NCBI GenBank assembly: GCA_964540825.1
Contig: CAZINT010000001.1
Location: 348,565-412,564 of the forward strand
DNA from: an uncultured Gammaproteobacteria bacterium
Lineage (GTDB): Bacteria; Patescibacteriota; Patescibacteriia; Magasanikbacterales; GWA2-37-8
Length of the DNA stretch: 64,000 bases
Direction of reading: 5' to 3'
The notes beneath the pieces are model-generated. The model saw nothing but the letters and a program-made list of their open reading frames with translations. It searched no databases and had not been told where the DNA came from. How positions within the stretch are numbered: position 1 is the first letter of the stretch; the number at the start of each line of letters is the position of its first letter. This document shows positions 1-64,000 of the stretch, in pieces. Position numbers and translations under genes: made by a program.

Positions 1-55
1 ACGACAAGAACAAGAAATTGGGCCGAATAATTTACGCATTTCGGGGCTTAAGTCC

Positions 56-295
56 ATGCACGCGACACCGTATGTTGAAATGATTGTTGATGGGGAAGTG
101 GTTACCTTTATCGCTCATACTGCAGCCTATGGTTGGCAACCTGTTAGTACTGTTGAAGCGCTCAAAAAATCTGACCGGGGGAGCAAGGCTTTTCGAAAAT
201 ATGGTGCCAAGATATTTGACGAAGCACTCCGGCGGGTAAAAGAAATGTACCCTGAAGGAAGTGATCCGGCTGACGATATTTCTTTTAGCAGGTAG
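56..295 (+). CDS. hypothetical small protein
   Basis: 79-aa ORF at window edge upstream of T4SS-like ATPase; no recognisable motif. Confidence 0.3.
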   Translation: MHATPYVEMIVDGEVVTFIAHTAAYGWQPVSTVEALKKSDRGSKAFRKYGAKIFDEALRRVKEMYPEGSDPADDISFSR

Positions 296-368
296 ATACA
301 TACGCTCAAGAACGATTGTTTGCTTTATCTTGTTGTTTTTGGCTAACCATTGTATACTAGAGCTATCT

Positions 369-2642
369 ATGGATAGTCACGATCAGGCCCAAAATGAAAA
401 ATTAGCTGCCACAATTGACCCTGGGATCAATTTTTTTGGCATGACCAATTACCGGAATCAAAACCGGCGTTTTGGCATTAAAATCGATGATCGGCGGCGC
501 CATATGTATTTGGTTGGAAAGACGGGTATGGGCAAAACGACTATTTTGGAAAACATGGTGCTTAATGACATTTATTCAGGTCATGGCATTGGGCTCGTTG
601 ACCCGCACGGTGACTTTGCTGAAAAAGTGCTTAATTATATTCCACCCCACCGCATAAATGACATTGTTTATTTTAATCCATCAGACATTGATTATCCGAT
701 CGGGTTTAATATTTTAGAAGCAATTAACCCGGAGTATAAACATTTGGTTACCTCAGGGCTCATGGGTGTATTCAAAAAAATCTGGCCAGACGTGTGGAGT
801 GCGCGTATGGAATATATTTTGAATAATACAATTTTGGCGCTGCTGGATTTCCCGGGTACCACCCTCCTCGGGATTAATCGTTTGCTCGCTGATAACGAAT
901 ACCGCAAGCGTGTTGTTGCCAACCTTAAAGACCCGGTGGTAAAGGCTTTCTGGCAAACCGAATTTGCCGGGTATAGCGATAAATATAAGCAAGAAGCTGT
1001 TGCGCCTATTCAAAACAAGATTGGTCAGTTTTTGTCGGCTTCAATTATTCGTAATATTGTCGCCCAGGTAAAATCGCGTATTGATATCCGCCAGATCATG
1101 GATACCAAAAAGATTTTTATCATGAACCTCTCAAAGGGGCGCATTGGTGAAGATAATTCGCGCCTCCTTGGTGGTATGCTCATTACTAAAATCCAGCTTT
1201 CGGCCATGGAACGCGTTGATACGCCAGAACACCTGCGTAATGACTTCTTTTTGTATGTTGATGAGTTTCAGAACTTTGCGACGGAAAGTTTTGCTAATAT
1301 TTTGTCTGAAGCGCGTAAGTACCGTCTGGATTTGATTATGGCGCATCAGTACATGGAACAGCTTGATGAAAAAGTGTTGGCCGCAGTTATCGGTAACGTC
1401 GGTACGATGGTGACGTTTCGTGTTGGATCAAGTGATGCCGAAATTCTGGCTAAAGAATTTATTCCCACCTTTGTTGAAGAAGACTTGGTGAATTTGCCGA
1501 AGTATCATGTGTACCTCAAACTTATGATCGACGGCGTTGCGTCGCGTCCTTTTAGCGCCATGACCTTGCCGCCGATCGGAAGTCCGACCGGAAGTTTTGA
1601 TAAAGTTATTCGGGTGTCACGCGAGCGCTACGCTGTGAACCGCAATACGATTGAAGATAAAATTGCTCGTTGGAGCGGCATGGTGCTTCTTCCCGAAGAA
1701 GTTGAAGCCGAGCTTGCTATGGAACAAAATCAGCCGGTCTTCTTTAAAGAAGACCAGCCGCAAACTCCTCCTTCTGCACCCGCCGCACCAGCTCCGTCTC
1801 CGGCGCCCACTACTCCTTTGGGGCAAACTTCAGCTCCAGCTGCTTCGCCTCAAGTTTCTGTACCAAAATCGTCAGTATCTACCCCTGCTCCGGCTCCAGC
1901 CAGCCTCGTCAGTACGCAGCCGCAACGAACCGTTCATGTTAATCGCACTGGTCCGTTGCCAACCCCCAGTGCACCTACGCCTTCTTCAGCGCGGGTTCAG
2001 AGTATGCAGCGCACATCCGTAGTAGGTGTAGCGCAATCAGCCTCGCAACGCGAGCCTGCACGCGATGTGCCTCGTCCAGCGTCGCAAACAGTGGCAAATA
2101 GCACTGCTCCTGCCGGCGGATCCATGAATGCTGATGGCGAACGCAAGAAAAAACGGCGACGCAAAAAGAAAGGTGCTGGTGGCAGTGCTCCATCGCAAGG
2201 CGAACAAGTGCTTTTAGTTGATCCCTCCCAACAGGGGATATCGCTGAGCGCCATGCTGCCCAAAAATAATTCTTCATCAAATGATCGGCCGCGAAATGAT
2301 TCCAGGCCGCCTAGGCAGTCGCCTCCGCCCCAGCAAAATGCAGGCAGTAGCGATTCGCGTTCGACTCCGCGCGCCGATGACCGAAGCGCTCCTGAGCCAA
2401 TTAATTTAGGCGCACCCGCTCAGCCGCGAGAATTGTCACCTGCGCCGCAAGTAACCTCACCCCGAGCTCAACCTGTTCTCGCTTCGCCAGCGTCTGCAAA
2501 GCCTATTGCGGCCCCCGCGCCACAACCTGAGGTTGCGCCTCCGCCCGTCACGCCTTCACTTCCACCTGCTGCGCCCAAACCCCCAACACAGCCAACACAA
2601 TTGCAGCCCGGCCAAATTGCTCGGCTTGATATTGGACTCTAA
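369..2642 (+). CDS. TraG/VirD4-like P-loop NTPase (type IV secretion coupling-protein / FtsK-HerA superfamily) with ~300-aa Pro/Ala/Ser/Gln-rich disordered C-terminal tail
   Basis: Walker A 'LVGKTGMGKTT', Walker B-like 'FLYVDEFQNF'; start set at ATG 369 (MDSHDQ..) because upstream in-frame codons look non-coding; C-terminal 1700-2640 is low-complexity with a KKKRRRKKK patch. Confidence 0.5.
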   Translation: MDSHDQAQNEKLAATIDPGINFFGMTNYRNQNRRFGIKIDDRRRHMYLVGKTGMGKTTILENMVLNDIYSGHGIGLVDPHGDFAEKVLNYIPPHRINDIVYFNPSDIDYPIGFNILEAINPEYKHLVTSGLMGVFKKIWPDVWSARMEYILNNTILALLDFPGTTLLGINRLLADNEYRKRVVANLKDPVVKAFWQTEFAGYSDKYKQEAVAPIQNKIGQFLSASIIRNIVAQVKSRIDIRQIMDTKKIFIMNLSKGRIGEDNSRLLGGMLITKIQLSAMERVDTPEHLRNDFFLYVDEFQNFATESFANILSEARKYRLDLIMAHQYMEQLDEKVLAAVIGNVGTMVTFRVGSSDAEILAKEFIPTFVEEDLVNLPKYHVYLKLMIDGVASRPFSAMTLPPIGSPTGSFDKVIRVSRERYAVNRNTIEDKIARWSGMVLLPEEVEAELAMEQNQPVFFKEDQPQTPPSAPAAPAPSPAPTTPLGQTSAPAASPQVSVPKSSVSTPAPAPASLVSTQPQRTVHVNRTGPLPTPSAPTPSSARVQSMQRTSVVGVAQSASQREPARDVPRPASQTVANSTAPAGGSMNADGERKKKRRRKKKGAGGSAPSQGEQVLLVDPSQQGISLSAMLPKNNSSSNDRPRNDSRPPRQSPPPQQNAGSSDSRSTPRADDRSAPEPINLGAPAQPRELSPAPQVTSPRAQPVLASPASAKPIAAPAPQPEVAPPPVTPSLPPAAPKPPTQPTQLQPGQIARLDIGL

Positions 2643-2669
2643 TTACCTTATACAAAACTATTTTCTGAT

Positions 2670-3914
2670 ATGCGCTATTCTCATCTGTTTGGAAAAACCA
2701 GTAAAACAGCTCCGGCCGATGCCGAAAGCCGTAATGCCGAGCTTTTGACGCAAGGCGGCTTTATTTCAAAACAAATGGCTGGTGTATATAATTATTTACC
2801 GCTCGGTCTTAAAGTCCTTACTAAAATTCAAAATATCATTCGCGAAGAATTATCGGCTATTGGTGCCCAGGAGATCTTGATGCCGGCCATGACCCAGGAA
2901 GAAAGTTATGTAGCGACTGGCCGCAATACTATGGACGTATTGTTTCACATGCTTGGACAAGGGGATAGTAAGCTGGTCTTAAATCCTACCCACGAAGAAA
3001 TTGTGACTCCACTCGTGCAGCGCTACACTTTTTCGTATCACGACCTGCCTGTGGCGGTGTACCAAATTCAAAATAAATTTCGTAACGAGCCGCGTGCTAA
3101 GTCTGGGCTCCTGCGCGGTCGTGAATTCAACATGAAGGATTTGTATTCGTTCCATACTTCGAATGAAGACTTAGATATCTATTATGAAAAAGTTCAAACG
3201 GCGTATACCAAAATCTATCAGCGTCTTGGTATTGGCGAGCGTACGCTGTTGACCTATGCTTCAGGAGGCGATTTTAGTAAGTATTCGCACGAGTATCAAA
3301 CACTTTCCGAGATCGGTGAAGACACGATTCATGTTTGTGAAAAATGCCAGATTGCTGTTAATCAAGAAATTATTGCCGAGCAAGCAACCTGCCCCCAATG
3401 TTCAAATTCTGCTTTGATTCCAAAGAAAGCGATTGAGGTAGGAAATATCTTTAAATTGCACCAACGGTTTACCACCGCTTTTGGTTTTACGTTCCAGGAT
3501 GACAAAGGAGAAAATAAGCCTATTGAAATGGGTTGTTACGGTATCGGACCCTCGCGTATAATGGGAACGCTGGTCGAAGTTTTTAATGATGAAAAAGGGA
3601 TTTGTTGGCCAATGGCCGTTGCGCCGTATCAGGTGCATATGACCGTACTTGGCCCGGATGAGGCCGTTTTTGCAGCCGGAGAAAAACTCTATCAGGAATT
3701 ACTAGCCAAAGGAGTTGAGGTGCTTCTCGACGATCGCGCTGATGTGTCGGCTGGTGCCAAGTTTGCGGATGCTGATTTGATTGGTATTCCGCTTCGCATT
3801 GTAGTCTCGAAAAAGACCTTGGCTCAAAATGCGGTAGAAGTTAAAAAACGTAATGAAAAGGAAGCGAGTTTTGTTCTGCTCGATCAGATTGTTAATGCTC
3901 TGACAGTAAAATAA
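2670..3914 (+). CDS. proS: proline--tRNA ligase (short class II form without bacterial editing insertion; Cys-rich zinc insertion)
   Basis: Class II aaRS motifs (FRNEPRAKSGLLRGREF, GCYGIGPSRIMG), anticodon-binding C-terminal domain; 414 aa. Confidence 0.85.
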   Translation: MRYSHLFGKTSKTAPADAESRNAELLTQGGFISKQMAGVYNYLPLGLKVLTKIQNIIREELSAIGAQEILMPAMTQEESYVATGRNTMDVLFHMLGQGDSKLVLNPTHEEIVTPLVQRYTFSYHDLPVAVYQIQNKFRNEPRAKSGLLRGREFNMKDLYSFHTSNEDLDIYYEKVQTAYTKIYQRLGIGERTLLTYASGGDFSKYSHEYQTLSEIGEDTIHVCEKCQIAVNQEIIAEQATCPQCSNSALIPKKAIEVGNIFKLHQRFTTAFGFTFQDDKGENKPIEMGCYGIGPSRIMGTLVEVFNDEKGICWPMAVAPYQVHMTVLGPDEAVFAAGEKLYQELLAKGVEVLLDDRADVSAGAKFADADLIGIPLRIVVSKKTLAQNAVEVKKRNEKEASFVLLDQIVNALTVK

Positions 3915-3927
3915 AGAATGATACTGT

Positions 3928-4521
3928 ATGAACAATCAAATTGTCTTTGATATTGAAACCCAAAATACGTTTGCCGACGTCGATAATGACTTCAAGAAAT
4001 TACGCGTGTCAGTAGTGTCGCTATACTACTACGCCACCGATACCTATGAAAGTTTTACCGAAGACGAATTGCCAAAACTCTGGCCAATTTTTGAGCATGC
4101 TGATTTACTGATCGGGTATAACAGCGAACATTTCGATTTGCCGGTTTTAAATAACTATTATCTTGGTGACCTCCTGCAATTTCCAAACCTCGATTTGCTT
4201 AAAAAGATTAAAGAAAGTCTTGGAATTCGCCTTAAGCTCGACGATGTGGCGCAGGCAACGCTCGATAACGTTAAAAAAAGTGCGGAAGGTTTACAGGCCA
4301 TCCGCTGGTGGAAGGAAGGTAAGATTGATGAAATCAAGAAATATTGCGAACAGGACGTTTTGGTTACGAAAGAAGTGTATGATTTTGGACGCAAGAATAA
4401 GCAGTTGTTTTACAAGTCGTTAACCAACGAAGTTTTGCCGTTTGCCGTTGATTTTTCTTTTCCGAAACAACACTCTGAAGCGGGAGTCAAAAAAAGTATT
4501 AATTTAACTCTTCCGTTCTAG
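3928..4521 (+). CDS. DEDD-family 3'-5' exonuclease (DnaQ/RNase D-like fold)
   Basis: Exo I 'FDIETQN', Exo II 'YNSEHFDLPVL', Exo III 'YCEQDVLVTKEVY'. Confidence 0.5.
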   Translation: MNNQIVFDIETQNTFADVDNDFKKLRVSVVSLYYYATDTYESFTEDELPKLWPIFEHADLLIGYNSEHFDLPVLNNYYLGDLLQFPNLDLLKKIKESLGIRLKLDDVAQATLDNVKKSAEGLQAIRWWKEGKIDEIKKYCEQDVLVTKEVYDFGRKNKQLFYKSLTNEVLPFAVDFSFPKQHSEAGVKKSINLTLPF

Positions 4522-4527
4522 TCAGGT

Positions 4528-5703
4528 ATGGAAAAAAAATCCGTCTATCTTGACCACGCTGCCGCTACGCCACTTGAGCCGCGTGTATTGAAAACGATGA
4601 CTCCTTTTTTTAAGGAGTCCTTTGGCAATCCATCGGCAATTTACAAACTGGGCATTTCAGCCAAAACAGCAGTCGAAACCGCCCGAAAAAAAGTAGCAAC
4701 AATACTTGGCACCAATCCCGAAAATATTGTTTTCACGAGCGGGGGAACTGAAGCAAACAACTTAGCGATTCGCGGAACTGTGCGGTCGCAAGCTGCCGTA
4801 GGGAAACATATTGTGACGCTCAGCATTGAGCATCCGTCAGTGCTCGAACCGCTGCGCGAATACTATTATGAAGGGTTTGATATTACCTATGTTCCCGTAA
4901 ACGAAGTTGGTATTGTGCATCCTGAAGCAATCATCACTGCTATTACCCCGGCGACAATTTTGGTTTCGGTCATGTATGCCAATAATGAAATCGGCTCAAT
5001 TCAGCCAATTGCCGAAATTGGCCGGGCGATTCAAAAGTATCATCAAAAAAATAATACCACCTTTCCCTATTTTCACGTTGATGCCTGCCAGGCAAGTAAT
5101 TATTTGGAATTGAATGTCGAAAAGCTTCATGTGGATATGATGACGCTGAACGGTAGTAAAGTATATGGGCCAAAGGGGAGTGGCTGCCTGTATGTGCGCT
5201 CGGGAGTGATTCTTGACGCGCTTCTTGCCGGAGGCGGGCAAGAGCGCAATCTTAGATCCGGAACTGAAAATGTTCCTGCAATCGTGGGATTTGCCGAAGC
5301 GCTTACACTTGCTGATAGCCTGCGCAGCAAGGAATCCGGCCGGGTGAAAATGGTTACAGCGTATTTCTGGGAAGAGCTGAAAAAGGTTTTGCCATCAGTC
5401 CTTTTGAATGGTCCGGAAATAGGTGACGAACGTTTGCCAAATAATTTACATATTTTATTTCCGCGCCTGGAAAGCGATCAATTGCTTTTGTATCTTGATC
5501 AGGCCGGTATTTCGTGTTCCGCTGCTTCGGCCTGCGCGAGTCAGAGTCGCGAGGCATCGCATGTGCTAACCGCCATTAGCATGTCAGATCAAGCAGCACG
5601 TCAGTGTATTCGTTTTTCTTTGGGACGTAAAACAACTAAGGCCGACATCGACTATGTAGTGTCTGCAGTAGCCAAAATTTATCGAAAAATAGTCCAGTTT
5701 TGA
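4528..5703 (+). CDS. cysteine desulfurase (class V aminotransferase, IscS/NifS family)
   Basis: PLP-fold motifs 'SGGTEANNLAIRG', 'HVDACQA', active-site region 'SCSAASAC'; 391 aa. Confidence 0.8.
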   Translation: MEKKSVYLDHAAATPLEPRVLKTMTPFFKESFGNPSAIYKLGISAKTAVETARKKVATILGTNPENIVFTSGGTEANNLAIRGTVRSQAAVGKHIVTLSIEHPSVLEPLREYYYEGFDITYVPVNEVGIVHPEAIITAITPATILVSVMYANNEIGSIQPIAEIGRAIQKYHQKNNTTFPYFHVDACQASNYLELNVEKLHVDMMTLNGSKVYGPKGSGCLYVRSGVILDALLAGGGQERNLRSGTENVPAIVGFAEALTLADSLRSKESGRVKMVTAYFWEELKKVLPSVLLNGPEIGDERLPNNLHILFPRLESDQLLLYLDQAGISCSAASACASQSREASHVLTAISMSDQAARQCIRFSLGRKTTKADIDYVVSAVAKIYRKIVQF

Positions 5704-5731
5704 AAATTTTTTATATACATAGATCTTTACT

Positions 5732-6616
5732 ATGGAAAAAGATTCTCGCTACTTGCCAGAGCACGTGCAAAATCGTCATTTTGGTTTTGCTAGGTTTAAA
5801 AAATTTTTATCCGAGCAGCCCGATCTTGCAAATCATTTGGTGCCACAACAGGCCAGCGAGCTCTATGAGCTGCGTGACCCCGAAAAAATAAGTGCTTTTT
5901 TAATTGAAAAATTTTCGTTATCCCAAGAACGCGCTGAGGCTTTGGTTGATGTGATTAGGCGTGAAGAATTTAAAATTTTATTATCAAAACCCGGAATCGG
6001 ACTTTCAGAACAATTTGCCGCTCGTTTTGGTGACGATCTTTTTAATGCCCGGGATTATCAGACGGTTCAAAGGATTTTAACTGAAAACATTCCAAACGCG
6101 GTTTTAAAGGGTACGCTTTCGAGTAAAGTAATTAATATATGTGAATATAGAGGAATACCGATTGCACTTGACGAAGCGGAGCTTGAGCGAGCCGGGGTCG
6201 AATTGGGGCGACCGGACGAATTTGCCGTTGACAGTGCGCTCGCATTCGAAAAAAAAACTATTACTGACAATGACACTGAAACGTTTGCTGAAGGTAGCGA
6301 TAATCAAAAGTACTTAACGCAGGCTGGGAAAGTGCCCGAAGAGGTTGGCGCTACAACTTTTTATGATAACAAACGAGCGACATTACGATCGTCATCGCGC
6401 CCAGTTAAGGAAAATTCCAGCACTACATCTGCTCCTGAAAAAGGACCTGAAGGGAGTACCTTTTTTGTGCCACCAACACCAACACAGCCGCCCAAAACTA
6501 TTTTTGATCGTGGCACGGCAGTTAAAGATCTGCCTAAAAAAATCAAGCATCTTGATGATTTTGAGGCTCCGACTGATATTTTAAACCGTGCGCCCAAAAA
6601 AGATAAGGTGGCCTAA
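5732..6616 (+). CDS. hypothetical protein
   Basis: 294-aa ORF, no recognised domain; Pro/Thr-rich C-terminus. Confidence 0.35.
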   Translation: MEKDSRYLPEHVQNRHFGFARFKKFLSEQPDLANHLVPQQASELYELRDPEKISAFLIEKFSLSQERAEALVDVIRREEFKILLSKPGIGLSEQFAARFGDDLFNARDYQTVQRILTENIPNAVLKGTLSSKVINICEYRGIPIALDEAELERAGVELGRPDEFAVDSALAFEKKTITDNDTETFAEGSDNQKYLTQAGKVPEEVGATTFYDNKRATLRSSSRPVKENSSTTSAPEKGPEGSTFFVPPTPTQPPKTIFDRGTAVKDLPKKIKHLDDFEAPTDILNRAPKKDKVA

Positions 6617-6634
6617 ACTTCGTGAGGCTAGGGA

Positions 6635-6662
6635 TTGACAGGACGGCCGAGGCTTGTACTAT
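6635..6662 (+). promoter_or_regulatory. sigma-70-like promoter for dnaG-rpoD (TTGACA-16-TACTAT), very short leader
   Basis: TTGACA at 6635-6640, TACTAT at 6657-6662, ATG at 6675. Confidence 0.4.
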
Positions 6663-6674
6663 AGATGTACTTCT

Positions 6675-8471
6675 ATGACTGATACTCAGACAATTAAAGA
6701 CCGGGTGAGCGTCGTTCAGTTGATCCAGGAATATGTACCGTTAAAGAAATCCGGAGCCAACTGGAAAGGACGCTGCCCGTTTCATAATGAAAAATCTCCT
6801 TCTTTCATGGTGCACGAAGAAAAGCAAATGTGGCATTGCTTTGGGTGCAGTAAGGGGGGGGACATTTTTGCGTTTATCCAAGAAATCGAAGGAGTCGCTT
6901 TTCCGGAAGCACTCAAGATACTGGCTACGCGTGCCGGAGTCGTGCTCGATACTTTTAAGAGCGAAATTAATAGCAGTCAGCGCAACCGTTTGCTTGAGAT
7001 TCACGCCAAGGCAACTACCTTTTTTCACAAAATTTTACTCGATGTACCGCAAGCCAAACCGGCTCGTGAATATTTGGCGAAGCGCGGATTGGACCGCGCT
7101 GCTATTGAACTGTGGAATATTGGGTATGCACCCGAACAATGGGATTTATTGACCAAGTATTTAGTTGGCAAAGGTTGTACGCGTGACGACTTGGTGGCCA
7201 GTGGGCTCGTTATTCGGCGTGAAGATGCTGATCCCAAAACCGGTCGCGGCTTTTACGATCGTTTTCGCGGACGCATCATGTTTCCACTTTCGGATGTGCA
7301 GGGCGCAGTGGTAGGCTTTACCGGCCGTGTCTTGGTTGAAACAGAGCGTTCGGGTGGAAAATACGTGAACAGCCCACAAACGCTTATTTATGATAAGTCA
7401 CGGCTTTTATTTGGATTATCTAAAGCAAAAACAGCTATTAAGGCGCAAGGTTTTGCAGTTATCGTTGAAGGGCAAATGGATGTGATTGCGTGCCACCAGG
7501 CGGGGATGCTCAATGTCGTGGCGGCTTCCGGAACGGCGCTTACCGCTGAGCAGCTTAAATTATTAAAACGCTACACGACGACATTGTGTATTTCTTTTGA
7601 CGCAGATAGTGCCGGGCTCGCCGCAGACAAGCGGGGGATCGATGCAGCGCTCGAAGCGGGTATGGCAGTTAAAATTGTCAGTATCCCCGAGGGTGCCGGC
7701 AAAGACGCTGACGAGTGTATTAAAAAAAATAAGACAGTGTGGTTTAAGGCAGTAGAAGAAGCCAAGGGGGTTATGGAGTGGTATTTTGAGGTTGCTTTTA
7801 AAGGTAAAAATACTGCTACACCAGCCGGCAAGCAGGCGGTGGCGAGTCTGCTTGTTCCGCAAATTAATCGAATTCAATACCCTGTAGAGCGGGATTTTTG
7901 GCTCAAAGAGTTGTCGTCCCGGCTTCAAATCGACCCCTCGGTACTGGCCGAAGAAGGTCGGCGTCTGAAAGAGCCAGTCTTAAAGAATCGCTTTATTACG
8001 CAAAAAAACACCCCCAGTGCTCCAAAGGCACTGTCTCGCCCCGAACGCCTTGAGCTACTCCTTGGCGCCACCTGGTCACTCCTGAGTGCCTACCCGGATC
8101 ATTTCCCAGAGCTTAAAAATAATGGTTTTGAGGCTCGGTTTATGCAAGGATCGGCATTCATGCCCCTTTACGATTTATATGAAAAGCACTATACTATGAG
8201 CCAAGGAAGCGATTCTGACTGGCTTAAGCGGTATGTTCCGGTTAGCCCCGAGGTGTCGCTCGAAATTTTGCAGTTGCGCGCCGAACGCGACTACCCGGGC
8301 ACAACTACGGCTACGGCTTTGAAAGAACTCCAGAGTTTGGTTGTAGTAGTGAGAGAGGAGTGGCTCAAACGACAGCGCAAAGACTTGCAGTTCCGGATTG
8401 AACAGGCTGAGAGAGAAAAGAATACAGAGCTCCTCAAACAGTTGCTCCAGGAGATTCAATCGCTCGCATAA
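6675..8471 (+). CDS. dnaG: DNA primase
   Basis: CHC2 zinc finger 'CPFHNEKSPSFMV..HCFGCSKGGD', TOPRIM region 'VIVEGQMDVIA..SFDADSAG'; start moved to ATG 6675 downstream of promoter -10. Confidence 0.85.
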   Translation: MTDTQTIKDRVSVVQLIQEYVPLKKSGANWKGRCPFHNEKSPSFMVHEEKQMWHCFGCSKGGDIFAFIQEIEGVAFPEALKILATRAGVVLDTFKSEINSSQRNRLLEIHAKATTFFHKILLDVPQAKPAREYLAKRGLDRAAIELWNIGYAPEQWDLLTKYLVGKGCTRDDLVASGLVIRREDADPKTGRGFYDRFRGRIMFPLSDVQGAVVGFTGRVLVETERSGGKYVNSPQTLIYDKSRLLFGLSKAKTAIKAQGFAVIVEGQMDVIACHQAGMLNVVAASGTALTAEQLKLLKRYTTTLCISFDADSAGLAADKRGIDAALEAGMAVKIVSIPEGAGKDADECIKKNKTVWFKAVEEAKGVMEWYFEVAFKGKNTATPAGKQAVASLLVPQINRIQYPVERDFWLKELSSRLQIDPSVLAEEGRRLKEPVLKNRFITQKNTPSAPKALSRPERLELLLGATWSLLSAYPDHFPELKNNGFEARFMQGSAFMPLYDLYEKHYTMSQGSDSDWLKRYVPVSPEVSLEILQLRAERDYPGTTTATALKELQSLVVVVREEWLKRQRKDLQFRIEQAEREKNTELLKQLLQEIQSLA

Positions 8472-8501
8472 AATTATTGTCTTATATCTAATTTTACCCC
8501 C

Positions 8502-9857
8502 ATGACTGCTAAGGCCATTCTCTCTTCCGCGGCTCGTTCTAAAAAGAAGAACAAAGCCCCGAGTGTCAAACCAAAGGCAGTTTCACTTAAAAAGAAACCA
8601 GCCGCCAAAGCAGCTCAGCGTAAACCGCTCAAAGCAATTGCTAAAAAGATTCTCAAAAAACCGCTCGTAAAAAGTGTTTTAAAAAAAGGCGCTGACACCA
8701 AATCCAAGTCAGCAAGTAAAGGACCGATCAAAAAATTTGTTCCACCGCAACCGGAAATTGTGGTAGAGCCGACGATGGAGCAGATTTGGGAAATTTTACT
8801 GAAAGGCCGTAACCGCGGCTTTGTCACCGAAATTGAACTGGGCCGCGTCATGCCGCGCCCGGAATGTTACCTTGACTTGTACGAGGGTTTTTTGGATTTA
8901 ACGGATAAAAATGGTGTCACAATTGTAGAGACGGCCAGCAACTTGCTTGGTGTTGCCGGTGAACAAAAAACAACACTTAAACAGTTTCAGGGTGCCCAGC
9001 CGGATATGGATGTACCGTTTGATTTGGGTCAAATTTCTTCCGACTCGATCCAGATGTATTTACGCGAAATTGGTAAAATTCCACTGTTGAATACTGAGGA
9101 AGAAGTATCGCTTGCCAAGCGTAAAGAACGCGGTGACAAAGCCGCAGAACGCAAGCTGATTGAAGCCAACCTGCGCCTCGTTGTTTCAATTGCCAAAAAA
9201 TTTGTGGGCAAAAGTTTATCGCTCCTCGATTTGATTCAAGAAGGCAATATTGGTTTATTCCGCGCGGTGAAAAAATTTGATCACCGGAAAGGCTACAAAT
9301 TTTCAACCTACGCCACCTGGTGGATCCGCCAGGCTATTACTCGCGCTCTGGCTGACCAGTCGCGTACGATTCGTATTCCGGTCCATATGGTGGAAACGAT
9401 TAATCGCTTCCAGCAAGTTCGCCGCCGTCTCTTGCAAGACCTTGGCCGCGATCCAACAGTAGAAGAACTGGCTGCTGAAATGGGTGAAGAGGTGGAAAAG
9501 ATTCAGCATATTATCAAAATTTCTCAGGATATGGTGTCCTTGGAAGTATCGGTTGGTGACGATGATGATGACACCCAGCTGAGTGACTTTATTGAAGACG
9601 TCAAAAATATTTCTCCGGATCGTGCTGCAGCTCTCCAGATACTCCGCGACTACGTGCAATCTGCCGTTAAAGACTTGGTGCCTCGTGAACAAAAAATTCT
9701 CGAAATGCGTTTTGGTCTGACCGACGGCGTTACTCATACGCTCGAAGAAGTGGGGCAGGAATTTGGTGTTACACGCGAACGTATCCGTCAGATTGAGGCA
9801 AAAGCCTTGGAACGCATTCAGCAGTCGGATATTATTACCAAGCTCAGGGATTATTAG
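8502..9857 (+). CDS. rpoD: RNA polymerase sigma-70 factor RpoD with Lys/Ala-rich basic N-terminal tail
   Basis: Region 2 '[55 protein letters not shown]', region 4 HTH at C-terminus; dnaG-rpoD synteny. Confidence 0.85.
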
Positions 9858-9911
9858 GGTCCTCGTCTTTTGAATCAAGCTACGCTTTTTTAAGCTATTG
9901 ATTTAGAATTT

Positions 9912-10991
9912 ATGAAAATAATTTTTTCCGGTGGCGGAACACTTGGCCCGGTGACGCCGCTCTTGGCAGTTGCCGCTGCCTACAAGCAAGCTCATCCGGA
10001 CGCTGAGTTTATTTGGGTTGGGACAAAGTTTGGTCCCGAGCGTCAAGTCGTTGAAGAGGCTGGTTTAACCTTTTATCCGCTCAATGGTGGAAAGTGGCGC
10101 CGCTATCTTTCGTTTTGGAATATTGTGGATATTATCAAAATTATCGTGGGCTTTTTTCAAGCCATGATTTTTATTTGGTATGAAAAACCGGACTTGCTTG
10201 TTTCTGCCGGCGGGTTTGTCAGTGTGCCGCTGCACTATGCCGGGTCGTTCCTCGGGATTCCAACCTGGGTGCATCAGCAAGATTTGCGCGTCGGTCTGGC
10301 TAATAAGCTGATGTTTAGCGTGGCAACCAAAATTACGGCAGCGCTCGAACAAACCGCCAAGCAACTTCCATCCAAAAAAACCGAATGGATTGGTAACCCT
10401 TCGCGCGAGTTAGTCTGTCAAAATGCCAACCAGGCCTGTACGCATTTTAATATTCCTGCCGGAAGTGTGGTTATTTTTGCGGTAGGCGGGGGGACAGGGT
10501 CGAACACCATCAACCGCATGATCGTCGAAGCGCTGCCGAGCTGGCCAAAAGACTGGCATGTGATTCACTTGACCGGCAAAGAACGTTCCAGTGAATTAGC
10601 GGAGCGTGTGGCAGCAATTTTTCCCAATTACCATGCCTATAAATTTTTTACCGGTGAAATGGCTTGCGCGTATGCACTTGCTACCATCGTCGTTGCCAGG
10701 GCCGGGTTTGCGACGCTCACGGAACTGGCCGCACTTTCAAAAGCCGCCATTATTTTACCGATGGCCGGAACACACCAAGAAGAAAATGCTTCGTATTTTG
10801 CCAGTCAAAGTGGCGTAATCCAATTTCACGAAACCATGGACACCGGTTTAAAATTGGCGCAGGTAATTAAAGAATTAGCAAATGACCCGATGAAGCGCCA
10901 AATGCTCGGCAATAATTTGCATCAGCTGTTGCCTCAAACCGATGATGCAAAAATAGTTGCAATTATTGATGGTTTAATTAAAAAATTCTAA
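9912..10991 (+). CDS. murG: undecaprenyldiphospho-muramoylpentapeptide beta-N-acetylglucosaminyltransferase (GT28)
   Basis: N-terminal 'FSGGGTLGPVTPLLAVAAA', C-terminal UDP-sugar binding 'GGGTGS..ARAGFATLTELAAL' pattern of MurG. Confidence 0.75.
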   Translation: MKIIFSGGGTLGPVTPLLAVAAAYKQAHPDAEFIWVGTKFGPERQVVEEAGLTFYPLNGGKWRRYLSFWNIVDIIKIIVGFFQAMIFIWYEKPDLLVSAGGFVSVPLHYAGSFLGIPTWVHQQDLRVGLANKLMFSVATKITAALEQTAKQLPSKKTEWIGNPSRELVCQNANQACTHFNIPAGSVVIFAVGGGTGSNTINRMIVEALPSWPKDWHVIHLTGKERSSELAERVAAIFPNYHAYKFFTGEMACAYALATIVVARAGFATLTELAALSKAAIILPMAGTHQEENASYFASQSGVIQFHETMDTGLKLAQVIKELANDPMKRQMLGNNLHQLLPQTDDAKIVAIIDGLIKKF

Positions 10992-11002
10992 CGCATACTT
11001 GT

Positions 11003-11548
11003 ATGACTGAATCTATTATTTTTGGCGGTGGGTGTTTCTGGTGTATGGAAGCGGTTTTCCAAATGCTTGAGGGGGTCACCGGTGTTGCTTCCGGCTACAC
11101 AGGCGGCACAATTCCGAACCCAACCTATGAACAAGTGTGCACTGGTCGCACCGGGCATGCTGAAGCGATCAAAATTGATTTTGATCCTGCTAAAATTAAG
11201 CTAACAGATTTATTGGCGGTTTACTTTACATCGCACGACCCAACCACTTTGAATCGGCAGGGGAATGATGTGGGTACGCAGTATCGTTCGTCAATTTTTT
11301 ATAGCACACCCGAACAGCTCGAAATAACTAAAAAATTTATTGCCGAGCTTGAGGCTGATAAAACTTTTTCAGATCCTATTGTTACGACACTAGAGCCGCT
11401 CACTCTATTTTATCCAGCGGAACAATATCACCAAAATTATTACCGCAACAATGAAAGTCAACCATATTGTCAGTTCGTGATTAATCCTAAAATTACTAAG
11501 CTGCGTCAAAAATTTGCGCACTTATTAAAGCCGGGAATGACAGCTTAA
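11003..11548 (+). CDS. msrA: peptide methionine sulfoxide reductase A
   Basis: Catalytic 'GGGCFWCMEAVF' and 'HDPTTLNRQGNDVGTQYRSSIFY' motifs. Confidence 0.85.
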   Translation: MTESIIFGGGCFWCMEAVFQMLEGVTGVASGYTGGTIPNPTYEQVCTGRTGHAEAIKIDFDPAKIKLTDLLAVYFTSHDPTTLNRQGNDVGTQYRSSIFYSTPEQLEITKKFIAELEADKTFSDPIVTTLEPLTLFYPAEQYHQNYYRNNESQPYCQFVINPKITKLRQKFAHLLKPGMTA

Positions 11549-11596
11549 TAGAGGCGTGAAATAAATTTGCAGTTTAGGTGTAATAACAGAATACGC

Positions 11597-11625
11597 TTGC
11601 AACCAATTTTAGTTGCCGGTATACT
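11597..11625 (+). promoter_or_regulatory. sigma-70 consensus promoter (TTGCAA-17-TATACT) upstream of FMN-binding lipoprotein gene
   Basis: TTGCAA 11597-11602, 17-nt spacer, TATACT 11620-11625. Confidence 0.45.
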
Positions 11626-11665
11626 ATTAAAAATTATTTATTATTAACATTAATGCTCTGTTACT

Positions 11666-12250
11666 ATGAGTCAAAAGAATATCAGCAAATTTTTAGCTGT
11701 TTTTTCACTTTTAGCGGTAGCAGTCACTGCTAGTGGCTGCGGCGCAGCTGCCACAGATTCGACTAATGCTACTTTGCCAACGGATACTGGCGCAGCTATG
11801 ACTCCTTCTGATACAGGTGCGGGCGGCGATATTCGGACTGATGAAAGTATGAACGGCGGCCTGGATACGACCCCTCCGGCAACTACTACCGATACCATGA
11901 CGCCTCCTGCCAGTAATCCTCCGGCAGCTGTGCCCGCAGCAAATAAAAGTTCTTATAAAGATGGTACTTACACGGCTGACGGCAGTTACCGCTCACCGGG
12001 CGGCACTGAAGGTGTTGGCGTTACCCTTACCCTTAAAAATGATGTCATTACCAAAGTGACCGTTGTTTCGAAGGCAAATGACCCGATGTCTACTCGTTAC
12101 CAGGGTATGTTCATTGCCGGGATCAGTGATGTAGTTGTTGGTAAAAAAATTAATGAAATTAAAGTTTCTAAAATTTCCGGTTCATCGCTTACTGCCGGTG
12201 GATTTAACGATGCTGTTGTTAAAATTGAGGCTCAGGCTAAGAATTCCTAA
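11666..12250 (+). CDS. secreted lipoprotein with C-terminal FMN-binding (FMN_bind) domain; predicted ApbE flavinylation substrate
   Basis: Lipobox 'LAVAVTASGCG'; Thr/Pro-rich linker; C-terminal domain with 'KISGSSLTAGG' resembling the S-G-A-T flavinylation motif. Confidence 0.55.
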   Translation: MSQKNISKFLAVFSLLAVAVTASGCGAAATDSTNATLPTDTGAAMTPSDTGAGGDIRTDESMNGGLDTTPPATTTDTMTPPASNPPAAVPAANKSSYKDGTYTADGSYRSPGGTEGVGVTLTLKNDVITKVTVVSKANDPMSTRYQGMFIAGISDVVVGKKINEIKVSKISGSSLTAGGFNDAVVKIEAQAKNS

Positions 12251-12264
12251 ACCCACGAATAGGT

Positions 12265-13134
12265 ATGTTTTCGGCTGATTTTGAAGCGATTGGAACGCAT
12301 TGGAAAATTGATATTTTTGAAGAAATTCCAGCCGAAAGCTCCAAAAAAATTATCGAGAAAATAAAAGCCCGTATCGATGTGTTCGATCGGGCTTATTCTC
12401 GTTTTAGGGCGGATTCGCTCGTGACCGAAATGTCACACCGCGCGGGCACCTACACGCTGCCCGGCGACGCTAAGCCGATGTTTGACCTTTATCATGATTT
12501 GTACAAACGGACTAATGGCCGCTTTACACCGCTTATTGCTCAAACGTTGGTTGAAGCAGGGTATGATGCCGAATACTCGCTCCAACCAAAAGCGCTGCAT
12601 CGTCCGCCGACGTGGGACGAAGCGTTTGAGTATGCGTATCCAGAGCTTACCCTCAAACAACCCGCGCTCCTTGACGTGGGTGCGGCAGGCAAAGGGTATA
12701 TTATTGATATTGTCGCCCAAATTCTCTATACTGAAGGCGTAACAGCTTTTTGTGTCGACGCTGGGGCAGATATGTTCTACGCGCACCCTGCCAATAAATT
12801 GCTCGAAGTCGGTTTAGAAAATCCGTTTGATACCACCGAGGTAATTGGTGTGGCTACCATTGCTAATGAAAGTATCTGTGGTTCGGCAGGCAATAGGCGC
12901 GCCTGGAAAAATTTTCACCATATCATTGATCCGTCAACGCTTGCGTCGCCCCGAACGATCGCTGCAGTTTGGACAATTGCCGATAGCGCACTTCTGGCCG
13001 ATGCGCTTTCCACCTGTCTGTTCTTTGTCTCGTCAGCCACGCTTGCTCCGCACTATGATTTTGAATATGTAATTTTGTATCACGATTTTTCTATTGAAAA
13101 GTCACCATATTTTCCGGGCACTTTTTTTAAATAA
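12265..13134 (+). CDS. apbE: FAD:protein FMN transferase (ApbE family)
   Basis: ApbE-like sequence throughout (289 aa) and adjacency to FMN_bind lipoprotein. Confidence 0.7.
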   Translation: MFSADFEAIGTHWKIDIFEEIPAESSKKIIEKIKARIDVFDRAYSRFRADSLVTEMSHRAGTYTLPGDAKPMFDLYHDLYKRTNGRFTPLIAQTLVEAGYDAEYSLQPKALHRPPTWDEAFEYAYPELTLKQPALLDVGAAGKGYIIDIVAQILYTEGVTAFCVDAGADMFYAHPANKLLEVGLENPFDTTEVIGVATIANESICGSAGNRRAWKNFHHIIDPSTLASPRTIAAVWTIADSALLADALSTCLFFVSSATLAPHYDFEYVILYHDFSIEKSPYFPGTFFK

Positions 13135-13146
13135 TTAAATTGTGTA

Positions 13147-13210
13147 GCAGAGTAGGCAGAATAAGTACTAGGCAGAGTAAGTATTTGTTAACTTACTCTG
13201 CCTACTCTGC
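13147..13210. repeat. nested inverted/direct repeat element (two tandem 'GCAGAGTA' units facing two 'TACTCTGC' units); alternative hairpins
   Basis: 13147-13159 pairs 13198-13210; 13171-13182 pairs 13191-13202; the 3' arms overlap so the two stems are mutually exclusive. Confidence 0.5.
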
Positions 13211-13215
13211 TTATC

Positions 13216-14757
13216 TTGCCTAGGACTTATATTATTATGCATTTTATCGATAATTTCCTCAACAAGTTCACGATGTATCGCGTTGTCCTCTACGGCCTCA
13301 CGTTTATTTCAGCGGTTGCTTTTATTCTCAGTTTTTTAAAAATCATCGCGTTCACACCGGCAGAACTCGGCGTTTCATTTGCAGTCCTATTTGTCACCTG
13401 CGCGTCGGTTAATTGGATTTTCGCCAAACTCTTCAAAATTCCGGCAAATGTGGAGTCGGTTTTTATTACGGCGTATATTTTGTTTTTGATTCTTATCCCG
13501 ACGACTGCACTCGCTGATATTTACTGGATGGTTGGCATCGGAGCGATCGCTATGGCCTCGAAGTACCTGCTTGTTTTTCGTAAACAACATCTTTTTAATC
13601 CGGCTGCAATCGCGCTCGTTATTAGTGGGGTGCTGGGAAGCAGCTTATCGTTTTGGTGGGTCGCGACGCCATTGCTGTTGCCGGTGGTCGCTCTCGTTGG
13701 CTTTTTGATTGTTCGTAAAATTCATCGTTTTAATATTGTTATCCCGTTTTTTATTGTCGCGCTCGGTATTTTGGTGGGGAAGGGGCTTGTCGCCGGTGAG
13801 ACGCCGGGAGCGCTCCTCAAAGAATTTTTGTTATCCTGGCCGCTTATTTTCTTTGGTACGGTAATGTTGACCGAGCCACTCACCACGCCCGCCCGTAAAC
13901 ACATGCAAGTACTCTATGGAATTGTGGTGGGTATTTTATTTTCGCTTCATTTTGAATTTAAGCCAATTTTTTCTTCGCCGGAACTGGCGCTCGTTCTGGG
14001 TAATATTTTTTCGGCAATCGCCAGTCCCAAACAACGCATGGTGCTTAAATTTAAAGAGAAAATTAAACTATCGGCCAACATGTTTGAGTTCGTTTTTACT
14101 GCCCCGCGCCATTTGAAATTTATTCCCGGCCAGTATGCCGAGTGGACACTGTTCCACCCTAACCCCGATACCCGTGGAAACCGCCGCTATTTTACGCTTG
14201 CCTCAGCACCCGAAAGCCGCGAAGTCGCCATGGGCATTCGCATTTCCGACCCATCGAGCAGTTTCAAAAAGAAGCTCTGTACGCTTGCTCCCGGGGATAC
14301 GATCATGACCTCGTCCGCCGCCGGTGATTTTGTCTTGCCCCGTGATAAGAATAAAAAAATTGTTTTTGTAGCCGGGGGTATTGGCGTAACGCCCTTTGCG
14401 AGTATCATGCGTCATTTATTGAATACGAAAGAAAAAAGAACTGTAACACAGCTGTACTCGGTGCGTACGTGCGAAGATATTGCCTATCAGCCGCTGTTTG
14501 ACCAGGCAGAAAAGGAACTGGGTATTGTGACCAAATATATCGTTACCGACACTACCTGTGTACCCAAGGGCTGGGACACGCCAACAGGATATATTTCCGA
14601 CCCCACAGTTCGTCAACTGGTGCCGGATTTTAAAGAGCGACTCTTTTATATTTCCGGGCCATTTGTAATGGTAGATGCGACGCAAAAGTTACTCAAAAAA
14701 ATGGGTGTACCGAGTAGTCAAATTAAAACAGATTTTTTCCCGGGGTTTGCGGGATAA
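13216..14757 (+). CDS. polytopic membrane protein fused to C-terminal ferredoxin-NADP reductase-like FAD/NAD(P)-binding oxidoreductase domain
   Basis: About 8 predicted TM helices in N-terminal 280 aa; C-terminal 'RRYFTLASAP' (FAD RxYS-like) and 'IVFVAGGIGVTPFASIM' (NAD(P) GGxGxxP) motifs. Confidence 0.6.
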   Translation: MPRTYIIMHFIDNFLNKFTMYRVVLYGLTFISAVAFILSFLKIIAFTPAELGVSFAVLFVTCASVNWIFAKLFKIPANVESVFITAYILFLILIPTTALADIYWMVGIGAIAMASKYLLVFRKQHLFNPAAIALVISGVLGSSLSFWWVATPLLLPVVALVGFLIVRKIHRFNIVIPFFIVALGILVGKGLVAGETPGALLKEFLLSWPLIFFGTVMLTEPLTTPARKHMQVLYGIVVGILFSLHFEFKPIFSSPELALVLGNIFSAIASPKQRMVLKFKEKIKLSANMFEFVFTAPRHLKFIPGQYAEWTLFHPNPDTRGNRRYFTLASAPESREVAMGIRISDPSSSFKKKLCTLAPGDTIMTSSAAGDFVLPRDKNKKIVFVAGGIGVTPFASIMRHLLNTKEKRTVTQLYSVRTCEDIAYQPLFDQAEKELGIVTKYIVTDTTCVPKGWDTPTGYISDPTVRQLVPDFKERLFYISGPFVMVDATQKLLKKMGVPSSQIKTDFFPGFAG

Positions 14758-14759
14758 AG

Positions 14760-15365
14760 TTAGAGAATTCTTTTGAAAGGTTTTTCGGTGATTTCTCCAA
14801 ATTCATACACCCACGGAATTCCCGTTGGAATTTCCAAAGTAATAATTTCTTCAGGCGTCAGTCCTTCTAATTTCATCACCAGAGCACGCAGACTGTTATG
14901 ATGCGCAGTAACCAAAATATTTTTCCCTTGAGCTAATTCTTTCTCGATTATTTCTTCAAAATGTTTGTGCACGCGCGCAGCGGTATCGGCCAGGCTTTCT
15001 CCCTCGGGTGGGCGCGTATCGTAGCTGCGGCGCCACAGTTTTACCTGCGCTTCGCCGTGAAGTGCGATTGTCTCGGCGTGGGTTTTGCCTTGGAGAGCTC
15101 CATAATGCCGTTCGTTAAGGGCGCTAAAAGTTTGCAGCGGTAGATGTTGTTTGTTAATCGCGGCCAAGGCGATTTTGGCAGTTTCAATAGCGCGAGTCAG
15201 TAGGGAAGTGTGGACTAATGAGATGTCAAAATCAGCGAGTTTTTCGCCAGCCAGGCGAGCTTGCAATTCGCCTTCGGCCGAGAGGGGAATATCGGTTTGG
15301 CCGGTGAAACGGCCCTCGGCATTCCAGAGAGTTTTGCCGTGGCGAAGGAGGATGAGGGTGGGCAT
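14760..15365 (-). CDS. gpmA: 2,3-bisphosphoglycerate-dependent phosphoglycerate mutase (short form)
   Basis: 'LRHGKTLWN', 'LNERHYGALQG', 'LWRRSYDTRPP', 'TAHHNSLRALV', 'IPTGIPWVYEF' match dPGM. Confidence 0.8.
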   Translation of the reverse strand: MPTLILLRHGKTLWNAEGRFTGQTDIPLSAEGELQARLAGEKLADFDISLVHTSLLTRAIETAKIALAAINKQHLPLQTFSALNERHYGALQGKTHAETIALHGEAQVKLWRRSYDTRPPEGESLADTAARVHKHFEEIIEKELAQGKNILVTAHHNSLRALVMKLEGLTPEEIITLEIPTGIPWVYEFGEITEKPFKRIL

Positions 15366-15465
15366 AATTATAATCTAAGTAGCACATCGTATTGTAACAG
15401 GTGAAAAATGGATAAGCAATTGGCAATAAAAAAATAACCTTTTACGGTTACAAATGAAGAGGGCT

Positions 15466-15500
15466 GGGCGGGGCAGCCAGTGTGAGTGGCCGCCCCGCCC
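15466..15500 (-). terminator. GC-rich hairpin downstream of the islet-1 gene
   Basis: GGGCGGGGCAGCC / GGCCGCCCCGCCC arms (one mismatch), T-run on minus strand shortly after. Confidence 0.45.
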
Positions 15501-15518
15501 GTCTAGAATTTTCCCGAT

Positions 15519-16628
15519 CTAGGTGGGGGGAGTGATGAGTCCGTGCTCCCAGTCGGTGCTGAGGAATTTGGTGAGGTGCGGACGCAGCGCCTGGATGCCG
15601 GGCAATACCAGTTCGGCGTACACCGCGAGCGCACTGCCGGCCTGGGCAAAATCAAGGGCCAGCCCGGTCAGTTCGTGCATCGAGCGGTCCAGTTCGAACT
15701 CGTGACGCATCTTTCTTCCCCGGGTGTTCTGCTGGGCGATCTCGGGGATGAAGCCTAGATGGTCGGTGAGAAAAGCAACTCCCAGTTGGCGACGGTTCGG
15801 CAGGTTCTGCTGTGTAGCCACTGAACAGGAAGCGGCAGTCAGCTCGTTGCCCTGCACTGTCGCGCTGATGCTGTACTGTTGGGTGAAGATCAGGTCCGGA
15901 AGGAGGCTCGCATTGTGCATGCTGGGCCGAAGTACCGGAGGCAGGATGGCGCTGACGCACTCTTCGTAGCGATCCAGATCCACGAAGTTCGGTCCCTCGA
16001 CTTTTTCGACACGGGGCAGCGACTTCCCGAGTTCCACGCTTTCCAGCTTGCGAAGCACTTTCTCGATCAGCTTCGCTTCTTCGCTTGCCAGATAGCGGAG
16101 TGGCCCCACAAAGTAGCGGCGCGCCCGCTCGACTCGCTGCTTGAGCTGGCACCAGTGGAAGGCGATCCAGAGCGGGCCATGATCCCGTCCGATGGGGCGA
16201 CCGTCGTCGAAGGTCCACCTGCACTTGATGATGACGTGCTCGCCGATCGTCTGGCGCATCACGTTGAGGCCGAGTCGGTAACTTCCGCGCCCGAGGGCTA
16301 CTTGGCGCAAGCCCTTATAGCGCAGCGTTCCGATGCCGAACTCCACCGTGTTCTTCTGGCCGGCGAACTCGCCGCTCGCCATTCCCTCTTCGATTCTGAA
16401 GGGGGCGAGCAAATTGCTGGGCTCATGGTAGAGCGACCACTCGGTCGGCAGGAGGGCGTCACTCGGATCGACTCTGACTTCGCCATCGCCCATGTTGTGC
16501 AGAAGGAGAAAAGGGGTCGTGGGCACCTCTTCGTAATCATCCTCGCGCACTTCCCAGGCGCCGAACGGTTGGAGGAGTGGTGGAAGTTGGGGAAAGACGA
16601 TCTGGTTCTTGTAGAAACGAGCAGGCAT
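15519..16628 (-). CDS. hypothetical protein encoded in GC-rich islet 1
   Basis: 369-aa ORF; own promoter (16766-16794, minus), SD-like 'AAGGA', downstream hairpin; no recognisable domain. Confidence 0.5.
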   Translation of the reverse strand: MPARFYKNQIVFPQLPPLLQPFGAWEVREDDYEEVPTTPFLLLHNMGDGEVRVDPSDALLPTEWSLYHEPSNLLAPFRIEEGMASGEFAGQKNTVEFGIGTLRYKGLRQVALGRGSYRLGLNVMRQTIGEHVIIKCRWTFDDGRPIGRDHGPLWIAFHWCQLKQRVERARRYFVGPLRYLASEEAKLIEKVLRKLESVELGKSLPRVEKVEGPNFVDLDRYEECVSAILPPVLRPSMHNASLLPDLIFTQQYSISATVQGNELTAASCSVATQQNLPNRRQLGVAFLTDHLGFIPEIAQQNTRGRKMRHEFELDRSMHELTGLALDFAQAGSALAVYAELVLPGIQALRPHLTKFLSTDWEHGLITPPT

Positions 16629-16765
16629 TCTCTGGTTCCTTGCTCTCCCTTTCCTGGGTTAGGCTCCGGTCGTTTGTGGCGACATGCGGAGGAGTCTTGG
16701 TGACTCTCAGGAGCAGCTCTTGCGAAGTAAAAATTACTTCGCTCAGCTGTTCCGGAGAACAGGTG

Positions 16766-16794
16766 ATAGTACATCAAATAAGTGATTTTGTCAA
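16766..16794 (-). promoter_or_regulatory. sigma-70 consensus promoter on minus strand (TTGACA-17-TACTAT) driving islet-1 gene; ~130-nt leader with two hairpins (16722-16742, 16747-16762)
   Basis: Reverse complement of 16789-16794 = TTGACA; of 16766-16771 = TACTAT. Confidence 0.45.
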
Positions 16795-16812
16795 TAATAA
16801 TGTGATAAAAAT

Positions 16813-16835
16813 AAAGACGCTTTTTAAGCGTCTTT
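16813..16835 (-). terminator. hairpin AAAGACGC-N7-GCGTCTTT immediately 3' of tRNA-Lys (minus strand)
   Basis: Perfect 8-bp stem; T-run follows on minus strand. Confidence 0.45.
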
Positions 16836-16841
16836 ACTCGG

Positions 16842-16914
16842 TGGGTCGGCCGGGGCTCGAACCCGGGACCTTATCCTTAAAAGGGATCTGCTCTACCAGC
16901 TGAGCTACCGACCC
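16842..16914 (-). tRNA. tRNA-Lys (anticodon UUU)
   Basis: Manual fold: acceptor GGGTCGG/CCGACCC, D-arm GCTC/GAGC, anticodon loop CTTTTAA, T-arm CCGGG-TTCGAGC-CCCGG; 73 nt. Confidence 0.8.
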
Positions 16915-17083
16915 AATATGGGTTTCTGGTTGTTTCTAAAATGACAAGGGAAATAATAGCACAGGCTTTTATAATAATCAAGAGCCGGGATTTCCACAGA
17001 GTAGAGCCATTTTATAATTTAGACTTTTACAGGAAGTAATGATATACTAGGGTTGTTTTAGAGCTTATTTTTAGCCTAGGTAT

Positions 17084-17659
17084 ATGATCGATCCTAAATA
17101 TTTTGGCAAAGTCCGCGAAGAACTTTTGGCCTATGCCGAGAAACGACGAGAGGTCATCAAAATGACCGGCGACGCTCAGCACCAATCGAAGCGCGCTATT
17201 TTTGCCTTGCAGCGCGATGATGCTGCTGAAGCAAAAAAATGTTTGGACGAAGCCGGCGGTCTTTTGATGAGTGTGAATAAGAAATTCCAAAAGGATCAGC
17301 GTTTGTTCAACGAAGGATCCTACCGGGCAAGTCTCGAAGAGTTTGCAGAAGCGATGCTCTTCAATCAATTTCTCATGGGTAAGTCAATCGGTGAAATTAA
17401 AGGTTTTAAAGTGGATCCGGATATTTACATTAGCGGCCTCGCTGATGTTCCAGGCGAAATTTTGCGCTATGCGATTAAATCGGCAACGGAACGAAATTTC
17501 TTGATGGTCAAAAAATGTTATGATGTTTGTGAGCGCATAATTAGCGAAATGGTAGATATGGACTTGACCGGCTATAACCGCCAGAAGTTTGATCAGGCCA
17601 AGGGTGCTTTAAATAAATTACAGCAGGTAGTGTACGAAGTAAGTTTGCAGCAGAAATAA
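17084..17659 (+). CDS. hypothetical all-alpha protein (possibly translin-like)
   Basis: 191-aa ORF, predicted helical; family assignment uncertain. Confidence 0.45.
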   Translation: MIDPKYFGKVREELLAYAEKRREVIKMTGDAQHQSKRAIFALQRDDAAEAKKCLDEAGGLLMSVNKKFQKDQRLFNEGSYRASLEEFAEAMLFNQFLMGKSIGEIKGFKVDPDIYISGLADVPGEILRYAIKSATERNFLMVKKCYDVCERIISEMVDMDLTGYNRQKFDQAKGALNKLQQVVYEVSLQQK

Positions 17660-17681
17660 ATCCAGCGCGCTAAACCCTGGA

Positions 17682-17699
17682 TTCCCGCCTGCGCGGGAA
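17682..17699 (+). terminator. short hairpin TTCCCGC-CTGC-GCGGGAA after previous CDS
   Basis: 7-bp GC-rich stem; no clear T-run. Confidence 0.3.
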
Positions 17700-17726
17700 T
17701 GACACGTTGAATGAAAATATCAGTAT

Positions 17727-19013
17727 ATGCTCAAAAAAATGCTTCATTGGGTAGTACCGCATGTAAAAGATTGGCAGTACGGACAACCAGGCAAAAAATT
17801 AATTGTGATTGGTGTAACTGGAACGAAAGGCAAATCCAGCACCTGCCGTTTTATTGCCTCTGTGCTTGAAGCGGGCGGGTATAAAGTTGGTATGATGACT
17901 ACGGTAGAATTCCAGATTGGCGCTGAGCGATTTCCAAATAAACAAAAAATGAGCATGCTCGGTCGCGGGCAGATTCAGGAAATGCTGGCCAAAATGGTAA
18001 AGGCCGGCTGTCAGTACGCGGTGGTAGAAACATCGTCGCAGGGGATACTCCAGAATCGTCACCTGGGCGTGCATTATGATATTGCCGTGTTTACCAATTT
18101 AGGGCGCGAGCATGTCGAGGCGCATGGCAGTTATGAAAATTTGCGTGCCGACAAGGGAAAACTTTTTAAAATTTTAAAAACCGAGCCGAACAAAATTTTG
18201 AATGGCAAAACAATTCCGAAAATAAATATTGTTAATAGCGATGATGCGGAAGCGAAATTTTTTGCGGCGTTTCCGGCCGACGAACATTGGTCGTATGGAA
18301 CAACAATGTCAGATAATCCGCGCCACGTGTTGGCTGAAAAAATTGTGCCCACGAGTAGAGGGGTAGATTTTGTAGTGCGGGGGCAACCGTATTACTTGGC
18401 AGTTTTGGGTGCTTTTAACGCTGCCAATGCCACGGCCGCAATTACCGTCGGGCTTTCTCAAGGAATTGATCCCGCAAAAATTGCTAAAGGCCTGGCAGCC
18501 GTTACATCGATTGCCGGTCGGATGCAGTTTGTTGATGTGGGGCAACCTTTTAAGGTGTTTGTAGATTACGCTCATGAGCCCATGAGCCTCACCGCCCTTT
18601 TTACGGCCCTTAAAACAGTCATTGGGCCGACGCAGCAGGTAATTGGAGTGGTGGGTTCAGACGGCGGCGGGCGCGATAAGGGTAAGCGAGCTGAAATGGG
18701 CCGCATTGCCGGAAAATTGTGCGACCTGGTAGTAATTACTGATGTTAATTGCTACGACGAAGACCCAACCGAAATTGCCGAGATGCTGGCGGCGGGCGCG
18801 CGCGAGGCGGGTAAAAAAGAGGGCGTTGATTTATTTGTTGTACTTGATCGAAAAGCGGGGATAACCAAAGCCCTGGAGCTGGCAAAACCCGGCGATGCGG
18901 TCGCGATTACGGCCAAGGGAACAGAGCCATACATTGCGGTAGCAAATGGAAAACAAATTCCCTGGGACGATGCCGCTGTAGCCAAAGAAATACTAACTGC
19001 AAAATATCGCTAA
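17727..19013 (+). CDS. Mur ligase family protein (MurE-like UDP-N-acetylmuramoyl-tripeptide ligase, short form)
   Basis: ATP-binding 'GVTGTKGKSS', 'LGREHVEAHGSYENLRADKGKLF', 'DYAHEP' motifs. Confidence 0.6.
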   Translation: MLKKMLHWVVPHVKDWQYGQPGKKLIVIGVTGTKGKSSTCRFIASVLEAGGYKVGMMTTVEFQIGAERFPNKQKMSMLGRGQIQEMLAKMVKAGCQYAVVETSSQGILQNRHLGVHYDIAVFTNLGREHVEAHGSYENLRADKGKLFKILKTEPNKILNGKTIPKINIVNSDDAEAKFFAAFPADEHWSYGTTMSDNPRHVLAEKIVPTSRGVDFVVRGQPYYLAVLGAFNAANATAAITVGLSQGIDPAKIAKGLAAVTSIAGRMQFVDVGQPFKVFVDYAHEPMSLTALFTALKTVIGPTQQVIGVVGSDGGGRDKGKRAEMGRIAGKLCDLVVITDVNCYDEDPTEIAEMLAAGAREAGKKEGVDLFVVLDRKAGITKALELAKPGDAVAITAKGTEPYIAVANGKQIPWDDAAVAKEILTAKYR

Positions 19014-19016
19014 AGT

Positions 19017-19649
19017 ATGCTTGCGCGTAAAATTAATTTAGGCCAAGATGAGCGTATTGATCAGGTGATATACCAGCATTATTTTCGTTTTATCGGAAAG
19101 TATTTTTTTGCTGCCATTCTTTTATTGAGTATTTCTTTTTTTAGTGTTTGGCTTTTACACCATGATTGGTGGGGCGAAGCGCTTTTGATCGGAGGTATTA
19201 CTATCGGCTTCTATACGCTGGTTCGCACCTGGCTTGTGCATACGGGCAACCTGCTCGTTATAACATCAGAGCGCGTTGTTCGCGTACAGCGGCGCGGGTG
19301 GTTTGATGAACTGGTTACCTCGATCGCTTTTGAAGCTGTTAGCAACACAACTATCCGCAGGCAGGGGATTTGGGGTCGCTTTTTTAAATATGGAACACTG
19401 GTGCTCTACAGCGCAGAGGATGGTCTCGCTCTCGAAATGTCGTTTGTGCCCGATCCAGAGCTCGTCGAGCAAAGCTTGTTCGATCAGCAGCGGCAGCTGA
19501 ACAATGCTGCTCAGCGAACTGATCGCGATGGAGTATACGGCCGTTTTTTAATGCTGCTGCCCGATTTTTCATTGAGTCAGCTCACCGCTGCCGCGGAGGC
19601 AATAGAACGCCAGATTAGCGAGCAAGAGCGTATTGGCCCAAAGACATAA
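19017..19649 (+). CDS. membrane protein with bacterial PH-like (DUF304-type) domain
   Basis: Two TM helices followed by soluble domain; weak family resemblance. Confidence 0.35.
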   Translation: MLARKINLGQDERIDQVIYQHYFRFIGKYFFAAILLLSISFFSVWLLHHDWWGEALLIGGITIGFYTLVRTWLVHTGNLLVITSERVVRVQRRGWFDELVTSIAFEAVSNTTIRRQGIWGRFFKYGTLVLYSAEDGLALEMSFVPDPELVEQSLFDQQRQLNNAAQRTDRDGVYGRFLMLLPDFSLSQLTAAAEAIERQISEQERIGPKT

Positions 19650-19728
19650 AAGTGCTATACTATTGTTGCCGCGCCGCTTACCGTGTACGGTATCTTTTCA
19701 TTAAGCAACACGAACATTTTATTGCGTT

Positions 19729-20133
19729 ATGCGCCAGAAGTCTGATAGTACCTGGAAAAGAATTTTTTATTCACGCTGGTTCTTGGCCGCACTTTTTGTG
19801 TTGTGTTTCTTGGTAGTATTTGCCTACGCGCGCGCATATTATGCTGATTATCAGGTGGGGCAACAAATCAAGCGTTTGCAAGAAGAAACTAAAGCACTGC
19901 AAGCAAAAAAAATTGAAACGATTGAACTTTTAAATCATGTAAAATCGCCTGCTTTTGTAGAGGAACAAGCTCGAGAAAATTTAAATTTGGTAAAACCAGG
20001 TGAAAACATGGTTATCATAACTCCTCCCCAAAAAGTTCGTGGACAACCTTCGAAGGATGTGATACAACCAGATGAACCGGTAGTTTCGAACCCAAAACAA
20101 TGGTGGAATTACTTTTTTAAACCAAAATCTTAA
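19729..20133 (+). CDS. septum formation initiator family protein (FtsB/DivIC-like)
   Basis: Single N-terminal TM then coiled coil 'QQIKRLQEETKALQAKKIETIELLNHVKSPAFVEEQARENLNLVKPGE'. Confidence 0.5.
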   Translation: MRQKSDSTWKRIFYSRWFLAALFVLCFLVVFAYARAYYADYQVGQQIKRLQEETKALQAKKIETIELLNHVKSPAFVEEQARENLNLVKPGENMVIITPPQKVRGQPSKDVIQPDEPVVSNPKQWWNYFFKPKS

Positions 20134-20154
20134 TTAATTTATAATCAGTTTATT

Positions 20155-21198
20155 ATGGATTCTTCTGAAATGAAGCAGCAAACCGTTACTGAACCGACGG
20201 TGCGTTTAAAATCAGCCAAAGCCAGTGCTAAACATTTTTGGTATGGTATTGGTATTTTTGCAGCTGCAGTTATTGTTGTTGGACTAGGTATTGGCTTGTA
20301 TGCGGTGTACGGCCGTTTGTCCACCAAACCTGCAGTAGTTACTTTTGCGCGCGTGCTTCGTTTGCCGATTGCCAAAGTGAACGGCCAAACTATTTTGTAT
20401 AGTGAATTTGCAACTGATCGCCAGGCAATGACCCTGGTCAATCAGTATGATAAGGCAAATAATGGACCAACCGCAGGCTTAACGCCTGAACAGCAAACTG
20501 ACCAGGTACTTTGGCGCCTTATGAACAATCGTTTGGTGGCTTCAGCAGCAGCGAAATATGCTATTAAGCTTGATCAAACCCAGGTTAAACAGATTCATGA
20601 CGAAATTCTTAAGAAATTCGCTACACCTGCCGATGCAGACAAAGAACTCGCCACCCGGTATGGTTGGAATATGGACACGTACACCAGCAAGGTAATTACC
20701 CAGTATGTGCTCCAAAATCAAGTGGTAGACGCTATAAGTCAGGACGAAAATTGGCGTGCTGTAGTTAAAGATCATGCTCAAAGTGTTTTGGCAAAACTTA
20801 AAGCCGGCGGTGATTTTGCTACCCTTGCGCAGCAGTATAGTGAAGACACTGACACGGGGAGTAAGGGTGGCCAGCTAGACTGGTTCTCAGTCGGTCAAGG
20901 CAAAATGGTTCCTCAGTTTGAACAAGCTGCTCAGAACCTTAAAAAGGGCGAATATACGCAAGAGCTCGTTGAATCACCCTATGGTTTTGATATTATTAAA
21001 TTAGAAGACACACGCACAGTCAAAGAAAAAGATGCTGTAACCGGTAAAGATAGTAACGCTACACAGATCAAGACTGCGCATATTGTTTTTGCCTATGCCA
21101 ACTTGTCGACATATCTTGATTATTTGGCAAGTAAAGCCGATGTACATGTGTATGGAAAAGCAAATAATCCCTTTGCAGTACGCCCGGTAGCTCAATAA
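20155..21198 (+). CDS. parvulin-type peptidyl-prolyl cis-trans isomerase (SurA/PrsA-like) with N-terminal TM anchor
   Basis: PpiC domain 'KGGQLDWFSVGQGKMVPQFEQAAQNLKKGEYTQELVESPYGFDIIKLED'. Confidence 0.65.
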   Translation: MDSSEMKQQTVTEPTVRLKSAKASAKHFWYGIGIFAAAVIVVGLGIGLYAVYGRLSTKPAVVTFARVLRLPIAKVNGQTILYSEFATDRQAMTLVNQYDKANNGPTAGLTPEQQTDQVLWRLMNNRLVASAAAKYAIKLDQTQVKQIHDEILKKFATPADADKELATRYGWNMDTYTSKVITQYVLQNQVVDAISQDENWRAVVKDHAQSVLAKLKAGGDFATLAQQYSEDTDTGSKGGQLDWFSVGQGKMVPQFEQAAQNLKKGEYTQELVESPYGFDIIKLEDTRTVKEKDAVTGKDSNATQIKTAHIVFAYANLSTYLDYLASKADVHVYGKANNPFAVRPVAQ

Positions 21199-21213
21199 AA
21201 ATTTTGACTAAGG

Positions 21214-21240
21214 GAGCGAGGGGATTTCCTTCGCTCTTTG
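21214..21240 (+). terminator. Rho-independent terminator after PPIase gene
   Basis: GAGCGA..TCGCTC imperfect stem followed by TTTGTTTT. Confidence 0.45.
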
Positions 21241-21244
21241 TTTT

Positions 21245-21394
21245 GCGGGTATATTTCGAAATATACCCGCGGCGTTCGCAGTAAATGCTCAAGCTGCGGC
21301 TTGGCATTTCCTACTCACTTGCGGGTATGCTCTGGCATACCCACTCATTCAATGAAAATGACAAAATAAATTTTGTCGCTTTACATTTCATTTC
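21245..21394 (+). repeat. two ~75-bp units each beginning 'GCGGGTAT' and containing an acceptor-stem-like hairpin, in register with tRNA-Gly that also starts GCGGGTAT
   Basis: GCGGGTAT at 21245, 21321, 21395; perfect palindrome GCGGGTATATTTCGAAATATACCCGC (21245-21270); hairpin GGGTATGC-TCTG-GCATACCC (21323-21342). Confidence 0.5.
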
Positions 21395-21468
21395 GCGGGT
21401 ATAGTATAGTGGTAATATGCGACCTTCCCAAGGTCGAGCGACGGGTCCGATTCCCGTTACCCGCTCCA
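21395..21468 (+). tRNA. tRNA-Gly (anticodon CCC), CCA encoded; atypical T-loop (TCCGATT)
   Basis: Manual fold: acceptor GCGGGTA/TACCCGC, D-arm GTAT/ATAT, anticodon stem CGACC/GGTCG loop TTCCCAA, T-stem ACGGG/CCCGT. Confidence 0.7.
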
Positions 21469-21522
21469 TATACACAAGTCAACTTGGGTTTAAGCTGGCG
21501 CGTGAAAATTAATGTAGCTTGT

Positions 21523-22389
21523 ATGCCTGATAAATTTACCGCCACCTGGATTTCTCATACTTCTTCAAGTGATTTTTTGCGCTGCCCGAGGGCGTATTAT
21601 TTAAAGCATGTCTATCGTGACCCAAAAACGAATCATAAAATAAAAGTAATGGCCCCGGCCCTTGCGCTTGGCCAGGCAGTGCACGAAGTTTTGGAAAGTT
21701 TATCGGTTTTACCTAAAAATACTCGCTTTTCAGAGTCACTCATTGCCAAGCTGGATACGGCGTGGGAAAAAGTAAAAGGGAAAAAAGGCGGTTTTATCGA
21801 TGCAGACGTTGAGTACAAATACAAAATGCGCGCGCAAGAAATGCTGAGGCGGGTGATGCAAAATCCCGGGCCCTTAGCTGGCCTTGCTGTAAAAATCCAA
21901 ATGGATCTGCCCTATATATGGTTATCTGAAGAAGATAATATTATTTTGTGTGGTAAGGTCGACTGGCTTGAATATTTGGTCGAGACAGACACAGTACATA
22001 TTATTGATTTTAAAACAGGTAAATCTGAAGAAGATCCGGATTCGCTGCAGCTGCCGATGTATTTACTTCTCGTTAATGAATGCCAGAAGCGGCCTGCTTC
22101 TAAAGCCAGTTATTGGTATTTGGATAGCGGTTCCGCATTGACGCCAAAAGAATTGCCCGACATTGAAAGTGCGCGCAAGAAGGTGCTCGACGTGGCTCGT
22201 CAAATGAAAGTGGCCCGTCAGATCGAGCGTTTTAAATGCCCTGAGGGGGAGGGTGGATGCTTCGCCTGTAAACCAATGGAAATGATCGTGCGCCATGAAG
22301 CAGAATTTGTTGGCAGCGATGAATACAATTGTGATGTCTACGTTTTAGACAAGGCCGAAGAAGAAAATCGCGAAGGAATTATTTTGTAG
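21523..22389 (+). CDS. PD-(D/E)XK nuclease, Cas4/RecB-nuclease-domain-like, with 4-Cys Fe-S cluster signature
   Basis: N-terminal Cys 'LRCPRAYY', 'GKVDWL', 'IIDFKTGK', 'QLPMYLL', C-terminal 'CPEGEGGCFACKP'; start moved to ATG 21523 to clear tRNA-Gly. Confidence 0.6.
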   Translation: MPDKFTATWISHTSSSDFLRCPRAYYLKHVYRDPKTNHKIKVMAPALALGQAVHEVLESLSVLPKNTRFSESLIAKLDTAWEKVKGKKGGFIDADVEYKYKMRAQEMLRRVMQNPGPLAGLAVKIQMDLPYIWLSEEDNIILCGKVDWLEYLVETDTVHIIDFKTGKSEEDPDSLQLPMYLLLVNECQKRPASKASYWYLDSGSALTPKELPDIESARKKVLDVARQMKVARQIERFKCPEGEGGCFACKPMEMIVRHEAEFVGSDEYNCDVYVLDKAEEENREGIIL

Positions 22390-22415
22390 GAAATTTTAAT
22401 AGTGGTGTGCATATA

Positions 22416-22452
22416 AAAAACAACGCCTTGTCAGCGCTGTTTTTAATTTTTT
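22416..22452 (+). terminator. Rho-independent terminator after Cas4-like gene
   Basis: 11-bp stem (one mismatch) AAAAACAACGC..GCGCTGTTTTT followed by T-rich tract. Confidence 0.45.
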
Positions 22453-22454
22453 AA

Positions 22455-22513
22455 CATCCGGGCTCACATTGGGTAACAAATTTTGTTGCGCAATGTGAGC
22501 GGCCCGGATGTGT
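22455..22513 (-). terminator. long imperfect inverted repeat downstream of islet-2 lipoprotein gene
   Basis: CATCCGGGCTCACATTG ... CAATGTGAGC(GG)CCCGGATG arms, internal spacer itself palindromic. Confidence 0.4.
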
Positions 22514-22569
22514 GGTGATTCGAGCTGCACCGGCTGCATGGTGCGTCCGGCCGCTCGAGGGAGGTCAGG

Positions 22570-23325
22570 CTAGTTGATCTTGAGCACGCGCCCCTTGAGG
22601 AGGCAGGTGGTGCTATCTCCGCACTCCTTGGTGTTCACTCCGTCGAAGGAGTACTGGAAGAACAGGACCTGCTGGAACTCCTGCCCGGAGACGAACGCGC
22701 CCGTGTCCACCGTCTGGGTCATCTGCACCGACGTGTTCGCCGGCACCTTGAACGCGAGGTTCTTCGGCTGCGCGTCCGACGGGTAGAGCACGTAGAACAT
22801 GTCGTGGCACTGCGTGCTGTTCGTGGCGTGGAGCGGGGCGGGGGACCAGTTCATGACCCGGTGTGCGTCGTCGACGCCGCCGACGTAGAGGTCGGCGTTG
22901 GCCATGAGGCGGGTCGCGCTCGTGTAGAGGTGCGAGTACGGATGCACCCAGACGTCGGTGGCCTCGGCGGTGAAGTTCGCCACCAGGACCTGCTGCCCGG
23001 GCATCTGCACCACGGACCCGCCCGGACTTTTCACGAGGTCGAGGGACGCCGAGACGACCCCCGGCACGCCCGTCGAGGCGCTCGACTCGGGGTCCTTGAA
23101 CGAGTCGTTGTCCATGCAGAAGCGGACCATCATCGGACCGGGCGGGGGGATGTCCTGGCAGACGTAGACCCCTTGGCCGTCCTTGACCGTGTACTGGTCC
23201 GACCGGCAGTCCGGCAGTTGAAGGGCGTCCTTGGCGCCCGTACCGCCGCACCCACCGGAGAGGACCGAGCTGGCGAGAAGACCGAGGCCGAGAAAAGAAA
23301 TGCTGGAAACCGCGCTGCGCCGCAT
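22570..23325 (-). CDS. secreted lipoprotein, function unknown, in GC-rich islet 2
   Basis: Signal peptide plus lipobox 'VLSGGCGG'; strong SD AAGGAGG 7 nt upstream of ATG; Cys-containing extracytoplasmic domain. Confidence 0.5.
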   Translation of the reverse strand: MRRSAVSSISFLGLGLLASSVLSGGCGGTGAKDALQLPDCRSDQYTVKDGQGVYVCQDIPPPGPMMVRFCMDNDSFKDPESSASTGVPGVVSASLDLVKSPGGSVVQMPGQQVLVANFTAEATDVWVHPYSHLYTSATRLMANADLYVGGVDDAHRVMNWSPAPLHATNSTQCHDMFYVLYPSDAQPKNLAFKVPANTSVQMTQTVDTGAFVSGQEFQQVLFFQYSFDGVNTKECGDSTTCLLKGRVLKIN

Positions 23326-23365
23326 GCACTACCTCCTTGGTAGCCGAGCAGGGCACCTTGCCCCG

Positions 23366-23409
23366 CAGACGGTACTAAGAGAAATACGTATTTCTCTTAG
23401 TACCGTCTG
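23366..23409. repeat. 44-nt near-perfect palindrome (21-bp arms) in 5' region of islet-2 gene
   Basis: CAGACGGTACTAAGAGAAATA-CG-TATTTCTCTTAGTACCGTCTG. Confidence 0.55.
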
Positions 23410-23604
23410 ACTACCGTATGTGCATGATTGCGGCATGCAACCAAAACAGGCTAGCATATTTTTATATATTTGTCAAGGATAGTATTTATTATTTCGGCTA
23501 GAATAAGGTAAAAATTTACTCTTTTTTTCATGAGTGCACATTTGCTTTATGTAGTCGCTAGAGTATACTAGGTACAAAATTTAGTTGTGCATGTAGTTTT
23601 TTGT

Positions 23605-24948
23605 ATGACCAGAAAAAAGAAAATAACCATTGATTTTAACACCGAATTTGGCCGGGCATTCGAATTGATGGAGAAAACCCGCCAGAATGTTTTTATTACC
23701 GGGCGTGCTGGCACTGGCAAATCGACGCTCCTCAGTCATTTTCGCGATACAACCAAAAAGAATGTCGTAGTTCTGGCGCCAACAGGTGTGGCGGCCGTGA
23801 ACATCGCGGGTCAGACAATTCATTCTTTTTTTCATTTTAAACCTGATGTAACGATACAAAAAGTGCGGCGCACTAAAGTGTCCGAAGGAGAGGCGGTTAC
23901 CTATCAACGGCTCGAGACAGTCATAATTGACGAAATTTCCATGGTTCGCGCCGATCTTTTGGATTGCATCGATGTATTTTTACGCCTGCACGGCCCTAAT
24001 TCGAGCAAACCTTTTGGTGGTGTACAGATGATTTTTATCGGTGACTTGTTTCAGTTGCCGCCCGTGACAACAGCTGACGATACCAAGATTTTTGCCGGGC
24101 ACTATGCAAGCCCTTACTTTTTTTCGGCGCACGTATTTTTGCCGGGCCAACAAGAATTATTTGGCGAGCAATCAGGTTTTACAATGGAACGCATTGAACT
24201 TACGAAAATGTATCGTCAAAAAGATGCAGAGTTTATCGGCCTTTTGAATAGCATACGGAGTACAACTGCGGGGAAGGCTGAATTTGATGCTTTGAATGCG
24301 CGGCTTAACCCGGCGTTTGAACCTGCGCCGGAGGAAATGTATATGTACCTTACGACTACTAACGCTATGGCTGATGAAGTAAATGCGCGCAAGCTTAGTC
24401 AGCTCGAAACAGACAATTATTTTTTTAAAGGTCAGATGAGCGGAAAATTTGATGAAAAGTATTTACCAACTGCACCGGATTTAAACATTAAGATTGGCGC
24501 TCAGATAATGATGCTCAATAATGATCTTGGTGGACGCTGGATTAACGGTACTGTGGGCCGCATTGAAGGCGTAACTGATGGGGGAGACGGTGAGCCTCGA
24601 GCGATTGAGGTGCTGCTTGAAAATGGCAGCGTCGAGCTCGTTACCCCGCATCGCTGGGATATTTATAATTTCAGCTACAATGCTGACTCCAAGCGTATCG
24701 AGTCTGAATCGGTCGGTACCTTTACCCAATACCCGTTAAAATTGGCCTGGGCCGTAACGATTCATAAAAGCCAAGGGAAAACGTTTGAACGGCTCATTAT
24801 TGATATTGGACGCGGCACGTTTTCAGCCGGGCAATTGTATGTCGCACTTAGCCGGGCCACAACGCTTGAGGGGCTGGTTCTGAAACGCCCGCTCCAAAAG
24901 CACCATATCTGGCTCGACCCCAAAGTGGTGGCATTTATGAATGAATAA
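23605..24948 (+). CDS. SF1B DNA helicase, Pif1/RecD2 family
   Basis: Walker A 'GRAGTGKST', 'VVVLAPTGVAAVNI', 'IIDEISMV', hallmark 'IGDLFQLPPV', 'TIHKSQGKTFE', 'ALSRATTLEGLVL'; GTG 23587 or ATG 23605 start. Confidence 0.7.
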   Translation: MTRKKKITIDFNTEFGRAFELMEKTRQNVFITGRAGTGKSTLLSHFRDTTKKNVVVLAPTGVAAVNIAGQTIHSFFHFKPDVTIQKVRRTKVSEGEAVTYQRLETVIIDEISMVRADLLDCIDVFLRLHGPNSSKPFGGVQMIFIGDLFQLPPVTTADDTKIFAGHYASPYFFSAHVFLPGQQELFGEQSGFTMERIELTKMYRQKDAEFIGLLNSIRSTTAGKAEFDALNARLNPAFEPAPEEMYMYLTTTNAMADEVNARKLSQLETDNYFFKGQMSGKFDEKYLPTAPDLNIKIGAQIMMLNNDLGGRWINGTVGRIEGVTDGGDGEPRAIEVLLENGSVELVTPHRWDIYNFSYNADSKRIESESVGTFTQYPLKLAWAVTIHKSQGKTFERLIIDIGRGTFSAGQLYVALSRATTLEGLVLKRPLQKHHIWLDPKVVAFMNE

Positions 24949-24982
24949 ATGCTTTATAACTTACATAAATAATAATCTGTGT

Positions 24983-25480
24983 ATGAAGAACTATAAAATT
25001 AGTGTAGGGCTCATAGTTTTGGTGGGGGTCCTTATGGCTTTAGGCGCTTGGTACTTTGTGGGTCTGGTGCCTCCGCAAAGAATTGACGTATGTACGGCTG
25101 AAGCAAAACTTTGTCCCGACGGATCGGCAGTGGGGCGGACGGGTCCGCACTGTTCTTTTGCCGCTTGTCCCAATGAAACTGTGACATCAACAATTGGTCT
25201 AAGCCTCTTGGATAGTGGCACGCTCAGCGGCGTCACACTGCGGCCGCTTGCAATCCTCGAAGACAGCCGCTGCCCGCGTGGAGTTGTGTGTATCTGGGCA
25301 GGGCGGGTGGTTGTTCAAACTGAAGTTACGATTGGAAAGGTTGTGTCAAAGCTTGATCTAACTTTAGGTCAATCGGTGTCTTATGAGGGTGCGGTGATTG
25401 AACTCGTCGAGGTAACACCTGAAAAAATTCCGGATAGTGCAGCAGATACCTATCATTTTAAATTTACTGTAAAGCGTTAA
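24983..25480 (+). CDS. hypothetical secreted or membrane-anchored protein
   Basis: N-terminal hydrophobic segment, Cys pairs; start ambiguous (24941 or 24983). Confidence 0.3.
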   Translation: MKNYKISVGLIVLVGVLMALGAWYFVGLVPPQRIDVCTAEAKLCPDGSAVGRTGPHCSFAACPNETVTSTIGLSLLDSGTLSGVTLRPLAILEDSRCPRGVVCIWAGRVVVQTEVTIGKVVSKLDLTLGQSVSYEGAVIELVEVTPEKIPDSAADTYHFKFTVKR

Positions 25481-25543
25481 ACTGTCAGTCAGTACGCAAG
25501 TATGGTATACTGCACGTAGAAATTTTATTTTAATACATTTTGT

Positions 25544-26059
25544 ATGTGTCACGACACAAACATGTCTATGGAAAAATCGGGTAGCTGTATGGGTTACTGC
25601 TGCCGCAAAAATACAATCTGGAATGTGGTGCTCAAACTTTTTCTAGGAGTCGCGCTTTTTATGCTTGTTTTTTGTATCGGAGCAGCGTCGGTGGTCCGAA
25701 TGACTCGTGGTCGCGTCAGTCGCACGGAAGCCGGTGGTTACATGATGGGTGCGGGGCAGGGGATGATGCAAGGAAATGTTGGTATGGGCTGGAGTGATGA
25801 CCGTGGCATGATGCGCTCGGGACAAGCAGTTGAATGGAAGCGATTATTTGGTTCAATTACCAAAATTGAAGCAAATAAAATAAGTATCCTCGATAATGCT
25901 GCTACCGAAGAAACAGTTCAGAGTCAGCAGGACACAATTATTATTGTGGCTGGTAACGAAGCAGGTTTGGCTGCACTTAAACCTGGGCAGAACGTGGTAA
26001 TTGTTTACCAAGTTGGTCAGGATAAAACCCTGCAAGCTAAAACAATTAGTGTTCAATAA
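25544..26059 (+). CDS. hypothetical membrane-anchored protein with Gly/Met-rich segment
   Basis: TM helix then 'MMGAGQGMMQGNVGMGWSDDRGMM' low-complexity stretch, then globular C-terminus. Confidence 0.35.
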   Translation: MCHDTNMSMEKSGSCMGYCCRKNTIWNVVLKLFLGVALFMLVFCIGAASVVRMTRGRVSRTEAGGYMMGAGQGMMQGNVGMGWSDDRGMMRSGQAVEWKRLFGSITKIEANKISILDNAATEETVQSQQDTIIIVAGNEAGLAALKPGQNVVIVYQVGQDKTLQAKTISVQ

Positions 26060-26074
26060 GATACTATACTTTTT

Positions 26075-26106
26075 AAAAATACTCTGATAGTTATCAGAGT
26101 ATTTTT
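26075..26106. terminator. bidirectional terminator, perfect palindrome between convergent genes
   Basis: AAAAATACTCTGATA-GT-TATCAGAGTATTTTT. Confidence 0.5.
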
Positions 26107-26445
26107 TTAACCATAGATTTGATTTGTTGGCACTGCAGCCGGTTTAGCGAGCACACTTTCGATGCGGGCCATTTCTGCTTCCACAACCGGGCCATCGTAA
26201 TCACCGGAATGAGCAGTAACGCCGCTATAGACCGGAGCCTTTTGATCGAGATGCAGGTTGAAAAGCCATTCGTCACGGTTTTCTTCCAAGTACAAGTGAA
26301 AACGGGGAAAGAGTTCGCCGTGAAACCGTTTGGCGAAACTTTTAATGTTGCCATTACGATCGCGTAAAAGGGCGTAGCCAGCCCGGCGAATGAAGAGTTC
26401 GGGGTCGGGGAGGGTAGTTTTAAGGATTCTCAGTTGCATAGGCAT
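26107..26445 (-). CDS. hypothetical protein
   Basis: 112-aa ORF convergent with upstream gene; no motif recognised. Confidence 0.4.
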   Translation of the reverse strand: MPMQLRILKTTLPDPELFIRRAGYALLRDRNGNIKSFAKRFHGELFPRFHLYLEENRDEWLFNLHLDQKAPVYSGVTAHSGDYDGPVVEAEMARIESVLAKPAAVPTNQIYG

Positions 26446-26483
26446 TTATAGTAGCATTTTTAGCCAAAATTGCAAGGAAAGGG

Positions 26484-26512
26484 TTGACAAAAGACTTAAA
26501 ATGTGCTATAAC
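26484..26512 (+). promoter_or_regulatory. sigma-70 consensus promoter (TTGACA-17-TATAAC) for islet-3 gene
   Basis: TTGACA 26484-26489, TATAAC 26507-26512; SD GAGGGGG then ATG 26590. Confidence 0.45.
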
Positions 26513-26589
26513 GCGTTATTCGTTTCAGCCAATTATGCTGAGCGAAGGCACATTTTACCGCGGTCACTCAGTCCACAGAGAGGGGGTTA

Positions 26590-27193
26590 CATGCCCATGT
26601 CGAAGTATGGTATTCGTTTTCTCCTGTCCTTTAACACCAAGGCGCTGAAGGGGGCCTTGGTTGGTTCCGACACCTCCGGCTACAGCCTCACCATTGGTGC
26701 TGGATTTCAGGGTGGGTGTGGGGAATGGCGAGGCAACTCTTACAGTGTTCGCCAGCCGCCCCGGGATATCGTCATCTTTGATCACTCGGTGCTGGTGGGT
26801 CTCGGCAAGATCGACCTCATCACCCTCGGTCTGTGCCTCAGCATCCTTGATGCCCGAGAGGCTCGCCAGATCCCCGATGGCGACACCGCCTTCATCGACA
26901 CCCGTAACCCCCGCTACCTGCACTTCTGGCGGTTGGTGGAGGACGCTGTCCAGAACCGGACCAGCAGCTTCGAGCACGCTGCCCCGCTCGATGTCGATCG
27001 GGTCATGGGTTTCGTCGCTTGGTTCCGGTTGAACCTGGATGTTCTGGTGGATATGGGCGCGGCAAAGACAGATGTCGTGGACGTCACTGATTTCGTCCTG
27101 GCGGCGCAGGAGTACCTCAAGGCGCTCCTTGGCGGGAACGAGCATCTCCTCGCACTGGCGCGGAGTTGGAGGGCTGCAGAGGTCGCTGCCTAG
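26590..27193 (+). CDS. hypothetical protein in GC-rich islet 3
   Basis: Plus-strand frame preceded by consensus promoter and SD; 201 aa (MPMSKYGIRF..); no recognisable domain. Confidence 0.4.
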
Positions 27194-27210
27194 CCGGGCA
27201 GCAACCAATC

Positions 27211-27249
27211 GGTCGGCAGCGTGATTCACTATCACGCTCCCGACCGACC
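27211..27249 (+). terminator. long interrupted hairpin after islet-3 gene
   Basis: GGTCGG-C-AGCGTGAT-TCACT-ATCACGCT-CC-CGACC. Confidence 0.4.
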
Positions 27250-27261
27250 CGTACCTTATAA

Positions 27262-27290
27262 TTGACACTATTTATTTCTAATACTATACT
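27262..27290 (+). promoter_or_regulatory. sigma-70 consensus promoter (TTGACA-17-TATACT) for tRNA-Thr
   Basis: TTGACA 27262-27267, TATACT 27285-27290, tRNA begins 27307. Confidence 0.45.
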
Positions 27291-27306
27291 AATCACCACA
27301 TAACCA

Positions 27307-27377
27307 GCCTCCTTGGTTCAGTGGTAGAACAGCGGTATCGTAAACCGCATGCGCCAGTTCGATTCTGGCAGGAGGCT
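27307..27377 (+). tRNA. tRNA-Thr (anticodon CGU)
   Basis: Manual fold: acceptor GCCTCCT/AGGAGGC, D-arm GTTC/GAAC, anticodon stem GCGGT/ACCGC loop ATCGTAA, T-arm GCCAG-TTCGATT-CTGGC. Confidence 0.8.
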
Positions 27378-27529
27378 CATCGTCAAATCATATAACTTGT
27401 AACGTGTATCTCAGGCATAGTAGTACGCTTGAGATATGAGATGCAAGATTCGAGCTATATGATCTATCCACATTCCGTTTTCAAGCGGGATTTTTTATTT
27501 ATTGTAAGTATGTTATACTAACCAAACTT

Positions 27530-28210
27530 ATGATTACTTTACAAGGCGTTTCAAAATTTTATACTACTGCTTCGGTCGGACTCCGTGATGTTAACCTCTC
27601 TATTGAGCCTGGGGAATTTGTTTCAATTGTTGGTCAGAGTGGAGTTGGTAAAACAACTCTGGTTAAACTCCTTATTGCCGAAGAGCAGCCGACAAAAGGC
27701 AGGGTGGAAATTGGCGGCTGGGATATTACCCGCATTGGACGCAATGATATTCCATACCTGCGCCGGCAAATTGGCGTTATTTTTCAGGATTTTAAATTGT
27801 TACCTAAAAAAACCGTTTTTGAAAACGTTGCTTTTGCTTTAGAAGTTGCGGGGACTGCCCCGGCGCGCATTAAACAAGTGGTACCCCAAGTACTCGATAT
27901 TGTCGGGCTTGCCGGTAAATATGATCGCTATCCTAATCAGATCTCGGGCGGAGAGCAGCAGCGTGTTGTAATCGCGCGTTCACTCGTGCATACTCCTAAA
28001 ATTATTGTTGCCGATGAACCAACCGGAAACTTAGATTCGATTAATACCGAAGAAATTATCACTATCCTCAAAAAAATTAATGAATTTGGAACAACGATCG
28101 TTTTGGTAACACACAATCGTGAAGTCGTTAATCAACTTCGCCGCCGCGTCATCACGCTCCATGATGGAAAAATTATCAGCGATGAGGCCGAAGGAAAATA
28201 TGTTTTGTAG
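27530..28210 (+). CDS. ftsE: cell division ABC transporter ATP-binding protein FtsE
   Basis: Walker A 'GQSGVGKTT', signature 'LSGGEQQRVVIARS', Walker B 'IIVADEPTGNLD'. Confidence 0.85.
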   Translation: MITLQGVSKFYTTASVGLRDVNLSIEPGEFVSIVGQSGVGKTTLVKLLIAEEQPTKGRVEIGGWDITRIGRNDIPYLRRQIGVIFQDFKLLPKKTVFENVAFALEVAGTAPARIKQVVPQVLDIVGLAGKYDRYPNQISGGEQQRVVIARSLVHTPKIIVADEPTGNLDSINTEEIITILKKINEFGTTIVLVTHNREVVNQLRRRVITLHDGKIISDEAEGKYVL

Positions 28211-28213
28211 CTT

Positions 28214-29122
28214 ATGACTTCATTCCTGCGCATTATTAAATTTGCTTTTCAAGACATTGCCCGCAATTTGGGCTTGTCGTTTATGACCGTGTTTATTTTG
28301 GTCCTCATGCTTTTGTCGATCAATATTTTGTGGTCGGTGCAAGTAGTCACCACAGAAGCGGCCGGGCTTATCAAAAATCAAGTCAATGTTAGCTTTTATT
28401 TAGTATCAACTGCTACCGATAAAAATATTGCCGATCTCAAAAATTTTATTACTTCTTTTTCAGAGGTTACGAATGTCGAAGTGCTGTCTCGCCAAGACGT
28501 GCTTGCCTCGTTTCAGCAGCGCCACCAAATGAGTCAGGAGGTTCTTGATGCGCTCAAAGAGCTTGGCGGCAACCCTTTTGGGCCTACGCTCGTGGTTACG
28601 GCCAAACAGCCCGAAGACTATACCAAAATTATCAGTGCGCTTGATGTACCTGAATACCGTCCGCTTATTGAATCTAAGAGTTTTGATGGTCACGAAGAAG
28701 CCATTACCACTATTCAAAATATTACTAATCGGGTAGAAAACGTCGGCCTCGGCTTATCGCTCATTTTTGCTGTTATTTCATTCATGATTATTTTTAATAC
28801 TATTCGAGTAGCGATTTATACTCAGCGTACTGAAATCAGTATTAAACGTCTGGTAGGGGCTAATAATTGGTTTATACGCGGCCCTTATTTGGTAGAGTCG
28901 GCCCTGTTTACCTTGCTCAGCGTTATTGTTACGGGCCTCATTATTTATAAGGCTTTTGGCCTCATTGACCCCTACCTCAGCGTTGTTTTCCCGACCGGCT
29001 TTTCCTTGACAAATTACTACCATTCACATATCCTTACGTTGATTTTAGTCCAGGGTGGAGCGGTATTATTCTTGACCGTACTCTCGAGCGGCCTTGCTAT
29101 GCAGAAGCATCTAAAGGTCTAG
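28214..29122 (+). CDS. ftsX: cell division permease-like protein FtsX
   Basis: Adjacent to ftsE; N-terminal TM, periplasmic domain, C-terminal 3-TM FtsX-like module. Confidence 0.75.
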   Translation: MTSFLRIIKFAFQDIARNLGLSFMTVFILVLMLLSINILWSVQVVTTEAAGLIKNQVNVSFYLVSTATDKNIADLKNFITSFSEVTNVEVLSRQDVLASFQQRHQMSQEVLDALKELGGNPFGPTLVVTAKQPEDYTKIISALDVPEYRPLIESKSFDGHEEAITTIQNITNRVENVGLGLSLIFAVISFMIIFNTIRVAIYTQRTEISIKRLVGANNWFIRGPYLVESALFTLLSVIVTGLIIYKAFGLIDPYLSVVFPTGFSLTNYYHSHILTLILVQGGAVLFLTVLSSGLAMQKHLKV

Positions 29123-29142
29123 TTTGGAGGGTACAGCCACGC

Positions 29143-29169
29143 ATTCCGCCTTCTTGGCGGAATTTTTAT
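29143..29169 (+). terminator. Rho-independent terminator after ftsX
   Basis: ATTCCGCC-TTCTT-GGCGGAAT then TTTTAT. Confidence 0.5.
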
Positions 29170-29240
29170 TCGGGGATCGTCTAAAGGTAGGACAGCAGCC
29201 TTTGAAGCTGTTTATCTAGGTTCGATTCCAACCAGTGGAT
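29170..29240 (+). pseudogene. degenerate tRNA-Gln-like copy (intact 5' half incl. anticodon loop CTTTGAA; T-stem and 3' acceptor strand do not pair)
   Basis: TCGGGGA-TC-GTCT-AAAGGTA-GGAC-A-GCAGC-CTTTGAA-GCTGT-TTAT-CTAGG-TTCGATT-CCAAC-CAGTGGA; same architecture as 29274-29347 but 3' half unpaired. Confidence 0.3.
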
Positions 29241-29273
29241 TGAACCTTTAACAAGTTGGCTAACATAACACAC

Positions 29274-29347
29274 TCGGAGTTCGTCTAACGGCAGGACAGC
29301 GCCCTTTGAAGGCGCTTATCCAGGTTCGAATCCTGGACTCCGAACCA
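29274..29347 (+). tRNA. tRNA-Gln (anticodon UUG), CCA encoded
   Basis: Manual fold: acceptor TCGGAGT/ACTCCGA, D-arm GTCT/GGAC, anticodon stem GCGCC/GGCGC loop CTTTGAA, T-arm CCAGG-TTCGAAT-CCTGG, then ACCA. Confidence 0.8.
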
Positions 29348-29365
29348 AGTAATCTAACTTCCAAA

Positions 29366-29392
29366 AAGTTCGCTTAATCGCGAGCTTTTTTT
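29366..29392 (+). terminator. Rho-independent terminator after tRNA-Gln
   Basis: AAGTTCGC-TTAATC-GCGAGCTT (one U.G) followed by TTTTT. Confidence 0.5.
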
Positions 29393-29463
29393 GTTGCTCG
29401 CCATAGGTCGAAAACAAAAATTACCTTGGCATTTATGAATCCTTAAAGGGTTCCCAGCTTACC

Positions 29464-29802
29464 ATGGCACTTGAGACTTTCCTGCTGACTAGTTCAGACG
29501 GAAAGGTAGAGCGCCTAAACCTAATCTGCCAAGGTATGGGGTCAGCTGGGAATTTTCTAAGGATTTTTTATATGTCTAATTGTATGAGGCTATACCACGA
29601 TCGTTTTAACTCAAACGGAATTATGTACGGCCAAGAGAAGCCGGTTCGTTGGGGTCGGGTGGTCCTGTTTATAGCGGTGTTAATTGCTGTGCTCTACGGC
29701 GCGCGTTTAATTCAAAATTATCGAGCCCTTAAAACTATATGCAAACAACAACCTGCGGACATGACGTGTCAGGTGACGATGCGCGAAACGTTGGCAATAT
29801 GA
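29464..29802 (+). CDS. hypothetical protein (weak)
   Basis: 112-aa ORF between tRNA-Gln and phage genes; C-terminal TM; may be non-coding. Confidence 0.25.
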   Translation: MALETFLLTSSDGKVERLNLICQGMGSAGNFLRIFYMSNCMRLYHDRFNSNGIMYGQEKPVRWGRVVLFIAVLIAVLYGARLIQNYRALKTICKQQPADMTCQVTMRETLAI

Positions 29803-29864
29803 CTTGTTGTGCAGGATGCCAGGATCGTCACCGTGACAGCTTAGAAGAATAAAATTATTTTCTT

Positions 29865-30152
29865 ATGCAGCTTATAAAAATAGATGGGACAACTACTGAG
29901 GTCGAGCCGCAAAATGGTAAAAAGTTTTCCCTTGATGAGCTTCGAGGCTATGTCGGAGGAACTATCGATACGGTCAGGCTTCCCAAAAGCGGTAAGTACA
30001 TGATCGTAAATGATAATGGCAAGCTGGACGGCCTGCCAAAAAATGAAAGGGCTACTGAAATCTGGAAAAAGGAATTTCCGATCAGTGAGTATCCGCACAA
30101 TAATGACGAATTGATTGTGGGGGATGTGCTGATGGGATCTCTCCAAGAATAG
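29865..30152 (+). CDS. DUF3846-like phage protein
   Basis: N-terminal pattern 'MQLIKIDGTTTEVEPQ..SLDELRGYVGGTIDTV' typical of DUF3846. Confidence 0.45.
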   Translation: MQLIKIDGTTTEVEPQNGKKFSLDELRGYVGGTIDTVRLPKSGKYMIVNDNGKLDGLPKNERATEIWKKEFPISEYPHNNDELIVGDVLMGSLQE

Positions 30153-30209
30153 AATTTAAAAACCCGCCTGCGTTCGAGCGCAAAGCGGATTTAATCAGAA
30201 ACAACATTT

Positions 30210-31022
30210 ATGTCTACAAAGAAAGATACCTCATTGGTGAAGACCGGTCAAGAAGGTCTAAGCCAAGAACAAATCGCTCTTATTACGCGCACTATTGCCA
30301 AGGGAGCCTCACCAGACGAATTACAGCTCTTTATTGGCCAATGCAACCGGACTGGCCTCGACCCCTTCTCGCGTCAAATTTATGCGATCAAACGCTGGGA
30401 TAGTCGTGAACAACGAGAAGTAATGGGCATTCAAGCAAGCATTGATGGTCTACGTTTGGTAGCTGAACGAACAGGTAAGTATGCTGGTCAAACACCGGTT
30501 GAGTGGTGTGGTAGTGATGGACAGTGGGTAGACGTATGGCTTAAAGAAGGACCACCAGTTGCAGCAAAAGTCGGCGTACTTCGCAAAGACTTTTCCGAAC
30601 CGTTAGTGGCTGTAGCAAAGTATAGAAGCTACGTTCAGACCTTCAAAAATAAACAAACCGGAAAATTTGAACCATCGAGCTTCTGGCAGAAAATGCCTGA
30701 ACTTATGCTCGGCAAGGTGGCGGAAGCATTGGCTTTAAGAAAAGCATTCCCTCAAGAACTGAGCGGACTTTATACAACCGAAGAAATGTCCAACGCCGAC
30801 GAGCAGCAATTTAAGGAACCTCCAAAAAAACCAGAAACCAAAGAAGAAGCCGCAGTTGAAGGTGAAGTGGTAGGAGAAAAAAAAGAAGTAACTGGTACAC
30901 CGCCTAACGAATCTGAATGTACTAACTGTGCAAAATTGATTACACCGGCAGAAATTGGTTTTTCTAAAAGACGCTACGGCAAAGCACTTTGTCGTGAATG
31001 TCAGAAAGGAGCACAAGTATGA
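30210..31022 (+). CDS. recT: RecT-family single-strand annealing recombinase with C-terminal zinc ribbon
   Basis: '[23 protein letters not shown]' RecT signature region; C-terminal CxxC..CxxC. Confidence 0.7.
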
Positions 31023-31849
31023 GCGAATCCTCCACTCCAGTAGTAACTAAACTCTATAAAGGCAAAGTTACAGTTGAGTTTTTTGACGAATGGCTCAATC
31101 CAGAAACAAAACGAATTAACACGCATGTTTATTTGGTGAATGGCAAACGTTGCCCAATTTCCGTTACTAAGGTAACCGGAAAACTCGATAAATCAGATGT
31201 ACTGAAAAAATGGGCCGTTGACCAAGCTAAAGACTACCTGCTCGAGTTGATCGAAAGTGGTGCTGCCGTAACAAGTGAGGACGTTCTTGAAGCCGCAAAA
31301 CAGCACACGATCAGACTCGCTAAAGCTGCTACGAGCGGTACGTTAGTTCACGAATGGGCTGAGCAATACATCAAGGGTCAAAACCCACCCATGCCAGAGG
31401 AAGACAATGTTACTAATGGAGTCATGGCATTTCTTGACTGGGTCAAGGAGTACGATGTGCGATTCATTGCCAGTGAAAAACTTGTCTACAGTAAAAAACA
31501 CGGCGTTGTTGGGCTTATGGATTGTAAATTTACCATGGGGCGCGAAGACCACAAGATCATTCACGCTGGGGATTTTAAAACAAGCTCAGGTATTTACACT
31601 GAAATGCGTTACCAAGTTAGCGGCTACCAGGCGATGGACGAAGAAGAAAGTGGCTGCGTCTATGGTGATAAATGGATCATGCGATTTGCTAAGGACGATA
31701 AGTACGACAAAAAAACTGGAGTACTCATTGAAAAAGCCGGTACCTTCGAAGCAAAAATGTTCCCTAGAGAAGAACACGAAAAGGACTTTGCCGCCTTCCT
31801 TGGCCTTTTAGCCGTAACAAAAAGAGAAGACGAATTACACGCTAAATAA
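31019..31849 (+). CDS. PD-(D/E)XK family nuclease (probable exonuclease partner of RecT)
   Basis: ATGA overlap with recT stop; '[17 protein letters not shown]' D..(D/E)xK-like motifs; position after RecT. Confidence 0.45.
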
Positions 31850-31864
31850 CTATTAAATTCTACT

Positions 31865-32107
31865 ATGGAAAACACAAAAAAGACCTTAACACCCTTCGAA
31901 CGCCTAGTTGATTTTATTGAGCACTACGAAAGCGATACTTTCTCGGCTGATAAAAGAGAAGTAACACACAAAGAAGCTGAAGTTATAGCCGAGCGCTTAA
32001 TTGTAGAAATGATTGAGGATGAGATTGATGGTGTTACGCTTAGTGGCATTCTTCTCGATCTTCGACCCGAAGAGAGCGACGAAGACGACGAAGAGCAAGA
32101 ACAGTAA
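31865..32107 (+). CDS. hypothetical acidic small protein
   Basis: 80-aa ORF with acidic DE-rich tail. Confidence 0.4.
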   Translation: MENTKKTLTPFERLVDFIEHYESDTFSADKREVTHKEAEVIAERLIVEMIEDEIDGVTLSGILLDLRPEESDEDDEEQEQ

Positions 32108-32286
32108 AAATTTTAGCTTGCCTGTCCGGTGTTCGCGGTCGTTGGAGAAGCGAACACCGGCAGGATTGGCCAGAATTGTTTACGAGCTAATTTTCGGGCT
32201 GGGAAAGCATGGGTATCGTAGCGGCGTAAGTTGCTAAGGTGCACATCCAGCCTTGAAGTTAACTCATAAACATAAGTGCTTTCCTT

Positions 32287-33171
32287 ATGACAAAAGACAA
32301 GCTGTACTTCCCGCACGACAGTAATGCCCGGCAAGATCCCAAGATTGTCGCGTTGATCAGTAAATACAAAATGGAGGGGTATGCGTGGTGGTGGATCATT
32401 ATCGAGACACTCCGCGAACAGGAAAACTATCGCCTGGACCTTTCTCAAGAATACAACCTTTATGCGATCGCATTGCAAACGCAAAGCGAAAAAGAACGCA
32501 TAAAACAGTTCTTAAAAGACTGTATTACGGAGTTTCAGCTCCTAAAAACAGATAAAAAAGAAAAATTTATTTGGAGTGAGTCGCTGTTGAACCGTATGAA
32601 GCACAAAGACGAAAAGTCTCAAAAAGCCCGAGAATCAGCGCAAAAACGATGGGGGCAAGTACCTAGCGAAGGCAATGCGAACGCATTACCGACGCAGAGC
32701 GAACGCAATGCTAAAAAAGGAAATAAAGAAAACAAAGATATTGTTGTAGCTAACGCCACTAAAGGTTCAATAAAAATTAACGACGCACTTATGCCATTAG
32801 AAGAAGTTACTTACGAGGCTGAAAATAACCCGAGTGGCAAAACCAAGTATGGGCGAAAAACGATGATGCTCTTCGCACGCTGTTACCTTGAGGCAGCCGG
32901 TATACAGCTTGAGCCGGGTGCAATATACGACGCAAATAAAATCAGCCCGGGATTATCAAAACTCTACAAGCAGCTCAAAGACCCGGACCGGGTACTCGAT
33001 GGGTTAAGGATCGCTGGCCGGTACTTCGGAAGCAAGGGGCTCGATTGGACACCTATCACGGTTTGGAAGAATTGGGAAAAAATCTGGCAATGGCACAAGG
33101 ACGGTGAAAAAACAGATAGAAACGGTGTTGCCGCACGCCACCAGGACGTGGCAGAAAGGAGGGCGCTATGA
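32287..33171 (+). CDS. phage replication initiation/replisome organiser protein (DUF4373 Lin1244-like N-terminal domain)
   Basis: 'YFPHDSNARQDPKIVALISKYKMEGYAWWWIIIE' matches DUF4373 pattern; directly upstream of DnaB. Confidence 0.5.
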   Translation: MTKDKLYFPHDSNARQDPKIVALISKYKMEGYAWWWIIIETLREQENYRLDLSQEYNLYAIALQTQSEKERIKQFLKDCITEFQLLKTDKKEKFIWSESLLNRMKHKDEKSQKARESAQKRWGQVPSEGNANALPTQSERNAKKGNKENKDIVVANATKGSIKINDALMPLEEVTYEAENNPSGKTKYGRKTMMLFARCYLEAAGIQLEPGAIYDANKISPGLSKLYKQLKDPDRVLDGLRIAGRYFGSKGLDWTPITVWKNWEKIWQWHKDGEKTDRNGVAARHQDVAERRAL

Positions 33172-34514
33172 GCAAACATGAAAATCACTACGACGAAACA
33201 ATGGAGCGCTCAGTCCTCGGATCGCTGCTCCTCGACAAAGAAGCAATCTACAAAGTTTTAGACGCACTCGAACCGGCAGACTTCTATTTTGAAAAACATC
33301 AAACCATTTACCGGGTACTTCTCGAACTGTTCAAAGCTGGTCGGGAAATTGACATGGTGCTTATTGGTCAGGAATTAGAAGCGCAGCAGTTGGTAAAAAG
33401 AATTGGCGGTTATGCTTATCTCGCTGAGCTCACCAACGCCGTCGCTACTTCCTCAAACATTGAGCACTACGCCGAAATCGTCAAAAGCCATTCCATTCGT
33501 CGCCAGCTGCTCGAAGCGCAACAAAAGAACCTTTCGATCATAGCTGACCATGAAAAAGACATTGGCACCGTCCTCGCTGAGACGCAGGGCAATATCGTTA
33601 AAATCAACGCGATCAATAAAACGGATGATTCGATCAAAGCTATTCTCCGCGAACTCGAAGAAGCTCAGGAGGCCTATTCTGTCAGGCGTGAGAATGGGCA
33701 GCAGTACATCGGCTACCGCTCCGGTATCGACAAAATTGACCAGCATATCGACGGCATCCGTCCCGGGCATATCTGGGTAGTCGGTGGCTGGACCTCAACC
33801 GGCAAAACGCAGTTTGCGCTCAATATAGTCAACAGCCTGCTCGAGCAGAGCGTGCCAACGGCAATTATCAGCCTCGAAATGAGCCGGGTGGATACCCTGG
33901 CCCGTCTGATAGGTATCAGGACCAATATGAGCTCTATGGCTGTCATTAAGGGTCGGAATGACGTTCAATCCGCGCACCAAATCGAGAGCTCCAAAGACTT
34001 CTTTCACCGCTCCCCGCTGTACGTCCACACCACTTTCTTTGACATCGAAAAAATAAAAATGTTGATCCGTAAGGACGTTTACACGTTGGGCGTGAAGTTT
34101 GTTTTGGTGGACTACGTTCAGAACATCATTAGCGAAGAGAAAGCCATGCGTGAGTATGATCTGCTCACTCAATCGGCCGTGGCGCTCCAGGCAATTGCTC
34201 GTGAGCTTGGAATCACCATCTACATTGTTTCTCAGATCAGTAACGAAAGCGAAAAGGGCAATGGCGCTGGCGCTGGGTTCAAAGGAACAGGTGCGCTCGA
34301 AGCAGTTGCTGACCTCGCCATTCGTCTTGAGAGAGATCGCAAAAAGGAAGGAGCTGACGACCTGTATGTGCCGGTAAAAATAACGATCTTTAAAAATCGC
34401 CATGGCTACACTGGCAAAATTGATAGCTACTGTATGTGGCTGAAAAGTGGAAAGTATGACGACTCGGTCATTTACATTCCACCGGAGGCACGGAGCAAAT
34501 ATGTCAGAAGTTAG
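33168..34514 (+). CDS. dnaB: replicative DNA helicase (DnaB family), phage-encoded
   Basis: N-terminal domain 'ERSVLGSLLLD', Walker A 'GGWTSTGKTQFALN', RecA-like core motifs; 448 aa. Confidence 0.8.
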   Translation: MSKHENHYDETMERSVLGSLLLDKEAIYKVLDALEPADFYFEKHQTIYRVLLELFKAGREIDMVLIGQELEAQQLVKRIGGYAYLAELTNAVATSSNIEHYAEIVKSHSIRRQLLEAQQKNLSIIADHEKDIGTVLAETQGNIVKINAINKTDDSIKAILRELEEAQEAYSVRRENGQQYIGYRSGIDKIDQHIDGIRPGHIWVVGGWTSTGKTQFALNIVNSLLEQSVPTAIISLEMSRVDTLARLIGIRTNMSSMAVIKGRNDVQSAHQIESSKDFFHRSPLYVHTTFFDIEKIKMLIRKDVYTLGVKFVLVDYVQNIISEEKAMREYDLLTQSAVALQAIARELGITIYIVSQISNESEKGNGAGAGFKGTGALEAVADLAIRLERDRKKEGADDLYVPVKITIFKNRHGYTGKIDSYCMWLKSGKYDDSVIYIPPEARSKYVRS

Positions 34515-34740
34515 AGTATTCAGATTGCATTATTGTTCTCGATGCCACGGCAAGTATCAAAACAATGTAACGGTCTTTCACGACCCCACTAATCCCTATG
34601 AACCTATCAAATACACCGATTACGACTGTCCTTGCGGCTTCTCCTACCACTTCAAACCTCGAGCAGGTGGCCGAAATAATTCCTCGGACCAAGCTCGGTC
34701 GAGCAGTGGTAGGGAAAATGATCAACTGTCGCTTCTGTAA
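34501..34740 (+). CDS. small Cys-rich (zinc-binding-like) protein, translationally coupled to dnaB (weak)
   Basis: ATG overlaps dnaB stop; 'CSRCHG..CPCG' motif; C-terminal part low complexity. Confidence 0.2.
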   Translation: MSEVRVFRLHYCSRCHGKYQNNVTVFHDPTNPYEPIKYTDYDCPCGFSYHFKPRAGGRNNSSDQARSSSGRENDQLSLL

Positions 34741-34843
34741 AGGACAAGCCAGGATCTACTTGGAAGCTCGTCAGTATCGGGTGAACTGTGCCACGTGTGG
34801 TGATGATACATATTTAAAAAATTATAATCATCCTTCTTTATGA
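34719..34843 (+). CDS. small zinc-ribbon protein (weak)
   Basis: 'MINCRFCKGQARIYLEARQYRVNCATCGDD'; two CxxC pairs. Confidence 0.2.
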
Positions 34844-35355
34844 GCGCTCCTGAAACAATTCAAAAGCGCTGGCGCGAAATGATGCAGGCTAAACTCGCCA
34901 ACGTAAAAAATATTAAGCAACTAGAGGGCTCTGACCCCAACGTAAAGCGCATTATGGAGACACTCAGGAGTTTTTACCAGCACAAAATTGACGTAGTACC
35001 TGTGCCAGAGCTGACCAATACCGGAGGGCACCTTCTCGGACACTACGTGAGTGTGGCAACGACTTCTTCAATAAAACGCGCCGAGCGTGATGCGGCCGAG
35101 CAGTGCTACGAAGAAATACTCTCATCCCTGACTTTAATGAATCGTAATGATGAAGTTGGTGTTACGGAAGCTCGATCAATGGCCAAAGAGCAAATGGGTG
35201 AATTTGCCACGGAGATTGTTTGGCGCGAGCAGCACAAAAACGCCTACGAAGCGATTGTGGATAGTACGGAAAAAACCATCTCATTTATCCAAAGCATCAT
35301 TAAAACCAAATTAAACGAGCGAGCAAGTGGAAAGCTTGCTGATGAAACAACTTGA
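34840..35355 (+). CDS. hypothetical phage protein
   Basis: 171-aa ORF, predicted helical. Confidence 0.4.
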   Translation: MSAPETIQKRWREMMQAKLANVKNIKQLEGSDPNVKRIMETLRSFYQHKIDVVPVPELTNTGGHLLGHYVSVATTSSIKRAERDAAEQCYEEILSSLTLMNRNDEVGVTEARSMAKEQMGEFATEIVWREQHKNAYEAIVDSTEKTISFIQSIIKTKLNERASGKLADETT

Positions 35356-35725
35356 TATGTTGAAACTTAGTGAGGGAACAAAAAATAAGTTATTGGCAGA
35401 TTCGTATATGGAACGTTGCGCCGCTTGCGGTAAAACTGGGACTCAGTGGCACCATGTGATGTTCTGGGGTCGGCAGCTGGACTTATGGTGGGCCATCGTC
35501 CCGGCTTGTCCCGAGTGCCATAAGCTCGTTGATACGAATAAGTCCATTGATGAGGATGGAAACGTAATGCGCGAGTTATTTCAGTGGGTGGCAATTCTTC
35601 GAATGCCGCTCAAAATGAAAGCGCAGTACCGAAAGTATGATTGGGATTTTGAACGACGTCGGCTTGATCGAAAATTTGTTGAAAACTATTGGTTTATAGC
35701 TTTAAAAATTCAGCATCATTATTAA
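35327..35725 (+). CDS. hypothetical Cys/His-rich protein (possible HNH-like or zinc finger)
   Basis: 'CAACGKTGTQWHHV..CPECH'. Confidence 0.3.
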   Translation: MESLLMKQLDMLKLSEGTKNKLLADSYMERCAACGKTGTQWHHVMFWGRQLDLWWAIVPACPECHKLVDTNKSIDEDGNVMRELFQWVAILRMPLKMKAQYRKYDWDFERRRLDRKFVENYWFIALKIQHHY

Positions 35726-35915
35726 CTAAACAAAGGGGTATGAATTTTTTAAAAAAGGTAAAACGCACGTTGGGTCTGCTTGCTACTTGTCGGGTCTGCG
35801 GCAATGAGTGTAAAAACATGGTCGATAAAATCAGACGTCAACAGATCGTTAAGTATTGCCAAAAGATCTGCCGGTTACGACGGCACAACTCAACTATTTA
35901 ATTATAATTTTTAAT

Positions 35916-37283
35916 ATGCAGCAACAAAAAATCAAAGTGGTGGAAGCGTACGAATCAAAAACTAACCCACGTGGAAATAATTTTAAAGGCCAAGCATTTA
36001 AAGATTTAGTGGCGAGCATAAAAGAAAAAGGCGTTCTTGTTCCCGTCCTCGCTCGTTTAACTGGATCAATTGGAAAAGAACCTCATATAGAAATTATTGC
36101 TGGTTCTCGTCGTTTCCGAGCGGCTAAAGCGGTAGGGCTTGAAGAGATCCCGGCATACATTGTGGAAATGACTGATGACGAAGCGCGGGAGGCTCAGATT
36201 ATCGAAAATTTGCAGCGTCAGGACGTACATCCGCTTGAGGAAGCTGAGGCCTATAGCCACATGATCAAAACGACAGCAGATATTAAAGCCGTAGCCGCTA
36301 AAGTCGGCAAAAGCGAATCATACATCCACAACCGGATTATGCTTTGTAACTTAGCCGAGGAAGTCAAACAGGCTTATCGGGAAGGTGAAGTCAACGACGG
36401 ACATGCTGTGGAGATAGCACGCCTTTCCCCGGGCGGCGATCAACAAAAAACACTTACCCACATAAAACAGGAAACATCCTTTGGCCGGTCCCTACCAGTT
36501 AGACTGCTTAGTACATGGATTGAAATCACGTTTTTTAATGAGCTCGCTTTTCAACCCTGGCTCAAAGATAAAGAAGCGATGGCGGCTGTGGGGCTCTGCA
36601 AAGAGTGTCCACCCGAAACTAATACTCTATTTGGAGAAGTAAAGGAAGGAGCTTGTAGCACCACCCGTTGCCACAAACGCAAGATGCAAAAATATATTCA
36701 GTGGATGAAAGAGAAAACGCCTGGCTTGATACTGGTGAGTACTGAATACGGCAGCCGTCCCGGGATGATCAGTGAGTACGATTATGAGTTGGTCGCTAAA
36801 GGCACAAAGAATTCAAAACCAGGGCTCATTGTCCATGGCAAGAACCGGGGCAAGCTGATTACCGTCCTAGTAAAAAATCAGCCGGTGAATCAGATGACAC
36901 CTGAAGAAAAGGCGGCACACGAAAAAAAGATGAAACTCGAGCGTGAGGCTGAAAAGAAGAAACAGGAAGCCGAGACCACACGGGAAAATCGTAAAATGGA
37001 AGAAACCCTAAAAAATATTACCTGGCCTTTAAAAGAAAAACACCTTGCCCCCCTGTTTACCATACTGACGGAACATGCGGACGGTCTTGATGATATAGCA
37101 AAACGCCGGAAGCTTGAAGGCAAACGAGATGAGGAAGGCGATTACGAAAATGTCCATGAAACTATTAAAAATTGCTTTGGCGCATCTGACCCGCTGACTA
37201 AAATGCAGATGATCGTGGAAGTGGCGTTAATGCAAATGTGGTCTGGTAACGATCGAAGCCAGATGATGAAAAAGTTTAACTAA
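35916..37283 (+). CDS. ParB/Srx-domain nuclease-like protein
   Basis: ParB N-terminal box 'IEIIAGSRRFRAAKAVGLEEIPAYI', 'ENLQRQDVHPLEEAEA'; long C-terminal extension with Cys cluster and Lys/Glu-rich coil. Confidence 0.65.
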   Translation: MQQQKIKVVEAYESKTNPRGNNFKGQAFKDLVASIKEKGVLVPVLARLTGSIGKEPHIEIIAGSRRFRAAKAVGLEEIPAYIVEMTDDEAREAQIIENLQRQDVHPLEEAEAYSHMIKTTADIKAVAAKVGKSESYIHNRIMLCNLAEEVKQAYREGEVNDGHAVEIARLSPGGDQQKTLTHIKQETSFGRSLPVRLLSTWIEITFFNELAFQPWLKDKEAMAAVGLCKECPPETNTLFGEVKEGACSTTRCHKRKMQKYIQWMKEKTPGLILVSTEYGSRPGMISEYDYELVAKGTKNSKPGLIVHGKNRGKLITVLVKNQPVNQMTPEEKAAHEKKMKLEREAEKKKQEAETTRENRKMEETLKNITWPLKEKHLAPLFTILTEHADGLDDIAKRRKLEGKRDEEGDYENVHETIKNCFGASDPLTKMQMIVEVALMQMWSGNDRSQMMKKFN

Positions 37284-37300
37284 CTTATTTATATTTTCAT

Positions 37301-37732
37301 ATGGAGGCTACACCACAACAAAAAGCGGAGCGCGCTATGGAGATTTGTTCTGAGATCGAAGCGAAAAAACAGGAATTGGCTGATTTGTTTGAGGGGGGGG
37401 GCGTAGAGGAAAATATGATCGTTCCTAAAAAAAGGAAATATACCAAACATGTTAAAACTGAGGGTACAAAATCTGACAGTAAAACGATAAAAACGAATGG
37501 TGTTGTAAAAACGTGTTGTGGTTCTCGAGGATGGAAGCACAAATCCGACTGTTCGAATAAGCTGCCACCAGCTTTACGCGCTACCCAGGAAGCAATGACC
37601 GGGGGTGCGGAGGGTGATGGTAAGGAGCAAGAACTCCGTTGTGGTCAGTGTGAAGATCGATTTACCGGTGTGCTCCTGGACGCTGTTTGTCCGAGCTGCA
37701 ACTCAACGGATGTTTATAAAATGTATCTCTAG
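37301..37732 (+). CDS. hypothetical protein with C-terminal zinc ribbon; contains G9 homopolymer
   Basis: 'RCGQCED..CPSCNS'; G-run at 37393-37401 inside CDS. Confidence 0.4.
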   Translation: MEATPQQKAERAMEICSEIEAKKQELADLFEGGGVEENMIVPKKRKYTKHVKTEGTKSDSKTIKTNGVVKTCCGSRGWKHKSDCSNKLPPALRATQEAMTGGAEGDGKEQELRCGQCEDRFTGVLLDAVCPSCNSTDVYKMYL

Positions 37733-37735
37733 TAT

Positions 37736-37955
37736 GCAATGGCAAAGATTGATGCACTACAAATGCCCGAAGTGCGGCCTCGATCTTTATAAAGATGATC
37801 CGGGTGTTAACTGTTCCAGCATTAACACCCCTACACCATGCGGTTTCTTTATCAAGAAAGAACGGCTAGAAAAGATTAGGCAAGATATGGCGAAGCCAAA
37901 GTCAAGGTGTGGTGGAGTTTTCTTTAATTCAGGGCAGGGTCCCATTAAACAATAG
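37736..37955 (+). CDS. small zinc-ribbon protein
   Basis: 'YKCPKCGLDLY..CSSINTPTPCG'. Confidence 0.3.
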
Positions 37956-37958
37956 AGT

Positions 37959-38363
37959 ATGCAGTTGGAACATCAATTCTGTTCTCCCGAATTGTCAAAA
38001 CGATTAAAGGAATTGGGGGTGTCCCAAAGCAGTTTATTTTGGTGGGCAGAGAATCATGACGAGGAAATAGTATTGCTAGTTTATGAAACAGATGTTGGCT
38101 TTATTCTTCCCAGCGGCGGCGGTTTTGATCCTAGACTGCTTAATAATTGCCGGATGTTTTCAGCCTTCACCGTTGCTGAGCTGGGCTCAATTCTTTGGCA
38201 CAAAGCTTCACCAGAAAATATTCTAAAAGCATATGGAGTAGTGTTCAATGTTTCAGGTACGACGGTAATCACTGCCGAGGGTTTATCTCAATGCATGGAA
38301 AACCCTGAACTCGGTGCAAAAATGTTGATTTATTTGTTGGAAAATAAGCTGATAAATCTATGA
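37959..38363 (+). CDS. hypothetical phage protein
   Basis: 134-aa ORF. Confidence 0.4.
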   Translation: MQLEHQFCSPELSKRLKELGVSQSSLFWWAENHDEEIVLLVYETDVGFILPSGGGFDPRLLNNCRMFSAFTVAELGSILWHKASPENILKAYGVVFNVSGTTVITAEGLSQCMENPELGAKMLIYLLENKLINL

Positions 38364-39130
38364 CTACTAAAAAATGTACCTGTTGGACAACCTCCTGTTC
38401 AGTTGCTCATTGGAAGACTTGCCCCCTCTACACCCCACCAGCACAGGAAGAGAAAAGAAAGGAGTGTGAAGTAGAGTGGAAAGAATATTGTGGGCATGAA
38501 ATTTGTTCTGGACATACTGTTGTTTGTGGTGAACCGTTGCCGTGTAAAAAACATCCTATGCCGCCCCAAGAAAAAGAACTTGAGTCTAAGGACTACCAGC
38601 CAGTTCCAGTGTCAACGGCTCGGACGATAAGCGAGGTCTTTAAAAAAGACATGGTTGTAATTGTGTCGTGGGATTTTGCTCACAACAAACTACATACTAC
38701 GACCTTTGGCAAGACTGAAAAAGATAAACATATTGCAGCCAAAATAGGCGATGCGATGCCGAATAAAATTTTACAGCTCGGCACTCAGCCAGAAAACCCA
38801 GTTGAAGATTTTAGACGAGATGAACTAGAGGTCGCCTGCCAAGAAGCCGCTGCCAAGGCGAGGGAGGAAGTTTGTATTTGCGCTGCTATCAAATTTGAAA
38901 AGTCAAACGGCGACATAGTAATTATTCGGGGCCATCGCCATGCCGACTGTTTCCTGAACATCAGCCGCCGTGAAGAAAAATTTAAAGAGTTAAAGCAAGG
39001 ATTTATTACCTCAAACAATCGTTTCGTTGATCGAGAAGAGGGTTTTAAACTAATGCTCGCCGTTGGATGGAAGTCGGCAAGCCCTGATGGTTATCACGGA
39101 AATCAACTTTATAGCGAGGATTTATATTAA
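38360..39130 (+). CDS. hypothetical phage protein with Cys-rich N-terminus
   Basis: Multiple Cys/His in first 70 aa; 256 aa. Confidence 0.4.
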   Translation: MTTKKCTCWTTSCSVAHWKTCPLYTPPAQEEKRKECEVEWKEYCGHEICSGHTVVCGEPLPCKKHPMPPQEKELESKDYQPVPVSTARTISEVFKKDMVVIVSWDFAHNKLHTTTFGKTEKDKHIAAKIGDAMPNKILQLGTQPENPVEDFRRDELEVACQEAAAKAREEVCICAAIKFEKSNGDIVIIRGHRHADCFLNISRREEKFKELKQGFITSNNRFVDREEGFKLMLAVGWKSASPDGYHGNQLYSEDLY

Positions 39131-39156
39131 TTTTCAATCACTCAAGCAATAGGAGT

Positions 39157-39924
39157 ATGCGATTTCACTCTCAAAACTTAAATGAATTGCCGGGAGATAA
39201 GTACGGTCCGATGTGGCGTGAAGGAAGGTGCTGGTTTTACTTCACAGATCGTACAAAGCTCAATGTCGAGTGGAGCATTTTAAAAGGCTGGCGAACTGCG
39301 GCGGGTATTGATCTCGGTGAACACGACCACGCATTTATGCTTCACTTGTCCATTGTCAAACTGTTTTCTTTATACATTAGCTTCGATAATCCGTGGCTCA
39401 ATCGAATAGTAGAAAAATTCACTACAAGAAAAAATCAAGGTTATGGAAATGGTCGATCAATCGGAATTTCATTATGGCCGGAAGGAAGTATTCATGTAGA
39501 GCTGTGGAGTGATCCAACGGCATATAAATCTTCGGACCCTAAGTGGTGGAAGTTCACTATAGATTTTCCTAAGCTGCTGTTTGGTCGGCAGAATTGCACC
39601 ACAGAAACACTTGAGGAACGCGATGTGCTTGTGCCCATGCCAGAAAAAGCCTACCCAGCAAAAGCGAAGCTAGTCCTGTACACCTGGAAGCGTCCGCGCT
39701 GGTTCCCAAAATCGTTTACCCGGGTTGAAATAGATGTGCCCGGAGGAATACCAAAAGAAGGTAAAGGCGAAAATAGCTGGGACTGTGGCCGCGATGCAAC
39801 CTATGGAATAACGACCGGTTCTTGTAAGACCATTGCCGAGGGTGTAGGAGTTTTGGTCGGTAGCGTTCTACATGATCGCGTACGTCATGGTGGTTGGGAC
39901 GACTGGAACTGGCAAAAATCTTAA
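39157..39924 (+). CDS. hypothetical phage protein
   Basis: 255-aa ORF. Confidence 0.4.
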   Translation: MRFHSQNLNELPGDKYGPMWREGRCWFYFTDRTKLNVEWSILKGWRTAAGIDLGEHDHAFMLHLSIVKLFSLYISFDNPWLNRIVEKFTTRKNQGYGNGRSIGISLWPEGSIHVELWSDPTAYKSSDPKWWKFTIDFPKLLFGRQNCTTETLEERDVLVPMPEKAYPAKAKLVLYTWKRPRWFPKSFTRVEIDVPGGIPKEGKGENSWDCGRDATYGITTGSCKTIAEGVGVLVGSVLHDRVRHGGWDDWNWQKS

Positions 39925-39934
39925 TTTATTTTGT

Positions 39935-40306
39935 ATGTCTAGAACTAAAGATAGAAACACTCAAGAAGAACAAGAAAGGATTCTGGTACTCGCTGAAAGA
40001 GTGAAACTGATGTTTGGGTTTTGTGTTGATTTGATACCCGACCTTGATCTCTTAAAGCGGACTGTTGACGGAACTGCTGATCGATACTCTATGGCATTGT
40101 CGGCTGCACCAATCCTTGGAGCTTTTGGACAGGATTATGAGGAGATCGCTTTTAAAAATCAGCTTGAACATGAACGAGCCAAAGCCCTTTGCAATCTTAT
40201 AGAAACGCTAGACAGAACAGAAAAAGAAAGGCAAGAGTTTGTAAAAAATCAGGGAGTAAAAGCAAGAGGGCGAGCTGATATTGTTCGAATGTTAGGGCTA
40301 GGTTAA
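39935..40306 (+). CDS. hypothetical phage protein
   Basis: Start moved to ATG 39935 to avoid overlap. Confidence 0.35.
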   Translation: MSRTKDRNTQEEQERILVLAERVKLMFGFCVDLIPDLDLLKRTVDGTADRYSMALSAAPILGAFGQDYEEIAFKNQLEHERAKALCNLIETLDRTEKERQEFVKNQGVKARGRADIVRMLGLG

Positions 40307-40311
40307 AAAAT

Positions 40312-40382
40312 GATGGCGTGGTTTGGCAAAGGTAAGCACGCCCCCTCAAGGGGAGGTCCGGGCTCGAAACCCGGCGCCATCG
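40312..40382 (+). tRNA. tRNA-like element with anticodon-loop CCTCAAG (anticodon UCA, would read UGA); possible phage opal-suppressor or tRNA-derived structure
   Basis: Perfect 7-bp acceptor GATGGCG/CGCCATC, D-stem GTTT/AAGC, anticodon stem 4/5 bp, perfect T-arm CCGGG-CTCGAAA-CCCGG; but 2-nt variable region and C33 are atypical. Confidence 0.3.
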
Positions 40383-40402
40383 ACTTCTCTCAAGGAGCAG
40401 CA

Positions 40403-40669
40403 ATGAGACGAAGAAGACGCAAGTACTACGACGAGCATCACCTGTTTCCTAAGAGCCGTTTTCCACAACATCGGTCTGCTACCTGGAATAGACGGCCCAT
40501 GCGACGAAGCAGGCATACCGCCTGGCACCAGCTGGTTGATAATAAATCCCCGTTGGAAGCCCTGCTCGATTTGTTCTACGAGTTTACCCCGCACGATATT
40601 GATAAACTGCGGGATGATCCGGCGCTTGACGCGTTTCGTGCTCTCCTTGATCGACTGCCGTCGAAGTAA
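40403..40669 (+). CDS. HNH endonuclease (small, phage packaging-associated type)
   Basis: 'YDEHHLFPKSRF' HNH core then 'WNRRP..HTAWH'; position upstream of terminase genes. Confidence 0.45.
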   Translation: MRRRRRKYYDEHHLFPKSRFPQHRSATWNRRPMRRSRHTAWHQLVDNKSPLEALLDLFYEFTPHDIDKLRDDPALDAFRALLDRLPSK

Positions 40670-40719
40670 AAGAGTTTGTCCGTTCTCAGAGGGGGAAAAA
40701 CGGACACTATCTCTTTATT

Positions 40720-40905
40720 ATGAAAGTTGATCGACACTTTAAAATTAGCCGGGGCCAGCGATGGAAAGATAAAAAGACAGGGTTGCTGATAGAGATAGCG
40801 GCTGTTTCTAGCGAGCATGTGCGTACGCGCAATTGTTACGGTTCACCAAAATCACACACAATTGCAAAACGGGTTTTATTTAAATTTTGGGAATTAGTCA
40901 GTTAA
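40720..40905 (+). CDS. hypothetical small protein
   Basis: 61-aa ORF. Confidence 0.25.
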   Translation: MKVDRHFKISRGQRWKDKKTGLLIEIAAVSSEHVRTRNCYGSPKSHTIAKRVLFKFWELVS

Positions 40906-40909
40906 CAAT

Positions 40910-41170
40910 ATGCCGGAAGAAGAAAAACCAACATTTCCTCAGTTAGTATGCGAAAACTGCGGCTTTGTTAATCAGCTTGATTTTAACCCAAAAGTCCAAA
41001 AGGAAAAGCTGAGCAACACCATGTGCCAAAGCTGCGAGCAGCACGCCTATTGGTCCTATTACTGGCGCGAGAACCAATTGATCAGCACGCACCACTGGGT
41101 TTGTTGGGTGGCAATTATGGAAGCTATCCGGAAACGCTCAATGCGTCTTCGGGATGTATTACATAAATAA
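40910..41170 (+). CDS. small zinc-ribbon protein
   Basis: 'CENCGFVN..CQSCEQ'. Confidence 0.3.
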   Translation: MPEEEKPTFPQLVCENCGFVNQLDFNPKVQKEKLSNTMCQSCEQHAYWSYYWRENQLISTHHWVCWVAIMEAIRKRSMRLRDVLHK

Positions 41171-41176
41171 GTAGGT

Positions 41177-41371
41177 ATGCTAACCAAGGAGCAGGAAAAA
41201 AAACTTATCATCATTCGTAAGCGCTTTGTTAAAAAGTACGGCGCGAGCAAGTGGCAAAAATTTCAGCGCTATACCACGGTGCTCAAAGTGAGCAGTCGTG
41301 ATATGGCTCGGTTTATGGAATGCTCCCGAACAACGGCCCGTTATTGGATGGAAGAAGTGAAAAAACTCTAG
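41177..41371 (+). CDS. hypothetical small protein (possible HTH)
   Basis: 64-aa basic ORF. Confidence 0.3.
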   Translation: MLTKEQEKKLIIIRKRFVKKYGASKWQKFQRYTTVLKVSSRDMARFMECSRTTARYWMEEVKKL

Positions 41372-41421
41372 CCCACCCATACCCTGTAAATTTTGCTAAC
41401 ATAAAGGTTTTATAGACTATC

Positions 41422-41447
41422 CACAGCCAAAAATTCGGCTGTGTTTT
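41422..41447 (+). terminator. Rho-independent terminator at early/late junction
   Basis: CACAGCC-N8-GGCTGTG followed by TTTT. Confidence 0.45.
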
Positions 41448-41691
41448 CATTTCATCTACAATTAAGCTACTTACTTTGCCCTTATTCTTTTTTTATGCAA
41501 AAGCTATGTAAAAAAGGTGGGAATAAATGACGCTTTTTTATGAGCGCCTTTTTTATTTGTTATGAATTTTGCTAACGAAATGCGCTGGGCCGCTCGGCAG
41601 CCGTTTGAGATCCGCCTACCGTGGAAAGATCGAATGGCTTCCTGGATCGTCAAAAAAGTGTTTCATGCGATTTTATACTTGATAAAACTCT

Positions 41692-41898
41692 ATGAAAATT
41701 CTTGAGACATTGCACGAGATGATCAAAGCAAATCCTAAGATTCAGATACTCCGTGTTAACGAAGCACAAGCGCGAGAGTACCATCAGTATCTTGTCGAGT
41801 ACCACCTCAATACTCCGCCAGCCTTTGAGGAGATGAGCAGTAAAATGCAATATTTAGGACGTAAAATTGAAGTCTATGATGATACCAGCAACGGATAA
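41692..41898 (+). CDS. hypothetical small protein
   Basis: 68-aa ORF. Confidence 0.3.
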   Translation: MKILETLHEMIKANPKIQILRVNEAQAREYHQYLVEYHLNTPPAFEEMSSKMQYLGRKIEVYDDTSNG

Positions 41899-42145
41899 AA
41901 TTATCGTAAGAACAGAAAAAAAGGAAGAAACAACTGTTTCCGGAATAGTTTTGCCGGATTCGGTTGATCGCCAGATTCCAGGTAAGGGGAAGGTGGAGGC
42001 GGTAGCTGAAAATTTAAAGTATGTACCGGTTGGCAGCATCATTCATTTTGATCACTGGAAAGCGCACGAACTTGAGGAGAATCTTTTAGTCATCGATGTT
42101 AAAGATGTTCTAGTGTATGAGTCAGCAACCAGTCAAAAAGACTAG
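41867..42145 (+). CDS. groES: GroES-like co-chaperonin (cpn10), phage-encoded
   Basis: 'DKIIVRTEKKEETTVSGIVLPDS..KGKVEAV..VGSIIHF' aligns with GroES mobile-loop and roof regions; alternative start 41879. Confidence 0.6.
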   Translation: MKSMMIPATDKIIVRTEKKEETTVSGIVLPDSVDRQIPGKGKVEAVAENLKYVPVGSIIHFDHWKAHELEENLLVIDVKDVLVYESATSQKD

Positions 42146-42401
42146 TCCGGGCGAACGAATGTGGCCTTACCGCCAAGCGACTGTTCGCGGTTGGAATGGG
42201 AATAATCTGAAAGTCGTTTTTAATAAAGACCAGAAGTGTTTTGATGGCGATGTGATCATGCTTGAGATTGAAGGAGTCCAGGCGTACGTAAGCCGGGATG
42301 ATCTCGGCGAGGTACTGATCAACGGCTACGCCGAAACTAAAGCATATCGAGATGAGCTTGAGCGTGAAGGGAGAGATCTCAAGAAACAAGGAGTTTTGTA
42401 A
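42117..42401 (+). CDS. hypothetical phage protein
   Basis: 94-aa ORF. Confidence 0.35.
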   Translation: MSQQPVKKTSPGERMWPYRQATVRGWNGNNLKVVFNKDQKCFDGDVIMLEIEGVQAYVSRDDLGEVLINGYAETKAYRDELEREGRDLKKQGVL

Positions 42402-42416
42402 AACTAATAGGAGGTT

Positions 42417-42911
42417 ATGGAAAAAGTTTTGACGCCGGAGCAATGCTACGTTCCGCCCCATTCAACAATTTGCCGGAAAGTCGTCCAAAAAGATATTAAG
42501 CGAGTGATCAAGGACGGCCAGCTGATGTTTGAGCTCTGCACGGCACCAGTTGGGAACTACCGGAGAGCCTACGCCATCGCTCATTCACAAATTACCGATA
42601 AAGATCCGCTGCGCTTCTTCGTTACTAGCAGCCAGGCCGTTATCATAAACCCGGCCATTGTACGGAAGACCGAAGCTCTAAAACATGAGCTCGAAGGGTG
42701 CATGACTTTTCCGTTGGCCAAGCCTGTCCTGAAGGGTAGATCGTACCGCTGCGAGGTTGAGTACCAGACGATTGATCCGGACGGCAAACTGACCGAGGTC
42801 CGGGTCTGGCACCTGAAGGGAATTGAAGCGCGGATGATACAGCATGAGATTGATCACCTTAACGGAATTTATCTTTATCCCTTTGATGTATGGCAGAAGT
42901 TATCGACCTAG
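42417..42911 (+). CDS. def: peptide deformylase, phage-encoded
   Basis: Motif II 'EGCMTFP', motif III 'QHEIDHLNG', motif I-like 'YAIAHSQI'. Confidence 0.65.
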   Translation: MEKVLTPEQCYVPPHSTICRKVVQKDIKRVIKDGQLMFELCTAPVGNYRRAYAIAHSQITDKDPLRFFVTSSQAVIINPAIVRKTEALKHELEGCMTFPLAKPVLKGRSYRCEVEYQTIDPDGKLTEVRVWHLKGIEARMIQHEIDHLNGIYLYPFDVWQKLST

Positions 42912-43129
42912 CTAAAAGCGCCGAACAACGGAAGCTTCAGCAAACCGGTGAGCTTTATTCAAAGCTAGCCAACGATTTATTCACCAAACTAGCAGCGGAA
43001 GGATTAAACACTCATCAGATCACTCAGTTCCTCGCTATTACCGCCCAGGTATGGGGAAGCAAAACGAACGACTTCCTTTCTGAAGTAGATCCCCAGCTAA
43101 TTATATGCCCCAGTTCGAATACCGAATAG
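42890..43129 (+). CDS. hypothetical phage protein
   Basis: 79-aa ORF. Confidence 0.3.
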   Translation: MAEVIDLAKSAEQRKLQQTGELYSKLANDLFTKLAAEGLNTHQITQFLAITAQVWGSKTNDFLSEVDPQLIICPSSNTE

Positions 43130-43341
43130 AAATAATCGCTAAATCAGAGTTCTTGCCGAAACTGAATGAGCTGGGACAACAGGGATGGGAAATGTGTTTC
43201 GCGGTTCCCCTTGAGATAAATGTACTGGGAAATTTCACTACAACAAGGGAATGGCGATTCGAGTGCGTGCTGAAACGAGAGATCCCGAGGTTCGTGCTGC
43301 AATTCATCAATAAGCCGGACCCCTATGGCTCATCAGAATAA
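43105..43341 (+). CDS. DUF4177-like small protein
   Basis: 'FEYRIEII..LNELGQQGWEM' pattern. Confidence 0.4.
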   Translation: MPQFEYRIEIIAKSEFLPKLNELGQQGWEMCFAVPLEINVLGNFTTTREWRFECVLKREIPRFVLQFINKPDPYGSSE

Positions 43342-43906
43342 AACCAAGTTTAAAACTAAAAAGAAGCCGGTCGCTAAGAAGAAGACACTAGAGCTTGTAG
43401 TAATGCCTAACTGGCAGCCAGCACCTAAACATGCAGGAGGGCGACCTACTAAGTATCTACCGGAATATTGTGAGAGGATAATCAAATACTTTGATGTTCC
43501 GCCCTATGAGAGATTCGTTACCATGTTCGGTCCAAAGAACGTTGCAAATCCTTTACCAACACTCGCTGGATTCGCTGCCAGGATAGGAGTTGATGAAGAT
43601 ACGCTCGGTAATTGGTGTAAGGAATACCCGGAGTTTCTCGGTGCGGTAAGCAAGGCCAAGGCAATTCAGAAGCATATCCTAGTAACTAATGGCTTAATGG
43701 GCGGCTATAACAGCCGTTTTGCAACACTGGTGGCTACAAACTTTACTGATATGAAGATGCCAAGCAATGACGTGCCGCAGCTTCCGACCGCAGTGATCAA
43801 CGTTATTGAATTGCCAAAGCGCTATGCCCCAGCTATCGACGGACAACCCATCCTTAAACCAAAAGCAGGAGAGTACATTGACGCCGACGAAGTGGACTCC
43901 GCATGA
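43325..43906 (+). CDS. terminase small subunit
   Basis: 'GGRPTKYLPEYCERI..GFAARIGVDEDTLGNWCKEYPEFLGA' TerS HTH signature. Confidence 0.6.
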   Translation: MAHQNKTKFKTKKKPVAKKKTLELVVMPNWQPAPKHAGGRPTKYLPEYCERIIKYFDVPPYERFVTMFGPKNVANPLPTLAGFAARIGVDEDTLGNWCKEYPEFLGAVSKAKAIQKHILVTNGLMGGYNSRFATLVATNFTDMKMPSNDVPQLPTAVINVIELPKRYAPAIDGQPILKPKAGEYIDADEVDSA

Positions 43907-45296
43907 AGGGCCTCAAACTCTGGCACTAAGCATTGAAGTATACGAAATGCTTTATGGTGGTGCCAGAGGTGGAGGCAAGACAGAAGCCGGTATCATGTGG
44001 CTGATCTCTGACGATTACTATAAGAATGGTTTGTTTCGAGGTTTGGTCATCCGTAAGAACTTTACGGATTTAAGCGATTGGGTTGATCGTGCTGAGCGTA
44101 TCTATGTACCGCTCGGCGCTCGACGAGTCGGCGATAACTTTCACTTCCCCAGCGGCGCGAAGATTCTCACGGGCCACTTGAAAGACAAGAGTGCTTACGA
44201 AAAGTACCAGGGCCACGAGTACCAGCGCATGTTGATTGAGGAGTTAACGCATATTCCCCGGGAAGAAGATTATTTGAAGCTCATTGCCAGTTGTCGCTCT
44301 ACAGTACCAGGTTTAGTTGCTGCGATATTCGCCAGCGCGAACCCTACTGGCCGAGGACATACGTGGGTAAAGAAACGTTTTGTTAAAGGACCCGGAGTTC
44401 CAAAGTACCCGACTACGATTTTCAAAGATCCGGAGAGTGGTCGCACCAGAATATTTATCCCGGCTGACATTGAGGATAATCCGACGCTCATTAAAAACGA
44501 TCCAGGCTATGTTAATTTCCTAAACTCCCTTCCTGCTAAATTACGCAAGGCTTGGAGGCAAGGGAATTGGGATATTACTGACGGCCAGTTCTTTGAGGAA
44601 TGGCGACAAGATGTGCATGTCTGTGTTCCGTTCGATATTCCCAAAGAGTGGAAGCGGTTTATCTGTATGGACTACGGTTTTGCCAAACCGTCCGCTGTGT
44701 ACTGGTGTGCGGTTGATCCAAAGACTGGACGGGTTTACACCTACCGCGAGCTCTACGTTACCCAGCACACCTACGAAATGCTTGCTGAGGCAATCTGCCG
44801 GTTAACTCCTGCCGAGGAGCGTGATCTGATTGATTGGATGGTAGCTGATAGTTCGATAAAGGATAGTGGCCAAGAAACTGGCCGCACCGGTCTCGATATT
44901 ATGGAGACGACCTTTATTGAAAAGAATTGGATGCTTTCGATCCGCATGGCAACTAAGGGTCCGGGAAGCAGAAAGAATGGTTGGAACTTGGTTCGAAGCT
45001 ATCAACGCGTTCAGTATAGCGAGGAAGGCCTCCCGATTACACGCTGGCAAGTCTTTGATACTTGCGTGAAACTGATTGAGGTATGGCCGCAACAGATGTA
45101 TGACGATCTTGATCCTGAAGATTTGGACACCGATGGCGAGGACCATGCGCCTGACGCAATCCGGTACGGCTTACGCGCTCTCAATGAGCCGTGGGATCAG
45201 AAACCGAAGGAGCCGCCACCGCCACCATCAAACCCTGTACTGACTGATGACGAGCTTTACTATCGTATTGAAAAACAAAAAAAATATAGACGTTAA
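43806..45296 (+). CDS. terminase large subunit (ATPase plus RNase H-like nuclease)
   Basis: Walker A 'YGGARGGGKTEAG', C-terminal nuclease acidic residues; true start uncertain (in-frame TTG 43878 would cut the ~100-nt overlap with TerS). Confidence 0.75.
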   Translation: MNCQSAMPQLSTDNPSLNQKQESTLTPTKWTPHEGPQTLALSIEVYEMLYGGARGGGKTEAGIMWLISDDYYKNGLFRGLVIRKNFTDLSDWVDRAERIYVPLGARRVGDNFHFPSGAKILTGHLKDKSAYEKYQGHEYQRMLIEELTHIPREEDYLKLIASCRSTVPGLVAAIFASANPTGRGHTWVKKRFVKGPGVPKYPTTIFKDPESGRTRIFIPADIEDNPTLIKNDPGYVNFLNSLPAKLRKAWRQGNWDITDGQFFEEWRQDVHVCVPFDIPKEWKRFICMDYGFAKPSAVYWCAVDPKTGRVYTYRELYVTQHTYEMLAEAICRLTPAEERDLIDWMVADSSIKDSGQETGRTGLDIMETTFIEKNWMLSIRMATKGPGSRKNGWNLVRSYQRVQYSEEGLPITRWQVFDTCVKLIEVWPQQMYDDLDPEDLDTDGEDHAPDAIRYGLRALNEPWDQKPKEPPPPPSNPVLTDDELYYRIEKQKKYRR

Positions 45297-45302
45297 AATA
45301 TT

Positions 45303-47351
45303 ATGGCTGATACTAAAGTCTTACCATCAGACTCCGACCCGATTGATTGGGCGAAGGATGATGACACTACAATCATTCGTAAGATTAACGCTCGCATCAG
45401 CGACGCTGATTCTTTGCATACCAAGAAGATGGCAGAGTATAAGCGAGCAAGCGCATACTTGGACGGTCATCCTGAACGCGTTGACTCTACAAAAGAGGCC
45501 ATGATTTTTAATCCGATCTTTCCTATCGTTCGTAACATGGTAGGGCTCACGACGGACTCCCGGCCACACCCTAGCGTCAAGCTCAGTCGCATACCGAAAG
45601 ATATGTCGCGTGAGGAGATTCAAGGTCTCATGGAGACTGGTGATAAGCTTGAGCATAGCCTGGATGATTGGTGGGAAGATGAGCGTATGCAGAGCGCCTT
45701 GCAGAGAATTGTTTTAGGGCTTTACACCTATTCCGACTTCTTCCTTGTTCCGTATTGGGACGAAGAACGGGGCGATGTATGTGTTTATGAAGCCTCACCG
45801 AAACATATCAAGCTCGATCCAAATGCGGACCGGGCTTCCGAGGGTGACTGCTTCATTCTCGAGATATTCCGGTCAAAATCAAAAATGTACGCCCAGTTTG
45901 GCGAGGAGAAATGCAAGGACCTTGTATTCTCTGATCATAAGGAGCTCCGGGAGTTTGAGCGTGATGGCGTTGAGAATGATTCCAATACTAAGTTGATGAA
46001 GAATGTTTGTAAGCTCGAGATTTATATTGAACGTGAATGGTGGGTCTACAAGTCGGGAGACAAGATTCTCGATAAGATCCCTTCACCGGTGTACGTCCCC
46101 GATGCTCTCAAGCAGAAAGAACGGATGAAACAATCGGTTGAGGCTAAGTACAAAAAAGGAGGAATAGGCGGAATGATAACCAGTGCGGCAGATACAATCA
46201 AAGGCGCTTTAGGAATGGAAACAACGGATGACAAAATGGGGGTAGAAATTGATCAGATGATGGGAGCCTTCGAGCCGAAAGAAAATTATCTCCGCTATCC
46301 TAAGTTGCCCATCATTCACTTTGAGACGTACAGGATGAGTGGTGAGCTCTACTCGCGCTCTACAATGGAGCTTTCCATCTCGATCGTAGACGAGATCTCT
46401 CAGCGCAAACAGGACATTTCACTAAACTCGGCTTCGACCGGTAAACCAAACACAGTCGTTGACGGAAACCTGTATAACGAAGCTGATGCTGATAAATTAC
46501 AACTGGGCTCTGCCAATAATGAAGTTGTTCGTCTCAAGACTACGGGTGGTAAGTCATTAAACGACTCAATCCGTGTTCTTCAAGGAACACCGTTACCGGC
46601 TCAATTCTTCGATGACCTGAATAACAGCATGGCCCAGCTCGATACGCTCTGGGGTCACCACGAAGTCAGTAAGGGAGCTGGAGATCCATCGAGCCGCACT
46701 AAGGGAGGCATCCTGGCTCTACAGGAGGCCGATCAGACACCGATCCGCTATGTTTCAAGGAACATCGAGGACGGTTTGCAAGAGCTCTTTGAGTGGGTGG
46801 TACAGATCCGTAAGCTGAAAATGAAGGATGGCATTTCAGTAGGGGAAGATTATATTGATTATTCTGAGGTAACTTCGATGCACCGTACGTTTGTTAAATC
46901 TGGTTCGATGATGCCGGTCAGCAAAGAGCAGCAGCGAACCCAAGCACTCGAGGAGTACAGATTGAGCGCAATTGATCCGCTGACTTACCACGAACGGGTT
47001 GGTGATGCAGATCCCGAAAAGACTGCGAAACGTCTGGAAAGCTGGCTACAGAGCAAAACCATTTTGAGCGATGACATTGGCAACCAGCAGGAGCGCGTCG
47101 TTGAGAAGCTCAAGCTGATTAAAGCCGGTAGACAAGATGAAGTCCAGGTTGAGCAAGATGATGATCCTACGGTGCACCACGATATGCTACTTATGGCTCT
47201 AAAGTCCGGACAGTTCTCGCCCGAGCAGGAAAAAATCATTGGCGGTTTGATTGAACAATACGCCCAGTTAGTACAGCAAGGTCAAGGCCAGCAGCCACCT
47301 GCGGGCCAGCCCACCGGTCAACCACCGGCTGCGACACCTGAAGTAGCTTAA
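45303..47351 (+). CDS. putative portal protein
   Basis: 682-aa ORF immediately after TerL, size and position typical; Gln/Pro-rich C-terminal tail; no motif-level proof. Confidence 0.5.
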   Translation: MADTKVLPSDSDPIDWAKDDDTTIIRKINARISDADSLHTKKMAEYKRASAYLDGHPERVDSTKEAMIFNPIFPIVRNMVGLTTDSRPHPSVKLSRIPKDMSREEIQGLMETGDKLEHSLDDWWEDERMQSALQRIVLGLYTYSDFFLVPYWDEERGDVCVYEASPKHIKLDPNADRASEGDCFILEIFRSKSKMYAQFGEEKCKDLVFSDHKELREFERDGVENDSNTKLMKNVCKLEIYIEREWWVYKSGDKILDKIPSPVYVPDALKQKERMKQSVEAKYKKGGIGGMITSAADTIKGALGMETTDDKMGVEIDQMMGAFEPKENYLRYPKLPIIHFETYRMSGELYSRSTMELSISIVDEISQRKQDISLNSASTGKPNTVVDGNLYNEADADKLQLGSANNEVVRLKTTGGKSLNDSIRVLQGTPLPAQFFDDLNNSMAQLDTLWGHHEVSKGAGDPSSRTKGGILALQEADQTPIRYVSRNIEDGLQELFEWVVQIRKLKMKDGISVGEDYIDYSEVTSMHRTFVKSGSMMPVSKEQQRTQALEEYRLSAIDPLTYHERVGDADPEKTAKRLESWLQSKTILSDDIGNQQERVVEKLKLIKAGRQDEVQVEQDDDPTVHHDMLLMALKSGQFSPEQEKIIGGLIEQYAQLVQQGQGQQPPAGQPTGQPPAATPEVA

Positions 47352-47355
47352 GCCT

Positions 47356-47544
47356 ATGCCAAAAGAATACGAAGAAATGCGTGACAAATTTATCAAAGAG
47401 GGAATGAGCGAGAAAGAAGCTAAAGCCAAGGCGGCCAAACTCTACAATGATAAACACAAGAAGAATCCGGTTAAGGATGATGAGAAAAAAGAAAAGGCTC
47501 ATGAGGAAAATAGTTATGGTAAGTTCGCTAAAAAGCTGAAGTAA
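47356..47544 (+). CDS. hypothetical small Lys/Glu-rich protein
   Basis: 62-aa ORF. Confidence 0.35.
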   Translation: MPKEYEEMRDKFIKEGMSEKEAKAKAAKLYNDKHKKNPVKDDEKKEKAHEENSYGKFAKKLK

Positions 47545-47642
47545 AAAACAATTTAAAAAAGTTTGCAAACTTTATCCCTTGAAAGGCATGGCCATGCTTT
47601 TAAGGAAGTGGTTCTGCAAACTCCACTTCGCTTAAAAGCGCC

Positions 47643-47675
47643 GGTCGTGTCTTCCAAGGACACGACCTTTTATTT
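47643..47675 (+). terminator. Rho-independent terminator
   Basis: GGTCGTGTC-TTCCAAG-GACACGACC then TTTTATTT. Confidence 0.5.
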
Positions 47676-47739
47676 ACCGCTCCTCGCTTACAGGCAGTCG
47701 CAAGGCTCTCCTCGAAGGCGAAAGTGGAAATGTATTTTT

Positions 47740-48705
47740 ATGCCAGAACAACCAATCGTCCCCGAAGGTCTCTCCATTTCTGAAGCATTTGATAAAGGGC
47801 TCGCAGCCGACGCCGCGCAAGTTGGTGGCGGTGGAAGTCCAGATAATGCCAACAATGGCAGTCCAACAACCGGAGGCGACGGTGCTCCGCCGAAACCAGG
47901 AGAACAAGGAGGTAAACCACCGCAACCACAGCCCGATCCTGAAGAAATTGATGATGACGGAAATCCTATTAAAAAAAATGATTCACCTCCGACTCAACCG
48001 ATTATCGATCCTGATACCGGTAAGTACGTAGGTGAATACACTAAGGAACGGTTTGATGGTCTGATGGGTCAGTGGCAGAAAGATCGTGCCGAAGCACTTC
48101 GTGTAGCTGATCTTGAAAAGGAAATTGCCCGGCTCAAAGGTGATGGTGGAGGGGACGGAAAGCCAGCTGTTCCTGGTACCGAACCTCAAAAAGACTTCGC
48201 ACTTCCTCCGGAGCTCGCTAACGCTGATGAGGAAACAAAGAATGGTTATCAGGTTGTGATGCGAGGCATTCAAAGTCAAATTTCTGGGCTTGAAAAGAAT
48301 ATTTTAAGCAAAGTCCTGGGTGTTATAAACGCTCCTCTCAAGGAGGAAAATGAGATAACAACCAAAATCAGTAGTGAAATGACCGAGCTTAAAATTTCCG
48401 GCGGCAAACTCTTTGCTGATAATACTAAGGAAATCCTTGATTTTGCAGCTAAAAATGAGTACCCACTCGGAACACTCAAACAGGCTTTCAACGCCTGGAA
48501 GAACGAGCAGGAACTTACCGGAAGAATCAAGACGCTTGAAAAAGGCAAAGAAGTCATTACAGAAATTGAGAAGGAGGAAAATAAACGCGGCACGCTTCCA
48601 AAAACTTCTAAGACTGTTGCCGACACCATGCCAAGTTTTGACGTGGAACGTGATGGGAGCAAATCTATGGATGATATTTGGGAAGAAGCCAAGAAACTCA
48701 TTTAA
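47740..48705 (+). CDS. putative scaffolding/head-assembly protein (acidic, coiled-coil-rich)
   Basis: Start moved to ATG 47740 after terminator; Gly/Pro-rich N-term then coiled-coil; lies between portal and capsid. Confidence 0.4.
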   Translation: MPEQPIVPEGLSISEAFDKGLAADAAQVGGGGSPDNANNGSPTTGGDGAPPKPGEQGGKPPQPQPDPEEIDDDGNPIKKNDSPPTQPIIDPDTGKYVGEYTKERFDGLMGQWQKDRAEALRVADLEKEIARLKGDGGGDGKPAVPGTEPQKDFALPPELANADEETKNGYQVVMRGIQSQISGLEKNILSKVLGVINAPLKEENEITTKISSEMTELKISGGKLFADNTKEILDFAAKNEYPLGTLKQAFNAWKNEQELTGRIKTLEKGKEVITEIEKEENKRGTLPKTSKTVADTMPSFDVERDGSKSMDDIWEEAKKLI

Positions 48706-48725
48706 CTTACTTATTAAATATTACT

Positions 48726-49730
48726 ATGGGAGTCGTTGACTGGGGTCGTTTGACCTCTATAACACAATCACTTGTGTTGCCCGCTGTAGTGCACCAGCTG
48801 AAGACTGAAAAACCTCTCTTGGGTTACCTTCTTTCTAAGGCCAAGAAACGCACTTCTGGCGGTGTTCGTATCGAACAGCCGGTTACGTACGCACGTAATG
48901 CTAACGGAGGTTGGTATAACGGTAACGAACGCTTGAACACCAACCAAGAATCAACCCGTACCCGCGCCTTCTTCGACTGGAAATCCATTAACCAGCCGAT
49001 CGTGATCAACAACATGGAACAGTTCAAGAACGGTGCTAAAAGTGGTGATAAGGAGCAAATTGTTGAGCTCCTCAAACAGGAAATGGAAGAAGCTAAAGAA
49101 TCCATCTCCAACAACCTTGTTTCTGCCGCTTTTGGCGATGGAAGCAGCGCAAGTATTTCAGGTGTCCTCAACAGCTCAATGAATGGTCTCCGTAATCTTA
49201 TTGATGATGGTTCTGAAGTTACCTCTTTGGGTGATATTCCTTACGCATCGTATGCCTGGTGGCAAGCTCAGGTAGAAGCCGGAGTTGGCTCTCTTACCTT
49301 GGCCCACATGGCGGTTCAGTACAGCGCCGCTTCGAGCGGTATGACTGGGGTTGAAGCAGTAGATAAGATTTTCACCACCGAAACATTGCTCAACGCCTAC
49401 GAAGCACTCCACCAAGCAAACATCCGCTGGAACAACCCGGGCTCTGGCACCACCATCAATCCTTCAGGAATGAAGCTGATGTACCGTGGCGCTGAACTCG
49501 AAGCAGACGAAGGCTGCCCAAGCGGTTACATGTTCGGTATGAACTCTCGCTATTTTGACTTCCTTGTTGGTGATCACCCTGACTTCCCAACCGATAAGAA
49601 CGGTTTTGCTGTTTCTCCAATGCGCGAACCAGTTGATCAAGACGGCAAGGTTGGCTTTATCCTCATGTACTGCCAGCTCATCAACAAACGCCCATCTCGC
49701 AGCTTCAAATCCTACGGGTTGACCGCTTAA
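48726..49730 (+). CDS. putative major capsid protein
   Basis: ~335-aa ORF after scaffold-like gene; start at ATG 48726; position-based. Confidence 0.45.
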   Translation: MGVVDWGRLTSITQSLVLPAVVHQLKTEKPLLGYLLSKAKKRTSGGVRIEQPVTYARNANGGWYNGNERLNTNQESTRTRAFFDWKSINQPIVINNMEQFKNGAKSGDKEQIVELLKQEMEEAKESISNNLVSAAFGDGSSASISGVLNSSMNGLRNLIDDGSEVTSLGDIPYASYAWWQAQVEAGVGSLTLAHMAVQYSAASSGMTGVEAVDKIFTTETLLNAYEALHQANIRWNNPGSGTTINPSGMKLMYRGAELEADEGCPSGYMFGMNSRYFDFLVGDHPDFPTDKNGFAVSPMREPVDQDGKVGFILMYCQLINKRPSRSFKSYGLTA

Positions 49731-49763
49731 GAGTGGGTTTAAATCACAGTTAACATTATCCCT

Positions 49764-50015
49764 ATGGGGAACAGAAACCATGCCGAACATCACTCATCGT
49801 TTAAATACGACGACGTGGAAAATAGTTCGGAAACCTGGGCTTCTGGTAACACTAAGACCGTTATAAATGCGGCAGTACGCTCCAACAGCTTTATCCTCAT
49901 TATGTGGGGTGGAGCACATGCTGGCAGCTACTACGTTACTTGTTCAAATGGATCTTTCACTGTTACCAACAGCGAAGCTCTCAGCGGCGTCCCATTTAAA
50001 TATCGTATTCTCTAA
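49764..50015 (+). CDS. hypothetical phage protein
   Basis: 83-aa ORF. Confidence 0.3.
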   Translation: MGNRNHAEHHSSFKYDDVENSSETWASGNTKTVINAAVRSNSFILIMWGGAHAGSYYVTCSNGSFTVTNSEALSGVPFKYRIL

Positions 50016-50019
50016 CCCT

Positions 50020-50709
50020 ATGCAAAACAAAAATCTATTGAAAGGGATCGGGGTTGCGGTATTGGGAGTGCTGATCATCGGCATTGCCGGGGCCAGCGCC
50101 ATGCCAACCCCCGGAACATTCATGGATAAACTTGCTTATTTTGCCGGTATTCGCCTTGGCGATAACCTCGCAGAGCAGGTCAAACATGATGTTTCCGTCT
50201 CTCTCCAATCCGGAGATCCACAGGATAGTCAGTTCTATTCTGAACAGCGCGAAGGTGCAGCTGGTGATACTTACAGTTTGCCTAAAGTGGCACAATCGAT
50301 TGTTGCGACGAGCACGGCGGTTGGTGTTACTCAGCTTAATTCAGCTTCGACCACTTATGGTCAAATGCTGAATCCAACAAGAGCTAACGGTGGACGTACT
50401 CGCTATCTCACTAGATTGTTGTTCGTGTCTCAAGATTCTTCAGGTACTTACCTGAGCGGCTCCTTGATCATGGACTTTAACACTTCAACCAATCAGTACG
50501 CTTCAAATACCGTGCCGATTGCTTCGAATGCGTTTACCACGTCCACACAACCGGTCGAGCTCGGATTCAACATGTCCTCCACCACGCTGACAGCAGTAAA
50601 TCAGTGGAAGCATATTTGGAACCCGGGTGAGTTCTTGAACTGTACTACCAACCGGATTACCTCCTCGACGTACGGAACGTGTTACGCCGAGTACTTAACT
50701 CTTGATTAA
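50020..50709 (+). CDS. hypothetical structural protein with N-terminal TM/signal
   Basis: Start ATG 50020; Ser/Thr-rich. Confidence 0.4.
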   Translation: MQNKNLLKGIGVAVLGVLIIGIAGASAMPTPGTFMDKLAYFAGIRLGDNLAEQVKHDVSVSLQSGDPQDSQFYSEQREGAAGDTYSLPKVAQSIVATSTAVGVTQLNSASTTYGQMLNPTRANGGRTRYLTRLLFVSQDSSGTYLSGSLIMDFNTSTNQYASNTVPIASNAFTTSTQPVELGFNMSSTTLTAVNQWKHIWNPGEFLNCTTNRITSSTYGTCYAEYLTLD

Positions 50710-50718
50710 CATAATCCT

Positions 50719-51183
50719 ATGCCGGAAATTCAAAGCGACGTTAACACCCTAGGAGGTGTTTGTGGCGCGATCAAAGTGGAGGGAAACAGAGAGTTTATCT
50801 ACGCCTATTGTGCCGGTGCCGAAACCCGGGGCAATGTTCGTGTGATCACCTTTGATGGTGATGAAGAAACCAACCCAACAGCTGCTACGCCTGCTACGAG
50901 CACGGTGTACCAGCGTGTTGTGGTGGCGACTCAAACCACGACTGCCGCAGGTTTCCAATGGTACCAATACAAGGGCGATGCCGAAGCCTTGGTTGAAGGT
51001 ACAACCGACGTTGCTAAGGATGACTTCCTTGAAGTCTTGAATACCGAGACTTCCTTTAAAAAGGACGCTTCATCCCGCAGCACGAACTCGGTTGCTATCG
51101 CCCAAGAAGCACAGGCAGCCAACTCTGCTGTACTGACCAACATCTACTTGCTAGGTGAACGGTCGCTTGTCGCCGCTTCCTAA
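50719..51183 (+). CDS. hypothetical phage structural protein
   Basis: 154-aa ORF. Confidence 0.4.
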   Translation: MPEIQSDVNTLGGVCGAIKVEGNREFIYAYCAGAETRGNVRVITFDGDEETNPTAATPATSTVYQRVVVATQTTTAAGFQWYQYKGDAEALVEGTTDVAKDDFLEVLNTETSFKKDASSRSTNSVAIAQEAQAANSAVLTNIYLLGERSLVAAS

Positions 51184-51190
51184 GCTTTTA

Positions 51191-51215
51191 GCTCCGCTCT
51201 GTTTCAGGGCGGAGC
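51191..51215 (+). terminator. hairpin GCTCCGC..GCGGAGC
   Basis: 7-bp stem, AT-rich tail. Confidence 0.35.
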
Positions 51216-51244
51216 AATAAAGTTTATTCATTAACCATATTTTT

Positions 51245-51802
51245 ATGGCTAATAGCAATGTCGTAACGTTGGATCAAGTGCCAAAAGACTTTGATCCGGA
51301 AGTAGTTAAGGGTGTTTATAACCCTTTAAATGTGGAGTTTTCCGTCCTATTTGGGGGAAAAGAAGTAGTTCTGGGCCCTGGCGAGTATAAGCCTTTCCCA
51401 GAAACAAAAGCGGTCCATATCGCCAAACACCTTGCGAAGAAAATTCTTACTTCCGGCATGAATGATTTTCTACTCAAGAATTTTCCAGGCATGGATGAAA
51501 TGGGTCGTGAAAAATGGAAGATGAACATGAAGACGTTTTATACCAAACAAGACGTGGTCCAGCTGGCAACTCAGCTTGTGTTCGACTTTGAACTTGGTGA
51601 GCCGCTCCCAGCCAAAAAGGAGCTTGAACACAAATTTAAAGAAAGAATGGTTAGTGAAAAAACCGATGCCACAGTTGCCGCAAAGGAACCTTCTGAAGAT
51701 GATTCCGATGATGATGAAGACGGGGTAGATGCCAAAGAAGGCAAGCAAGCTGGTGCAAAGTCTGCCCCTATAAAAGGTGGCACAGTAGCAAAAGGAAAAT
51801 AA
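51245..51802 (+). CDS. hypothetical phage protein with acidic C-terminus
   Basis: 185-aa ORF. Confidence 0.4.
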   Translation: MANSNVVTLDQVPKDFDPEVVKGVYNPLNVEFSVLFGGKEVVLGPGEYKPFPETKAVHIAKHLAKKILTSGMNDFLLKNFPGMDEMGREKWKMNMKTFYTKQDVVQLATQLVFDFELGEPLPAKKELEHKFKERMVSEKTDATVAAKEPSEDDSDDDEDGVDAKEGKQAGAKSAPIKGGTVAKGK

Positions 51803-51812
51803 TTTAAAAAAA

Positions 51813-51833
51813 ATCAGAGGCTAATCCTCTGAT
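51813..51833 (+). terminator. hairpin ATCAGAGG-CTAAT-CCTCTGAT
   Basis: Perfect 8-bp stem. Confidence 0.35.
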
Positions 51834-51892
51834 TGGGGAGAGCGATGAAAGTGGGTTCCCTCCTTCCTGCCTGTAATCGTAATTCCCAGTAA

Positions 51893-52606
51893 GTGGATTA
51901 TATGAAACTCACAACTACACTCCAAAATTATCGTGATGCTATTAAAAAGAAATTGCATATCCCTGTTGGCCAAGATAATGGCGAATGGTCGGATGAATAC
52001 ATAATGGATGCAATTAATGAATCGCGCCGTGCATTTTGGGAGAAAGCACGTTATCGCGCTAAATACGGCGTTGCTTATTTTGATACTGCCGTGGGCGTAG
52101 CTGAGTATGATCTGACAGCAAAGAGTATTGAGGACATTGATTTTGTTCGTTACTACAATGGCACGCGCAGAGTCATTTTAGACTTTATGCCGCTGGAAAG
52201 TTACCTCGCTGCTACAGAAACGGCACAGAGCGGCGAGCCGCGCGGTTGGACCATATTTGATAATGAGCTAAAGCTCTATCCAACACCTCCGGCCGTTGTT
52301 GTGCATGGTATCGAAGTCTGGGGCACAAAAGAGCTTACCAATTTGGAAGCAGACGGAGATGTTGATGGCGATATTGAGGATAGGTACATGCCCTTGATCG
52401 TACGCTACGCTCTGGGTTTGTGTTGGGATGAAGCAGAGCAACATGATGAAGCTAACCGCCACTATACTATTTTTGAAAAGCGTTTTGATGAAGCTGCTTT
52501 TGCCATCAATAGCATGACGATGGGACAAAATACGCCTGGCGCTGGACGACGTCCTCGCCGAGATAATGAGCTGAGCGAACGCAGATTTAATACTCCTATT
52601 GGTTAG
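51893..52606 (+). CDS. hypothetical phage structural protein
   Basis: 237-aa ORF. Confidence 0.4.
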   Translation: MDYMKLTTTLQNYRDAIKKKLHIPVGQDNGEWSDEYIMDAINESRRAFWEKARYRAKYGVAYFDTAVGVAEYDLTAKSIEDIDFVRYYNGTRRVILDFMPLESYLAATETAQSGEPRGWTIFDNELKLYPTPPAVVVHGIEVWGTKELTNLEADGDVDGDIEDRYMPLIVRYALGLCWDEAEQHDEANRHYTIFEKRFDEAAFAINSMTMGQNTPGAGRRPRRDNELSERRFNTPIG

Positions 52607-54305
52607 TATGCCAGTGATTGGAAAAAAACAATTCAATGGCGGTGTGAACGAGGAGGACTTCTTGTCCGATCTTGATGCCAATGAGCTGCGTAAAGCAGTT
52701 AATGTTGTTTTGACTAAAAGCGGTTCTTTGAAAAAAAGAGAAGGGACGGAGCAGTATGGTACCGACGTTGGAACAGATCCCGTTTTTGCTCTCAAGGGTT
52801 TTACTGATGATGGAGGTGTGATGCGCCGGTTTAAGATGATCGGCACCACTTTAGTTGAGTACAGCGCTGGCTTATGGAACACCGCAGTTAAAAGCAGTTT
52901 AACGGCTGGCAAATACTTACGAATGAGCGATATTAAGGTTGCTTCTACAACACCAACAGCCTCCGGATTGACGGCTACAGCTGGGTCAGATTATTCCCTT
53001 ACAGATACCGGCATTGCTTGGACCCCAAATGCTTATCGAGACTTTATTGTAAAAATTACTGGTGGAACTGGTGCTGGCCAGGTAAAGACTATTTTGGAAA
53101 ATACCACAGAAATTCTTTATGTTGATGGCAGGTGGGATGTTAACCCTGATAGTTCCAGTGTCTATTCAATTTTTCCAAAAGTGGTTGCGCTGGTTTGCAA
53201 CAACGGAACCGACACAGCCTTTAAGGTAATTCAAACTACCGCCACGGATCTCACCACGGTTCCTAAATTTACCCAGCAAGTTGTCGTTAATAATCGTTTG
53301 TGGGGCATTTTGGGTACCAAGGTCTACTGGTCCGATCTGGCCAACGGTGAGGCCTTTGCTGGTTACAGCTACATTGATACCGGCGAGGATCTAGTTTCGA
53401 TCGGCCAGGCTGGGGACTCGGTTGCGGTCTACTCAAAGACGAAGACTGGCCGGGTATCTGGAACTAGCCCTGACACCTTCAATTTTAAATGGCGCGATAA
53501 AGCCCGTGGCTGCATTGCTCCTAACTCGGTAGCTGGATGGGGGATTTTCAGCATTGTACTCGCCCAGGACGGGGTTTACGCCTTCGATGGGGAAACAAAC
53601 CACCTGGTCAGCAAAAAGGTCGCACCGTCCATTACGGCAATGAAATCAAGCCTTAAAGCAGACAGTTTCGGCTTCGTTTTTGAGAATAAGTACTATTTGC
53701 TCTACGCCACGAATAGTACGAGCACGGTAAAAGATAAAATGCTCGTTATGGATCTGATCTGGTCAAATTTGAGCGATCTAACTGGTTACGGTGGGGTTTG
53801 GACCCATTTTGAGGGTATCAATTGCAACGTCATGGGTGTCTTTAGCGACTCGAACGGGCTTAACAAATTGTATGTTGGTAAGTCGGACAATTCGAAGGTG
53901 GTAAACCTCTACAATGGCGGTTACAACGACGAAGGTTCATCAATCAAGTTCGATGTTGAGGATCGTGAATATGATAACAATTCAGTGGGCACCATGAAGA
54001 AGCTGGGATGGTTTTACTACGAAGGGGCCATGCAGAGTGTAACTAGCACTTTGCAGGTATATAAAAATCTCGATGCTGCCGGGTTTGAACTGGTTGGAAC
54101 GATCAATCATTTACAAGCCGGTGCTCTCTGGGATGTGGCAACGTGGGACGTAGGGGTTTATAGCGAAGCTAATCGAAAGATCCAGCGACTCCGGCCCGGC
54201 GGCCGAGGCCGTACCTGGCAACCAAAGTTTTATAACAATGCTGCTGATGAGCCTATTGAGATATTCAAGTACGAACAGCAGATGGAATCTTATAAGTATC
54301 ACTAG
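52599..54305 (+). CDS. hypothetical large phage structural protein (tail/baseplate candidate)
   Basis: 568-aa ORF in late module. Confidence 0.45.
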   Translation: MVSMPVIGKKQFNGGVNEEDFLSDLDANELRKAVNVVLTKSGSLKKREGTEQYGTDVGTDPVFALKGFTDDGGVMRRFKMIGTTLVEYSAGLWNTAVKSSLTAGKYLRMSDIKVASTTPTASGLTATAGSDYSLTDTGIAWTPNAYRDFIVKITGGTGAGQVKTILENTTEILYVDGRWDVNPDSSSVYSIFPKVVALVCNNGTDTAFKVIQTTATDLTTVPKFTQQVVVNNRLWGILGTKVYWSDLANGEAFAGYSYIDTGEDLVSIGQAGDSVAVYSKTKTGRVSGTSPDTFNFKWRDKARGCIAPNSVAGWGIFSIVLAQDGVYAFDGETNHLVSKKVAPSITAMKSSLKADSFGFVFENKYYLLYATNSTSTVKDKMLVMDLIWSNLSDLTGYGGVWTHFEGINCNVMGVFSDSNGLNKLYVGKSDNSKVVNLYNGGYNDEGSSIKFDVEDREYDNNSVGTMKKLGWFYYEGAMQSVTSTLQVYKNLDAAGFELVGTINHLQAGALWDVATWDVGVYSEANRKIQRLRPGGRGRTWQPKFYNNAADEPIEIFKYEQQMESYKYH

Positions 54306-54473
54306 TATATGGACGATCCACAAAATAAACCTGATCCCGGCACTACCGAAAATTATATTGTCAGTATCACAGTGCCACGCAGTCCACGTCCGGGCACGCA
54401 GTGGTTCAACCCTTCGGACGGAAAACTTAAAATTTTTAGAGACACCCGAAACGGGTGGTCAAACATTAACTAA

Positions 54474-55946
54474 ATGCCTATGAAAAAGATCCTTTTCTTT
54501 CTTGCCCTCACTGCCGGTTGTTTGTCGGCAGGCGTTACAACGGCCAAATTGGTTGATTTTTACGCAGAACGTGGTCAGCAGCTTCCAAGCGTTGCCGCAC
54601 GTGCGGTGAGTGCCTTACAGTGTCGGCTTGTAAAAGCTCCAGCTGAGTATACTGGCACCCAAATCCAGAATAACCAGCTCGAACAGTGTTTGCGCTCTGA
54701 ACAAGGTGAGGGTTTACTCTCCGGCACGGTTACTAAACCCTACACTTTTTCACCAAACACGGTGATCCGATCGAGCGAAATAAATTCAAACTTTGACACG
54801 CTTTATACGCTGGTCAATGGCCAGCTCGAGAACGTAAATATTAAGTCGGGTGCCGCGATTGATGCCAGTAAAATTTCTGGCACAGCGATTATTTCCAATC
54901 CGTCGGCTGCACAGACTATTTCAGCCACCACCACCTTTACCGGCACCGTCCTTGTTTCTACGACGAACGGTTTTTTTGCTGTACCAAGGGTTACTACCGC
55001 ACAACGTGCGGCCCTCTACGGGCTAGAAAACGGGGCCATGGTCTACGACACTACGCTTGGCCAGATGATGGCCTATGAAGGTGGGTCGTGGGCTGGCTTA
55101 AGCGCTTCTGCGGTCTCTGCGGTTGCTTCCTTAACTGGTAAGGGCGTGGTTGAACTATCAACTGGTCTTGAAGCGGCTAGTAGCACACCAGCAGGATCGG
55201 GGAATACTGACGCTCCGCTTGTCCTGCATACCGGGATTGCTACCACTACTCCCTATACCACAGGAAATTTTGTACCGATTACAAAAGCTAACGGCAAACT
55301 AGATACAAGTTTTTTTGATCTTACAGCTAACTTTTTATGGTCTGGCACGCATCGGTTTACTGGTCCAACATTTGTTAGTAGTAGTTTAAACGTCAGCTCT
55401 ACGCCTTCAATGCCCTTTCTTGTTGACACCATAACGTCTGCTACGACTACTGCCAGCTCCACCTTCCCAAAACTCATTACACAGCAAATCGGAAGTGGTA
55501 GCACTGCATCAACTACGATGATAAATCCGCTTGTGGTGAACGCTCCGATCAGTTGGACGAAGACTTTGGGTCCTGCAAATATTGTGGCAGGTCAATTTAG
55601 TAAGGTATTGAACGATACAACGGATATTACTGTTACTCACAACATGGGGATCGCTCCGAACTTTATTAGAATAAGTTGTATGCATGCCAATGCTTCTGGC
55701 ATCAGTGTCTCTGAGGGAACCTATACTTCAGCTGGCCAAGGTAGCACTTATTCTTCCATCGATAATGGTAATGGTACGAGTAGTGTGATGGGGCAGGATG
55801 GAAACATTATTCACCTTGAAAATTCCGCCAACTCCTTGCTGGTTGCTTCGATTTCTGCGGTTGGAGTGAATACCTTTACACTCAGCGTCTCTTCAAATCA
55901 AAATGCTGGAAACACCCGTCGCTGTCAATATTCGGCCCATCTTTAG
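54474..55946 (+). CDS. tail fibre-like protein (paralog A) with signal/anchor and conserved C-terminal 'NQNAGNTRRC' domain
   Basis: Ser/Thr/Gly-rich beta-type composition; C-terminus homologous to 56237-57499. Confidence 0.5.
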   Translation: MPMKKILFFLALTAGCLSAGVTTAKLVDFYAERGQQLPSVAARAVSALQCRLVKAPAEYTGTQIQNNQLEQCLRSEQGEGLLSGTVTKPYTFSPNTVIRSSEINSNFDTLYTLVNGQLENVNIKSGAAIDASKISGTAIISNPSAAQTISATTTFTGTVLVSTTNGFFAVPRVTTAQRAALYGLENGAMVYDTTLGQMMAYEGGSWAGLSASAVSAVASLTGKGVVELSTGLEAASSTPAGSGNTDAPLVLHTGIATTTPYTTGNFVPITKANGKLDTSFFDLTANFLWSGTHRFTGPTFVSSSLNVSSTPSMPFLVDTITSATTTASSTFPKLITQQIGSGSTASTTMINPLVVNAPISWTKTLGPANIVAGQFSKVLNDTTDITVTHNMGIAPNFIRISCMHANASGISVSEGTYTSAGQGSTYSSIDNGNGTSSVMGQDGNIIHLENSANSLLVASISAVGVNTFTLSVSSNQNAGNTRRCQYSAHL

Positions 55947-55962
55947 TTAGTAATTTTTATTT

Positions 55963-56235
55963 ATGGAAAAAAAATATCTCATCATAGCGTGGGCAGTAAT
56001 AGTCCTGATAGCGGTCGGGACATTCTCTAGCGTCTGGAATGCTTACACTCTCCACCAAAGACAGCCGCCAGCAGTTGAAGATCAGCTGAGCGCAAATTCA
56101 CAGAATGGTTTGCCCGGCATTTATAAAGTGACGCCTGGCACGCTCCCGGACGGAGAAGGTACAGCTATCCTCACCGATAGCCATGGCCAAGTGATTGCTT
56201 CGCCTTCATCCATTGTTACCCTTAACACAAATTAG
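55963..56235 (+). CDS. truncated tail-fibre N-terminal anchor fragment
   Basis: TM helix plus 'GLPGIYKVTPGTLPDGEGTAILTDSHGQVIASPSSIVTL', homologous to N-terminus of next gene. Confidence 0.35.
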   Translation: MEKKYLIIAWAVIVLIAVGTFSSVWNAYTLHQRQPPAVEDQLSANSQNGLPGIYKVTPGTLPDGEGTAILTDSHGQVIASPSSIVTLNTN

Positions 56236-56236
56236 T

Positions 56237-57499
56237 ATGCAGCGATTACATAAAATCTTGGGTGGTATAGCGGTAGGAGCATTTTTTATCGTAGCCTCTC
56301 TTTTTAACCCGGAGAGTGCTTTGAGTGCGCTTACTAAGTATGGCCTGCCGGGGATTTACAATTCAAGCCAATTCACCCTGACTGACGGTAGCGGCTCGGC
56401 TCTTTCGACCGACTCAAACGGGCGATTGATCCTTTCTCCTTCCTCGAACATTACTATTTCGGGGGGTGTAAATGGCCACTGGTACCCTTCCAGTAATAAT
56501 ACGAAGGACTTGGGTTTTCCAACCTCCTCATGGAGGAATTTAAGCGTTTCGGGGACCGCTCAAATCGCAACGCTTGTTGTCGGGCCGGGGGGTTGTATCG
56601 GGTGTTCGAGTGGTGGAATAGCCACGGTACCAAGTGGTGGAACCGGTCGAGATGCTTTTACAGCGAACACCGTCCTACTTGGCAATGGTACGAGCGCTCT
56701 TGCGACAACCACGCTCGGCACGAATGGTCAGGTGCTCACGCTCGTTAATGGTGTTCCAACCTGGCAAACAACGAGCACTGCTGCTAATATCTCCGGCAAT
56801 TTACCTGTTACCGCTTTAAACAGTGGCACTAGCGCTTCAAACGCTACTTTCTGGCGCGGCGACGGAACCTGGTCAAGCGTGCTGCAAAGTACCTTTGGTG
56901 TGATTGGTGACTTTGCCGTCAATACCAACAAATTTAATGTTACAGCCAGCAATGGAAATACCGCGATTGCTGGAACTTTGGCAGTAGTCGGTAATACAGC
57001 TTTGACCGGAACTTTGGGAGTAACGGCCACATCAACTTTCACGACTACCACGGTGGCCAGCACGACCATCACACGGGCGAATGTTAATACGCTAGTTGTG
57101 GGCTCCTGTACGGGTTGTGGGGGAACGGCAACTTACTACGCTAGTACCTTTTCTAAAGCAATCAATAATACTACCGACATTGTTTTGGCCCACGGTCTTG
57201 GTAAAACACCTTCTCTGATTACCGCTGACTGTCCCTATGCTTCTGTTCGCGGTTATTCTCAATCAAACGGTGCCTGGACAGCTGGTAGTACTGCGAATAG
57301 CTACGCTTGGAGCGAAGGAGGTTCGGCAAATGGTAGTGGCATGAGTAACTCCGCAAATTTAATCCATATTGAAACTGCAACTGATGGGGCTATTTTTGAT
57401 GCCACCGTCGGTTCCGTTGATGCTACAAATATTACTTTGACTGTCAGCAACAATCAAAATACCGGTAACACCCGTCGTTGCACCGTTACTGCACAATAA
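56237..57499 (+). CDS. tail fibre-like protein (paralog B)
   Basis: N-term 'GLPGIYNSSQFTLTDGSGSALSTDSNGRLILSPSS' and C-term 'SNNQNTGNTRRC' shared with paralog A. Confidence 0.5.
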   Translation: MQRLHKILGGIAVGAFFIVASLFNPESALSALTKYGLPGIYNSSQFTLTDGSGSALSTDSNGRLILSPSSNITISGGVNGHWYPSSNNTKDLGFPTSSWRNLSVSGTAQIATLVVGPGGCIGCSSGGIATVPSGGTGRDAFTANTVLLGNGTSALATTTLGTNGQVLTLVNGVPTWQTTSTAANISGNLPVTALNSGTSASNATFWRGDGTWSSVLQSTFGVIGDFAVNTNKFNVTASNGNTAIAGTLAVVGNTALTGTLGVTATSTFTTTTVASTTITRANVNTLVVGSCTGCGGTATYYASTFSKAINNTTDIVLAHGLGKTPSLITADCPYASVRGYSQSNGAWTAGSTANSYAWSEGGSANGSGMSNSANLIHIETATDGAIFDATVGSVDATNITLTVSNNQNTGNTRRCTVTAQ

Positions 57500-57535
57500 A
57501 AATAATTAAAATTATTTAATTTTATTGCATTTTTT

Positions 57536-57793
57536 ATGCCAGAAGCAAACGAAACAAAAATCATTGTCCCTGAAAAAACTGTGCCTGCGTCCGGGTATAA
57601 ACTTCACTCGTACACAATTGATCCAATCCGCAATTTATTGAACGTTGTACTTTCTAAACTCGATGAGAACGGGGAGCGGATTGACGAAACAATGGTGGTG
57701 AGCTCCATCGACTGTTCTGAACACGCTATGGAAATCAATGAAATAATTAATTCATTGGTAGCCGCGCAGCTGCCTGGCGCACAACTTGAATAA
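57536..57793 (+). CDS. hypothetical phage protein
   Basis: 85-aa ORF. Confidence 0.3.
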   Translation: MPEANETKIIVPEKTVPASGYKLHSYTIDPIRNLLNVVLSKLDENGERIDETMVVSSIDCSEHAMEINEIINSLVAAQLPGAQLE

Positions 57794-58148
57794 TATGGCG
57801 GATATGGAGGTACACGTAGACAAACACGTTGATGTTAATAAACATATCGACGTCACTAAAACTTATTTACCCATTACTGCAGTGGTGGCGATGGCTGTAG
57901 TTATAATCGCTGGCGGGATAGCCTGGGGAACTCAAAGAAACGAGCTACGCGTGCTGGCGTTGCAAGTAGAAGAATTAAAACAAGCAACCGCACTACAAAT
58001 CACCGAAGTAAAAGCGGATTTAAAGGATGTACCGACTCGCAAGGAGTATGAAGGCCTTACTCGCAACTACGACGCTTTAACCAATAGTTACGAGCGTTTA
58101 GACGCCAAGCTCGATAAGGTAACCGAATATTTTAATATTAAAAAGTAA
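57786..58148 (+). CDS. single-TM coiled-coil protein (holin/spanin-like candidate)
   Basis: 'ITAVVAMAVVIIAGGIAWG' TM then coiled coil. Confidence 0.35.
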   Translation: MNNMADMEVHVDKHVDVNKHIDVTKTYLPITAVVAMAVVIIAGGIAWGTQRNELRVLALQVEELKQATALQITEVKADLKDVPTRKEYEGLTRNYDALTNSYERLDAKLDKVTEYFNIKK

Positions 58149-58153
58149 TTTTT

Positions 58154-59248
58154 ATGCCAGAAATTGATATTTCAAAATTTGAAAACCTGGGCGTGCTCGA
58201 TGAGCTTATGCGCGAGACGGACCATATCCGCGGCTTGGAAGCTGAAAAAGGAAGCCCTGTTTTTGTTAAAAAAATGGAGCCAATTCAGACAAGCGAAGGT
58301 GAAGTAATTGATTGGTCTCCGTATGAACCGGAAGCTGAATTACAGAAAAAAGGTAGTTTTGAGAGTAATGCATGTGTCAGTTTTTCGGGCAACAATGTTA
58401 CAGAATACCTCGCTAACTTTGAAATGGCTCGAGATCCAGAGTTCAAAAAAGTACTGGAAATGCTCGGCTTGGTAAAAAATGGTAAGGCAAATTTTTCAGA
58501 TCGGCGCACGGCAAAAGGGAGTGGCACTGATCCAGACAAAGGAAACTACGTTAGTGCTGTTGATGACTATCTGCGTAATTTCTTTTTCTGCCCTGAAGAC
58601 ACCTGGCCTTTCCCAGAAGGAATGACACGAGCAGAGTTTTATGCTGCTCTACCGGTAGAGGTGCGTGATTTCGGTAAAAAATTGAATGAGTATCTTAAGC
58701 TTTGGACCCAGTATTGCAAAAATGCGGTCGTGAACGGCATAACGGTTCCTTATTCCTCACCAGAAGAATTGTGGGAGAGCCTGCAAATTTCGCCGGTTTG
58801 GGTTTCGGTGATGATCCCTTATCAAATGGATGGTGAGTTTATCCGCAGCGAAGAACCTATGGCCGCAATTCAGGCGGGGTATCGCCCTTACGGGCATCGT
58901 ATCTTGGTTCGAAAAGGTGTCAAAGGTAAATACTATGAAGGACATGACAACTATCGAAAGCAGATCGTTAAATTTGATTGGGACTACCCATTTGGCTCCT
59001 GTAAGATTATGCAGTTTGAAAAAAAAAGCTTGGCGGAATTTATTCAGGTTGGAAACTCAATCGCATTTTTAGCAAAGGGTGGAAAATTGGCCGGGAAATA
59101 TATCGGCTATGGCGACAGCGATGAGAAAGATGGTGTGGCTGGGGGTGATGTCTTGAAAGCAGTACACGGTAATTATTCCAAAACAAAACCACGCACAGTG
59201 CTCGATGAGTTTCCTCCGAACTACGTTGGTAAATTATTCATTAAATAA
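58154..59248 (+). CDS. hypothetical protein, possible Cys-His peptidase-like endolysin candidate
   Basis: 'SNACVSFSGNN' Cys and downstream His residues; position between membrane proteins. Confidence 0.35.
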   Translation: MPEIDISKFENLGVLDELMRETDHIRGLEAEKGSPVFVKKMEPIQTSEGEVIDWSPYEPEAELQKKGSFESNACVSFSGNNVTEYLANFEMARDPEFKKVLEMLGLVKNGKANFSDRRTAKGSGTDPDKGNYVSAVDDYLRNFFFCPEDTWPFPEGMTRAEFYAALPVEVRDFGKKLNEYLKLWTQYCKNAVVNGITVPYSSPEELWESLQISPVWVSVMIPYQMDGEFIRSEEPMAAIQAGYRPYGHRILVRKGVKGKYYEGHDNYRKQIVKFDWDYPFGSCKIMQFEKKSLAEFIQVGNSIAFLAKGGKLAGKYIGYGDSDEKDGVAGGDVLKAVHGNYSKTKPRTVLDEFPPNYVGKLFIK

Positions 59249-59254
59249 AAAAGT

Positions 59255-59665
59255 ATGGAACTCAGCTCTCCACGTTTTAAACTTGTTCTGTGCGACTTCA
59301 AAAAGGTTGTCGTCGGTATGCTGATTGCTGCAGCTGGAGCAGCGCTTACCTACCTGCAAGACGCTATCCCGGCCATTGATTTCGGCCAGTACGCCCTGTT
59401 TGCAGTGGCTCTAAACACAATGATCGTCAACACATGCCGTAAGCTTCTTGCTGCCAAAGTGAGTGGTCAGCCCTTTGATAAAGAACAGCTAAAAAAATTA
59501 GCCATTGGTACAGCTGTTGGTTTGGCCGGAGTTGTTGCAACCTATTTTCAAGGAGCAGCTGAACATCTTGATCTTGGGACGTATGGGCCAATGCTCGTCG
59601 CTATTAACTCCACTTTTCTCAACCTCGGCCGCCTCTGGATTGCGGAACACGGGAAGCTCATATAA
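59255..59665 (+). CDS. small multi-TM membrane protein (holin-like candidate)
   Basis: Hydrophobic helices 'VVVGMLIAAAGAAL', 'ALFAVALNTMIV', 'AIGTAVGLAGVVATYF'. Confidence 0.4.
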   Translation: MELSSPRFKLVLCDFKKVVVGMLIAAAGAALTYLQDAIPAIDFGQYALFAVALNTMIVNTCRKLLAAKVSGQPFDKEQLKKLAIGTAVGLAGVVATYFQGAAEHLDLGTYGPMLVAINSTFLNLGRLWIAEHGKLI

Positions 59666-59698
59666 TGGCTTATATTAGCCAAAATAAGGCATATCACT

Positions 59699-60334
59699 AT
59701 GGCAATTGTAAATGGTCAAAAAGGTATCTGGGTAAAAAAGAAAGGCGATGCTTCGCCGGTCTTTGTTGGTTTGGGCCAGGCTGATACGCCGGATGAACAG
59801 ATCGAGGCGAGCAAACAGGGTATTCTAAAAAGTATCGGTGGCAATGTTGAATGGTCCGGCGAAGACCCAAGCGACTTTAACATTCAGGCGGCAACCGGTA
59901 ACGTAAAGGCGTTTACGCCAGCGACTCCCGATGTTGTCGGGGACACCTATTTTGATACCCTGTTAAAACAGACTCAGCAAGAATACCAAGCGCAGCGTGG
60001 ATTGGCGCAGCAAAGTTACTCTCAATTTACCCAGCAGCTCAAAGAGTCTAGGCAGCTCTTTAACAAAAATTTGGAGCAGTCCTATGGCAAAGCTCTGCAA
60101 AAAGTTAACGTGAACGCGTATGATCGTGGTGTTGGTGATAGTGGGGTTAAAACTGAAAATTTTAGAGACACCACGAAGGATAAAGAGTATACCAACGAAC
60201 AGCGTGATTTCGAAGACAAGCAGCGCGAGGCTATTGCTTCCACTGATTTACAGAACAGGCTCGATGCGATTGGTCGCACCGAGGAACGTGCCAGGGCATC
60301 GTTTAAAAGCCCGTACGGTCAATACTCATACTAA
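59699..60334 (+). CDS. hypothetical phage protein
   Basis: 211-aa ORF. Confidence 0.4.
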   Translation: MAIVNGQKGIWVKKKGDASPVFVGLGQADTPDEQIEASKQGILKSIGGNVEWSGEDPSDFNIQAATGNVKAFTPATPDVVGDTYFDTLLKQTQQEYQAQRGLAQQSYSQFTQQLKESRQLFNKNLEQSYGKALQKVNVNAYDRGVGDSGVKTENFRDTTKDKEYTNEQRDFEDKQREAIASTDLQNRLDAIGRTEERARASFKSPYGQYSY

Positions 60335-60336
60335 TT

Positions 60337-62064
60337 ATGCCTACTAACCCTTATGCCACGGCCGCGCGTGTAGATCCACAACGCGAGCAACAGGCTTTAC
60401 TCAAGCTCAAGCAGAATCCTCAGAAGTTGGCCGAACTTGGCCTTGCACCTGACGAGGATTTCTCTACGATTAAAAGTGATCCGGTTAAGTATAACCGGGT
60501 GCTTTCGTATGTGAAGGGGGAGGCATATAAAAATCCTGCGTACAGCGCTGTTACTGGGGGTGTAACCAAGCCAGAGTTTGCTCAAGGGCAGCTCGGCCCC
60601 GATTACTCAAAGACTGCTTCAGAGTACAGCGCTAACCGTGGGGCCGAGCTTAAGAGTACCTATAATGTTGATCCGCTCAAGAGCCGTGCTGACGAATACC
60701 AAGCTGGGAGTTATTCTGCCCTGCCTCGTATTACTGAAGAAGTTAAAAAGAAAGGTGGCTATGATGTTGAAGGTTTGAAAGATAATTTTACCAAGTTGCA
60801 AACTGGCTATGCGGACGCATACCGACGTTTTGTTGCTGGCGAGCTGGCACCAGCTGAATATGCAGCTAAAGTTTCAGAGCTCAGCACCACCGCTCGATCG
60901 CTCGAGAAAGCTCAAACTGGGCTTAAACAAGAGGTAGATGCAGCGGTTGGCAATTACAATACTTCTGCCGCGCGTGCAAAGAATGAGTTTGATAATGCCT
61001 ACGCTAAGTATGCCGAAACGCTGAAGACAGATACGGCCGGGTATGCTGATACGCGAGCTGAAAAGCTGAAGGCAGCTGAAGCGATGTACGAAAGCGTCAA
61101 ATCTCTCCTGGATGAAGCTCAGAAGGACGCGAAGGGTGAGCTCCGCGAAGTTGGTGGAAATCTCTATCAGGTTACGTATGACGATGCTGGCAAAGCAGTT
61201 ACTAAGCTTGTACAGAGAAAGGGCGGTGGTGGAACTGGCGGGGGCGATGGCACAATTCCGGTGGCTCCAATCTCAATTGTTCCAGGCCAGCAGCCTGTAG
61301 CGGCCGGTCCAACATTTGAAGAATTTGTTAAGCAAAAACAGAACGAACAAGGGATCTCGTTTACTCCGGCTGCTAAAGCTAAATTGAAGGTAGAGTACGA
61401 TCAGAAATTCCCGGCGAAACCCCAACAATCCACCCAAACCACGGCGGCGGATATTAGCAAATTTGATCCAACAGTGCAGCGTATTATTCGTGGCACGATG
61501 AAAGTTGAGGATGTCGGTGAGGTTGAGTATCGAAAATTAAAAAATCAAATCAACCAGGCTGAACAGATGGGTCTTATCAAAACAGCAGATCCAAATAAGT
61601 ACACCCCGGAGAATGATAACCAGGCAAAATCTGCCGGTTTCGCCACGCGTATTTCCGAGGCCAATAAAATCTTTGAGGATATTGAACCTGATATTAACAA
61701 CCTCAGTGCTTCGAGAATGTTCTATGAACGTAAAGCCCCTAATCTTTTAAAGTCAGAAACATTCCAGCAACAGGAGCAGGCCGAACGCGACTTTATAAAT
61801 GCTGTTCTTCGTCGCGAGTCCGGTGCCGCTATTTCGCCGTCTGAGTTTGAAAGTGCAGCTAAGCAGTATTTCCCTCAACCTGGCGATTCCAACTCTGTAC
61901 TTCAGCAAAAGAAAAAGAACCGGGCCACCATTTTCAATAATATTTCCCGTGAAGCTGGTGAAGGATTCAAGGTTGAAGATGGAGTCCCGGCAGCTGCCGA
62001 AGAAAAAGTTATCAATGGCGCTCGCTATACAAAGGTAAACGGGGGCTGGCAGTTGGCGCAATAA
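60337..62064 (+). CDS. hypothetical large phage protein
   Basis: 575-aa ORF, coiled-coil-rich. Confidence 0.45.
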   Translation: MPTNPYATAARVDPQREQQALLKLKQNPQKLAELGLAPDEDFSTIKSDPVKYNRVLSYVKGEAYKNPAYSAVTGGVTKPEFAQGQLGPDYSKTASEYSANRGAELKSTYNVDPLKSRADEYQAGSYSALPRITEEVKKKGGYDVEGLKDNFTKLQTGYADAYRRFVAGELAPAEYAAKVSELSTTARSLEKAQTGLKQEVDAAVGNYNTSAARAKNEFDNAYAKYAETLKTDTAGYADTRAEKLKAAEAMYESVKSLLDEAQKDAKGELREVGGNLYQVTYDDAGKAVTKLVQRKGGGGTGGGDGTIPVAPISIVPGQQPVAAGPTFEEFVKQKQNEQGISFTPAAKAKLKVEYDQKFPAKPQQSTQTTAADISKFDPTVQRIIRGTMKVEDVGEVEYRKLKNQINQAEQMGLIKTADPNKYTPENDNQAKSAGFATRISEANKIFEDIEPDINNLSASRMFYERKAPNLLKSETFQQQEQAERDFINAVLRRESGAAISPSEFESAAKQYFPQPGDSNSVLQQKKKNRATIFNNISREAGEGFKVEDGVPAAAEEKVINGARYTKVNGGWQLAQ

Positions 62065-62073
62065 ATAAATTCT

Positions 62074-63543
62074 ATGCCTACTCAGATTAAAAACTTTATT
62101 TCCGACCAAGAAATGGCCGAGCTCGAAAAGCAGGGTAATACTACACCGGCCATTAAAGCGCCGCCTGCTTTTATTTCTGATGCTGATATGGCAAAAATGC
62201 AGCCAAAGAAAAAAGGATTTCTTAGAAGTTTTGCTGAAGGAATAGTGCGTCCATTTGGTGAATTTGCGGTTTCATTAGAGAATGCTGCTGAAGCAACGGA
62301 GGCTTTGGTGAAAGGTAAAGGGGCCGCAGTAGCCGATCAGAAGTTAGCTCAAAATATAAAGCTGCCATTTATAGGAGAAACAAAACCGGCACTTACTGGC
62401 CAGGAAGGGTTTGTTGAAGGTACAAAAAAGATGGCTGGTTATGGTTTGGACATTGGGTCCAATTTTGTGGGTATGCAGGGGTTGGGACAGTTGGGGAAGG
62501 CTGGGGCTAAGGGGGCAGCACTACAGGCTGTTAAGCAGGGTGCTAAGTATGGGGCAGCTACAGGGGCTATAAACAGCGGAGGGGTGGCTCTGGAGGAGAA
62601 TAAGGGGGCCAGGGAGGTTGCCACTGATACCGCAACCGGGGGCATTTTTGGTGGTGTTTTGGGTGCGCTCGGCGGTGCTGCCTCAGGAGCCGGCGGCAAA
62701 TTCTTCCGTAAGGTTGGTCAGGCCGTTAAAAACAGAACCCCGGAAGGTGTGGCAGAGAAAGCCGCTTCTGAAGCTATGGATGTTTTGACCCCTGAACTTA
62801 GTAAAACAAAGGGCATCCAGGCTGTAAAAAGGACTGGTACTGAAGTTACGAATGAACTGGGCGAAATTGCTCTTAAGACTGGTAAGCGCGAGCATGAGAT
62901 GGCTGAAGCGGTGAAGGATCTTGTTACTCCAAAAAAGACCATGAGCCAGAACCTCGAAAGTGTTAAGGGTGGTTTGGCAAGGGAGGCAGAGAACGCGAAG
63001 GCCTTATTGCAAAGCCGGGACGTTCCTTTTACTCGAGCAGAGTTGAAAAAACACTTATCGGGTGTGAAGCTTCCCTCGAGCGTAAAGCGTGATGATTATT
63101 TGCGTGGTTTGTATGATGATGTAACTGAGCGCTTCTTTGACCTGCTCGAAGAAAATCCAAAAAAACTTTCTTCTATTTTGGATAATCGGAAAGCGCTTGA
63201 TAAAATCGTTGAGGAGGAGATCCCGAATATTTGGAGCGAAACACGCCACAGCCCATTGCAAAAATCGTTTACAAGCTTCCGCAATAGCCTGCATGATTTT
63301 ATTGAGAAAAAGGCTGGTCCAGAAATTGGAGGTGAATTTCGTGATAGTCTGAAGAAGCAAAGCTTGATGTATGATGCGATCGACAATTTGGCACCGAAGG
63401 CTTTCAAGGAAGTCGGTACGAATGCTCCTGGGCGTATTCTACAAAAACACCCGATCCTTAAAAAGATCGGGCGAGACGCTGCTTTAGGTGCTGGAGCGGC
63501 ATTAGGAGGAGGAGCAATTATGAGGGGTCTTCTTGAGAACTAG
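62074..63543 (+). CDS. hypothetical Gly/Ala-rich phage protein
   Basis: 489-aa ORF with GxGxxG-type low-complexity core. Confidence 0.45.
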   Translation: MPTQIKNFISDQEMAELEKQGNTTPAIKAPPAFISDADMAKMQPKKKGFLRSFAEGIVRPFGEFAVSLENAAEATEALVKGKGAAVADQKLAQNIKLPFIGETKPALTGQEGFVEGTKKMAGYGLDIGSNFVGMQGLGQLGKAGAKGAALQAVKQGAKYGAATGAINSGGVALEENKGAREVATDTATGGIFGGVLGALGGAASGAGGKFFRKVGQAVKNRTPEGVAEKAASEAMDVLTPELSKTKGIQAVKRTGTEVTNELGEIALKTGKREHEMAEAVKDLVTPKKTMSQNLESVKGGLAREAENAKALLQSRDVPFTRAELKKHLSGVKLPSSVKRDDYLRGLYDDVTERFFDLLEENPKKLSSILDNRKALDKIVEEEIPNIWSETRHSPLQKSFTSFRNSLHDFIEKKAGPEIGGEFRDSLKKQSLMYDAIDNLAPKAFKEVGTNAPGRILQKHPILKKIGRDAALGAGAALGGGAIMRGLLEN

Positions 63544-63650
63544 TGTCATGTTTTCCGGTTTTGAAGATATGGTCCCATACCCGGCCAACTAAGACTCCGA
63601 CTGCTCCACCGACTAAGAGAATGATGATAGTGTTCATAATTAAAATAAGA

Positions 63651-63929
63651 TTATTCAACGGTTTCTAAGTTATCTAAAGCTTCGCCCATCTCATCGTAGC
63701 TTTCCCAGGCGTAGTATCTCGCGTCCTCGATATTACTGTTGGCTTGTTCGAGCATATCCTGATTTTCCTGTAGCTCGTCCTCCTTTATTCTTAGGTCGTA
63801 ACTGAGGTTACTATTATCAGCTTCGAGTTCTTGTATGGTTTCATTCTTGGTTTTGATCTTCGCACCCATCGCTATAATGATGATGGCTAGGAAAATTATT
63901 AAACCAGTTTTACCTGGTGACTCATTCAT
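63651..63929 (-). CDS. hypothetical TM plus coiled-coil protein on opposite strand (possible start of a divergent module)
   Basis: 92-aa minus-strand ORF; a ~31-aa TM peptide ORF also lies on minus strand at ~63547-63639. Confidence 0.35.
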   Translation of the reverse strand: MNESPGKTGLIIFLAIIIIAMGAKIKTKNETIQELEADNSNLSYDLRIKEDELQENQDMLEQANSNIEDARYYAWESYDEMGEALDNLETVE

Positions 63930-64000
63930 AGACTCCTCCTTAAAATTTAAATGGATTAGTGGGATCAGGTATGTTTCTCTTATAAAGAGTTATGCCCTTA

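Follow-up and report, generated by a model that had tools for sequence, protein, structure and literature searches.

A probable Nqr/Rnf-like flavin electron-transfer cassette in a member of the candidate phyla radiation, with an ApbE that carries no export signal

Introduction

The closest described relative of the locus that we analyze here is the NQR/RNF-like system, which was proposed to pass electrons from NAD(P)H to a covalently bound extracytosolic flavin (Meheust 2021, eLife, PMC8238504; Huang 2024, mSystems, PMC11334425; here and below, we rely on the sections of these papers that concern the system). The candidate phyla radiation (CPR) is one of its two main homes (Meheust 2021), and the published AlphaFold-multimer model of the two-subunit complex is from Ktedonobacter (Huang 2024). 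Its membrane domain lacks the conserved flavinylated threonine of NqrB and RnfD (Huang 2024, legend of Fig. 4F-G), and the site at which ApbE attaches flavin is a [S/T]GA[S/T]-like motif (Huang 2024, introduction). In Meheust 2021, a cluster had to encode ApbE or FMN_bind no more than five genes away, and at least one of these proteins had to carry a signal peptide or a lipobox. The same paper describes MsrQ-like and PepSY-like membrane domains that are fused to PF00175 and feed an extracytosolic flavinylated protein.

We studied a 64,000-nucleotide stretch of DNA (the window) from an uncultured bacterium of the Patescibacteriota (assembly GCA_964540825.1); all coordinates are positions in the window. 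The original prediction for this DNA was a three-gene module that would carry electrons from cytoplasmic NAD(P)H, through a membrane FNR fusion, to an extracytosolic protein that is flavinylated by ApbE. This route matches the published reading of the NQR/RNF-like system (Meheust 2021; Huang 2024). We argue that the module is probably a member of that two-subunit system together with a dedicated flavin transferase.

Results

A three-gene module

Three open reading frames lie on the + strand within 11666-14757. They span 11666-12250, 12265-13134, and 13216-14757 and encode, in order, a lipoprotein of 194 aa, an ApbE of 289 aa, and a membrane-FNR fusion of 513 aa. All three members of the predicted module are present, and their domain identities are backed by the evidence below. 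In HMM searches, ApbE and NAD_binding_1 scored above their cutoffs, while FMN_bind fell short (17.6 bits against 22) and FAD_binding_6 was weak (14.2 bits). The features are:

11597..11625, +: TTGCAA-17-TATACT, promoter-like hexamers between msrA and gene 1 (117-nt gap; a consensus match only)
11666..12250, +: gene 1, 194-aa lipoprotein, NqrC/RnfG-like FMN_bind subunit with a long Thr/Pro-rich linker
11729..11740, +: lipobox A-S-G-C, residues 22-25, after a hydrophobic signal segment
12014..12217, +: FMN_bind domain, residues 117-184; PF04205 is below its cutoff, and the family profile matches 8p2a_A
12176..12193, +: S-G-S-S-L-T, residues 171-176, with Ser174 opposite the flavinylated Thr of S-G-A-T
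12265..13134, +: gene 2, ApbE (FAD:protein FMN transferase) without a leader, 289 aa, PF02424 at 120.5 bits
13146..13211, no strand: palindromic repeat (one copy of a dispersed family) that lies between apbE and the reductase gene
13216..14025, +: gene 3, RnfD/NqrB-like membrane domain at the N terminus (residues 1-270 of the 513-aa ORF)
14038..14757, +: gene 3, C-terminal NqrF-like FAD/NAD(P)H (FNR) domain
14365-14688, +: NAD_binding_1 (PF00175), residues 384-491, 55.6 bits

This copy has msrA and gpmA as neighbors, and no acceptor or metal-transport gene adjoins it. Position 11597, where the original prediction began the module, is the -35 hexamer of the promoter-like pair; such sites show no excess in this region (9 observed and 8.2 expected from shuffles). 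An Rfam scan of 10900-15500 found no riboswitch, and the sub-threshold matches all lay on the palindromic repeat. This repeat has a folding energy of -40.9 kcal/mol (z -6.0) and at least 9 further copies in the same genome at E < 1e-5. It splits apbE from the reductase gene here, whereas most related loci have the two end to end or overlapping.

The membrane-FNR fusion

The real start of the fusion gene is probably the ATG at 13237, because homologs begin at an equivalent M-x-F-I-D; the protein would then have 506 aa. The predicted membrane-embedded reductase is there, and relatives in Pfam, profile comparison, and fold all identify it as specifically RnfD/NqrB-like, not as a generic or ferric-reductase type. 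The window's own match to PF03116 is 20 bits (E 1.9e-4), below the cutoff of 27.7, so the assignment rests on relatives and on fold. As for relatives, 25 of 30 homologs of the fusion match PF03116. A full-length profile search of the PDB was dominated by FNR matches; when we repeated it with the N-terminal alignment only, the profile matched solved RnfD (8ahx_D) at E 3.1e-5. Foldseek with the full-length model also returned only FNR-domain matches, and we then modeled the membrane domain alone. The AlphaFold2 model has a pLDDT of 86.6, and its top 15 Foldseek matches are all RnfD/NqrB (TMq 0.52-0.70). About 9-11 helical segments precede the FNR domain in the AlphaFold2 model, so the predicted number of about 8 transmembrane helices was roughly right.

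In the alignment to RnfD, an FNPA motif falls at RnfD residue 121 and a TEP/TDP block at 222-328. Between the FNPA and TDP blocks, the window's membrane domain has nothing that corresponds to about 70 residues of RnfD, and the flavinylated Thr of RnfD presumably lies within this stretch. The loop that corresponds to the flavinylated region of RnfD/NqrB is not conserved among the 30 homologs. We considered G-L-V-A-G-E-T-P in this loop as a retained site for a flavinylated Thr and rejected it, as it is unconserved in the 30 homologs and falls in the region without an RnfD counterpart.

In the FNR part, NAD_binding_1 is well above its cutoff of 22 bits, and the best solved relatives are the FAD/NADH domains of NqrF (7qty, E 8.9e-13). 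The last helix is followed by a strongly basic segment (S-P-K-Q-R-M-V-L-K-F-K-E-K-I-K), which fits a cytoplasmic location for the FNR domain.

The lipoprotein and its putative flavin site

The original prediction of a lipoprotein with an S-G-S-S-L-T motif holds: the protein has the A-S-G-C lipobox, and its motif falls on the S-G-A-T of 8p2a. Residues 5-30 at the N terminus are hydrophobic (hydropathy 2.0), lipidation is predicted at Cys25, and both Lgt and LspA are encoded in the genome. A hydrophobic anchor or a lipobox is present at the N terminus of all 70 FMN_bind partners (70/70). Because the score of the window's own protein is below the Pfam cutoff, the FMN_bind assignment relies on its relatives: PF04205 is matched by 22 of the 30 aligned partner proteins, and the profile of the partner family finds 8p2a_A, a solved FMN-binding domain, at E 4.4e-14 and puts S-G-S-S opposite S-G-A-T.

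Three of the four positions of S171-G-S-S174 agree with the acceptor motif [S/T]GA[S/T], and the Ala is replaced by Ser. The longer motif Dxx(s/t)gAT is found only in part. The S-G and a final Ser are present, while Ser again stands for Ala and the Asp is absent: the local sequence is S-K-I-S-G-S-S, and the residue six positions upstream of the acceptor site is Ser where the motif has Asp. Within the window's subtype (see below), (S/A)G(S/A)SLT is conserved.

ApbE

The predicted FMN transferase is clear. PF02424 is far above its cutoff of 25.6 bits, and the protein can be aligned to solved ApbEs over the GKGY, HxIDPxT, and ADAxxT stretches, which we take to be the conserved FAD/Mg regions of ApbE.

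A point that the original prediction did not raise is that this ApbE has no export signal. We found no signal peptide, lipobox, or transmembrane segment; the protein begins at the ApbE domain, and only 8 codons are open upstream of its start. Signal peptides were likewise absent from all 67 cluster-encoded relatives (67/67), and 40 of the 66 evaluable relatives have fewer than 15 open codons upstream of apbE. A hidden membrane anchor can be dismissed, as the sole hydrophobic window is the conserved ADAxxT core helix. The sections of Meheust 2021 and Huang 2024 on the system do not mention leaderless ApbE in Nqr/Rnf-like clusters.

The only recognizable ApbE substrate in the genome is the exported lipoprotein. 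As alternative targets, we looked for conserved [S/T]GA[S/T]-like sites in the cytoplasmic parts of the fusion and rejected them: by our reading, the Ser and Thr residues that are invariant across 30 homologs all lie within standard FNR motifs. A natural fusion of ApbE could fix its location, and our search for longer homologues, in which finding no fusion is weak evidence, gave a single 563-aa protein. Its ApbE part stops abruptly in unrelated sequence, so it looks chimeric and is uninformative. The match to an FAD synthetase domain in the genome is 20.1 bits, below the 27-bit cutoff.

Gene content and distribution

We searched the genome (completeness 97.8%) for flavinylation and Nqr/Rnf genes. 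The module is its sole flavinylation system, with one ApbE, one FMN_bind, and one PF03116 match. NqrD/E or RnfA/E (PF02508) had no match at E up to 0.1, and with this family missing and a single PF03116 match, the genome does not have a complete Na+-NQR or Rnf complex.

We compared 80 related loci, taken from one-genome-per-species contigs. The order FMN_bind, apbE, and fusion gene on one strand occurs in 64 of them, and 2 have both partners in another arrangement. In the other 14, one or both partners are absent from the DNA examined (5 of these 14 are cut by contig ends). A full-length fusion is present in 27 of 301 sampled genomes of the phylum (about 9%). The module had been considered unexpected in a minimal genome, which does not fit with these copies or with the CPR having been named a main home already.

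The window's subtype has SGSS for SGAT, an ApbE of about 290 aa, and often a lipobox instead of a signal-anchor helix. Actinomycetota and Saccharimonadia share it, while the Ktedonobacteria loci in our set are of the S-G-A-T type. On a tree of 75 fusion proteins, the type of ApbE needs a single change (SH-aLRT 100), and the three genes of the subtype co-diverge as one unit.

Discussion

Comparison with known systems

Like the published Nqr/Rnf-like system, the module has an RnfD/NqrB-like domain fused to an NqrF-like PF00175 domain, an anchored FMN_bind partner, and apbE in the cluster, and the CPR is a main host. The PF00175 domain is C-terminal in the fusion; the ApbE and the FMN_bind lipoprotein, with its lipobox, are encoded by the two genes immediately upstream; and the membrane domain is recognized via the 25 of 30 homologs, the RnfD profile match, and Foldseek. 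This copy differs in having S-G-S-S rather than S-G-A-T, a lipobox anchor, an ApbE of about 290 aa, and the repeat that separates apbE from the reductase gene.

The module shares with Na+-NQR (NqrB, NqrC, NqrF) and Rnf (RnfD, RnfG) the RnfD/NqrB fold, the FNPA and T(E/D)P motifs, an FNR domain that is closest to NqrF, and an FMN_bind partner like NqrC/RnfG. In contrast to those complexes, NqrA/D/E and RnfA/B/C/E are absent, the FNR part has no 2Fe-2S domain, and the membrane domain has about 270 aa instead of the 350-415 aa of NqrB/RnfD and apparently lacks the covalent-FMN loop. Electron flow here is presumed to be one-way and outward, rather than semicircular and ion-pumping.

The Listeria type of flavin-based extracellular electron transfer consists of Ndh2, EetA/B, FmnB, and PplA. 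It relies on NDH-2 together with a quinone; its ApbE, FmnB, is a lipoprotein, and a dedicated route exports FAD. Both systems would have a surface lipoprotein with ApbE-installed FMN as the outward electron carrier, but the window's module has neither a quinone step nor an exported ApbE. The ApbE of Klebsiella pneumoniae also lacks a signal peptide, and it is cytoplasmic, as is its substrate, fumarate reductase (PMC12052999, from the part that concerns this enzyme); here the sole recognizable substrate is exported. The MsrQ-like and PepSY-like proteins likewise carry a fused NAD(P)H domain and feed a flavinylated protein that is extracytosolic, but their membrane domains are heme-binding cytochromes, while the window's fusion has the heme-free RnfD/NqrB fold.

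How the module might work

From homology and the literature, we infer how electrons would move in this family, in which direction, and to what acceptor. The cytoplasmic FNR domain of the 506/513-aa protein would oxidize NAD(P)H on its own FAD, and the RnfD/NqrB-like domain would conduct the electrons across the membrane. It has apparently lost the threonine loop for covalent FMN and probably holds a non-covalent flavin instead. The electrons would then reach an FMN that is covalently bound to Ser174 of the NqrC/RnfG-like surface lipoprotein, where ApbE would have attached it with FAD as the donor. Finally, the outward-facing flavin would reduce an extracellular acceptor. The likeliest candidate for it is ferric iron or another metal, for uptake; alternatively, the module could serve as a general electron sink, with NAD(P)+ regenerated in an organism without a respiratory chain.

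The leaderless ApbE is universal in this type of cluster and is the genome's only ApbE, so it appears that the flavin of an exported protein is installed by an unconventional route. We suggest, tentatively and with more doubt than belief, that ApbE flavinylates Ser174 of the lipoprotein precursor in the cytoplasm, before or during Sec export, and that the flavinylated chain is then translocated. In a variant of this idea, ApbE may be a stoichiometric cytoplasmic subunit of the complex, because apbE overlaps the reductase gene in most loci. The paradox of ApbE's location would vanish if the FMN_bind domain faced the cytoplasm and the whole system operated at the inner side of the membrane, as an NAD(P)H:membrane-acceptor reductase, for instance. 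We consider this very improbable. The lipoboxes here and in several relatives, with Lgt and LspA present, imply export, and in all 70 partners (70/70), basic residues precede the N-terminal hydrophobic helix, which favors an N-in, C-out orientation. Solved complexes have NqrC and RnfG on the extracytosolic side, and this also argues against a cytoplasmic domain, as does the AlphaFold-multimer model, in which the partner is outside the cell (Huang 2024). Nor did we detect any quinone-linked machinery in the genome.

It is possible, although we hold the idea loosely, that the module is an assimilatory metal (ferric) reductase, in which the surface flavin reduces Fe(III) and Nramp-type importers take up Fe(II). 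Nramp lies 21-136 nt downstream on the same strand in 3 of the 80 loci, among them the two loci from Uhrbacteria that belong to the window's subtype, and the window's genome has two Nramp genes elsewhere. VIT1 occurs in 4/80 loci and a heavy-metal P-type ATPase in 5/80; similarly, VIT1 was found in 6 of 127 clusters, which led to the suggestion of iron assimilation (Meheust 2021). On the other hand, at most 12 of the 80 loci have metal-transport neighbors, this copy has none beside it, and VIT1 and the P-type ATPases serve export or storage, not import. A similarly uncertain proposal is that the module balances fermentation, as an outlet to oxygen, quinones, humics, or a host surface that regenerates NAD(P)+. 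The cassette is widespread and self-contained and usually has no dedicated acceptor gene, the genome lacks NqrD/E/RnfA/E and has its single RnfD/NqrB-like match, and the published proposal is generic electron export (Meheust 2021; Huang 2024). Two-component sensor genes adjoin the cassette in 19/80 loci and regulators in 15/80, which suggests conditional use. Yet the cassette is confined to about 9% of the phylum's sampled genomes, so it is not a core redox-balance device. We give almost no credence to the further suggestion that the module feeds electrons to methionine-sulfoxide repair, which came from msrA ending 117 nt upstream of the lipoprotein gene on the same strand. Within 6 kb, msrA is found in just 3 of the 80 loci, and it is absent from the three same-family loci that we examined. 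Moreover, the MsrA here is of the standard cytoplasmic type (223 bits); it has no signal peptide, and we place it in the cytoplasm because it has no hydrophobic segment. MsrA of this type normally uses thioredoxin. The adjacency is coincidental.

Significance

The cassette has already been described from genome surveys, and our find is mostly ordinary save for the ApbE without an export signal. If flavinylation is indeed cytoplasmic, it would spare a minimal-genome cell any FAD export route, and the assumption that flavinylation of extracytosolic flavoproteins always follows their export would fall. A flavin-only, two-subunit cassette would also make an attractive minimal model of transmembrane electron transfer, an idea that is already in print. 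For CPR bacteria without respiratory chains, the cassette is a candidate route, one of few, by which they may export electrons or reduce metals for uptake.

A published type of module

Three open reading frames on the same strand lie in 11666-14757, with a repeat in the second spacer:

11666-12250, + strand: gene 1, lipoprotein of 194 aa with an FMN_bind domain (ORF call)
12265-13134, + strand: gene 2, ApbE of 289 aa (120.5 bits; conserved blocks align with solved ApbEs)
13146-13211: palindromic repeat that folds into a nested hairpin (about 70 nt), in the spacer between genes 2 and 3 (folding and genome copies)
13216-14757, + strand: gene 3, fusion of a membrane domain and an FNR domain (longest ORF, starting at TTG 13216)

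The original prediction was that these genes form a module that passes electrons from NAD(P)H to an extracytosolic flavoprotein. We confirmed the observation, and our results support its core interpretation, which is already in the literature. As described in the pertinent text of Meheust et al. 2021 (eLife, PMC8238504), "NQR/RNF-like systems" have an N-terminal PF03116 domain (RnfD/NqrB membrane domain) and a C-terminal PF00175 domain (NAD_binding_1) and lie in a flavinylation gene cluster, which is exactly the combination that we see here. The corresponding part of Huang et al. 2024 (mSystems, PMC11334425) presents an AlphaFold-multimer model of such a system from Ktedonobacter and suggests that the covalent flavin of the partner visits a site of the membrane domain that holds a flavin non-covalently. 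The passages of these two papers that concern the system contain nothing experimental on it, and a literature search that combined ApbE, flavinylation, and Patescibacteria returned no paper uniting the three.

Gene 1 encodes a hydrophobic N-terminal segment with an A-S-G-C lipobox (Cys25), followed by a linker rich in Thr and Pro and, at the C-terminus, by a domain of some 100 aa. Because the genome encodes both Lgt and LspA, it is plausible that the product is a lipoprotein. The C-terminal domain's match to FMN_bind (PF04205) is below the Pfam cutoff (17.6 bits vs. 22). When we aligned this domain with 29 partners from related loci, 22 of the 30 sequences matched PF04205, and the profile of this alignment hit the solved FMN-binding domain 8p2a_A (E = 4.4e-14). 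The S-G-S-S-L-T motif that had been noticed by eye is real (residues 171-176): its S-G-S-S aligns on the S-G-A-T of 8p2a_A, so Ser174 is the predicted flavin acceptor.

For gene 3, the N-termini of homologs and a conserved I-D-x-F-L-N block favor ATG 13237 as the likely true start, which would give 506 aa. (One database entry annotates the identical protein as still shorter, at 494 aa.) In the C-terminal part, NAD_binding_1 matches at 55.6 bits and the closest solved relatives are NqrF domains, so we assign it as an NqrF-like FAD/NAD(P)H domain. The N-terminal 280 residues had no Pfam match by hmmscan and matched PF03116 at 20 bits in a whole-genome scan (E = 1.9e-4). Of 30 homologs, 25 match PF03116. 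A profile of 25 N-terminal domains hit RnfD of the Azotobacter Rnf complex (8ahx_D, E = 3.1e-5), and with an AF2 model of the membrane domain (pLDDT 86.6), the top 15 Foldseek hits were all RnfD or NqrB chains (TMq 0.52-0.70). At the level of the family, the RnfD/NqrB identity of this domain is firm. In the profile alignment, its FNPA falls at RnfD residue 121 and its M-L-T-E-P-L-T-T-P block is aligned with A-T-D-P-V-T-S-P of RnfD (at 222-328), while about 70 RnfD residues between the FNPA and T(E/D)P blocks have no counterpart. The corresponding loop is not conserved among 30 homologs. Judging from these alignments, the gap and the loop would agree with the statement, in the relevant section of Huang et al. 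2024, that the flavinylated Thr is absent from the membrane subunit of Nqr/Rnf-like systems.

Distribution and evolution

Of 8000 candidates scored in a word-based protein search, 5776 are relatives (E up to 0.001). In a collection with one genome per species, a relative is encoded at 475 of 600 pattern matches, and we examined the best 80 loci, identifying partners by iterated HMMs over open reading frames. Of these 80, 67 have ApbE and 69 an FMN_bind partner; msrA occurs in 3. The order partner, apbE, fusion gene holds in 64, and 2 have another arrangement; in the other 14, one or both partners are missing from the fetched DNA, and 5 of those end at contig ends. Full-length fusions are encoded by 27 of 301 sampled genomes of the window's phylum, including its own. 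Given these counts, the cassette is patchy yet far from rare in small-genome bacteria, so it is not unexpected in a symbiont-like genome, and the adjacency to msrA, which had raised the idea of methionine-sulfoxide repair, is coincidental. Many other small genomes in the phylum sample lack the fusion and encode just an FNR-like protein, about 240 aa long, without the membrane half. The match of such stand-alone proteins (about 230-260 aa; for example G087:C1:20911-21606 and G186:C8:47137-47814, in two sampled genomes) is confined to the fusion's C-terminal half (E from 1e-31 to 1e-68), and they are taken to be a soluble paralogue.

The module comes in two forms. Partners of the majority form have V-D-x-V-S-G-A-T and a signal-anchor helix, and their ApbE is about 247 aa and begins M-K-x-T-R-x-L-M-G-M-P. 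Partners of the window's form have (S/A)-G-(S/A)-S-L-T, often with a lipobox, and the ApbE is about 290 aa and begins x-F-E-A-I-G-T-x-W. We built a quick maximum-likelihood tree, midpoint-rooted, of 75 fusion proteins (loci L002-L081, omitting 4 short ORFs; several MAG labels look unreliable). ApbE type maps to this tree as a single change (SH-aLRT 100), which implies that the three genes evolve together as a unit. Uhrbacteria, Saccharimonadia, Peregrinibacteria, and two actinomycetes, Agreia and Cellulomonas, share the window's form. The closest of the sampled genomes, three from the same family as the window's (G018, G071, and G158; loci L083, L084, and L085), have the S-G-A-T form with the ApbE of about 247 aa, at only 44-47% identity, in unrelated contexts and with no murG, msrA, or gpmA in the flanks. 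It seems that the module was exchanged, replaced, or separately acquired within this family. On the fusion tree, alphaproteobacterial proteins (Mesorhizobium, Kaistia, Phyllobacterium, and Methylocapsa) nest in a Paceibacterota clade (support 97-99), and those of Agreia and Cellulomonas cluster with one from Saccharimonadales (support 99). Both placements hint that the module may have been transferred between CPR bacteria and organisms that could host them.

The hairpin at 13146-13211 has a folding energy of -40.9 kcal/mol (z = -6.0), and none of 200 shuffles was as stable. It is one of a dispersed repeat family with at least 9 further copies in the genome at 72-82% identity (E below 1e-5). 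Since apbE and the fusion gene abut or overlap in most related loci, the repeat seems to have inserted into the operon in the manner of a REP or MITE.

Electron acceptor and function

We saw no gene beside the window's module that points to an acceptor: msrA is upstream, and gpmA is downstream on the other strand. Across the best 80 loci, recurrent neighbors are histidine kinases (19), OmpR-type regulators (15), ABC ATPases (17), and HlyD-type adaptors (10). Assimilatory metal reduction and a general electron outlet that regenerates NAD(P)+ seem about equally likely to us. Metal-transport neighbors are a minority of the 80 loci (Nramp 3, VIT1 4, heavy-metal P-type ATPase 5). The Nramp metal importer lies directly downstream on the same strand, 21-136 nt past the fusion gene, in L008 and in the two loci from Uhrbacteria that have the window's subtype (L026 and L027, the latter at 267 bits in Pfam). 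For that subtype, no other feature of the gene context hints as clearly at the acceptor or function. Two Nramp genes are present in the window's genome, both away from the module, and NqrD/E and RnfA/E were not found in it.

A leaderless ApbE

The window's ApbE begins right at the catalytic domain, with just 8 open codons upstream. A hydrophobic extension at the N-terminus is absent from all 67 relatives encoded in such clusters, and allowing any start codon, 40 of 66 evaluable loci have fewer than 15 open codons upstream of apbE. The sole hydrophobic stretch of these ApbEs is the conserved ADAxxT core helix. All 70 FMN_bind partners have an N-terminal anchor or a lipobox, and the window's genome encodes one ApbE and one FMN_bind protein in all. 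In the part of a review of ApbE that treats location (PMC12052999), cytosolic ApbEs are recorded only with cytosolic substrates. A leaderless ApbE whose sole partner is exported is the puzzle of this module, and it is testable.

We prefer, tentatively and with real doubt, the resolution that the partner is flavinylated before or during export. It is possible that ApbE instead reaches the exported partner by a so far unrecognized export route. A partner that faces inward would also bring the two together, but this is unlikely because the partners carry lipoboxes. A search for longer ApbE homologues, as natural fusions that would fix the enzyme's location, found one, a chimeric-looking protein. 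Both ApbE and the FNR domain require FAD; we also note that the window's genome (G000:C5:21962-22318 and G000:C2:78077-78268) has a flavokinase domain at 102.6 bits and an FAD-synthetase domain that is below threshold (20.1 vs. 27 bits). Beyond the published system, what remains of interest is this one testable puzzle, the leaderless ApbE.

Follow-up and report, generated by a model that had tools for sequence, protein, structure and literature searches.

How bacteria with tiny and largely syntenic genomes, such as the CPR/Patescibacteria, gain new genes is a question of wide interest. It is raised in a concrete form by a short GC-rich stretch, islet 1, that lies between a tRNA-Lys gene and a gpmA-like gene in the 64-kb stretch of DNA that was analysed as a whole (the window). 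An earlier note on this DNA had described it as one of three foreign single-gene cassettes inserted near tRNAs, possibly derived from a high-GC host such as Actinobacteria. We judge it roughly 60% probable that islet 1 circulates laterally as an autonomous, moron-like cassette with a single gene, the translation of which would be gated by a new cis-regulatory RNA. Such a cassette would comprise promoter, leader, gene and terminator, and the intergenic slot that it occupies in this CPR/Patescibacteria chromosome would be hyper-variable.

The compositional anomaly is pronounced. In the 1200-nt segment 15451-16650 the GC content reaches 0.608, which is the maximum of the 64 kb (z = 6.9 against an islet-free background with mean 0.459, sd 0.022 and maximum 0.505; entire window 0.465), and at 100-nt resolution it goes up at about 15450 and down at about 16700-16750, so that the claimed ~1.3 kb of GC-rich sequence inside AT-richer DNA is borne out. 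As had also been noted, this stretch holds one gene of 369 codons (15519..16628, reverse strand), the sole open reading frame with a coding signature: its GC1/GC2/GC3 values are 0.66/0.41/0.75, and in no other frame is GC3 the highest of the three. This codon-position pattern establishes the gene as real. The expected deviation from neighbouring genes is found both in GC3 (z = +5.6 versus 48 other ORFs, 0.451±0.054) and in a CAI-like index of codon adaptation (0.708 versus 0.782±0.029).

The composition of islet 1 is foreign, and its gene is embedded in native syntenic DNA. Its flanks consist of housekeeping genes (dnaG, sigma-70, murG, msrA, gpmA, translin, Mur ligase), and the flanking proteins are 63-68% identical to proteins named 'Candidatus Magasanikbacteria' and 'Patescibacteria group', which identifies the source, as judged from these similarities, as a CPR/Patescibacteria bacterium. 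The gpmA-like histidine phosphatase gene (14760..15365, reverse strand), of native composition with a GC3 of 0.49, is the conserved downstream neighbour and provides the synteny anchor. On the other side, islet 1 indeed abuts a tRNA-Lys (UUU) gene (16840..16914, reverse strand; ARAGORN, Rfam tRNA 68.2 bits), which precedes the -35 box by 45 nt. This tRNA gene adjoins the translin gene in every relative examined, with matching position in L083, L096 and L098, and is the upstream neighbour of the cassette, outside it.

The signals expected of an independent gene are present on the same strand, in agreement with the earlier description. A sigma-70-type promoter, TTGACA-17-TACTAT, is read from 16794 to 16766 with 10 of 12 matches, as a consensus match only; its block TATTGACAAAAT is common to the promoter of the homologue in the relative L002. 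The transcript, its start placed from the -10 box, would begin with a 5' leader of ~131 nt (16629..16759), near the end of which the Shine-Dalgarno sequence AAGGA (16641-16637) can be read 8 nt before the ATG. At the 3' end, a GC-rich hairpin with 14-nt arms, 9 + 4 bp and a single bulged base per side begins 18 nt past the stop codon (15466-15500, reverse strand). It is followed by a short hairpin, TAACC/GGTTA, and seven T residues (15428..15450, reverse strand), which were recognized by reading the sequence; a simple terminator scan made no call here and reported at this 3' end only a 5-bp sub-stem. The short hairpin with its T-run is likely an intrinsic terminator that insulates gpmA. The L002 homologue ends in a hairpin of like architecture with another stem sequence (about L002 6712-6747). 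By these sequence features, islet 1 holds a single gene that is probably transcribed autonomously.

Comparison of orthologous loci indicates that this unit is an accessory gene cassette. The slot between tRNA-Lys and gpmA, occupied here by the 369-aa gene, contains a 182-aa gene in L002 and a 168-aa gene in L083; these two are 38% identical to each other and unrelated to the gene of islet 1, and all three have a GC content of about 0.60. The more distant relatives L096 and L098 lack a GC-rich gene after tRNA-Lys. On the other side of gpmA, the interval to a 506-aa gene measures 2 bp in the window, and is occupied by a 150-aa gene in L003, by a 104-aa gene in L083 and, in L002, by the only close homologue of the 369-aa protein. 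That homologue is 42% identical, as compared to 88% for the flanking gpmA product, and its promoter, leader and hairpin are shifted as one unit. Slot content thus differs between close relatives, with a homologous cassette at another slot in one of them; the intergenic DNA of the relatives is too diverged for mapping exact breakpoints.

The other two islets reported in the window also exist and vary among relatives. Islet 2 encodes a 251-aa lipoprotein-like ORFan with an LSGGC lipobox (22570..23325, reverse strand; GC3 0.925) behind a promoter TTGACA-17-TAGCCT (23476 to 23448), and its slot is empty in L089, where the PDDEXK and PIF1 genes are 42 bp apart. Islet 3 encodes a 200-aa ORFan (26591..27193, forward strand; GC3 0.74), has the promoter TTGACA-17-TATAAC (26484-26512) and ends about 110 nt before tRNA-Thr; its slot holds a homologue of only 27% identity in L089 and is empty in L083. 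A fourth GC-rich stretch (1500-2650) is of another kind and simply encodes the tail, rich in Pro, Ala and Ser, of a VirD4/TraG-like protein of 793 aa. A literature search found no paper on GC-rich islets in CPR genomes, nor one about the sequencing run.

The 369-aa protein (pI 6.3) is predicted to be soluble; neither its sequence nor its model shows an evident signal peptide or transmembrane segment. AlphaFold2 modelling (pLDDT 81, pTM 0.74) predicts an antiparallel beta-sheet domain at the N terminus, then helical and beta-hairpin elements, and at the C terminus a helix of 45 residues. No significant sequence or structure match was found in Pfam, NCBIfam, PHROG, PADLOC, PDB or BFVD. The protein belongs to an unclassified family of which seven members were found among 1.84 billion cluster representatives; a search of 5.8e9 clusters returned the query alone, to which a profile search added only P0008. 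Two different profiles gave no confirmed match in JGI metagenome contigs and none in IMG/VR, and tblastn of islets 1 and 2 gave none in phage and plasmid records. The family members retain protein-level motifs at identities of 20-43%. In six of the seven, GC3 is 0.61-0.78, several of them sitting in lower-GC DNA; the remaining one, on a contig of 39% GC, has a GC3 of 0.35. Except for L082, the contexts of the homologues are of lower GC or CPR-like. An attempt to derive nucleic-acid binding from charge was uninformative, since family pI values range from 5.1 to 8.7.

What accompanies the gene is telling as well. In all five contexts for which upstream DNA of homologues was recovered, a TTGACA-type promoter belonging to the gene is present, and four of the homologues share the leader RNA of islet 1. 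Promoter and leader together go with the gene in the window, L002, L092 and L094; in L082 a TTGACA-17-TAGTCT box is located farther upstream, and the gene P0005 of locus L093 has a short leader that lacks the motif. The L093 contig has identical 29-nt ends.

The leader itself is predicted to be strongly structured (-49.8 kcal/mol; z = -3.7 versus shuffles). Its length of about 130 nt had been recognized before, but the two hairpins then proposed give way to a more elaborate arrangement of a 5' hairpin plus a three-helix junction. The 5' hairpin, P0 (16705..16758, reverse strand), appears in the minimum free energy folds of all five leaders, and its 3' strand is the invariant GCUGCUCC. The conserved motif with the junction P1-P2-P3 (16626..16719, reverse strand) emerged from RNAalifold, pair counts and a covariance model, R1. 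In this ~90-nt RNA, P1 joins the strands GCURCUCC(N) and (N)GGAGAGC, P2 folds as a GAGUC/GACUC hairpin and P3 as a variable one, after which come an invariant purine tract, GGAAAGGGAGAGCA, the Shine-Dalgarno sequence AAGGA, which the RNA abuts, and the start codon. The blocks GCURCUCC and GGAAAGGGAGAGCA are invariant. P0 and P1 are mutually exclusive, as they compete for one 8-mer in all five leaders.

Conservation of the leader structure with covariation is supported by this set of five sequences, which has an effective number of 2.6. RNAalifold assigns 18 pairs to P1-P3, five of them with a compensatory change; 93% of the cells are paired, as compared to at most 54% when slid, and one in 500 shuffles attains the observed value. 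For P0, 94% of the cells are paired on alignment A8, versus 20-46% when slid. P0 and P1 are nearly invariant, with one compensatory pair each, and thermodynamic folding favours P0 by 7-14 kcal/mol. The covariance model scores 86.8 bits in the window and 69-81 bits upstream of four homologues, and in 135 kb (the window plus ten loci) it matches just these five leaders, each before a gene of the islet 1 family. The nucleotide identity to the L002 leader is about 80%, and the motif is also found upstream of P0004, P0006 and P0008, the proteins of which are 21-24% identical (alignment A2), so that the RNA is kept in front of family members that are merely 20-43% identical as proteins.

A known RNA family was ruled out for this leader by Rfam: at the gathering threshold only the tRNAs of the 64-kb window pass, a permissive scan of 15400-16850 gave chance-level miRNA and sRNA matches only, and a scan of the homologues' loci gave no match. 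A pattern search of the window located the motif neither upstream of islets 2 and 3 nor elsewhere, and a search of IMG/VR with the leader pattern gave nothing. A small upstream ORF in the leader is present in the window and L002 only and hence not conserved. Comparative analysis of the leaders shows an RNA that is conserved far beyond the protein, carries compensatory changes and abuts the predicted ribosome-binding site, which makes it a candidate for a new class of cis-regulatory RNA.

These features suggest the following mode of action. The strong sigma-70 promoter would give a monocistronic mRNA, the leader of which may adopt two states. In the first, P0 would sequester the invariant GCURCUCC; in the second, the P1-P2-P3 junction would pair GCURCUCC with the invariant GGAGAGC directly 5' of the Shine-Dalgarno sequence. 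A factor that shifts this balance, either the encoded protein (autoregulation) or a small ligand (riboswitch), could then gate translation initiation, and the 3' hairpin and T-run would stop the transcript ahead of gpmA. As to its entry, the cassette most likely arrived as incoming DNA that recombined into the tRNA-Lys/gpmA spacer, replacing the 168-182-aa cassette known from relatives, rather than by the action of an integrase. Since no donor, vector or insertion scar was found, the proposal of lateral transfer is based on composition and on the patchy, position-shifting distribution.

Unlikely, in our view, is the origin from a high-GC host such as an actinobacterium that the earlier note suggested, or from a high-GC neighbour, with the islet as a recently captured raw piece of DNA that has not yet drifted to the local composition. 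A GC content of 0.61 and a GC3 of 0.75 in a genome of 0.46 GC would fit this explanation, as would the GC3 of islet 2, which is typical of genomes with about 68-70% GC, and the epibiotic lifestyle that is common among CPR bacteria. However, the expectation that best matches would come from high-GC taxa failed, since the searches yielded seven metagenomic sequences, none from the proposed donor or from any named organism, and nothing in phage and plasmid records, IMG/VR or JGI contigs. Furthermore, in four contexts the gene is accompanied by its leader and an AT-rich consensus promoter, the two copies within the lineage are equally GC-rich at 42% identity, and the family member in 39%-GC DNA has a low GC3. 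Because homologues carry their own promoter and four share the leader, the circulating entity would be the cassette and not a raw fragment of host DNA. The high GC3 of six of seven members at 20-43% identity is also not what simple recent import followed by amelioration predicts.

Persistence of high GC3 over such deep divergence would rather suit a native, vertically inherited and fast-evolving gene, the GC content of which is kept up locally and not brought in by import, for instance through a recombination hot spot with GC-biased gene conversion or through selection for mRNA structure or stability. The presence of a homologue in a sister genome less than 2 kb from the same position, the similarity in promoter style to native promoters such as that of tRNA-Thr, and the sharing of a slot by islet 3 and its diverged L089 counterpart all agree with this. 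Against it stand the absence of the 369-aa gene from the slot in L083, L096 and L098, the unrelated gene found there in L083 and L002, and the joint displacement of promoter, leader and hairpin across gpmA in L002. Moreover, at +30 to +47 points, the shift in GC3 far exceeds reported gene-conversion effects. We regard vertical descent as no more probable than capture from a high-GC host.

Very improbable is the possibility that islet 1 is what remains of the cargo of an island or prophage that an integrase had targeted to tRNA-Lys. The related genome GCA_964634875.1 gives some reason to consider it, since its tRNA-Lys is split, with the 3' 42 nt duplicated at L002 3917-3958 after a foreign-looking gene block, as would be expected of a classical integrative island there. 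Yet the GC-rich cassette of L002 lies outside the duplicated att-like segment, PHROG gave no matches, and within 14700-17100 of the window islet 1 is accompanied by neither an integrase gene nor a repeated tRNA 3' end, and no transposon end or terminal repeat, direct or inverted, borders it. Several GC-rich cassettes of relatives adjoin no tRNA, being located in the interval from gpmA to the 506-aa gene or in that from a methyltransferase gene to uvrD. Of the proposal that foreign single-gene cassettes are inserted near tRNAs, the composition, the single gene and the occurrence of several islets are confirmed, but tRNA targeting is not. Some cassettes in relatives share a bulged 3' hairpin of 57-59 nt, AAGRCTGCTC...GAGAGCAGYCTT; since this hairpin is absent from the window, a role as shared recombination site cannot account for islet 1.

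An assembly chimera, in which a contaminant fragment was joined by the assembler, is largely refuted. The borders in composition are sharp, the genome is metagenome-derived, and a Logan contig of run SRR11567520, a run that also holds a second related CPR genome, stops within tRNA-Lys; but this independently built contig is 100% identical to the window over 5519-16911, including both borders of islet 1, these borders fall at the predicted promoter and terminators instead of at arbitrary points, and the assemblies of other projects (L002, L003, L083-L086) contain homologous or analogous cassettes in this neighbourhood. Least credible is that most of the island is a gene for a large structured non-coding RNA with the 369-codon frame as a by-product of high GC, for even though GC-rich islands in AT-richer genomes frequently mark structured RNAs, long ORFs overlap in other frames (274 and 190 aa) and the leader appears to be a structured RNA, GC3 > GC1 > GC2 holds only in the 369-aa frame, homologues share protein motifs, the structural model is confident and Rfam gives no match, which refutes this reading for the body of the islet and leaves it true for the 5' leader only.

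For the autonomous, circulating cassette that we prefer, the closest precedents are phage morons (Hendrix/Juhala), which are autonomous promoter-gene-terminator units, often of deviant composition, between genes that are adjacent in relatives. Like these, islet 1 has its own sigma-70 consensus promoter, one gene and a deviant GC content, and probably also a terminator, and such cassettes separate genes that are adjacent elsewhere: in L002, L003 and L083 a cassette comes between gpmA and the 506-aa gene, which have a spacing of 2 bp in the window, and islet 2 lies between the PDDEXK and PIF1 genes. At the tRNA-Lys/gpmA slot itself, the relatives hold a different cassette rather than an empty site. 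Unlike morons, islet 1 resides among housekeeping genes of a CPR chromosome and not in a prophage, with no PHROG, phage-record or IMG/VR match, and it is GC-richer than its host, whereas textbook morons are mostly AT-richer.

Other known systems are matched in part. As a compositional outlier beside a tRNA gene with a patchy distribution, islet 1 resembles tRNA-linked genomic islands, but it measures 1.3 kb, has one gene and lacks an integrase and att duplication, and its sister cassettes lie off tRNAs. Integron cassettes are likewise single-gene mobile units, often ORFans, with an imperfect 3' hairpin; in contrast to those, the present cassettes have their own promoters and are scattered singly, not in an array and with no intI nearby, while islet 1 lacks the shared 57-59-nt hairpin and, by eye, attC consensus ends. 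In the flexible (replacement) islands of free-living marine bacteria, one slot with conserved flanks also holds different or highly diverged genes in each strain, but as multi-gene glycosylation clusters and not as single ORFans with a strong GC excess. The leader compares well with riboswitches and the autogenous leaders of ribosomal-protein genes in being a ~90-nt multi-helix element with invariant single-stranded or junction nucleotides and covarying stems, directly 5' of the Shine-Dalgarno sequence, in having an alternative hairpin that competes for one strand, and in being better conserved than the protein. It differs from known cis-regulatory leaders in lacking an Rfam match and a visible terminator-type expression platform, and in being confined, with five examples, to one tiny ORFan family, which gives no metabolic clue to a ligand.

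A wider view, which we put forward tentatively, is that islet 1 is one member of a hitherto undescribed pool of GC-rich, promoter-bearing ORFan cassettes. Members of this pool would turn over at fixed intergenic slots of Magasanikbacteria-like CPR genomes while retaining a high GC content despite long residence in low-GC hosts, with a protein of new fold and a dedicated regulatory RNA that co-evolve and move together, maybe also as a free circular or tandem unit of ~1.2 kb, as the identical ends of the L093 contig might suggest. If true, such a pool could be an accessory layer of ultra-small bacteria, serving host interaction or phage defence.

For the biology of these bacteria, the locus illustrates how strain-level novelty may arrive in the form of single-gene cassettes that bring their own expression signals and settle, with no integrase involved, at a small number of recurrent intergenic slots. 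The ORFans gained in this way have a GC content unlike that of their hosts, in a pattern that is explained neither by capture of host DNA nor by simple amelioration. Furthermore, the leader and a protein without detectable fold relatives would form a compact, testable RNA-protein pair.

The genes that flank the islets are housekeeping genes (dnaG, sigma-70, murG, msrA, apbE, gpmA, a translin-family gene, a Mur ligase gene, divIC and ftsEX), and since homologues of the translin-family protein with 63–68% identity are named 'Candidatus Magasanikbacteria' and 'Patescibacteria group', the host is a CPR/Patescibacteria bacterium. The G+C content of the window is 46.5%, and the 1.2 kb from 15451 form its GC maximum (0.608; z = 6.9), the background outside the islets being 0.459 ± 0.022 with a maximum of 0.505. 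At 100-nt resolution, the GC content goes up at ~15450 and down at ~16700–16750. This islet 1 carries an ORF of 369 codons (15519..16628, minus strand), for which the GC content at the three codon positions (0.66/0.41/0.75) indicates a real GC-rich coding frame; overlapping ORFs of 274 and 190 codons lack such a pattern. Compared with 48 other ORFs in the window, it has a GC3 higher by 5.6 standard deviations and an unusual codon usage (CAI-like value 0.708 vs 0.782 ± 0.029). These computations confirm what an earlier note had observed from the sequence alone, a GC-rich single gene, and each of the elements listed there was found. Along the minus strand, the locus reads as follows: tRNA-Lys(UUU) as upstream neighbour (16914–16840), followed by its own terminator hairpin; a promoter matching the consensus (TTGACA-17-TACTAT, 16794–16766); a leader of ~131 nt between promoter and gene; a Shine-Dalgarno sequence (AAGGA) 8 nt 5' of the ATG; a GC hairpin with 14-nt arms 3' of the gene (15500–15466); and a short hairpin with T7 between the latter and gpmA (15450–15428).

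An assembly chimera is very unlikely, since an independently assembled Logan contig of run SRR11567520 is 100% identical to window positions 5519–16911 and crosses both composition borders of the islet. This contig ends within tRNA-Lys, which is probably explained by a second CPR genome that shares the tRNA-Lys sequence. A second, related CPR bacterium (L099, Logan SRR11567520_1886560; translin-family protein ~70% identical) is present in the sequencing run of the window genome.

The two other islets that had been proposed also exist. On the minus strand, islet 2 (22570..23325) contains the gene for a lipoprotein-like ORFan of 251 aa, with a signal peptide ending in LSGGC and a GC3 of 0.925, and has a perfect 19-bp hairpin in its leader (about 23423–23368). 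Islet 3 (26591..27193, plus strand; promoter at 26484–26512) encodes a 200-aa ORFan with a GC3 of 0.74; it is the 234-codon ORF on the opposite strand (26564..27268, minus) that public data (NCBI, Logan) list as a called protein, probably wrongly and as a result of the high GC content. A fourth GC-rich patch (1500–2650) was rejected as an islet, as it is the low-complexity, Pro/Ala/Ser-rich C-terminal tail (~330 aa) of a VirD4/TraG/HerA-like ATPase of 793 aa (261–2642).

With gpmA and the translin-family gene as anchors, orthologous regions were recovered from two GTDB genomes with gpmA 88% identical (L002/L089/L090 of GCA_964634875.1, and L003), from a JGI population (L083–L086; translin-family protein 96% identical) and from the more distant relatives L096 and L098 (70–73% identical). 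The order of the flanking genes is conserved, and the content varies at four intergenic slots. The slot between tRNA-Lys and gpmA is filled by the 369-aa gene in the window, by a gene of 182 aa in L002 and by one of 168 aa in L083; the latter two (38% identical, predicted membrane proteins, GC ~0.60, GC3 ~0.72) have no relation to islet 1. In L096 and L098, tRNA-Lys still adjoins the translin gene and is followed by no GC-rich gene. The slot between gpmA and a 506-aa oxidoreductase-like gene, a 2-bp gap in the window, is occupied in L002 by a homologue of the islet-1 gene (GC 0.61, GC3 0.78), in L003 by an unrelated 150-aa secreted-type ORF (GC 0.58) and in L083 by a 104-aa ORF (GC 0.52). The PDDEXK and PIF1 genes are separated by islet 2 in the window and by just 42 bp of spacer in L089; L083 is also without the PDDEXK gene. 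Finally, the slot between a 112-aa gene and tRNA-Thr holds islet 3 in the window and a 27% identical homologue in L089 (GC 0.56), and is empty in L083. A further single-gene islet in L096 (4673–5038, minus strand; 121 aa, GC 0.62), located between a methyltransferase gene and uvrD and missing at the equivalent position of L098, shows that the phenomenon extends across the clade.

The ten cassette proteins gave no match in NCBIfam, PHROG or PADLOC, nor in Pfam for those other than the islet-1 family proteins P0003–P0008. Every cassette whose upstream sequence was read is preceded by a TTGACA-type promoter with an AT-rich spacer, a style that is also used by native genes, e.g. tRNA-Thr. Thus, the slot comparison and the features of the cassettes make islet 1 one case of a recurrent phenomenon: it is an instance of GC-rich ORFan single-gene transcription units that are gained and lost at a few intergenic slots. 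The variable insertions of this lineage are not all GC-rich, as illustrated by a 519-aa gene of native composition in L083 (1377–2936), located between the sigma-70 gene and murG, which are neighbours in the window (9857/9912). The gpmA-like gene (at window 14757–14760) has, two close relatives aside, its best matches in Nitrospirales and Myxococcota (52–56% identity) and not in CPR, and it is not in this neighbourhood in L096 and L098; gpmA itself may be an older acquisition of this sub-lineage.

In its anatomy, islet 1 comes closest to the phage 'moron', which consists of promoter, gene and terminator, deviates in composition and is inserted between genes that adjoin each other in relatives. 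It has in common with the moron a promoter of its own, the insertion between otherwise adjacent genes and the deviant composition; a terminator of its own is likely, and the islet does not reside in a phage. An integrase-type tRNA island (no integrase, no att repeat) and an integron cassette (own promoter, no array, no intI) were rejected. The proposal that foreign cassettes had inserted near tRNAs is supported as far as their foreign nature is concerned. Its tRNA part has only partial support; neither an integrase nor a duplicated tRNA end or terminal repeat was found at islet 1.

In GCA_964634875.1, tRNA-Lys looks like the site of an integrative island insertion, the att duplication having broken the assembly. 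Of the tRNA, L002 has only the 3'-terminal 42 nt, from the anticodon loop on, as a duplicate at 3917–3958; ahead of it is a foreign-looking block with genes for proteins of 186, 258 and 560 aa, the last of them subtilase-like. The 5' half of the tRNA is found at the edge of another contig (L090 1–28). The GC-rich cassette of this genome is outside the island. Between the translin gene and tRNA-Lys, L090 also has a GC-rich region of ~260 nt (~215–470, minus strand) that the window lacks. It follows a TTGACA-17-TATTAT promoter, starts with GGGGGAGAGG and ends with the T-arm-like GAGGGTTCAAATCCCTC and a complementary tail, by which it resembles a tmRNA or tRNA-like RNA; it was not called by ARAGORN or Rfam.

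The hairpin after the stop codon has kept its architecture between the window and L002, and not its sequence: in each case a GC stem of 7–9 bp with single-base bulges is topped by an upper stem of 4 bp (GGCC/GCCA). This fits a transfer of the entire unit, promoter through 3' hairpin, in one piece. Three GC-rich cassettes, which belong to two unrelated gene families, have at their 3' end a bulged hairpin of 57–59 nt of which the window has no copy (L002 4607–4665 and 6768–6826; L083 8995–9051, also in L084–L086). The lower stem of this hairpin is conserved (AAGRCTGCTC / GAGCAGYCTT) and the upper one covaries; the hairpin could be a shared terminator, processing site or recombination site. A simpler version is present in L093 (Logan SRR7658145_1425, 1267 nt), which contains only a promoter, the 347-aa family member P0005 and hairpins. 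L093 begins and ends with the same 29 nt, which points to a circular molecule of ~1.24 kb or to a tandem repeat, or possibly to an artefact of the assembly graph at a palindromic hairpin.

When the islet-1 protein was searched by word index against 5.8 billion protein clusters, only the query came back; HMMER, run exhaustively over 1.84 billion cluster representatives, gave seven proteins, query included. The L002 homologue is 42–43% identical, and the five remaining members share 25–29% identity over matched stretches and 20–25% across the family alignment. Their length is conserved (347–379 aa), the pI is near neutral, and no signal peptide or transmembrane segment was found by sequence or model. 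Conserved motifs are an N-terminal FPxLYPL, W-x-Y/F-x-D, LWxxxxWxxLxxRV, DL...ELPP, GF-x-FL-xx-LLG-x-VP-x-A-x-QNTGG and a C-terminal F...W/EE. Since none of the homologues comes from a named organism, phage, plasmid, IMG/VR or JGI metagenome contigs, the suggested origin from a high-GC donor such as Actinobacteria is without support.

The GC3 of family members is 0.75 in the window, 0.78 in L002, 0.75 in L082 and L094, 0.62 in L092 and 0.61 in L093, with a minimum of 0.35 for a partial gene that adjoins lepA on a 39%-GC contig (L095). Four members lie visibly within lower-GC DNA: those of the window, L002, L092 (upstream GC 0.36–0.48) and L094 (upstream, a gene judged by eye to be alanine-racemase-like; downstream, GC 0.30). 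Thus, high GC is kept down to ~20–25% identity, and such persistence across deep divergence speaks against one recent import with later amelioration. Better fits would be a separate GC-rich gene pool that these genomes sample repeatedly, or a force that maintains GC.

The leader of islet 1 folds at −49.8 kcal/mol, far under shuffled controls (z = −3.7). Promoter and leader are ~80% identical in the window and L002, as compared to 42% for the proteins, and one block of 39 nt has two differing positions. The leader element also precedes P0008 (L082), P0004 (L092) and P0006 (L094), proteins that are only 21–24% identical; P0005 (L093) has a short leader from which the motif is absent. Two blocks, GCURCUCCNGARAG and GGAAA(G/C)GGAGAGCA(A/G)(A/G)GGA, are near-invariant, and the conserved blocks end 4–9 nt 5' of the start codon. 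RNAalifold predicts a three-helix junction of 18 pairs, 5 of which show compensatory change. Helix P1 joins GCU-R-CUCC-N with N-GGAGAGC, its closing pair changing from U·G to C-G to G-C; P2, a hairpin of 5 bp, has two pairs with compensatory change, and P3 is a hairpin that varies in both length and sequence. The structure has 93% of cells paired, vs at most 54% with the partners slid by 1–3 columns, and the observed covariation was reached by 1 of 500 column shuffles. A covariance model scored the five leaders at 69–87 bits and had no other match in 135 kb (the window and ten related loci), so the motif is specific to the islet-1 family and not shared by islets 2 and 3. Rfam 15 holds no family for it, even at E ≤ 10.

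P1 is not formed in thermodynamic folds of the complete leaders. In all five folds, the invariant 8-mer is paired with an upstream GGR-n-NAGC segment in a long 5' hairpin, P0, which is more stable than the P1-enforced fold by 7–14 kcal/mol (94% of cells paired vs 20–46% when slid; one compensatory pair). Two conserved, mutually exclusive helices that share one strand, with the other partner abutting the Shine-Dalgarno sequence, have the architecture expected of a translational switch. From this we propose that the leader is cis-regulatory, as a putative riboswitch or as an operator for the encoded protein, judging from five sequences with an effective number of 2.6 in which P0 and P1 are near-invariant. 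The putative regulatory leader can be likened to a riboswitch or an autogenous leader, yet it is in no described family. Overall, islet 1 would combine two elements of known kinds, an islet acquired laterally and a leader that regulates in cis. The most useful result is the conserved structured leader RNA of the cassette, which has no counterpart in Rfam and goes with a very rare protein family that lacks fold relatives.

Follow-up and report, generated by a model that had tools for sequence, protein, structure and literature searches.

A GC-rich orphan lipoprotein gene between nuclease and helicase genes: a probable old single-gene cassette in a mid-GC bacterial genome

Introduction

Between genes for a nuclease and a helicase, a single lipoprotein-type gene lies in markedly GC-rich DNA within a 64-kb stretch of mid-GC sequence (the whole stretch analysed here, hereafter the window). 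The locus raises two questions: how such a gene came to stand there, and why it has remained GC-rich. A sequence-only reading had described the islet as foreign-looking and as a discrete inserted cassette bracketed by two large hairpins, and its lipoprotein as possibly acquired from, or used to interact with, a host. Patescibacteria are known to carry genes and islands gained by horizontal transfer (PMC12455944).

Results

Composition and genomic setting of the islet

A maximal-segment scan placed the most GC-rich segment of the window at 22499–23372 (874 nt, 66.4% GC against 46.5% for the window overall), and sliding GC rises from about 0.44 to 0.60–0.68 over 22450–23350. The lipoprotein ORF has a GC3 of 0.92, with all other window ORFs of at least 90 aa at 0.32–0.75; across the three known members of its family GC3 is 0.92, 0.88 and 0.94, against 0.42–0.48 (about 0.45) for host genes. 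The anomaly claimed from the letters is borne out by both GC content and GC3. The edges of the GC-rich segment fall within a 58-nt hairpin (22454–22511) and a 44-nt palindrome (23366–23409). Two further GC-rich orphan islets occur in the window (15461–16592 and 26641–27251), and a prophage of host-like GC, starting at about 29.4 kb, occupies 29.4–64 kb, away from the islet. The genes around the islet are a tRNA-Gly gene, a Mur ligase gene, ftsEX and similar genes, and this neighbourhood is conserved across three genomes. The main features are as follows.

21395–21468, tRNA-Gly, overlapped by the longer listed nuclease ORF
21523–22389, plus strand, Cas4-like PD-(D/E)XK nuclease gene, the upstream flank, likely start MPDKF at 21523
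22390–23604, unstranded, the whole indel of 1,215 nt, present in the window and in L001/L002, with a 41-nt spacer in its place in L004
22570–23325, minus strand, orphan lipoprotein CDS of 251 aa, recognised by its ORF, GC3 of 0.92, signal sequence and conserved cysteines
23605–24948, plus strand, Pif1-family helicase gene, the downstream flank, PF05970 at E 1.8e-27

Domain matches agree with the earlier identification of the two flanks as Cas4-like nuclease and Pif1-like helicase genes: the nuclease matches PF12705 (E 4.6e-23) and the PADLOC Cas4 models (E 2.4e-12), with the Pfam Cas4 model below threshold. The Pif1 ATG at 23605 lines up with the start in the sibling genome L004; gene callers chose a GTG at 23587. 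The nearest named genome with both flanking genes is a Magasanikbacteria MAG (L012).

An indel of 1,215 nt, empty in one sibling and occupied in another

In L004, whose nuclease and Pif1 are 89% and 90% identical to those of the window, only 41 nt separate the nuclease stop codon from the Pif1 ATG, so the 1,215-nt interval of the window is an insertion or a deletion. Homology to L004 ends at the nuclease stop codon and returns at the Pif1 ATG, and the indel comprises the GC-rich core together with AT-rich predicted promoters and a predicted terminator. A second sibling (L001/L002, seen in two independent assemblies) carries the same insert at the same site. Comparison of the nuclease–helicase interval among relatives, which the sequence-only reading had proposed as a check, thus yielded both an empty and an occupied site. 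In that second sibling, mature-domain DNA is 75–85% identical to the window, with flanks at about 80%, and 4-fold sites, once composition is corrected for, retain a residual identity of 0.12 (islet) and 0.15 (flanks). Synonymous divergence in the islet therefore equals that of the flanks, which argues that the insert is old and vertically inherited rather than recent, and that it is not an assembly artefact.

The possibility that GC-rich DNA of another organism was joined at the hairpins during assembly, which the earlier reading had named among the outcomes that would refute it, is barely credible. It draws on the behaviour of the window's own samples, in which Logan assemblies (SRR11567520 and SRR11567528) match at 100% and run through the centre of the palindrome, so that the palindrome is real, before breaking in its left arm; the join across it in the window genome is supported by synteny with L001/L002 only. 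We attribute this break to the palindrome itself, as a contig end at a perfect 44-nt palindrome is expected of k-mer-graph assembly. The order tRNA-Gly, nuclease, hairpins, lipoprotein, palindrome and Pif1 recurs in a different sample, in two pipelines and on one spanning contig, and the third family member is present in both a JGI and a Logan assembly. Synteny and synonymous divergence together argue against an artefact.

The event may have been an insertion, the direction that we favour, or a deletion in L004. In more distant genomes (L005–L008) Pif1 has different upstream neighbours and the nuclease–Pif1 adjacency is absent. The indel is bordered by an imperfect direct repeat of about 15 nt.

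22400–22415, unstranded, left copy of the repeat, TAGTGGTGTGCATATA, 10 nt after the nuclease stop codon; L002 reads TAGTTGTGTGTATATA
23582–23596, unstranded, right copy, TAGTTGTGCATGTAG, 8 nt before the Pif1 ATG

This repeat is only suggestive, because the chance of finding one at these positions is estimated at roughly 1–3%, and it fits a deletion in L004 equally well. The third family member lies at another locus, between groEL and prfA in the genome L083; its layout matches that of the window (promoter, long leader hairpin, Shine–Dalgarno sequence, GC-rich ORF), with no flanking direct repeats around it.

A lipoprotein gene of a very small family

The ORF is preceded by an in-frame stop codon two codons upstream of its ATG and by a strong Shine–Dalgarno sequence.

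23332–23338, minus strand, Shine–Dalgarno sequence AAGGAGG, 6 nt before the ATG, identical in L001

ORF, Shine–Dalgarno sequence and GC3 all agree with the initial description of a single lipoprotein-type gene with a strong ribosome-binding site in foreign-looking DNA. The reading frame is the sole frame open in all three homologues. An antisense or alternative-frame gene was considered and rejected: L001 has a stop in the antisense frame, and the openness of that frame in the window and L083 we ascribe to the scarcity of antisense stops under high sense-strand GC3.

The predicted signal peptide (MRRS...LLASSVLSGG|C26) would be cleaved before Cys26. A PS51257-type PROSITE rule for lipoproteins calls for K/R among the first 7 residues, a hydrophobic stretch free of charges, the box [LIVMFWSTAG](2)-[LIVMFYSTAGCQ]-[AGS]-C and the cysteine at 15–35. 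Read against it, the window protein and its two homologues (P0001 and P0002) each show K/R within the opening 7 residues and a hydrophobic core, followed by the lipobox LSGG|C26 in the window, LVA|C21 in P0001 (...TIGLVA-C) and LAA|C16 in P0002 (...FLLAA-C). The Ser at −3 of the window lipobox is non-canonical for a strict L-[AS]-[GA]-C box. From these motifs the product is predicted to be lipid-modified at Cys26 and to be a membrane-anchored surface protein. Two other ORFs of the window also carry a lipobox (11666–12250, ...TASG-C; 54474–55946, ...LTAG-C).

Six additional cysteines are invariant in all three members. The gene as a whole has a dN/dS of 0.38 and its mature part one of about 0.25, with dN of 0.155–0.27 against 0.05–0.07 for the flanking genes, and the domain, predicted to be all-beta, is fast-evolving. 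AlphaFold models were of low quality, with a pLDDT of 33 from two sequences and of 54 (pTM 0.53) from three. Foldseek searches of the PDB returned just generic Ig-like beta-sandwich matches (TM ≤0.32), which were not used for function.

The family comprises three members among about 15 billion proteins, 35–71% identical, at two different loci and all in genomes of 46–48% GC. No family for the lipoprotein was found in Pfam, NCBIfam, PHROGs or PADLOC at E up to 5, and a sequence-profile search of the PDB returned nothing at E ≤10. The homology and structure searches suggested at the outset thus delivered a family of three, without a profile match that would name it or a confident fold (pLDDT ≤54). 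The window holds no paralogue of the lipoprotein, and look-ups of the exact protein sequences returned no record for the lipoprotein, the nuclease or the Pif1 with the ATG start.

Searches for a donor extended to mobile and environmental DNA: neither tblastn searches of INPHARED and PLSDB nor a scan of IMG/VR turned up a lipoprotein match in these phage, plasmid and viral collections, a JGI metagenome scan gave no confirmed match, and among the 15 billion proteins no family member came from a GC-rich genome. With no donor found among these proteins or collections, the proposal that the lipoprotein was acquired from a host is without support. Two marks of a horizontally acquired islet are present here, an atypical composition and a patchy occurrence in close relatives; a donor lineage or a phylogeny in conflict with that of the host was not found, the three homologues all belonging to mid-GC genomes.

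Hairpins, predicted promoters and a predicted terminator within the indel

The non-coding parts of the indel carry a series of candidate RNA and promoter elements.

22413–22447, unstranded, terminator-like bidirectional hairpin with T runs on both strands (−14.1 kcal/mol), predicted to serve the converging nuclease and lipoprotein genes
22454–22511, minus strand, imperfect hairpin of 58 nt (about 24 bp, 3-nt bulge, −30.7 kcal/mol), immediately preceding the terminator within the predicted 3' UTR
22512–22569, minus strand, non-coding 3' stretch of 69% GC containing a further hairpin at about 22520–22558, 51% conserved and 60% GC in L001
23347–23365, minus strand, small GC hairpin GGGGCA-AGG-UGCCC between palindrome and Shine–Dalgarno sequence
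23366–23409, minus strand, perfect 44-nt palindrome (22+22 nt, −31.1 kcal/mol), some 31 nt downstream of the predicted transcription start, within the putative 5' leader
23448–23476, minus strand, predicted lipoprotein promoter, −35 TTGACA (23471–23476), 17-nt spacer, extended −10 TGcTAGCCT (23448–23456)
23542–23569, plus strand, predicted new Pif1 promoter on the insert, TTGCTT, 16-nt spacer, TATACT, missing from L004

Both promoters are consensus matches read from the sequence, and a simple promoter scan did not pick up the lipoprotein one; its counterparts are TTGACG / TGgTAGCCT in L001 and TTGACA / TGcTAGGCT in L083, with TTGAC-N17-TGnTAGnCT as the conserved pattern. Rfam at E ≤0.1 over 14000–30000 gave tRNAs and one chance-level match only, and a riboswitch or known leader was accordingly set aside.

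The two large hairpins are exceptional in the window, being among only five inverted repeats of at least 16 nt (arms separated by up to 60 nt) across the 64 kb. Of the pair first described, the palindrome proved exact, and the left repeat, given as 59 nt at 22455–22513, was off by 1–2 nt. Identity to L001 is 98% for the 58-nt hairpin (57/58) and 82% for the palindrome, against 49–86% for other intergenic DNA; the L001 palindrome is imperfect (−22.0 kcal/mol), with one double change from G-C to A-U. L001 also matches the window at 45/46 positions in the terminator region (22405–22450), at 65/67 over 23541–23607 and at 36/40 over 23326–23365. Folded as RNA, the 5' region has a z-score of −9.35 and the 3' region one of −5.64, and none of 200 shuffles folds as well. 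Because they begin 64 nt and 195 nt inward of the indel ends, the hairpins do not mark the limits of the inserted unit; the earlier claim of a discrete unit holds, given the empty site in L004, and the hairpins stand at its compositional edges. Both hairpins would fall inside the predicted transcript, and UTR or terminator structures are the best fit.

With a single ORF followed closely on its 3' side by a hairpin of about 59 nt, and with hairpins at both compositional edges, the islet invites comparison with mobile cassettes of known type, either integron cassettes with attC sites or IS200/IS605-type or PATE-like elements, an explanation that we regard as very improbable. The hairpin ends (ACATCCG...CGGATGT) lack the attC core sites RYYYAAC / GTTRRRY, and the nearest GTT motif is GTTAAAA, with an A where Y is needed. 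The gene has its own predicted promoter, there is no array, and none of the seven neighbouring ORFs encodes an integrase domain. As for IS200/IS605 or PATE/MITE-like elements, the two hairpins are unrelated to one another, neither has a second copy in the 64-kb window, and their position inside the indel ends also speaks against them.

The same structures enter into a second proposal, in which the window and L001 alleles would have diverged in an unsampled GC-rich pool, in a host or mobile element, and then entered separately or been repeatedly replaced, with the hairpins or the 15-nt direct repeats as recombination sites for cassette exchange. High GC3 is kept in both alleles, the N-terminal part of the gene is barely alignable, at 40–46% DNA identity against 90–98% in adjacent non-coding blocks, imperfect repeats stand at both indel ends and the L083 member lies at an unrelated locus, all of which speak for such exchange. 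We nevertheless consider it improbable: the AT-rich predicted promoters, the hairpins and the predicted terminator of the indel are common to both genomes and look native, no recombinase gene was found among the seven ORFs tested (21.4–27.3 kb), the hairpins are unique in the window and mutually unrelated, flanking repeats are absent at the L083 locus, and no member of such a pool appeared in the roughly 15 billion proteins or in the phage, plasmid, viral and JGI searches.

GC-richness that outlasts synonymous divergence

The age of the insert bears on its composition. Under a neutral model from the common ancestor (a simple F81-type model with 86 sites and two flanking genes, assuming that the islet was present in that ancestor), a GC4 of about 0.72 ± 0.05 is expected and 0.91 is observed (P about 3e-4). 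Because the observed value exceeds the neutral expectation, foreign DNA that has not yet ameliorated is an insufficient explanation by itself.

The gene may instead be kept GC-rich in place, either by selection on the nucleic acid (for example for a structured, nuclease-resistant, long-lived mRNA) or within a hairpin-bounded tract of GC-biased repair or conversion. GC-richness would then be a family property with no donor trace, a reading that is compatible with an ancient insertion and that we entertain as a possibility of lesser weight. The 4-fold sites are close to saturated, with an identity of 0.49 against 0.42 at saturation, yet GC4 is 0.91, and exchanges between G and C account for 22 of the 42 synonymous third-position differences. 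All three family members, the one distant homologue at the L083 locus among them, have a GC3 of 0.88–0.94 in genomes of 46–48% GC. The non-coding stretch 22512–22569 is just 51% conserved and still 60–69% GC in both genomes, the GC-rich segment stops inside the two hairpins, and a GC-rich donor lineage is absent from the databases searched. The calculation, however, involves two to three sequences, 86 sites and a simple F81-type model. To our knowledge, no mechanism holds one bacterial gene at a GC3 of 0.9 in a mid-GC genome, and reported effects of GC-biased conversion in bacteria are small.

Discussion

An old, horizontally acquired, self-contained single-gene expression cassette in the chromosome, resembling a phage moron, is in our judgement the probable explanation of the islet, held with moderate confidence. 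Such a cassette would have entered between the nuclease stop codon and the Pif1 start codon, separating genes that were formerly adjacent, and an extended −10 promoter of its own, close to consensus, would drive its leftward transcription. Its mRNA would have a structured leader of about 115 nt (with the 44-nt palindrome and the small GC hairpin), a strong ribosome-binding site, the 251-aa ORF and a 3' UTR in which the 58-nt hairpin is one of two stable hairpins, ending at a bidirectional intrinsic terminator common to the nuclease gene. The insert would have cut Pif1 off from its former upstream partner and brought a replacement helicase promoter with it. The lipid on Cys26 would anchor a disulfide-bonded all-beta domain on the outward face of the membrane, and this domain evolves several times faster than the proteins encoded next to it, in the manner of exposed surface proteins. 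Both large hairpins would function in the RNA, in translation control, termination or the stability of the mRNA, and not as recombination sites. Against so simple a cassette stand the lack of a donor, a GC4 above the neutral expectation, direct repeats that suit a deletion in L004 equally well, promoters that are consensus matches and the Ser at −3 of the lipobox.

A more far-reaching suggestion, which we put forward tentatively, is that the gene belongs to a tiny 'GC-locked' family of orphan lipoproteins in mid-GC small-genome (probably CPR) bacteria, in which third positions and adjacent non-coding DNA are held at about 90% G+C despite saturating synonymous turnover, mostly by G–C exchanges, over a tract limited by the two conserved hairpins. 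If so, either composition would be selected, for instance because the transcript resists nucleases and lives long or because the DNA evades a nuclease or silencer directed at AT, or the tract would be subject to hairpin-bounded GC-biased repair or conversion, and the other two GC-rich islets of the window would be further cases. Active maintenance would make the locus a clean natural case of base-composition control at the scale of a single gene, and a warning against reading 'GC-rich' as 'recently foreign'. The ordinary part of the finding is one more orphan surface lipoprotein, with UTR hairpins and a terminator, in a lineage of little-known cell-surface biology. There is also a practical side, as perfect palindromes like that at 23366–23409 break k-mer assemblies right at the edges of such islets.

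The single-gene cassette that we favour resembles phage morons, autonomous promoter–ORF–terminator units between genes that are adjacent in related phages, of which lambda bor, a lipoprotein gene, is an example. The islet shares with them a single ORF, a composition unlike that of its neighbours, absence from a close relative in which the flanking genes are adjacent, and a predicted lipoprotein product; the TTGACA-17-TGcTAGCCT match and the hairpin with a T run are candidates for a promoter and a factor-independent terminator of its own. It differs in lying in chromosomal housekeeping DNA rather than in a phage or prophage, in being old and vertically inherited, and in giving a downstream host gene a predicted promoter as well. 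The islets described in Patescibacteria/CPR genomes (PMC12455944) likewise combine atypical composition, patchy distribution among close relatives and a product without assigned function; here, in contrast, no donor can be named, the three members are all mid-GC, and GC-richness outlasts saturating synonymous divergence.

In integron cassettes, as in the islet, an imperfect inverted repeat of about 59 nt stands behind one ORF, but the islet has no attC core, has its own predicted promoter and is accompanied by no integrase, attI or array, and its hairpin lies within the indel, with a separate predicted terminator beyond it. Among RNA elements, 5' stem-loops protect Gram-positive mRNAs and REP-type hairpins stabilise 3' ends. 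Like them, the islet has very stable hairpins, shared from genome to genome, in what are predicted to be its 5' leader and its 3' UTR. Its 5' hairpin, however, is predicted to lie about 31 nt from the 5' end and not at it, the transcript ends here are themselves predicted, and the 58-nt hairpin is conserved in sequence (57/58), beyond what pairing alone would require.

Composition and gene content of the GC-rich islet

Sliding GC rises from ~0.44 to 0.60–0.68 across 22450-23350, and a maximal-segment scan placed the top GC-rich segment of the 64-kb window (46.5% GC overall) at 22499-23372 (874 nt, 66.4% GC), with both of its edges located within two large hairpins. The single ORF in this segment (22570-23325, minus strand, 251 aa) has an in-frame stop two codons 5' of its ATG, is preceded by AAGGAGG at 23332-23338 and shows GC1/GC2/GC3 values of 0.60/0.45/0.92, compared with a GC3 of 0.32–0.75 in all other window ORFs of at least 90 aa and 0.42–0.49 in typical host genes. 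The sequence-only reading had proposed one lipoprotein gene with an AAGGAGG Shine-Dalgarno (SD) in sharply GC-rich DNA, and both this and the compositional anomaly are borne out by calculation. The neighbours that it named are likewise supported by profile matches, the nuclease being a PD-(D/E)XK protein (PF12705, E 4.6e-23) also matched by PADLOC Cas4 models (E 2.4e-12) and the helicase a PIF1-family protein (PF05970, E 1.8e-27). The longest nuclease ORF overlaps tRNA-Gly (21395-21468; overlap region 21373-21522), and the true start is probably the ATG at 21523 (MPDKF...).

Extent and reality of the indel

In a sibling that lacks the GC-rich segment (L004), whose nuclease and Pif1 are 89% and 90% identical to those of the window, 41 nt alone separate the nuclease stop codon from the Pif1 ATG. 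Homology stops at the nuclease stop codon (22389) and restarts at the Pif1 ATG (23605); the indel is therefore 22390-23604 (1,215 nt), which extends beyond the GC core.

Features within the indel
22413-22447, bidirectional terminator hairpin
22454-22511, 58-nt hairpin
GC-rich 3' stretch
22570-23325, minus strand, lipoprotein ORF
23332-23338, SD, with a small hairpin
23366-23409, palindrome
23471-23476 (-35 TTGACA) and 23448-23456 (extended -10 TGcTAGCCT), minus strand, predicted lipoprotein promoter
23542-23547 (TTGCTT) and 23564-23569 (TATACT), promoter-like site for Pif1

Comparison of the nuclease-helicase interval, with the insert present in two sequences (L001 and L002) and a 41-nt spacer in L004, upholds the earlier proposal of a discrete cassette as far as a discrete indel is concerned, but the hairpins said to bracket it are not at its ends. 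The indel also carries an imperfect direct repeat of 15 nt, with one copy 10 nt past the nuclease stop codon (TAGTGGTGTGCATATA, 22400-22415) and the other 8 nt ahead of the Pif1 ATG (TAGTTGTGCATGTAG, 23582-23596). The repeat is also present in L002 and would fit either an insertion-made duplication or a repeat-mediated deletion in L004. The L004 spacer holds a single loosely similar stretch, AAGCTGTGGTTTATTAG. More distant genomes (Pif1 60–71% identical) carry other genes beside Pif1, and the direction of the event is therefore not provable, while composition favours insertion over deletion.

The same arrangement occurs in the MAG GCA_964510495.1 (L001), where the gene of a lipoprotein homologue (P0001) lies between Pif1 and the nuclease, and in an independent Logan contig (L002) spanning tRNA-Gly, nuclease, hairpins, lipoprotein gene, palindrome and Pif1 start; on this shared gene order, an assembly artefact is very unlikely. 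Two sequencing runs of the window's source gave Logan contigs (L086 and L087) that match the window at 100%, cross the palindrome centre and end in its left arm at 23380 and 23373, as one would expect of a k-mer graph inside a perfect palindrome. They confirm the palindrome itself; that its two sides are joined in this genome is supported by synteny. Perfect palindromes of this kind fragment k-mer assemblies right at the islet edge.

Hairpins of the predicted transcript

Both large hairpins reported by the sequence-only reading are real: the 23366-23409 element is a perfect 22+22 nt palindrome as described, but the supposed 59-nt repeat at 22455-22513 is an imperfect 58-nt hairpin at 22454-22511. 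Both rank among the window's five longest close-spaced inverted repeats, neither has a second copy in the window, and the regions holding them fold at z = -9.35 and -5.64 (0/200 shuffles as good). Given the conserved promoter and terminator, both fall within the predicted lipoprotein mRNA, the palindrome ~31 nt into a predicted ~115-nt leader and the 58-nt hairpin in the predicted 3' UTR, directly before the terminator. Between the window and L001, identity is 57/58 in the 58-nt hairpin, 45/46 in the terminator and 36/44 in the palindrome, compared with 49–86% in other intergenic DNA. The L001 palindrome is imperfect, folding at -22 kcal/mol versus -31 in the window, and includes one double change that preserves a pair (G-C to A-U).

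A role as recombination sites is poorly supported: both hairpins lie inside the indel rather than at its ends, they are mutually unrelated, and they lack the core sites of integron attC. The best reading is that both would act at the RNA level, in stability, translation control or termination, and the 58-nt hairpin is so nearly invariant that sequence-specific recognition may be involved.

A very rare family of predicted lipoproteins

A word-indexed search of 5.8 billion protein clusters returned one homologue of the lipoprotein, and one more (P0002, E 4.6e-22) came from a full HMMER profile search against 1.84 billion representatives; the closest, P0001, shows 71% identity over the best local alignment. 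A three-member profile search found no further members, and none appeared in phage, plasmid and viral collections or a JGI scan. All three proteins have a lipoprotein-type signal (LSGG-C26, LVA-C21 and LAA-C16), six further invariant cysteines and shared motifs including NWSPAxLHAT and FYVLYP, and the lipoprotein frame is the sole reading frame open in all three genes. The ORF is a genuine protein-coding gene, and the family to which it belongs is very rare. The homology and structure searches called for earlier yielded these two homologues but no match in Pfam, NCBIfam, PHROG, PADLOC or PDB sequences; the AlphaFold model is all-beta and of low confidence (pLDDT 54, pTM 0.53), and its PDB matches are generic Ig-like sandwiches.

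The P0002 gene lies between groEL and prfA on a 48% GC contig (L083, also seen as L084), within a 1,123-nt segment of 64% GC, has a GC3 of 0.94 and is preceded by a predicted promoter (TTGACA-17-TGcTAGGCT), a long leader hairpin and AAGGAG. Every known member of the family is therefore a GC-rich islet in a genome of intermediate GC. The same 1.1-kb segment holds another GC-rich orphan ORF (L083 10907-11209, minus strand, 100 aa, 60% GC), which converges on the P0002 gene.

Lineage and other GC-rich segments

The lineage is probably Patescibacteria. Only one other named genome carries the two flanking genes in proximity, a Magasanikbacteria MAG. The closest relatives are, however, deposited under the title 'uncultured Gammaproteobacteria bacterium', which may be a placeholder; gene content and the nearest named relatives resemble Patescibacteria. 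Wastewater and river metagenomes sampled in Poland (SRP286056; PMC9405806) are the source of L001 and L004, and horizontal gene acquisition is documented in Patescibacteria (PMC12455944).

A second islet (15461-16592, 61.7% GC) beside tRNA-Lys (16840-16914) resembles the lipoprotein islet in layout, with a strong promoter, a structured leader and a GC hairpin (15463-15502) past the stop codon. Its ORF (15519-16628, minus strand, 369 aa, GC3 0.75) matched only itself in 5.8 billion protein clusters and no Pfam, NCBIfam, PHROG or PADLOC family. A third (26641-27251, 62% GC), beside tRNA-Thr, has long ORFs on both strands (26591-27193 plus, 26564-27268 minus), gene callers pointing to the minus strand and a consensus promoter (TTGACA...TGcTATAAC) to the plus strand. 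Its DNA is 90% identical to L001, versus 82–85% for ftsE and ftsX, an unexpected degree of conservation in an orphan gene; the ORF at the matching position of L004 is lower in GC (56%). The fourth GC-rich stretch (1754-2613, 59% GC) is not an islet; it codes for a C-terminal tail of low complexity, rich in proline, alanine and serine, on a 793-aa protein (261-2642) whose GC3 is an ordinary 0.45. L001 has short GC-rich segments of its own (990-1347 and 7348-7545, 63% GC), so that GC-rich islets seem a recurring trait of the lineage.

A prophage-like region with host-like GC (~29400-64000) lies beside tRNA-Gln (29274-29347), encoding RecT, an exonuclease, a replication initiator, a DnaB-like helicase, a ParB-like protein, a terminase large subunit, a head-tail adaptor (connector) protein and virion proteins. 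Homology with L001 stops at ~29229, so L001 seems to lack the prophage. A weak tRNA-like match at 29174-29234 (26.8 bits, under the Rfam threshold), 40 nt 5' of tRNA-Gln, may be a degenerate tRNA or a prophage attachment-site remnant.

Age and persistent GC-richness

The mature-domain part of the lipoprotein gene is 75–85% identical in DNA between the window and L001, and the flanking genes are ~80% identical.

Identity at 4-fold sites, window versus L001 (observed; expected at full saturation)
Lipoprotein gene: 0.49; 0.42
Pif1: 0.37; 0.26
Nuclease: 0.36; 0.25

These values leave a residual signal of 0.12 in the lipoprotein gene and ~0.15 in the flanks, which are indistinguishable; nothing therefore suggests that the islet arose after the two genomes split, and by silent-site divergence the insert is old. 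The lipoprotein changes faster than the neighbouring proteins, with a dN of 0.27 over its whole length and 0.155 for the mature part alone (dN/dS ~0.25–0.38), versus 0.05–0.07 (dN/dS 0.02–0.03) in the flanking genes, and its signal peptide and linker can hardly be aligned (40–46% DNA identity).

In a simple amelioration model calibrated on the flanks, with the islet placed in the common ancestor and silent sites evolving as in the host, the GC expected at 4-fold sites is 0.72 ± 0.05, even when starting from 100% GC; both genomes show 0.91 (P ~3e-4). Pointing the same way, 22 of the 42 synonymous third-position differences are G<->C swaps, the fast-diverging non-coding 3' stretch retains 60–69% GC and the distant P0002 gene is as GC-rich as that of the window. 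Either GC-richness is maintained actively in place or alleles are drawn from an unsampled GC-rich pool; we consider active maintenance possible, though short of probable.

The islet is a real, old, self-contained single-gene insert. Its product is a predicted lipoprotein that evolves fast and belongs to an orphan family, and predicted UTR hairpins mark the compositional edges. In kind it is unremarkable, a moron-like islet probably gained by horizontal transfer; what deserves further attention is that it has stayed GC-rich although no GC-rich relative of it is known.
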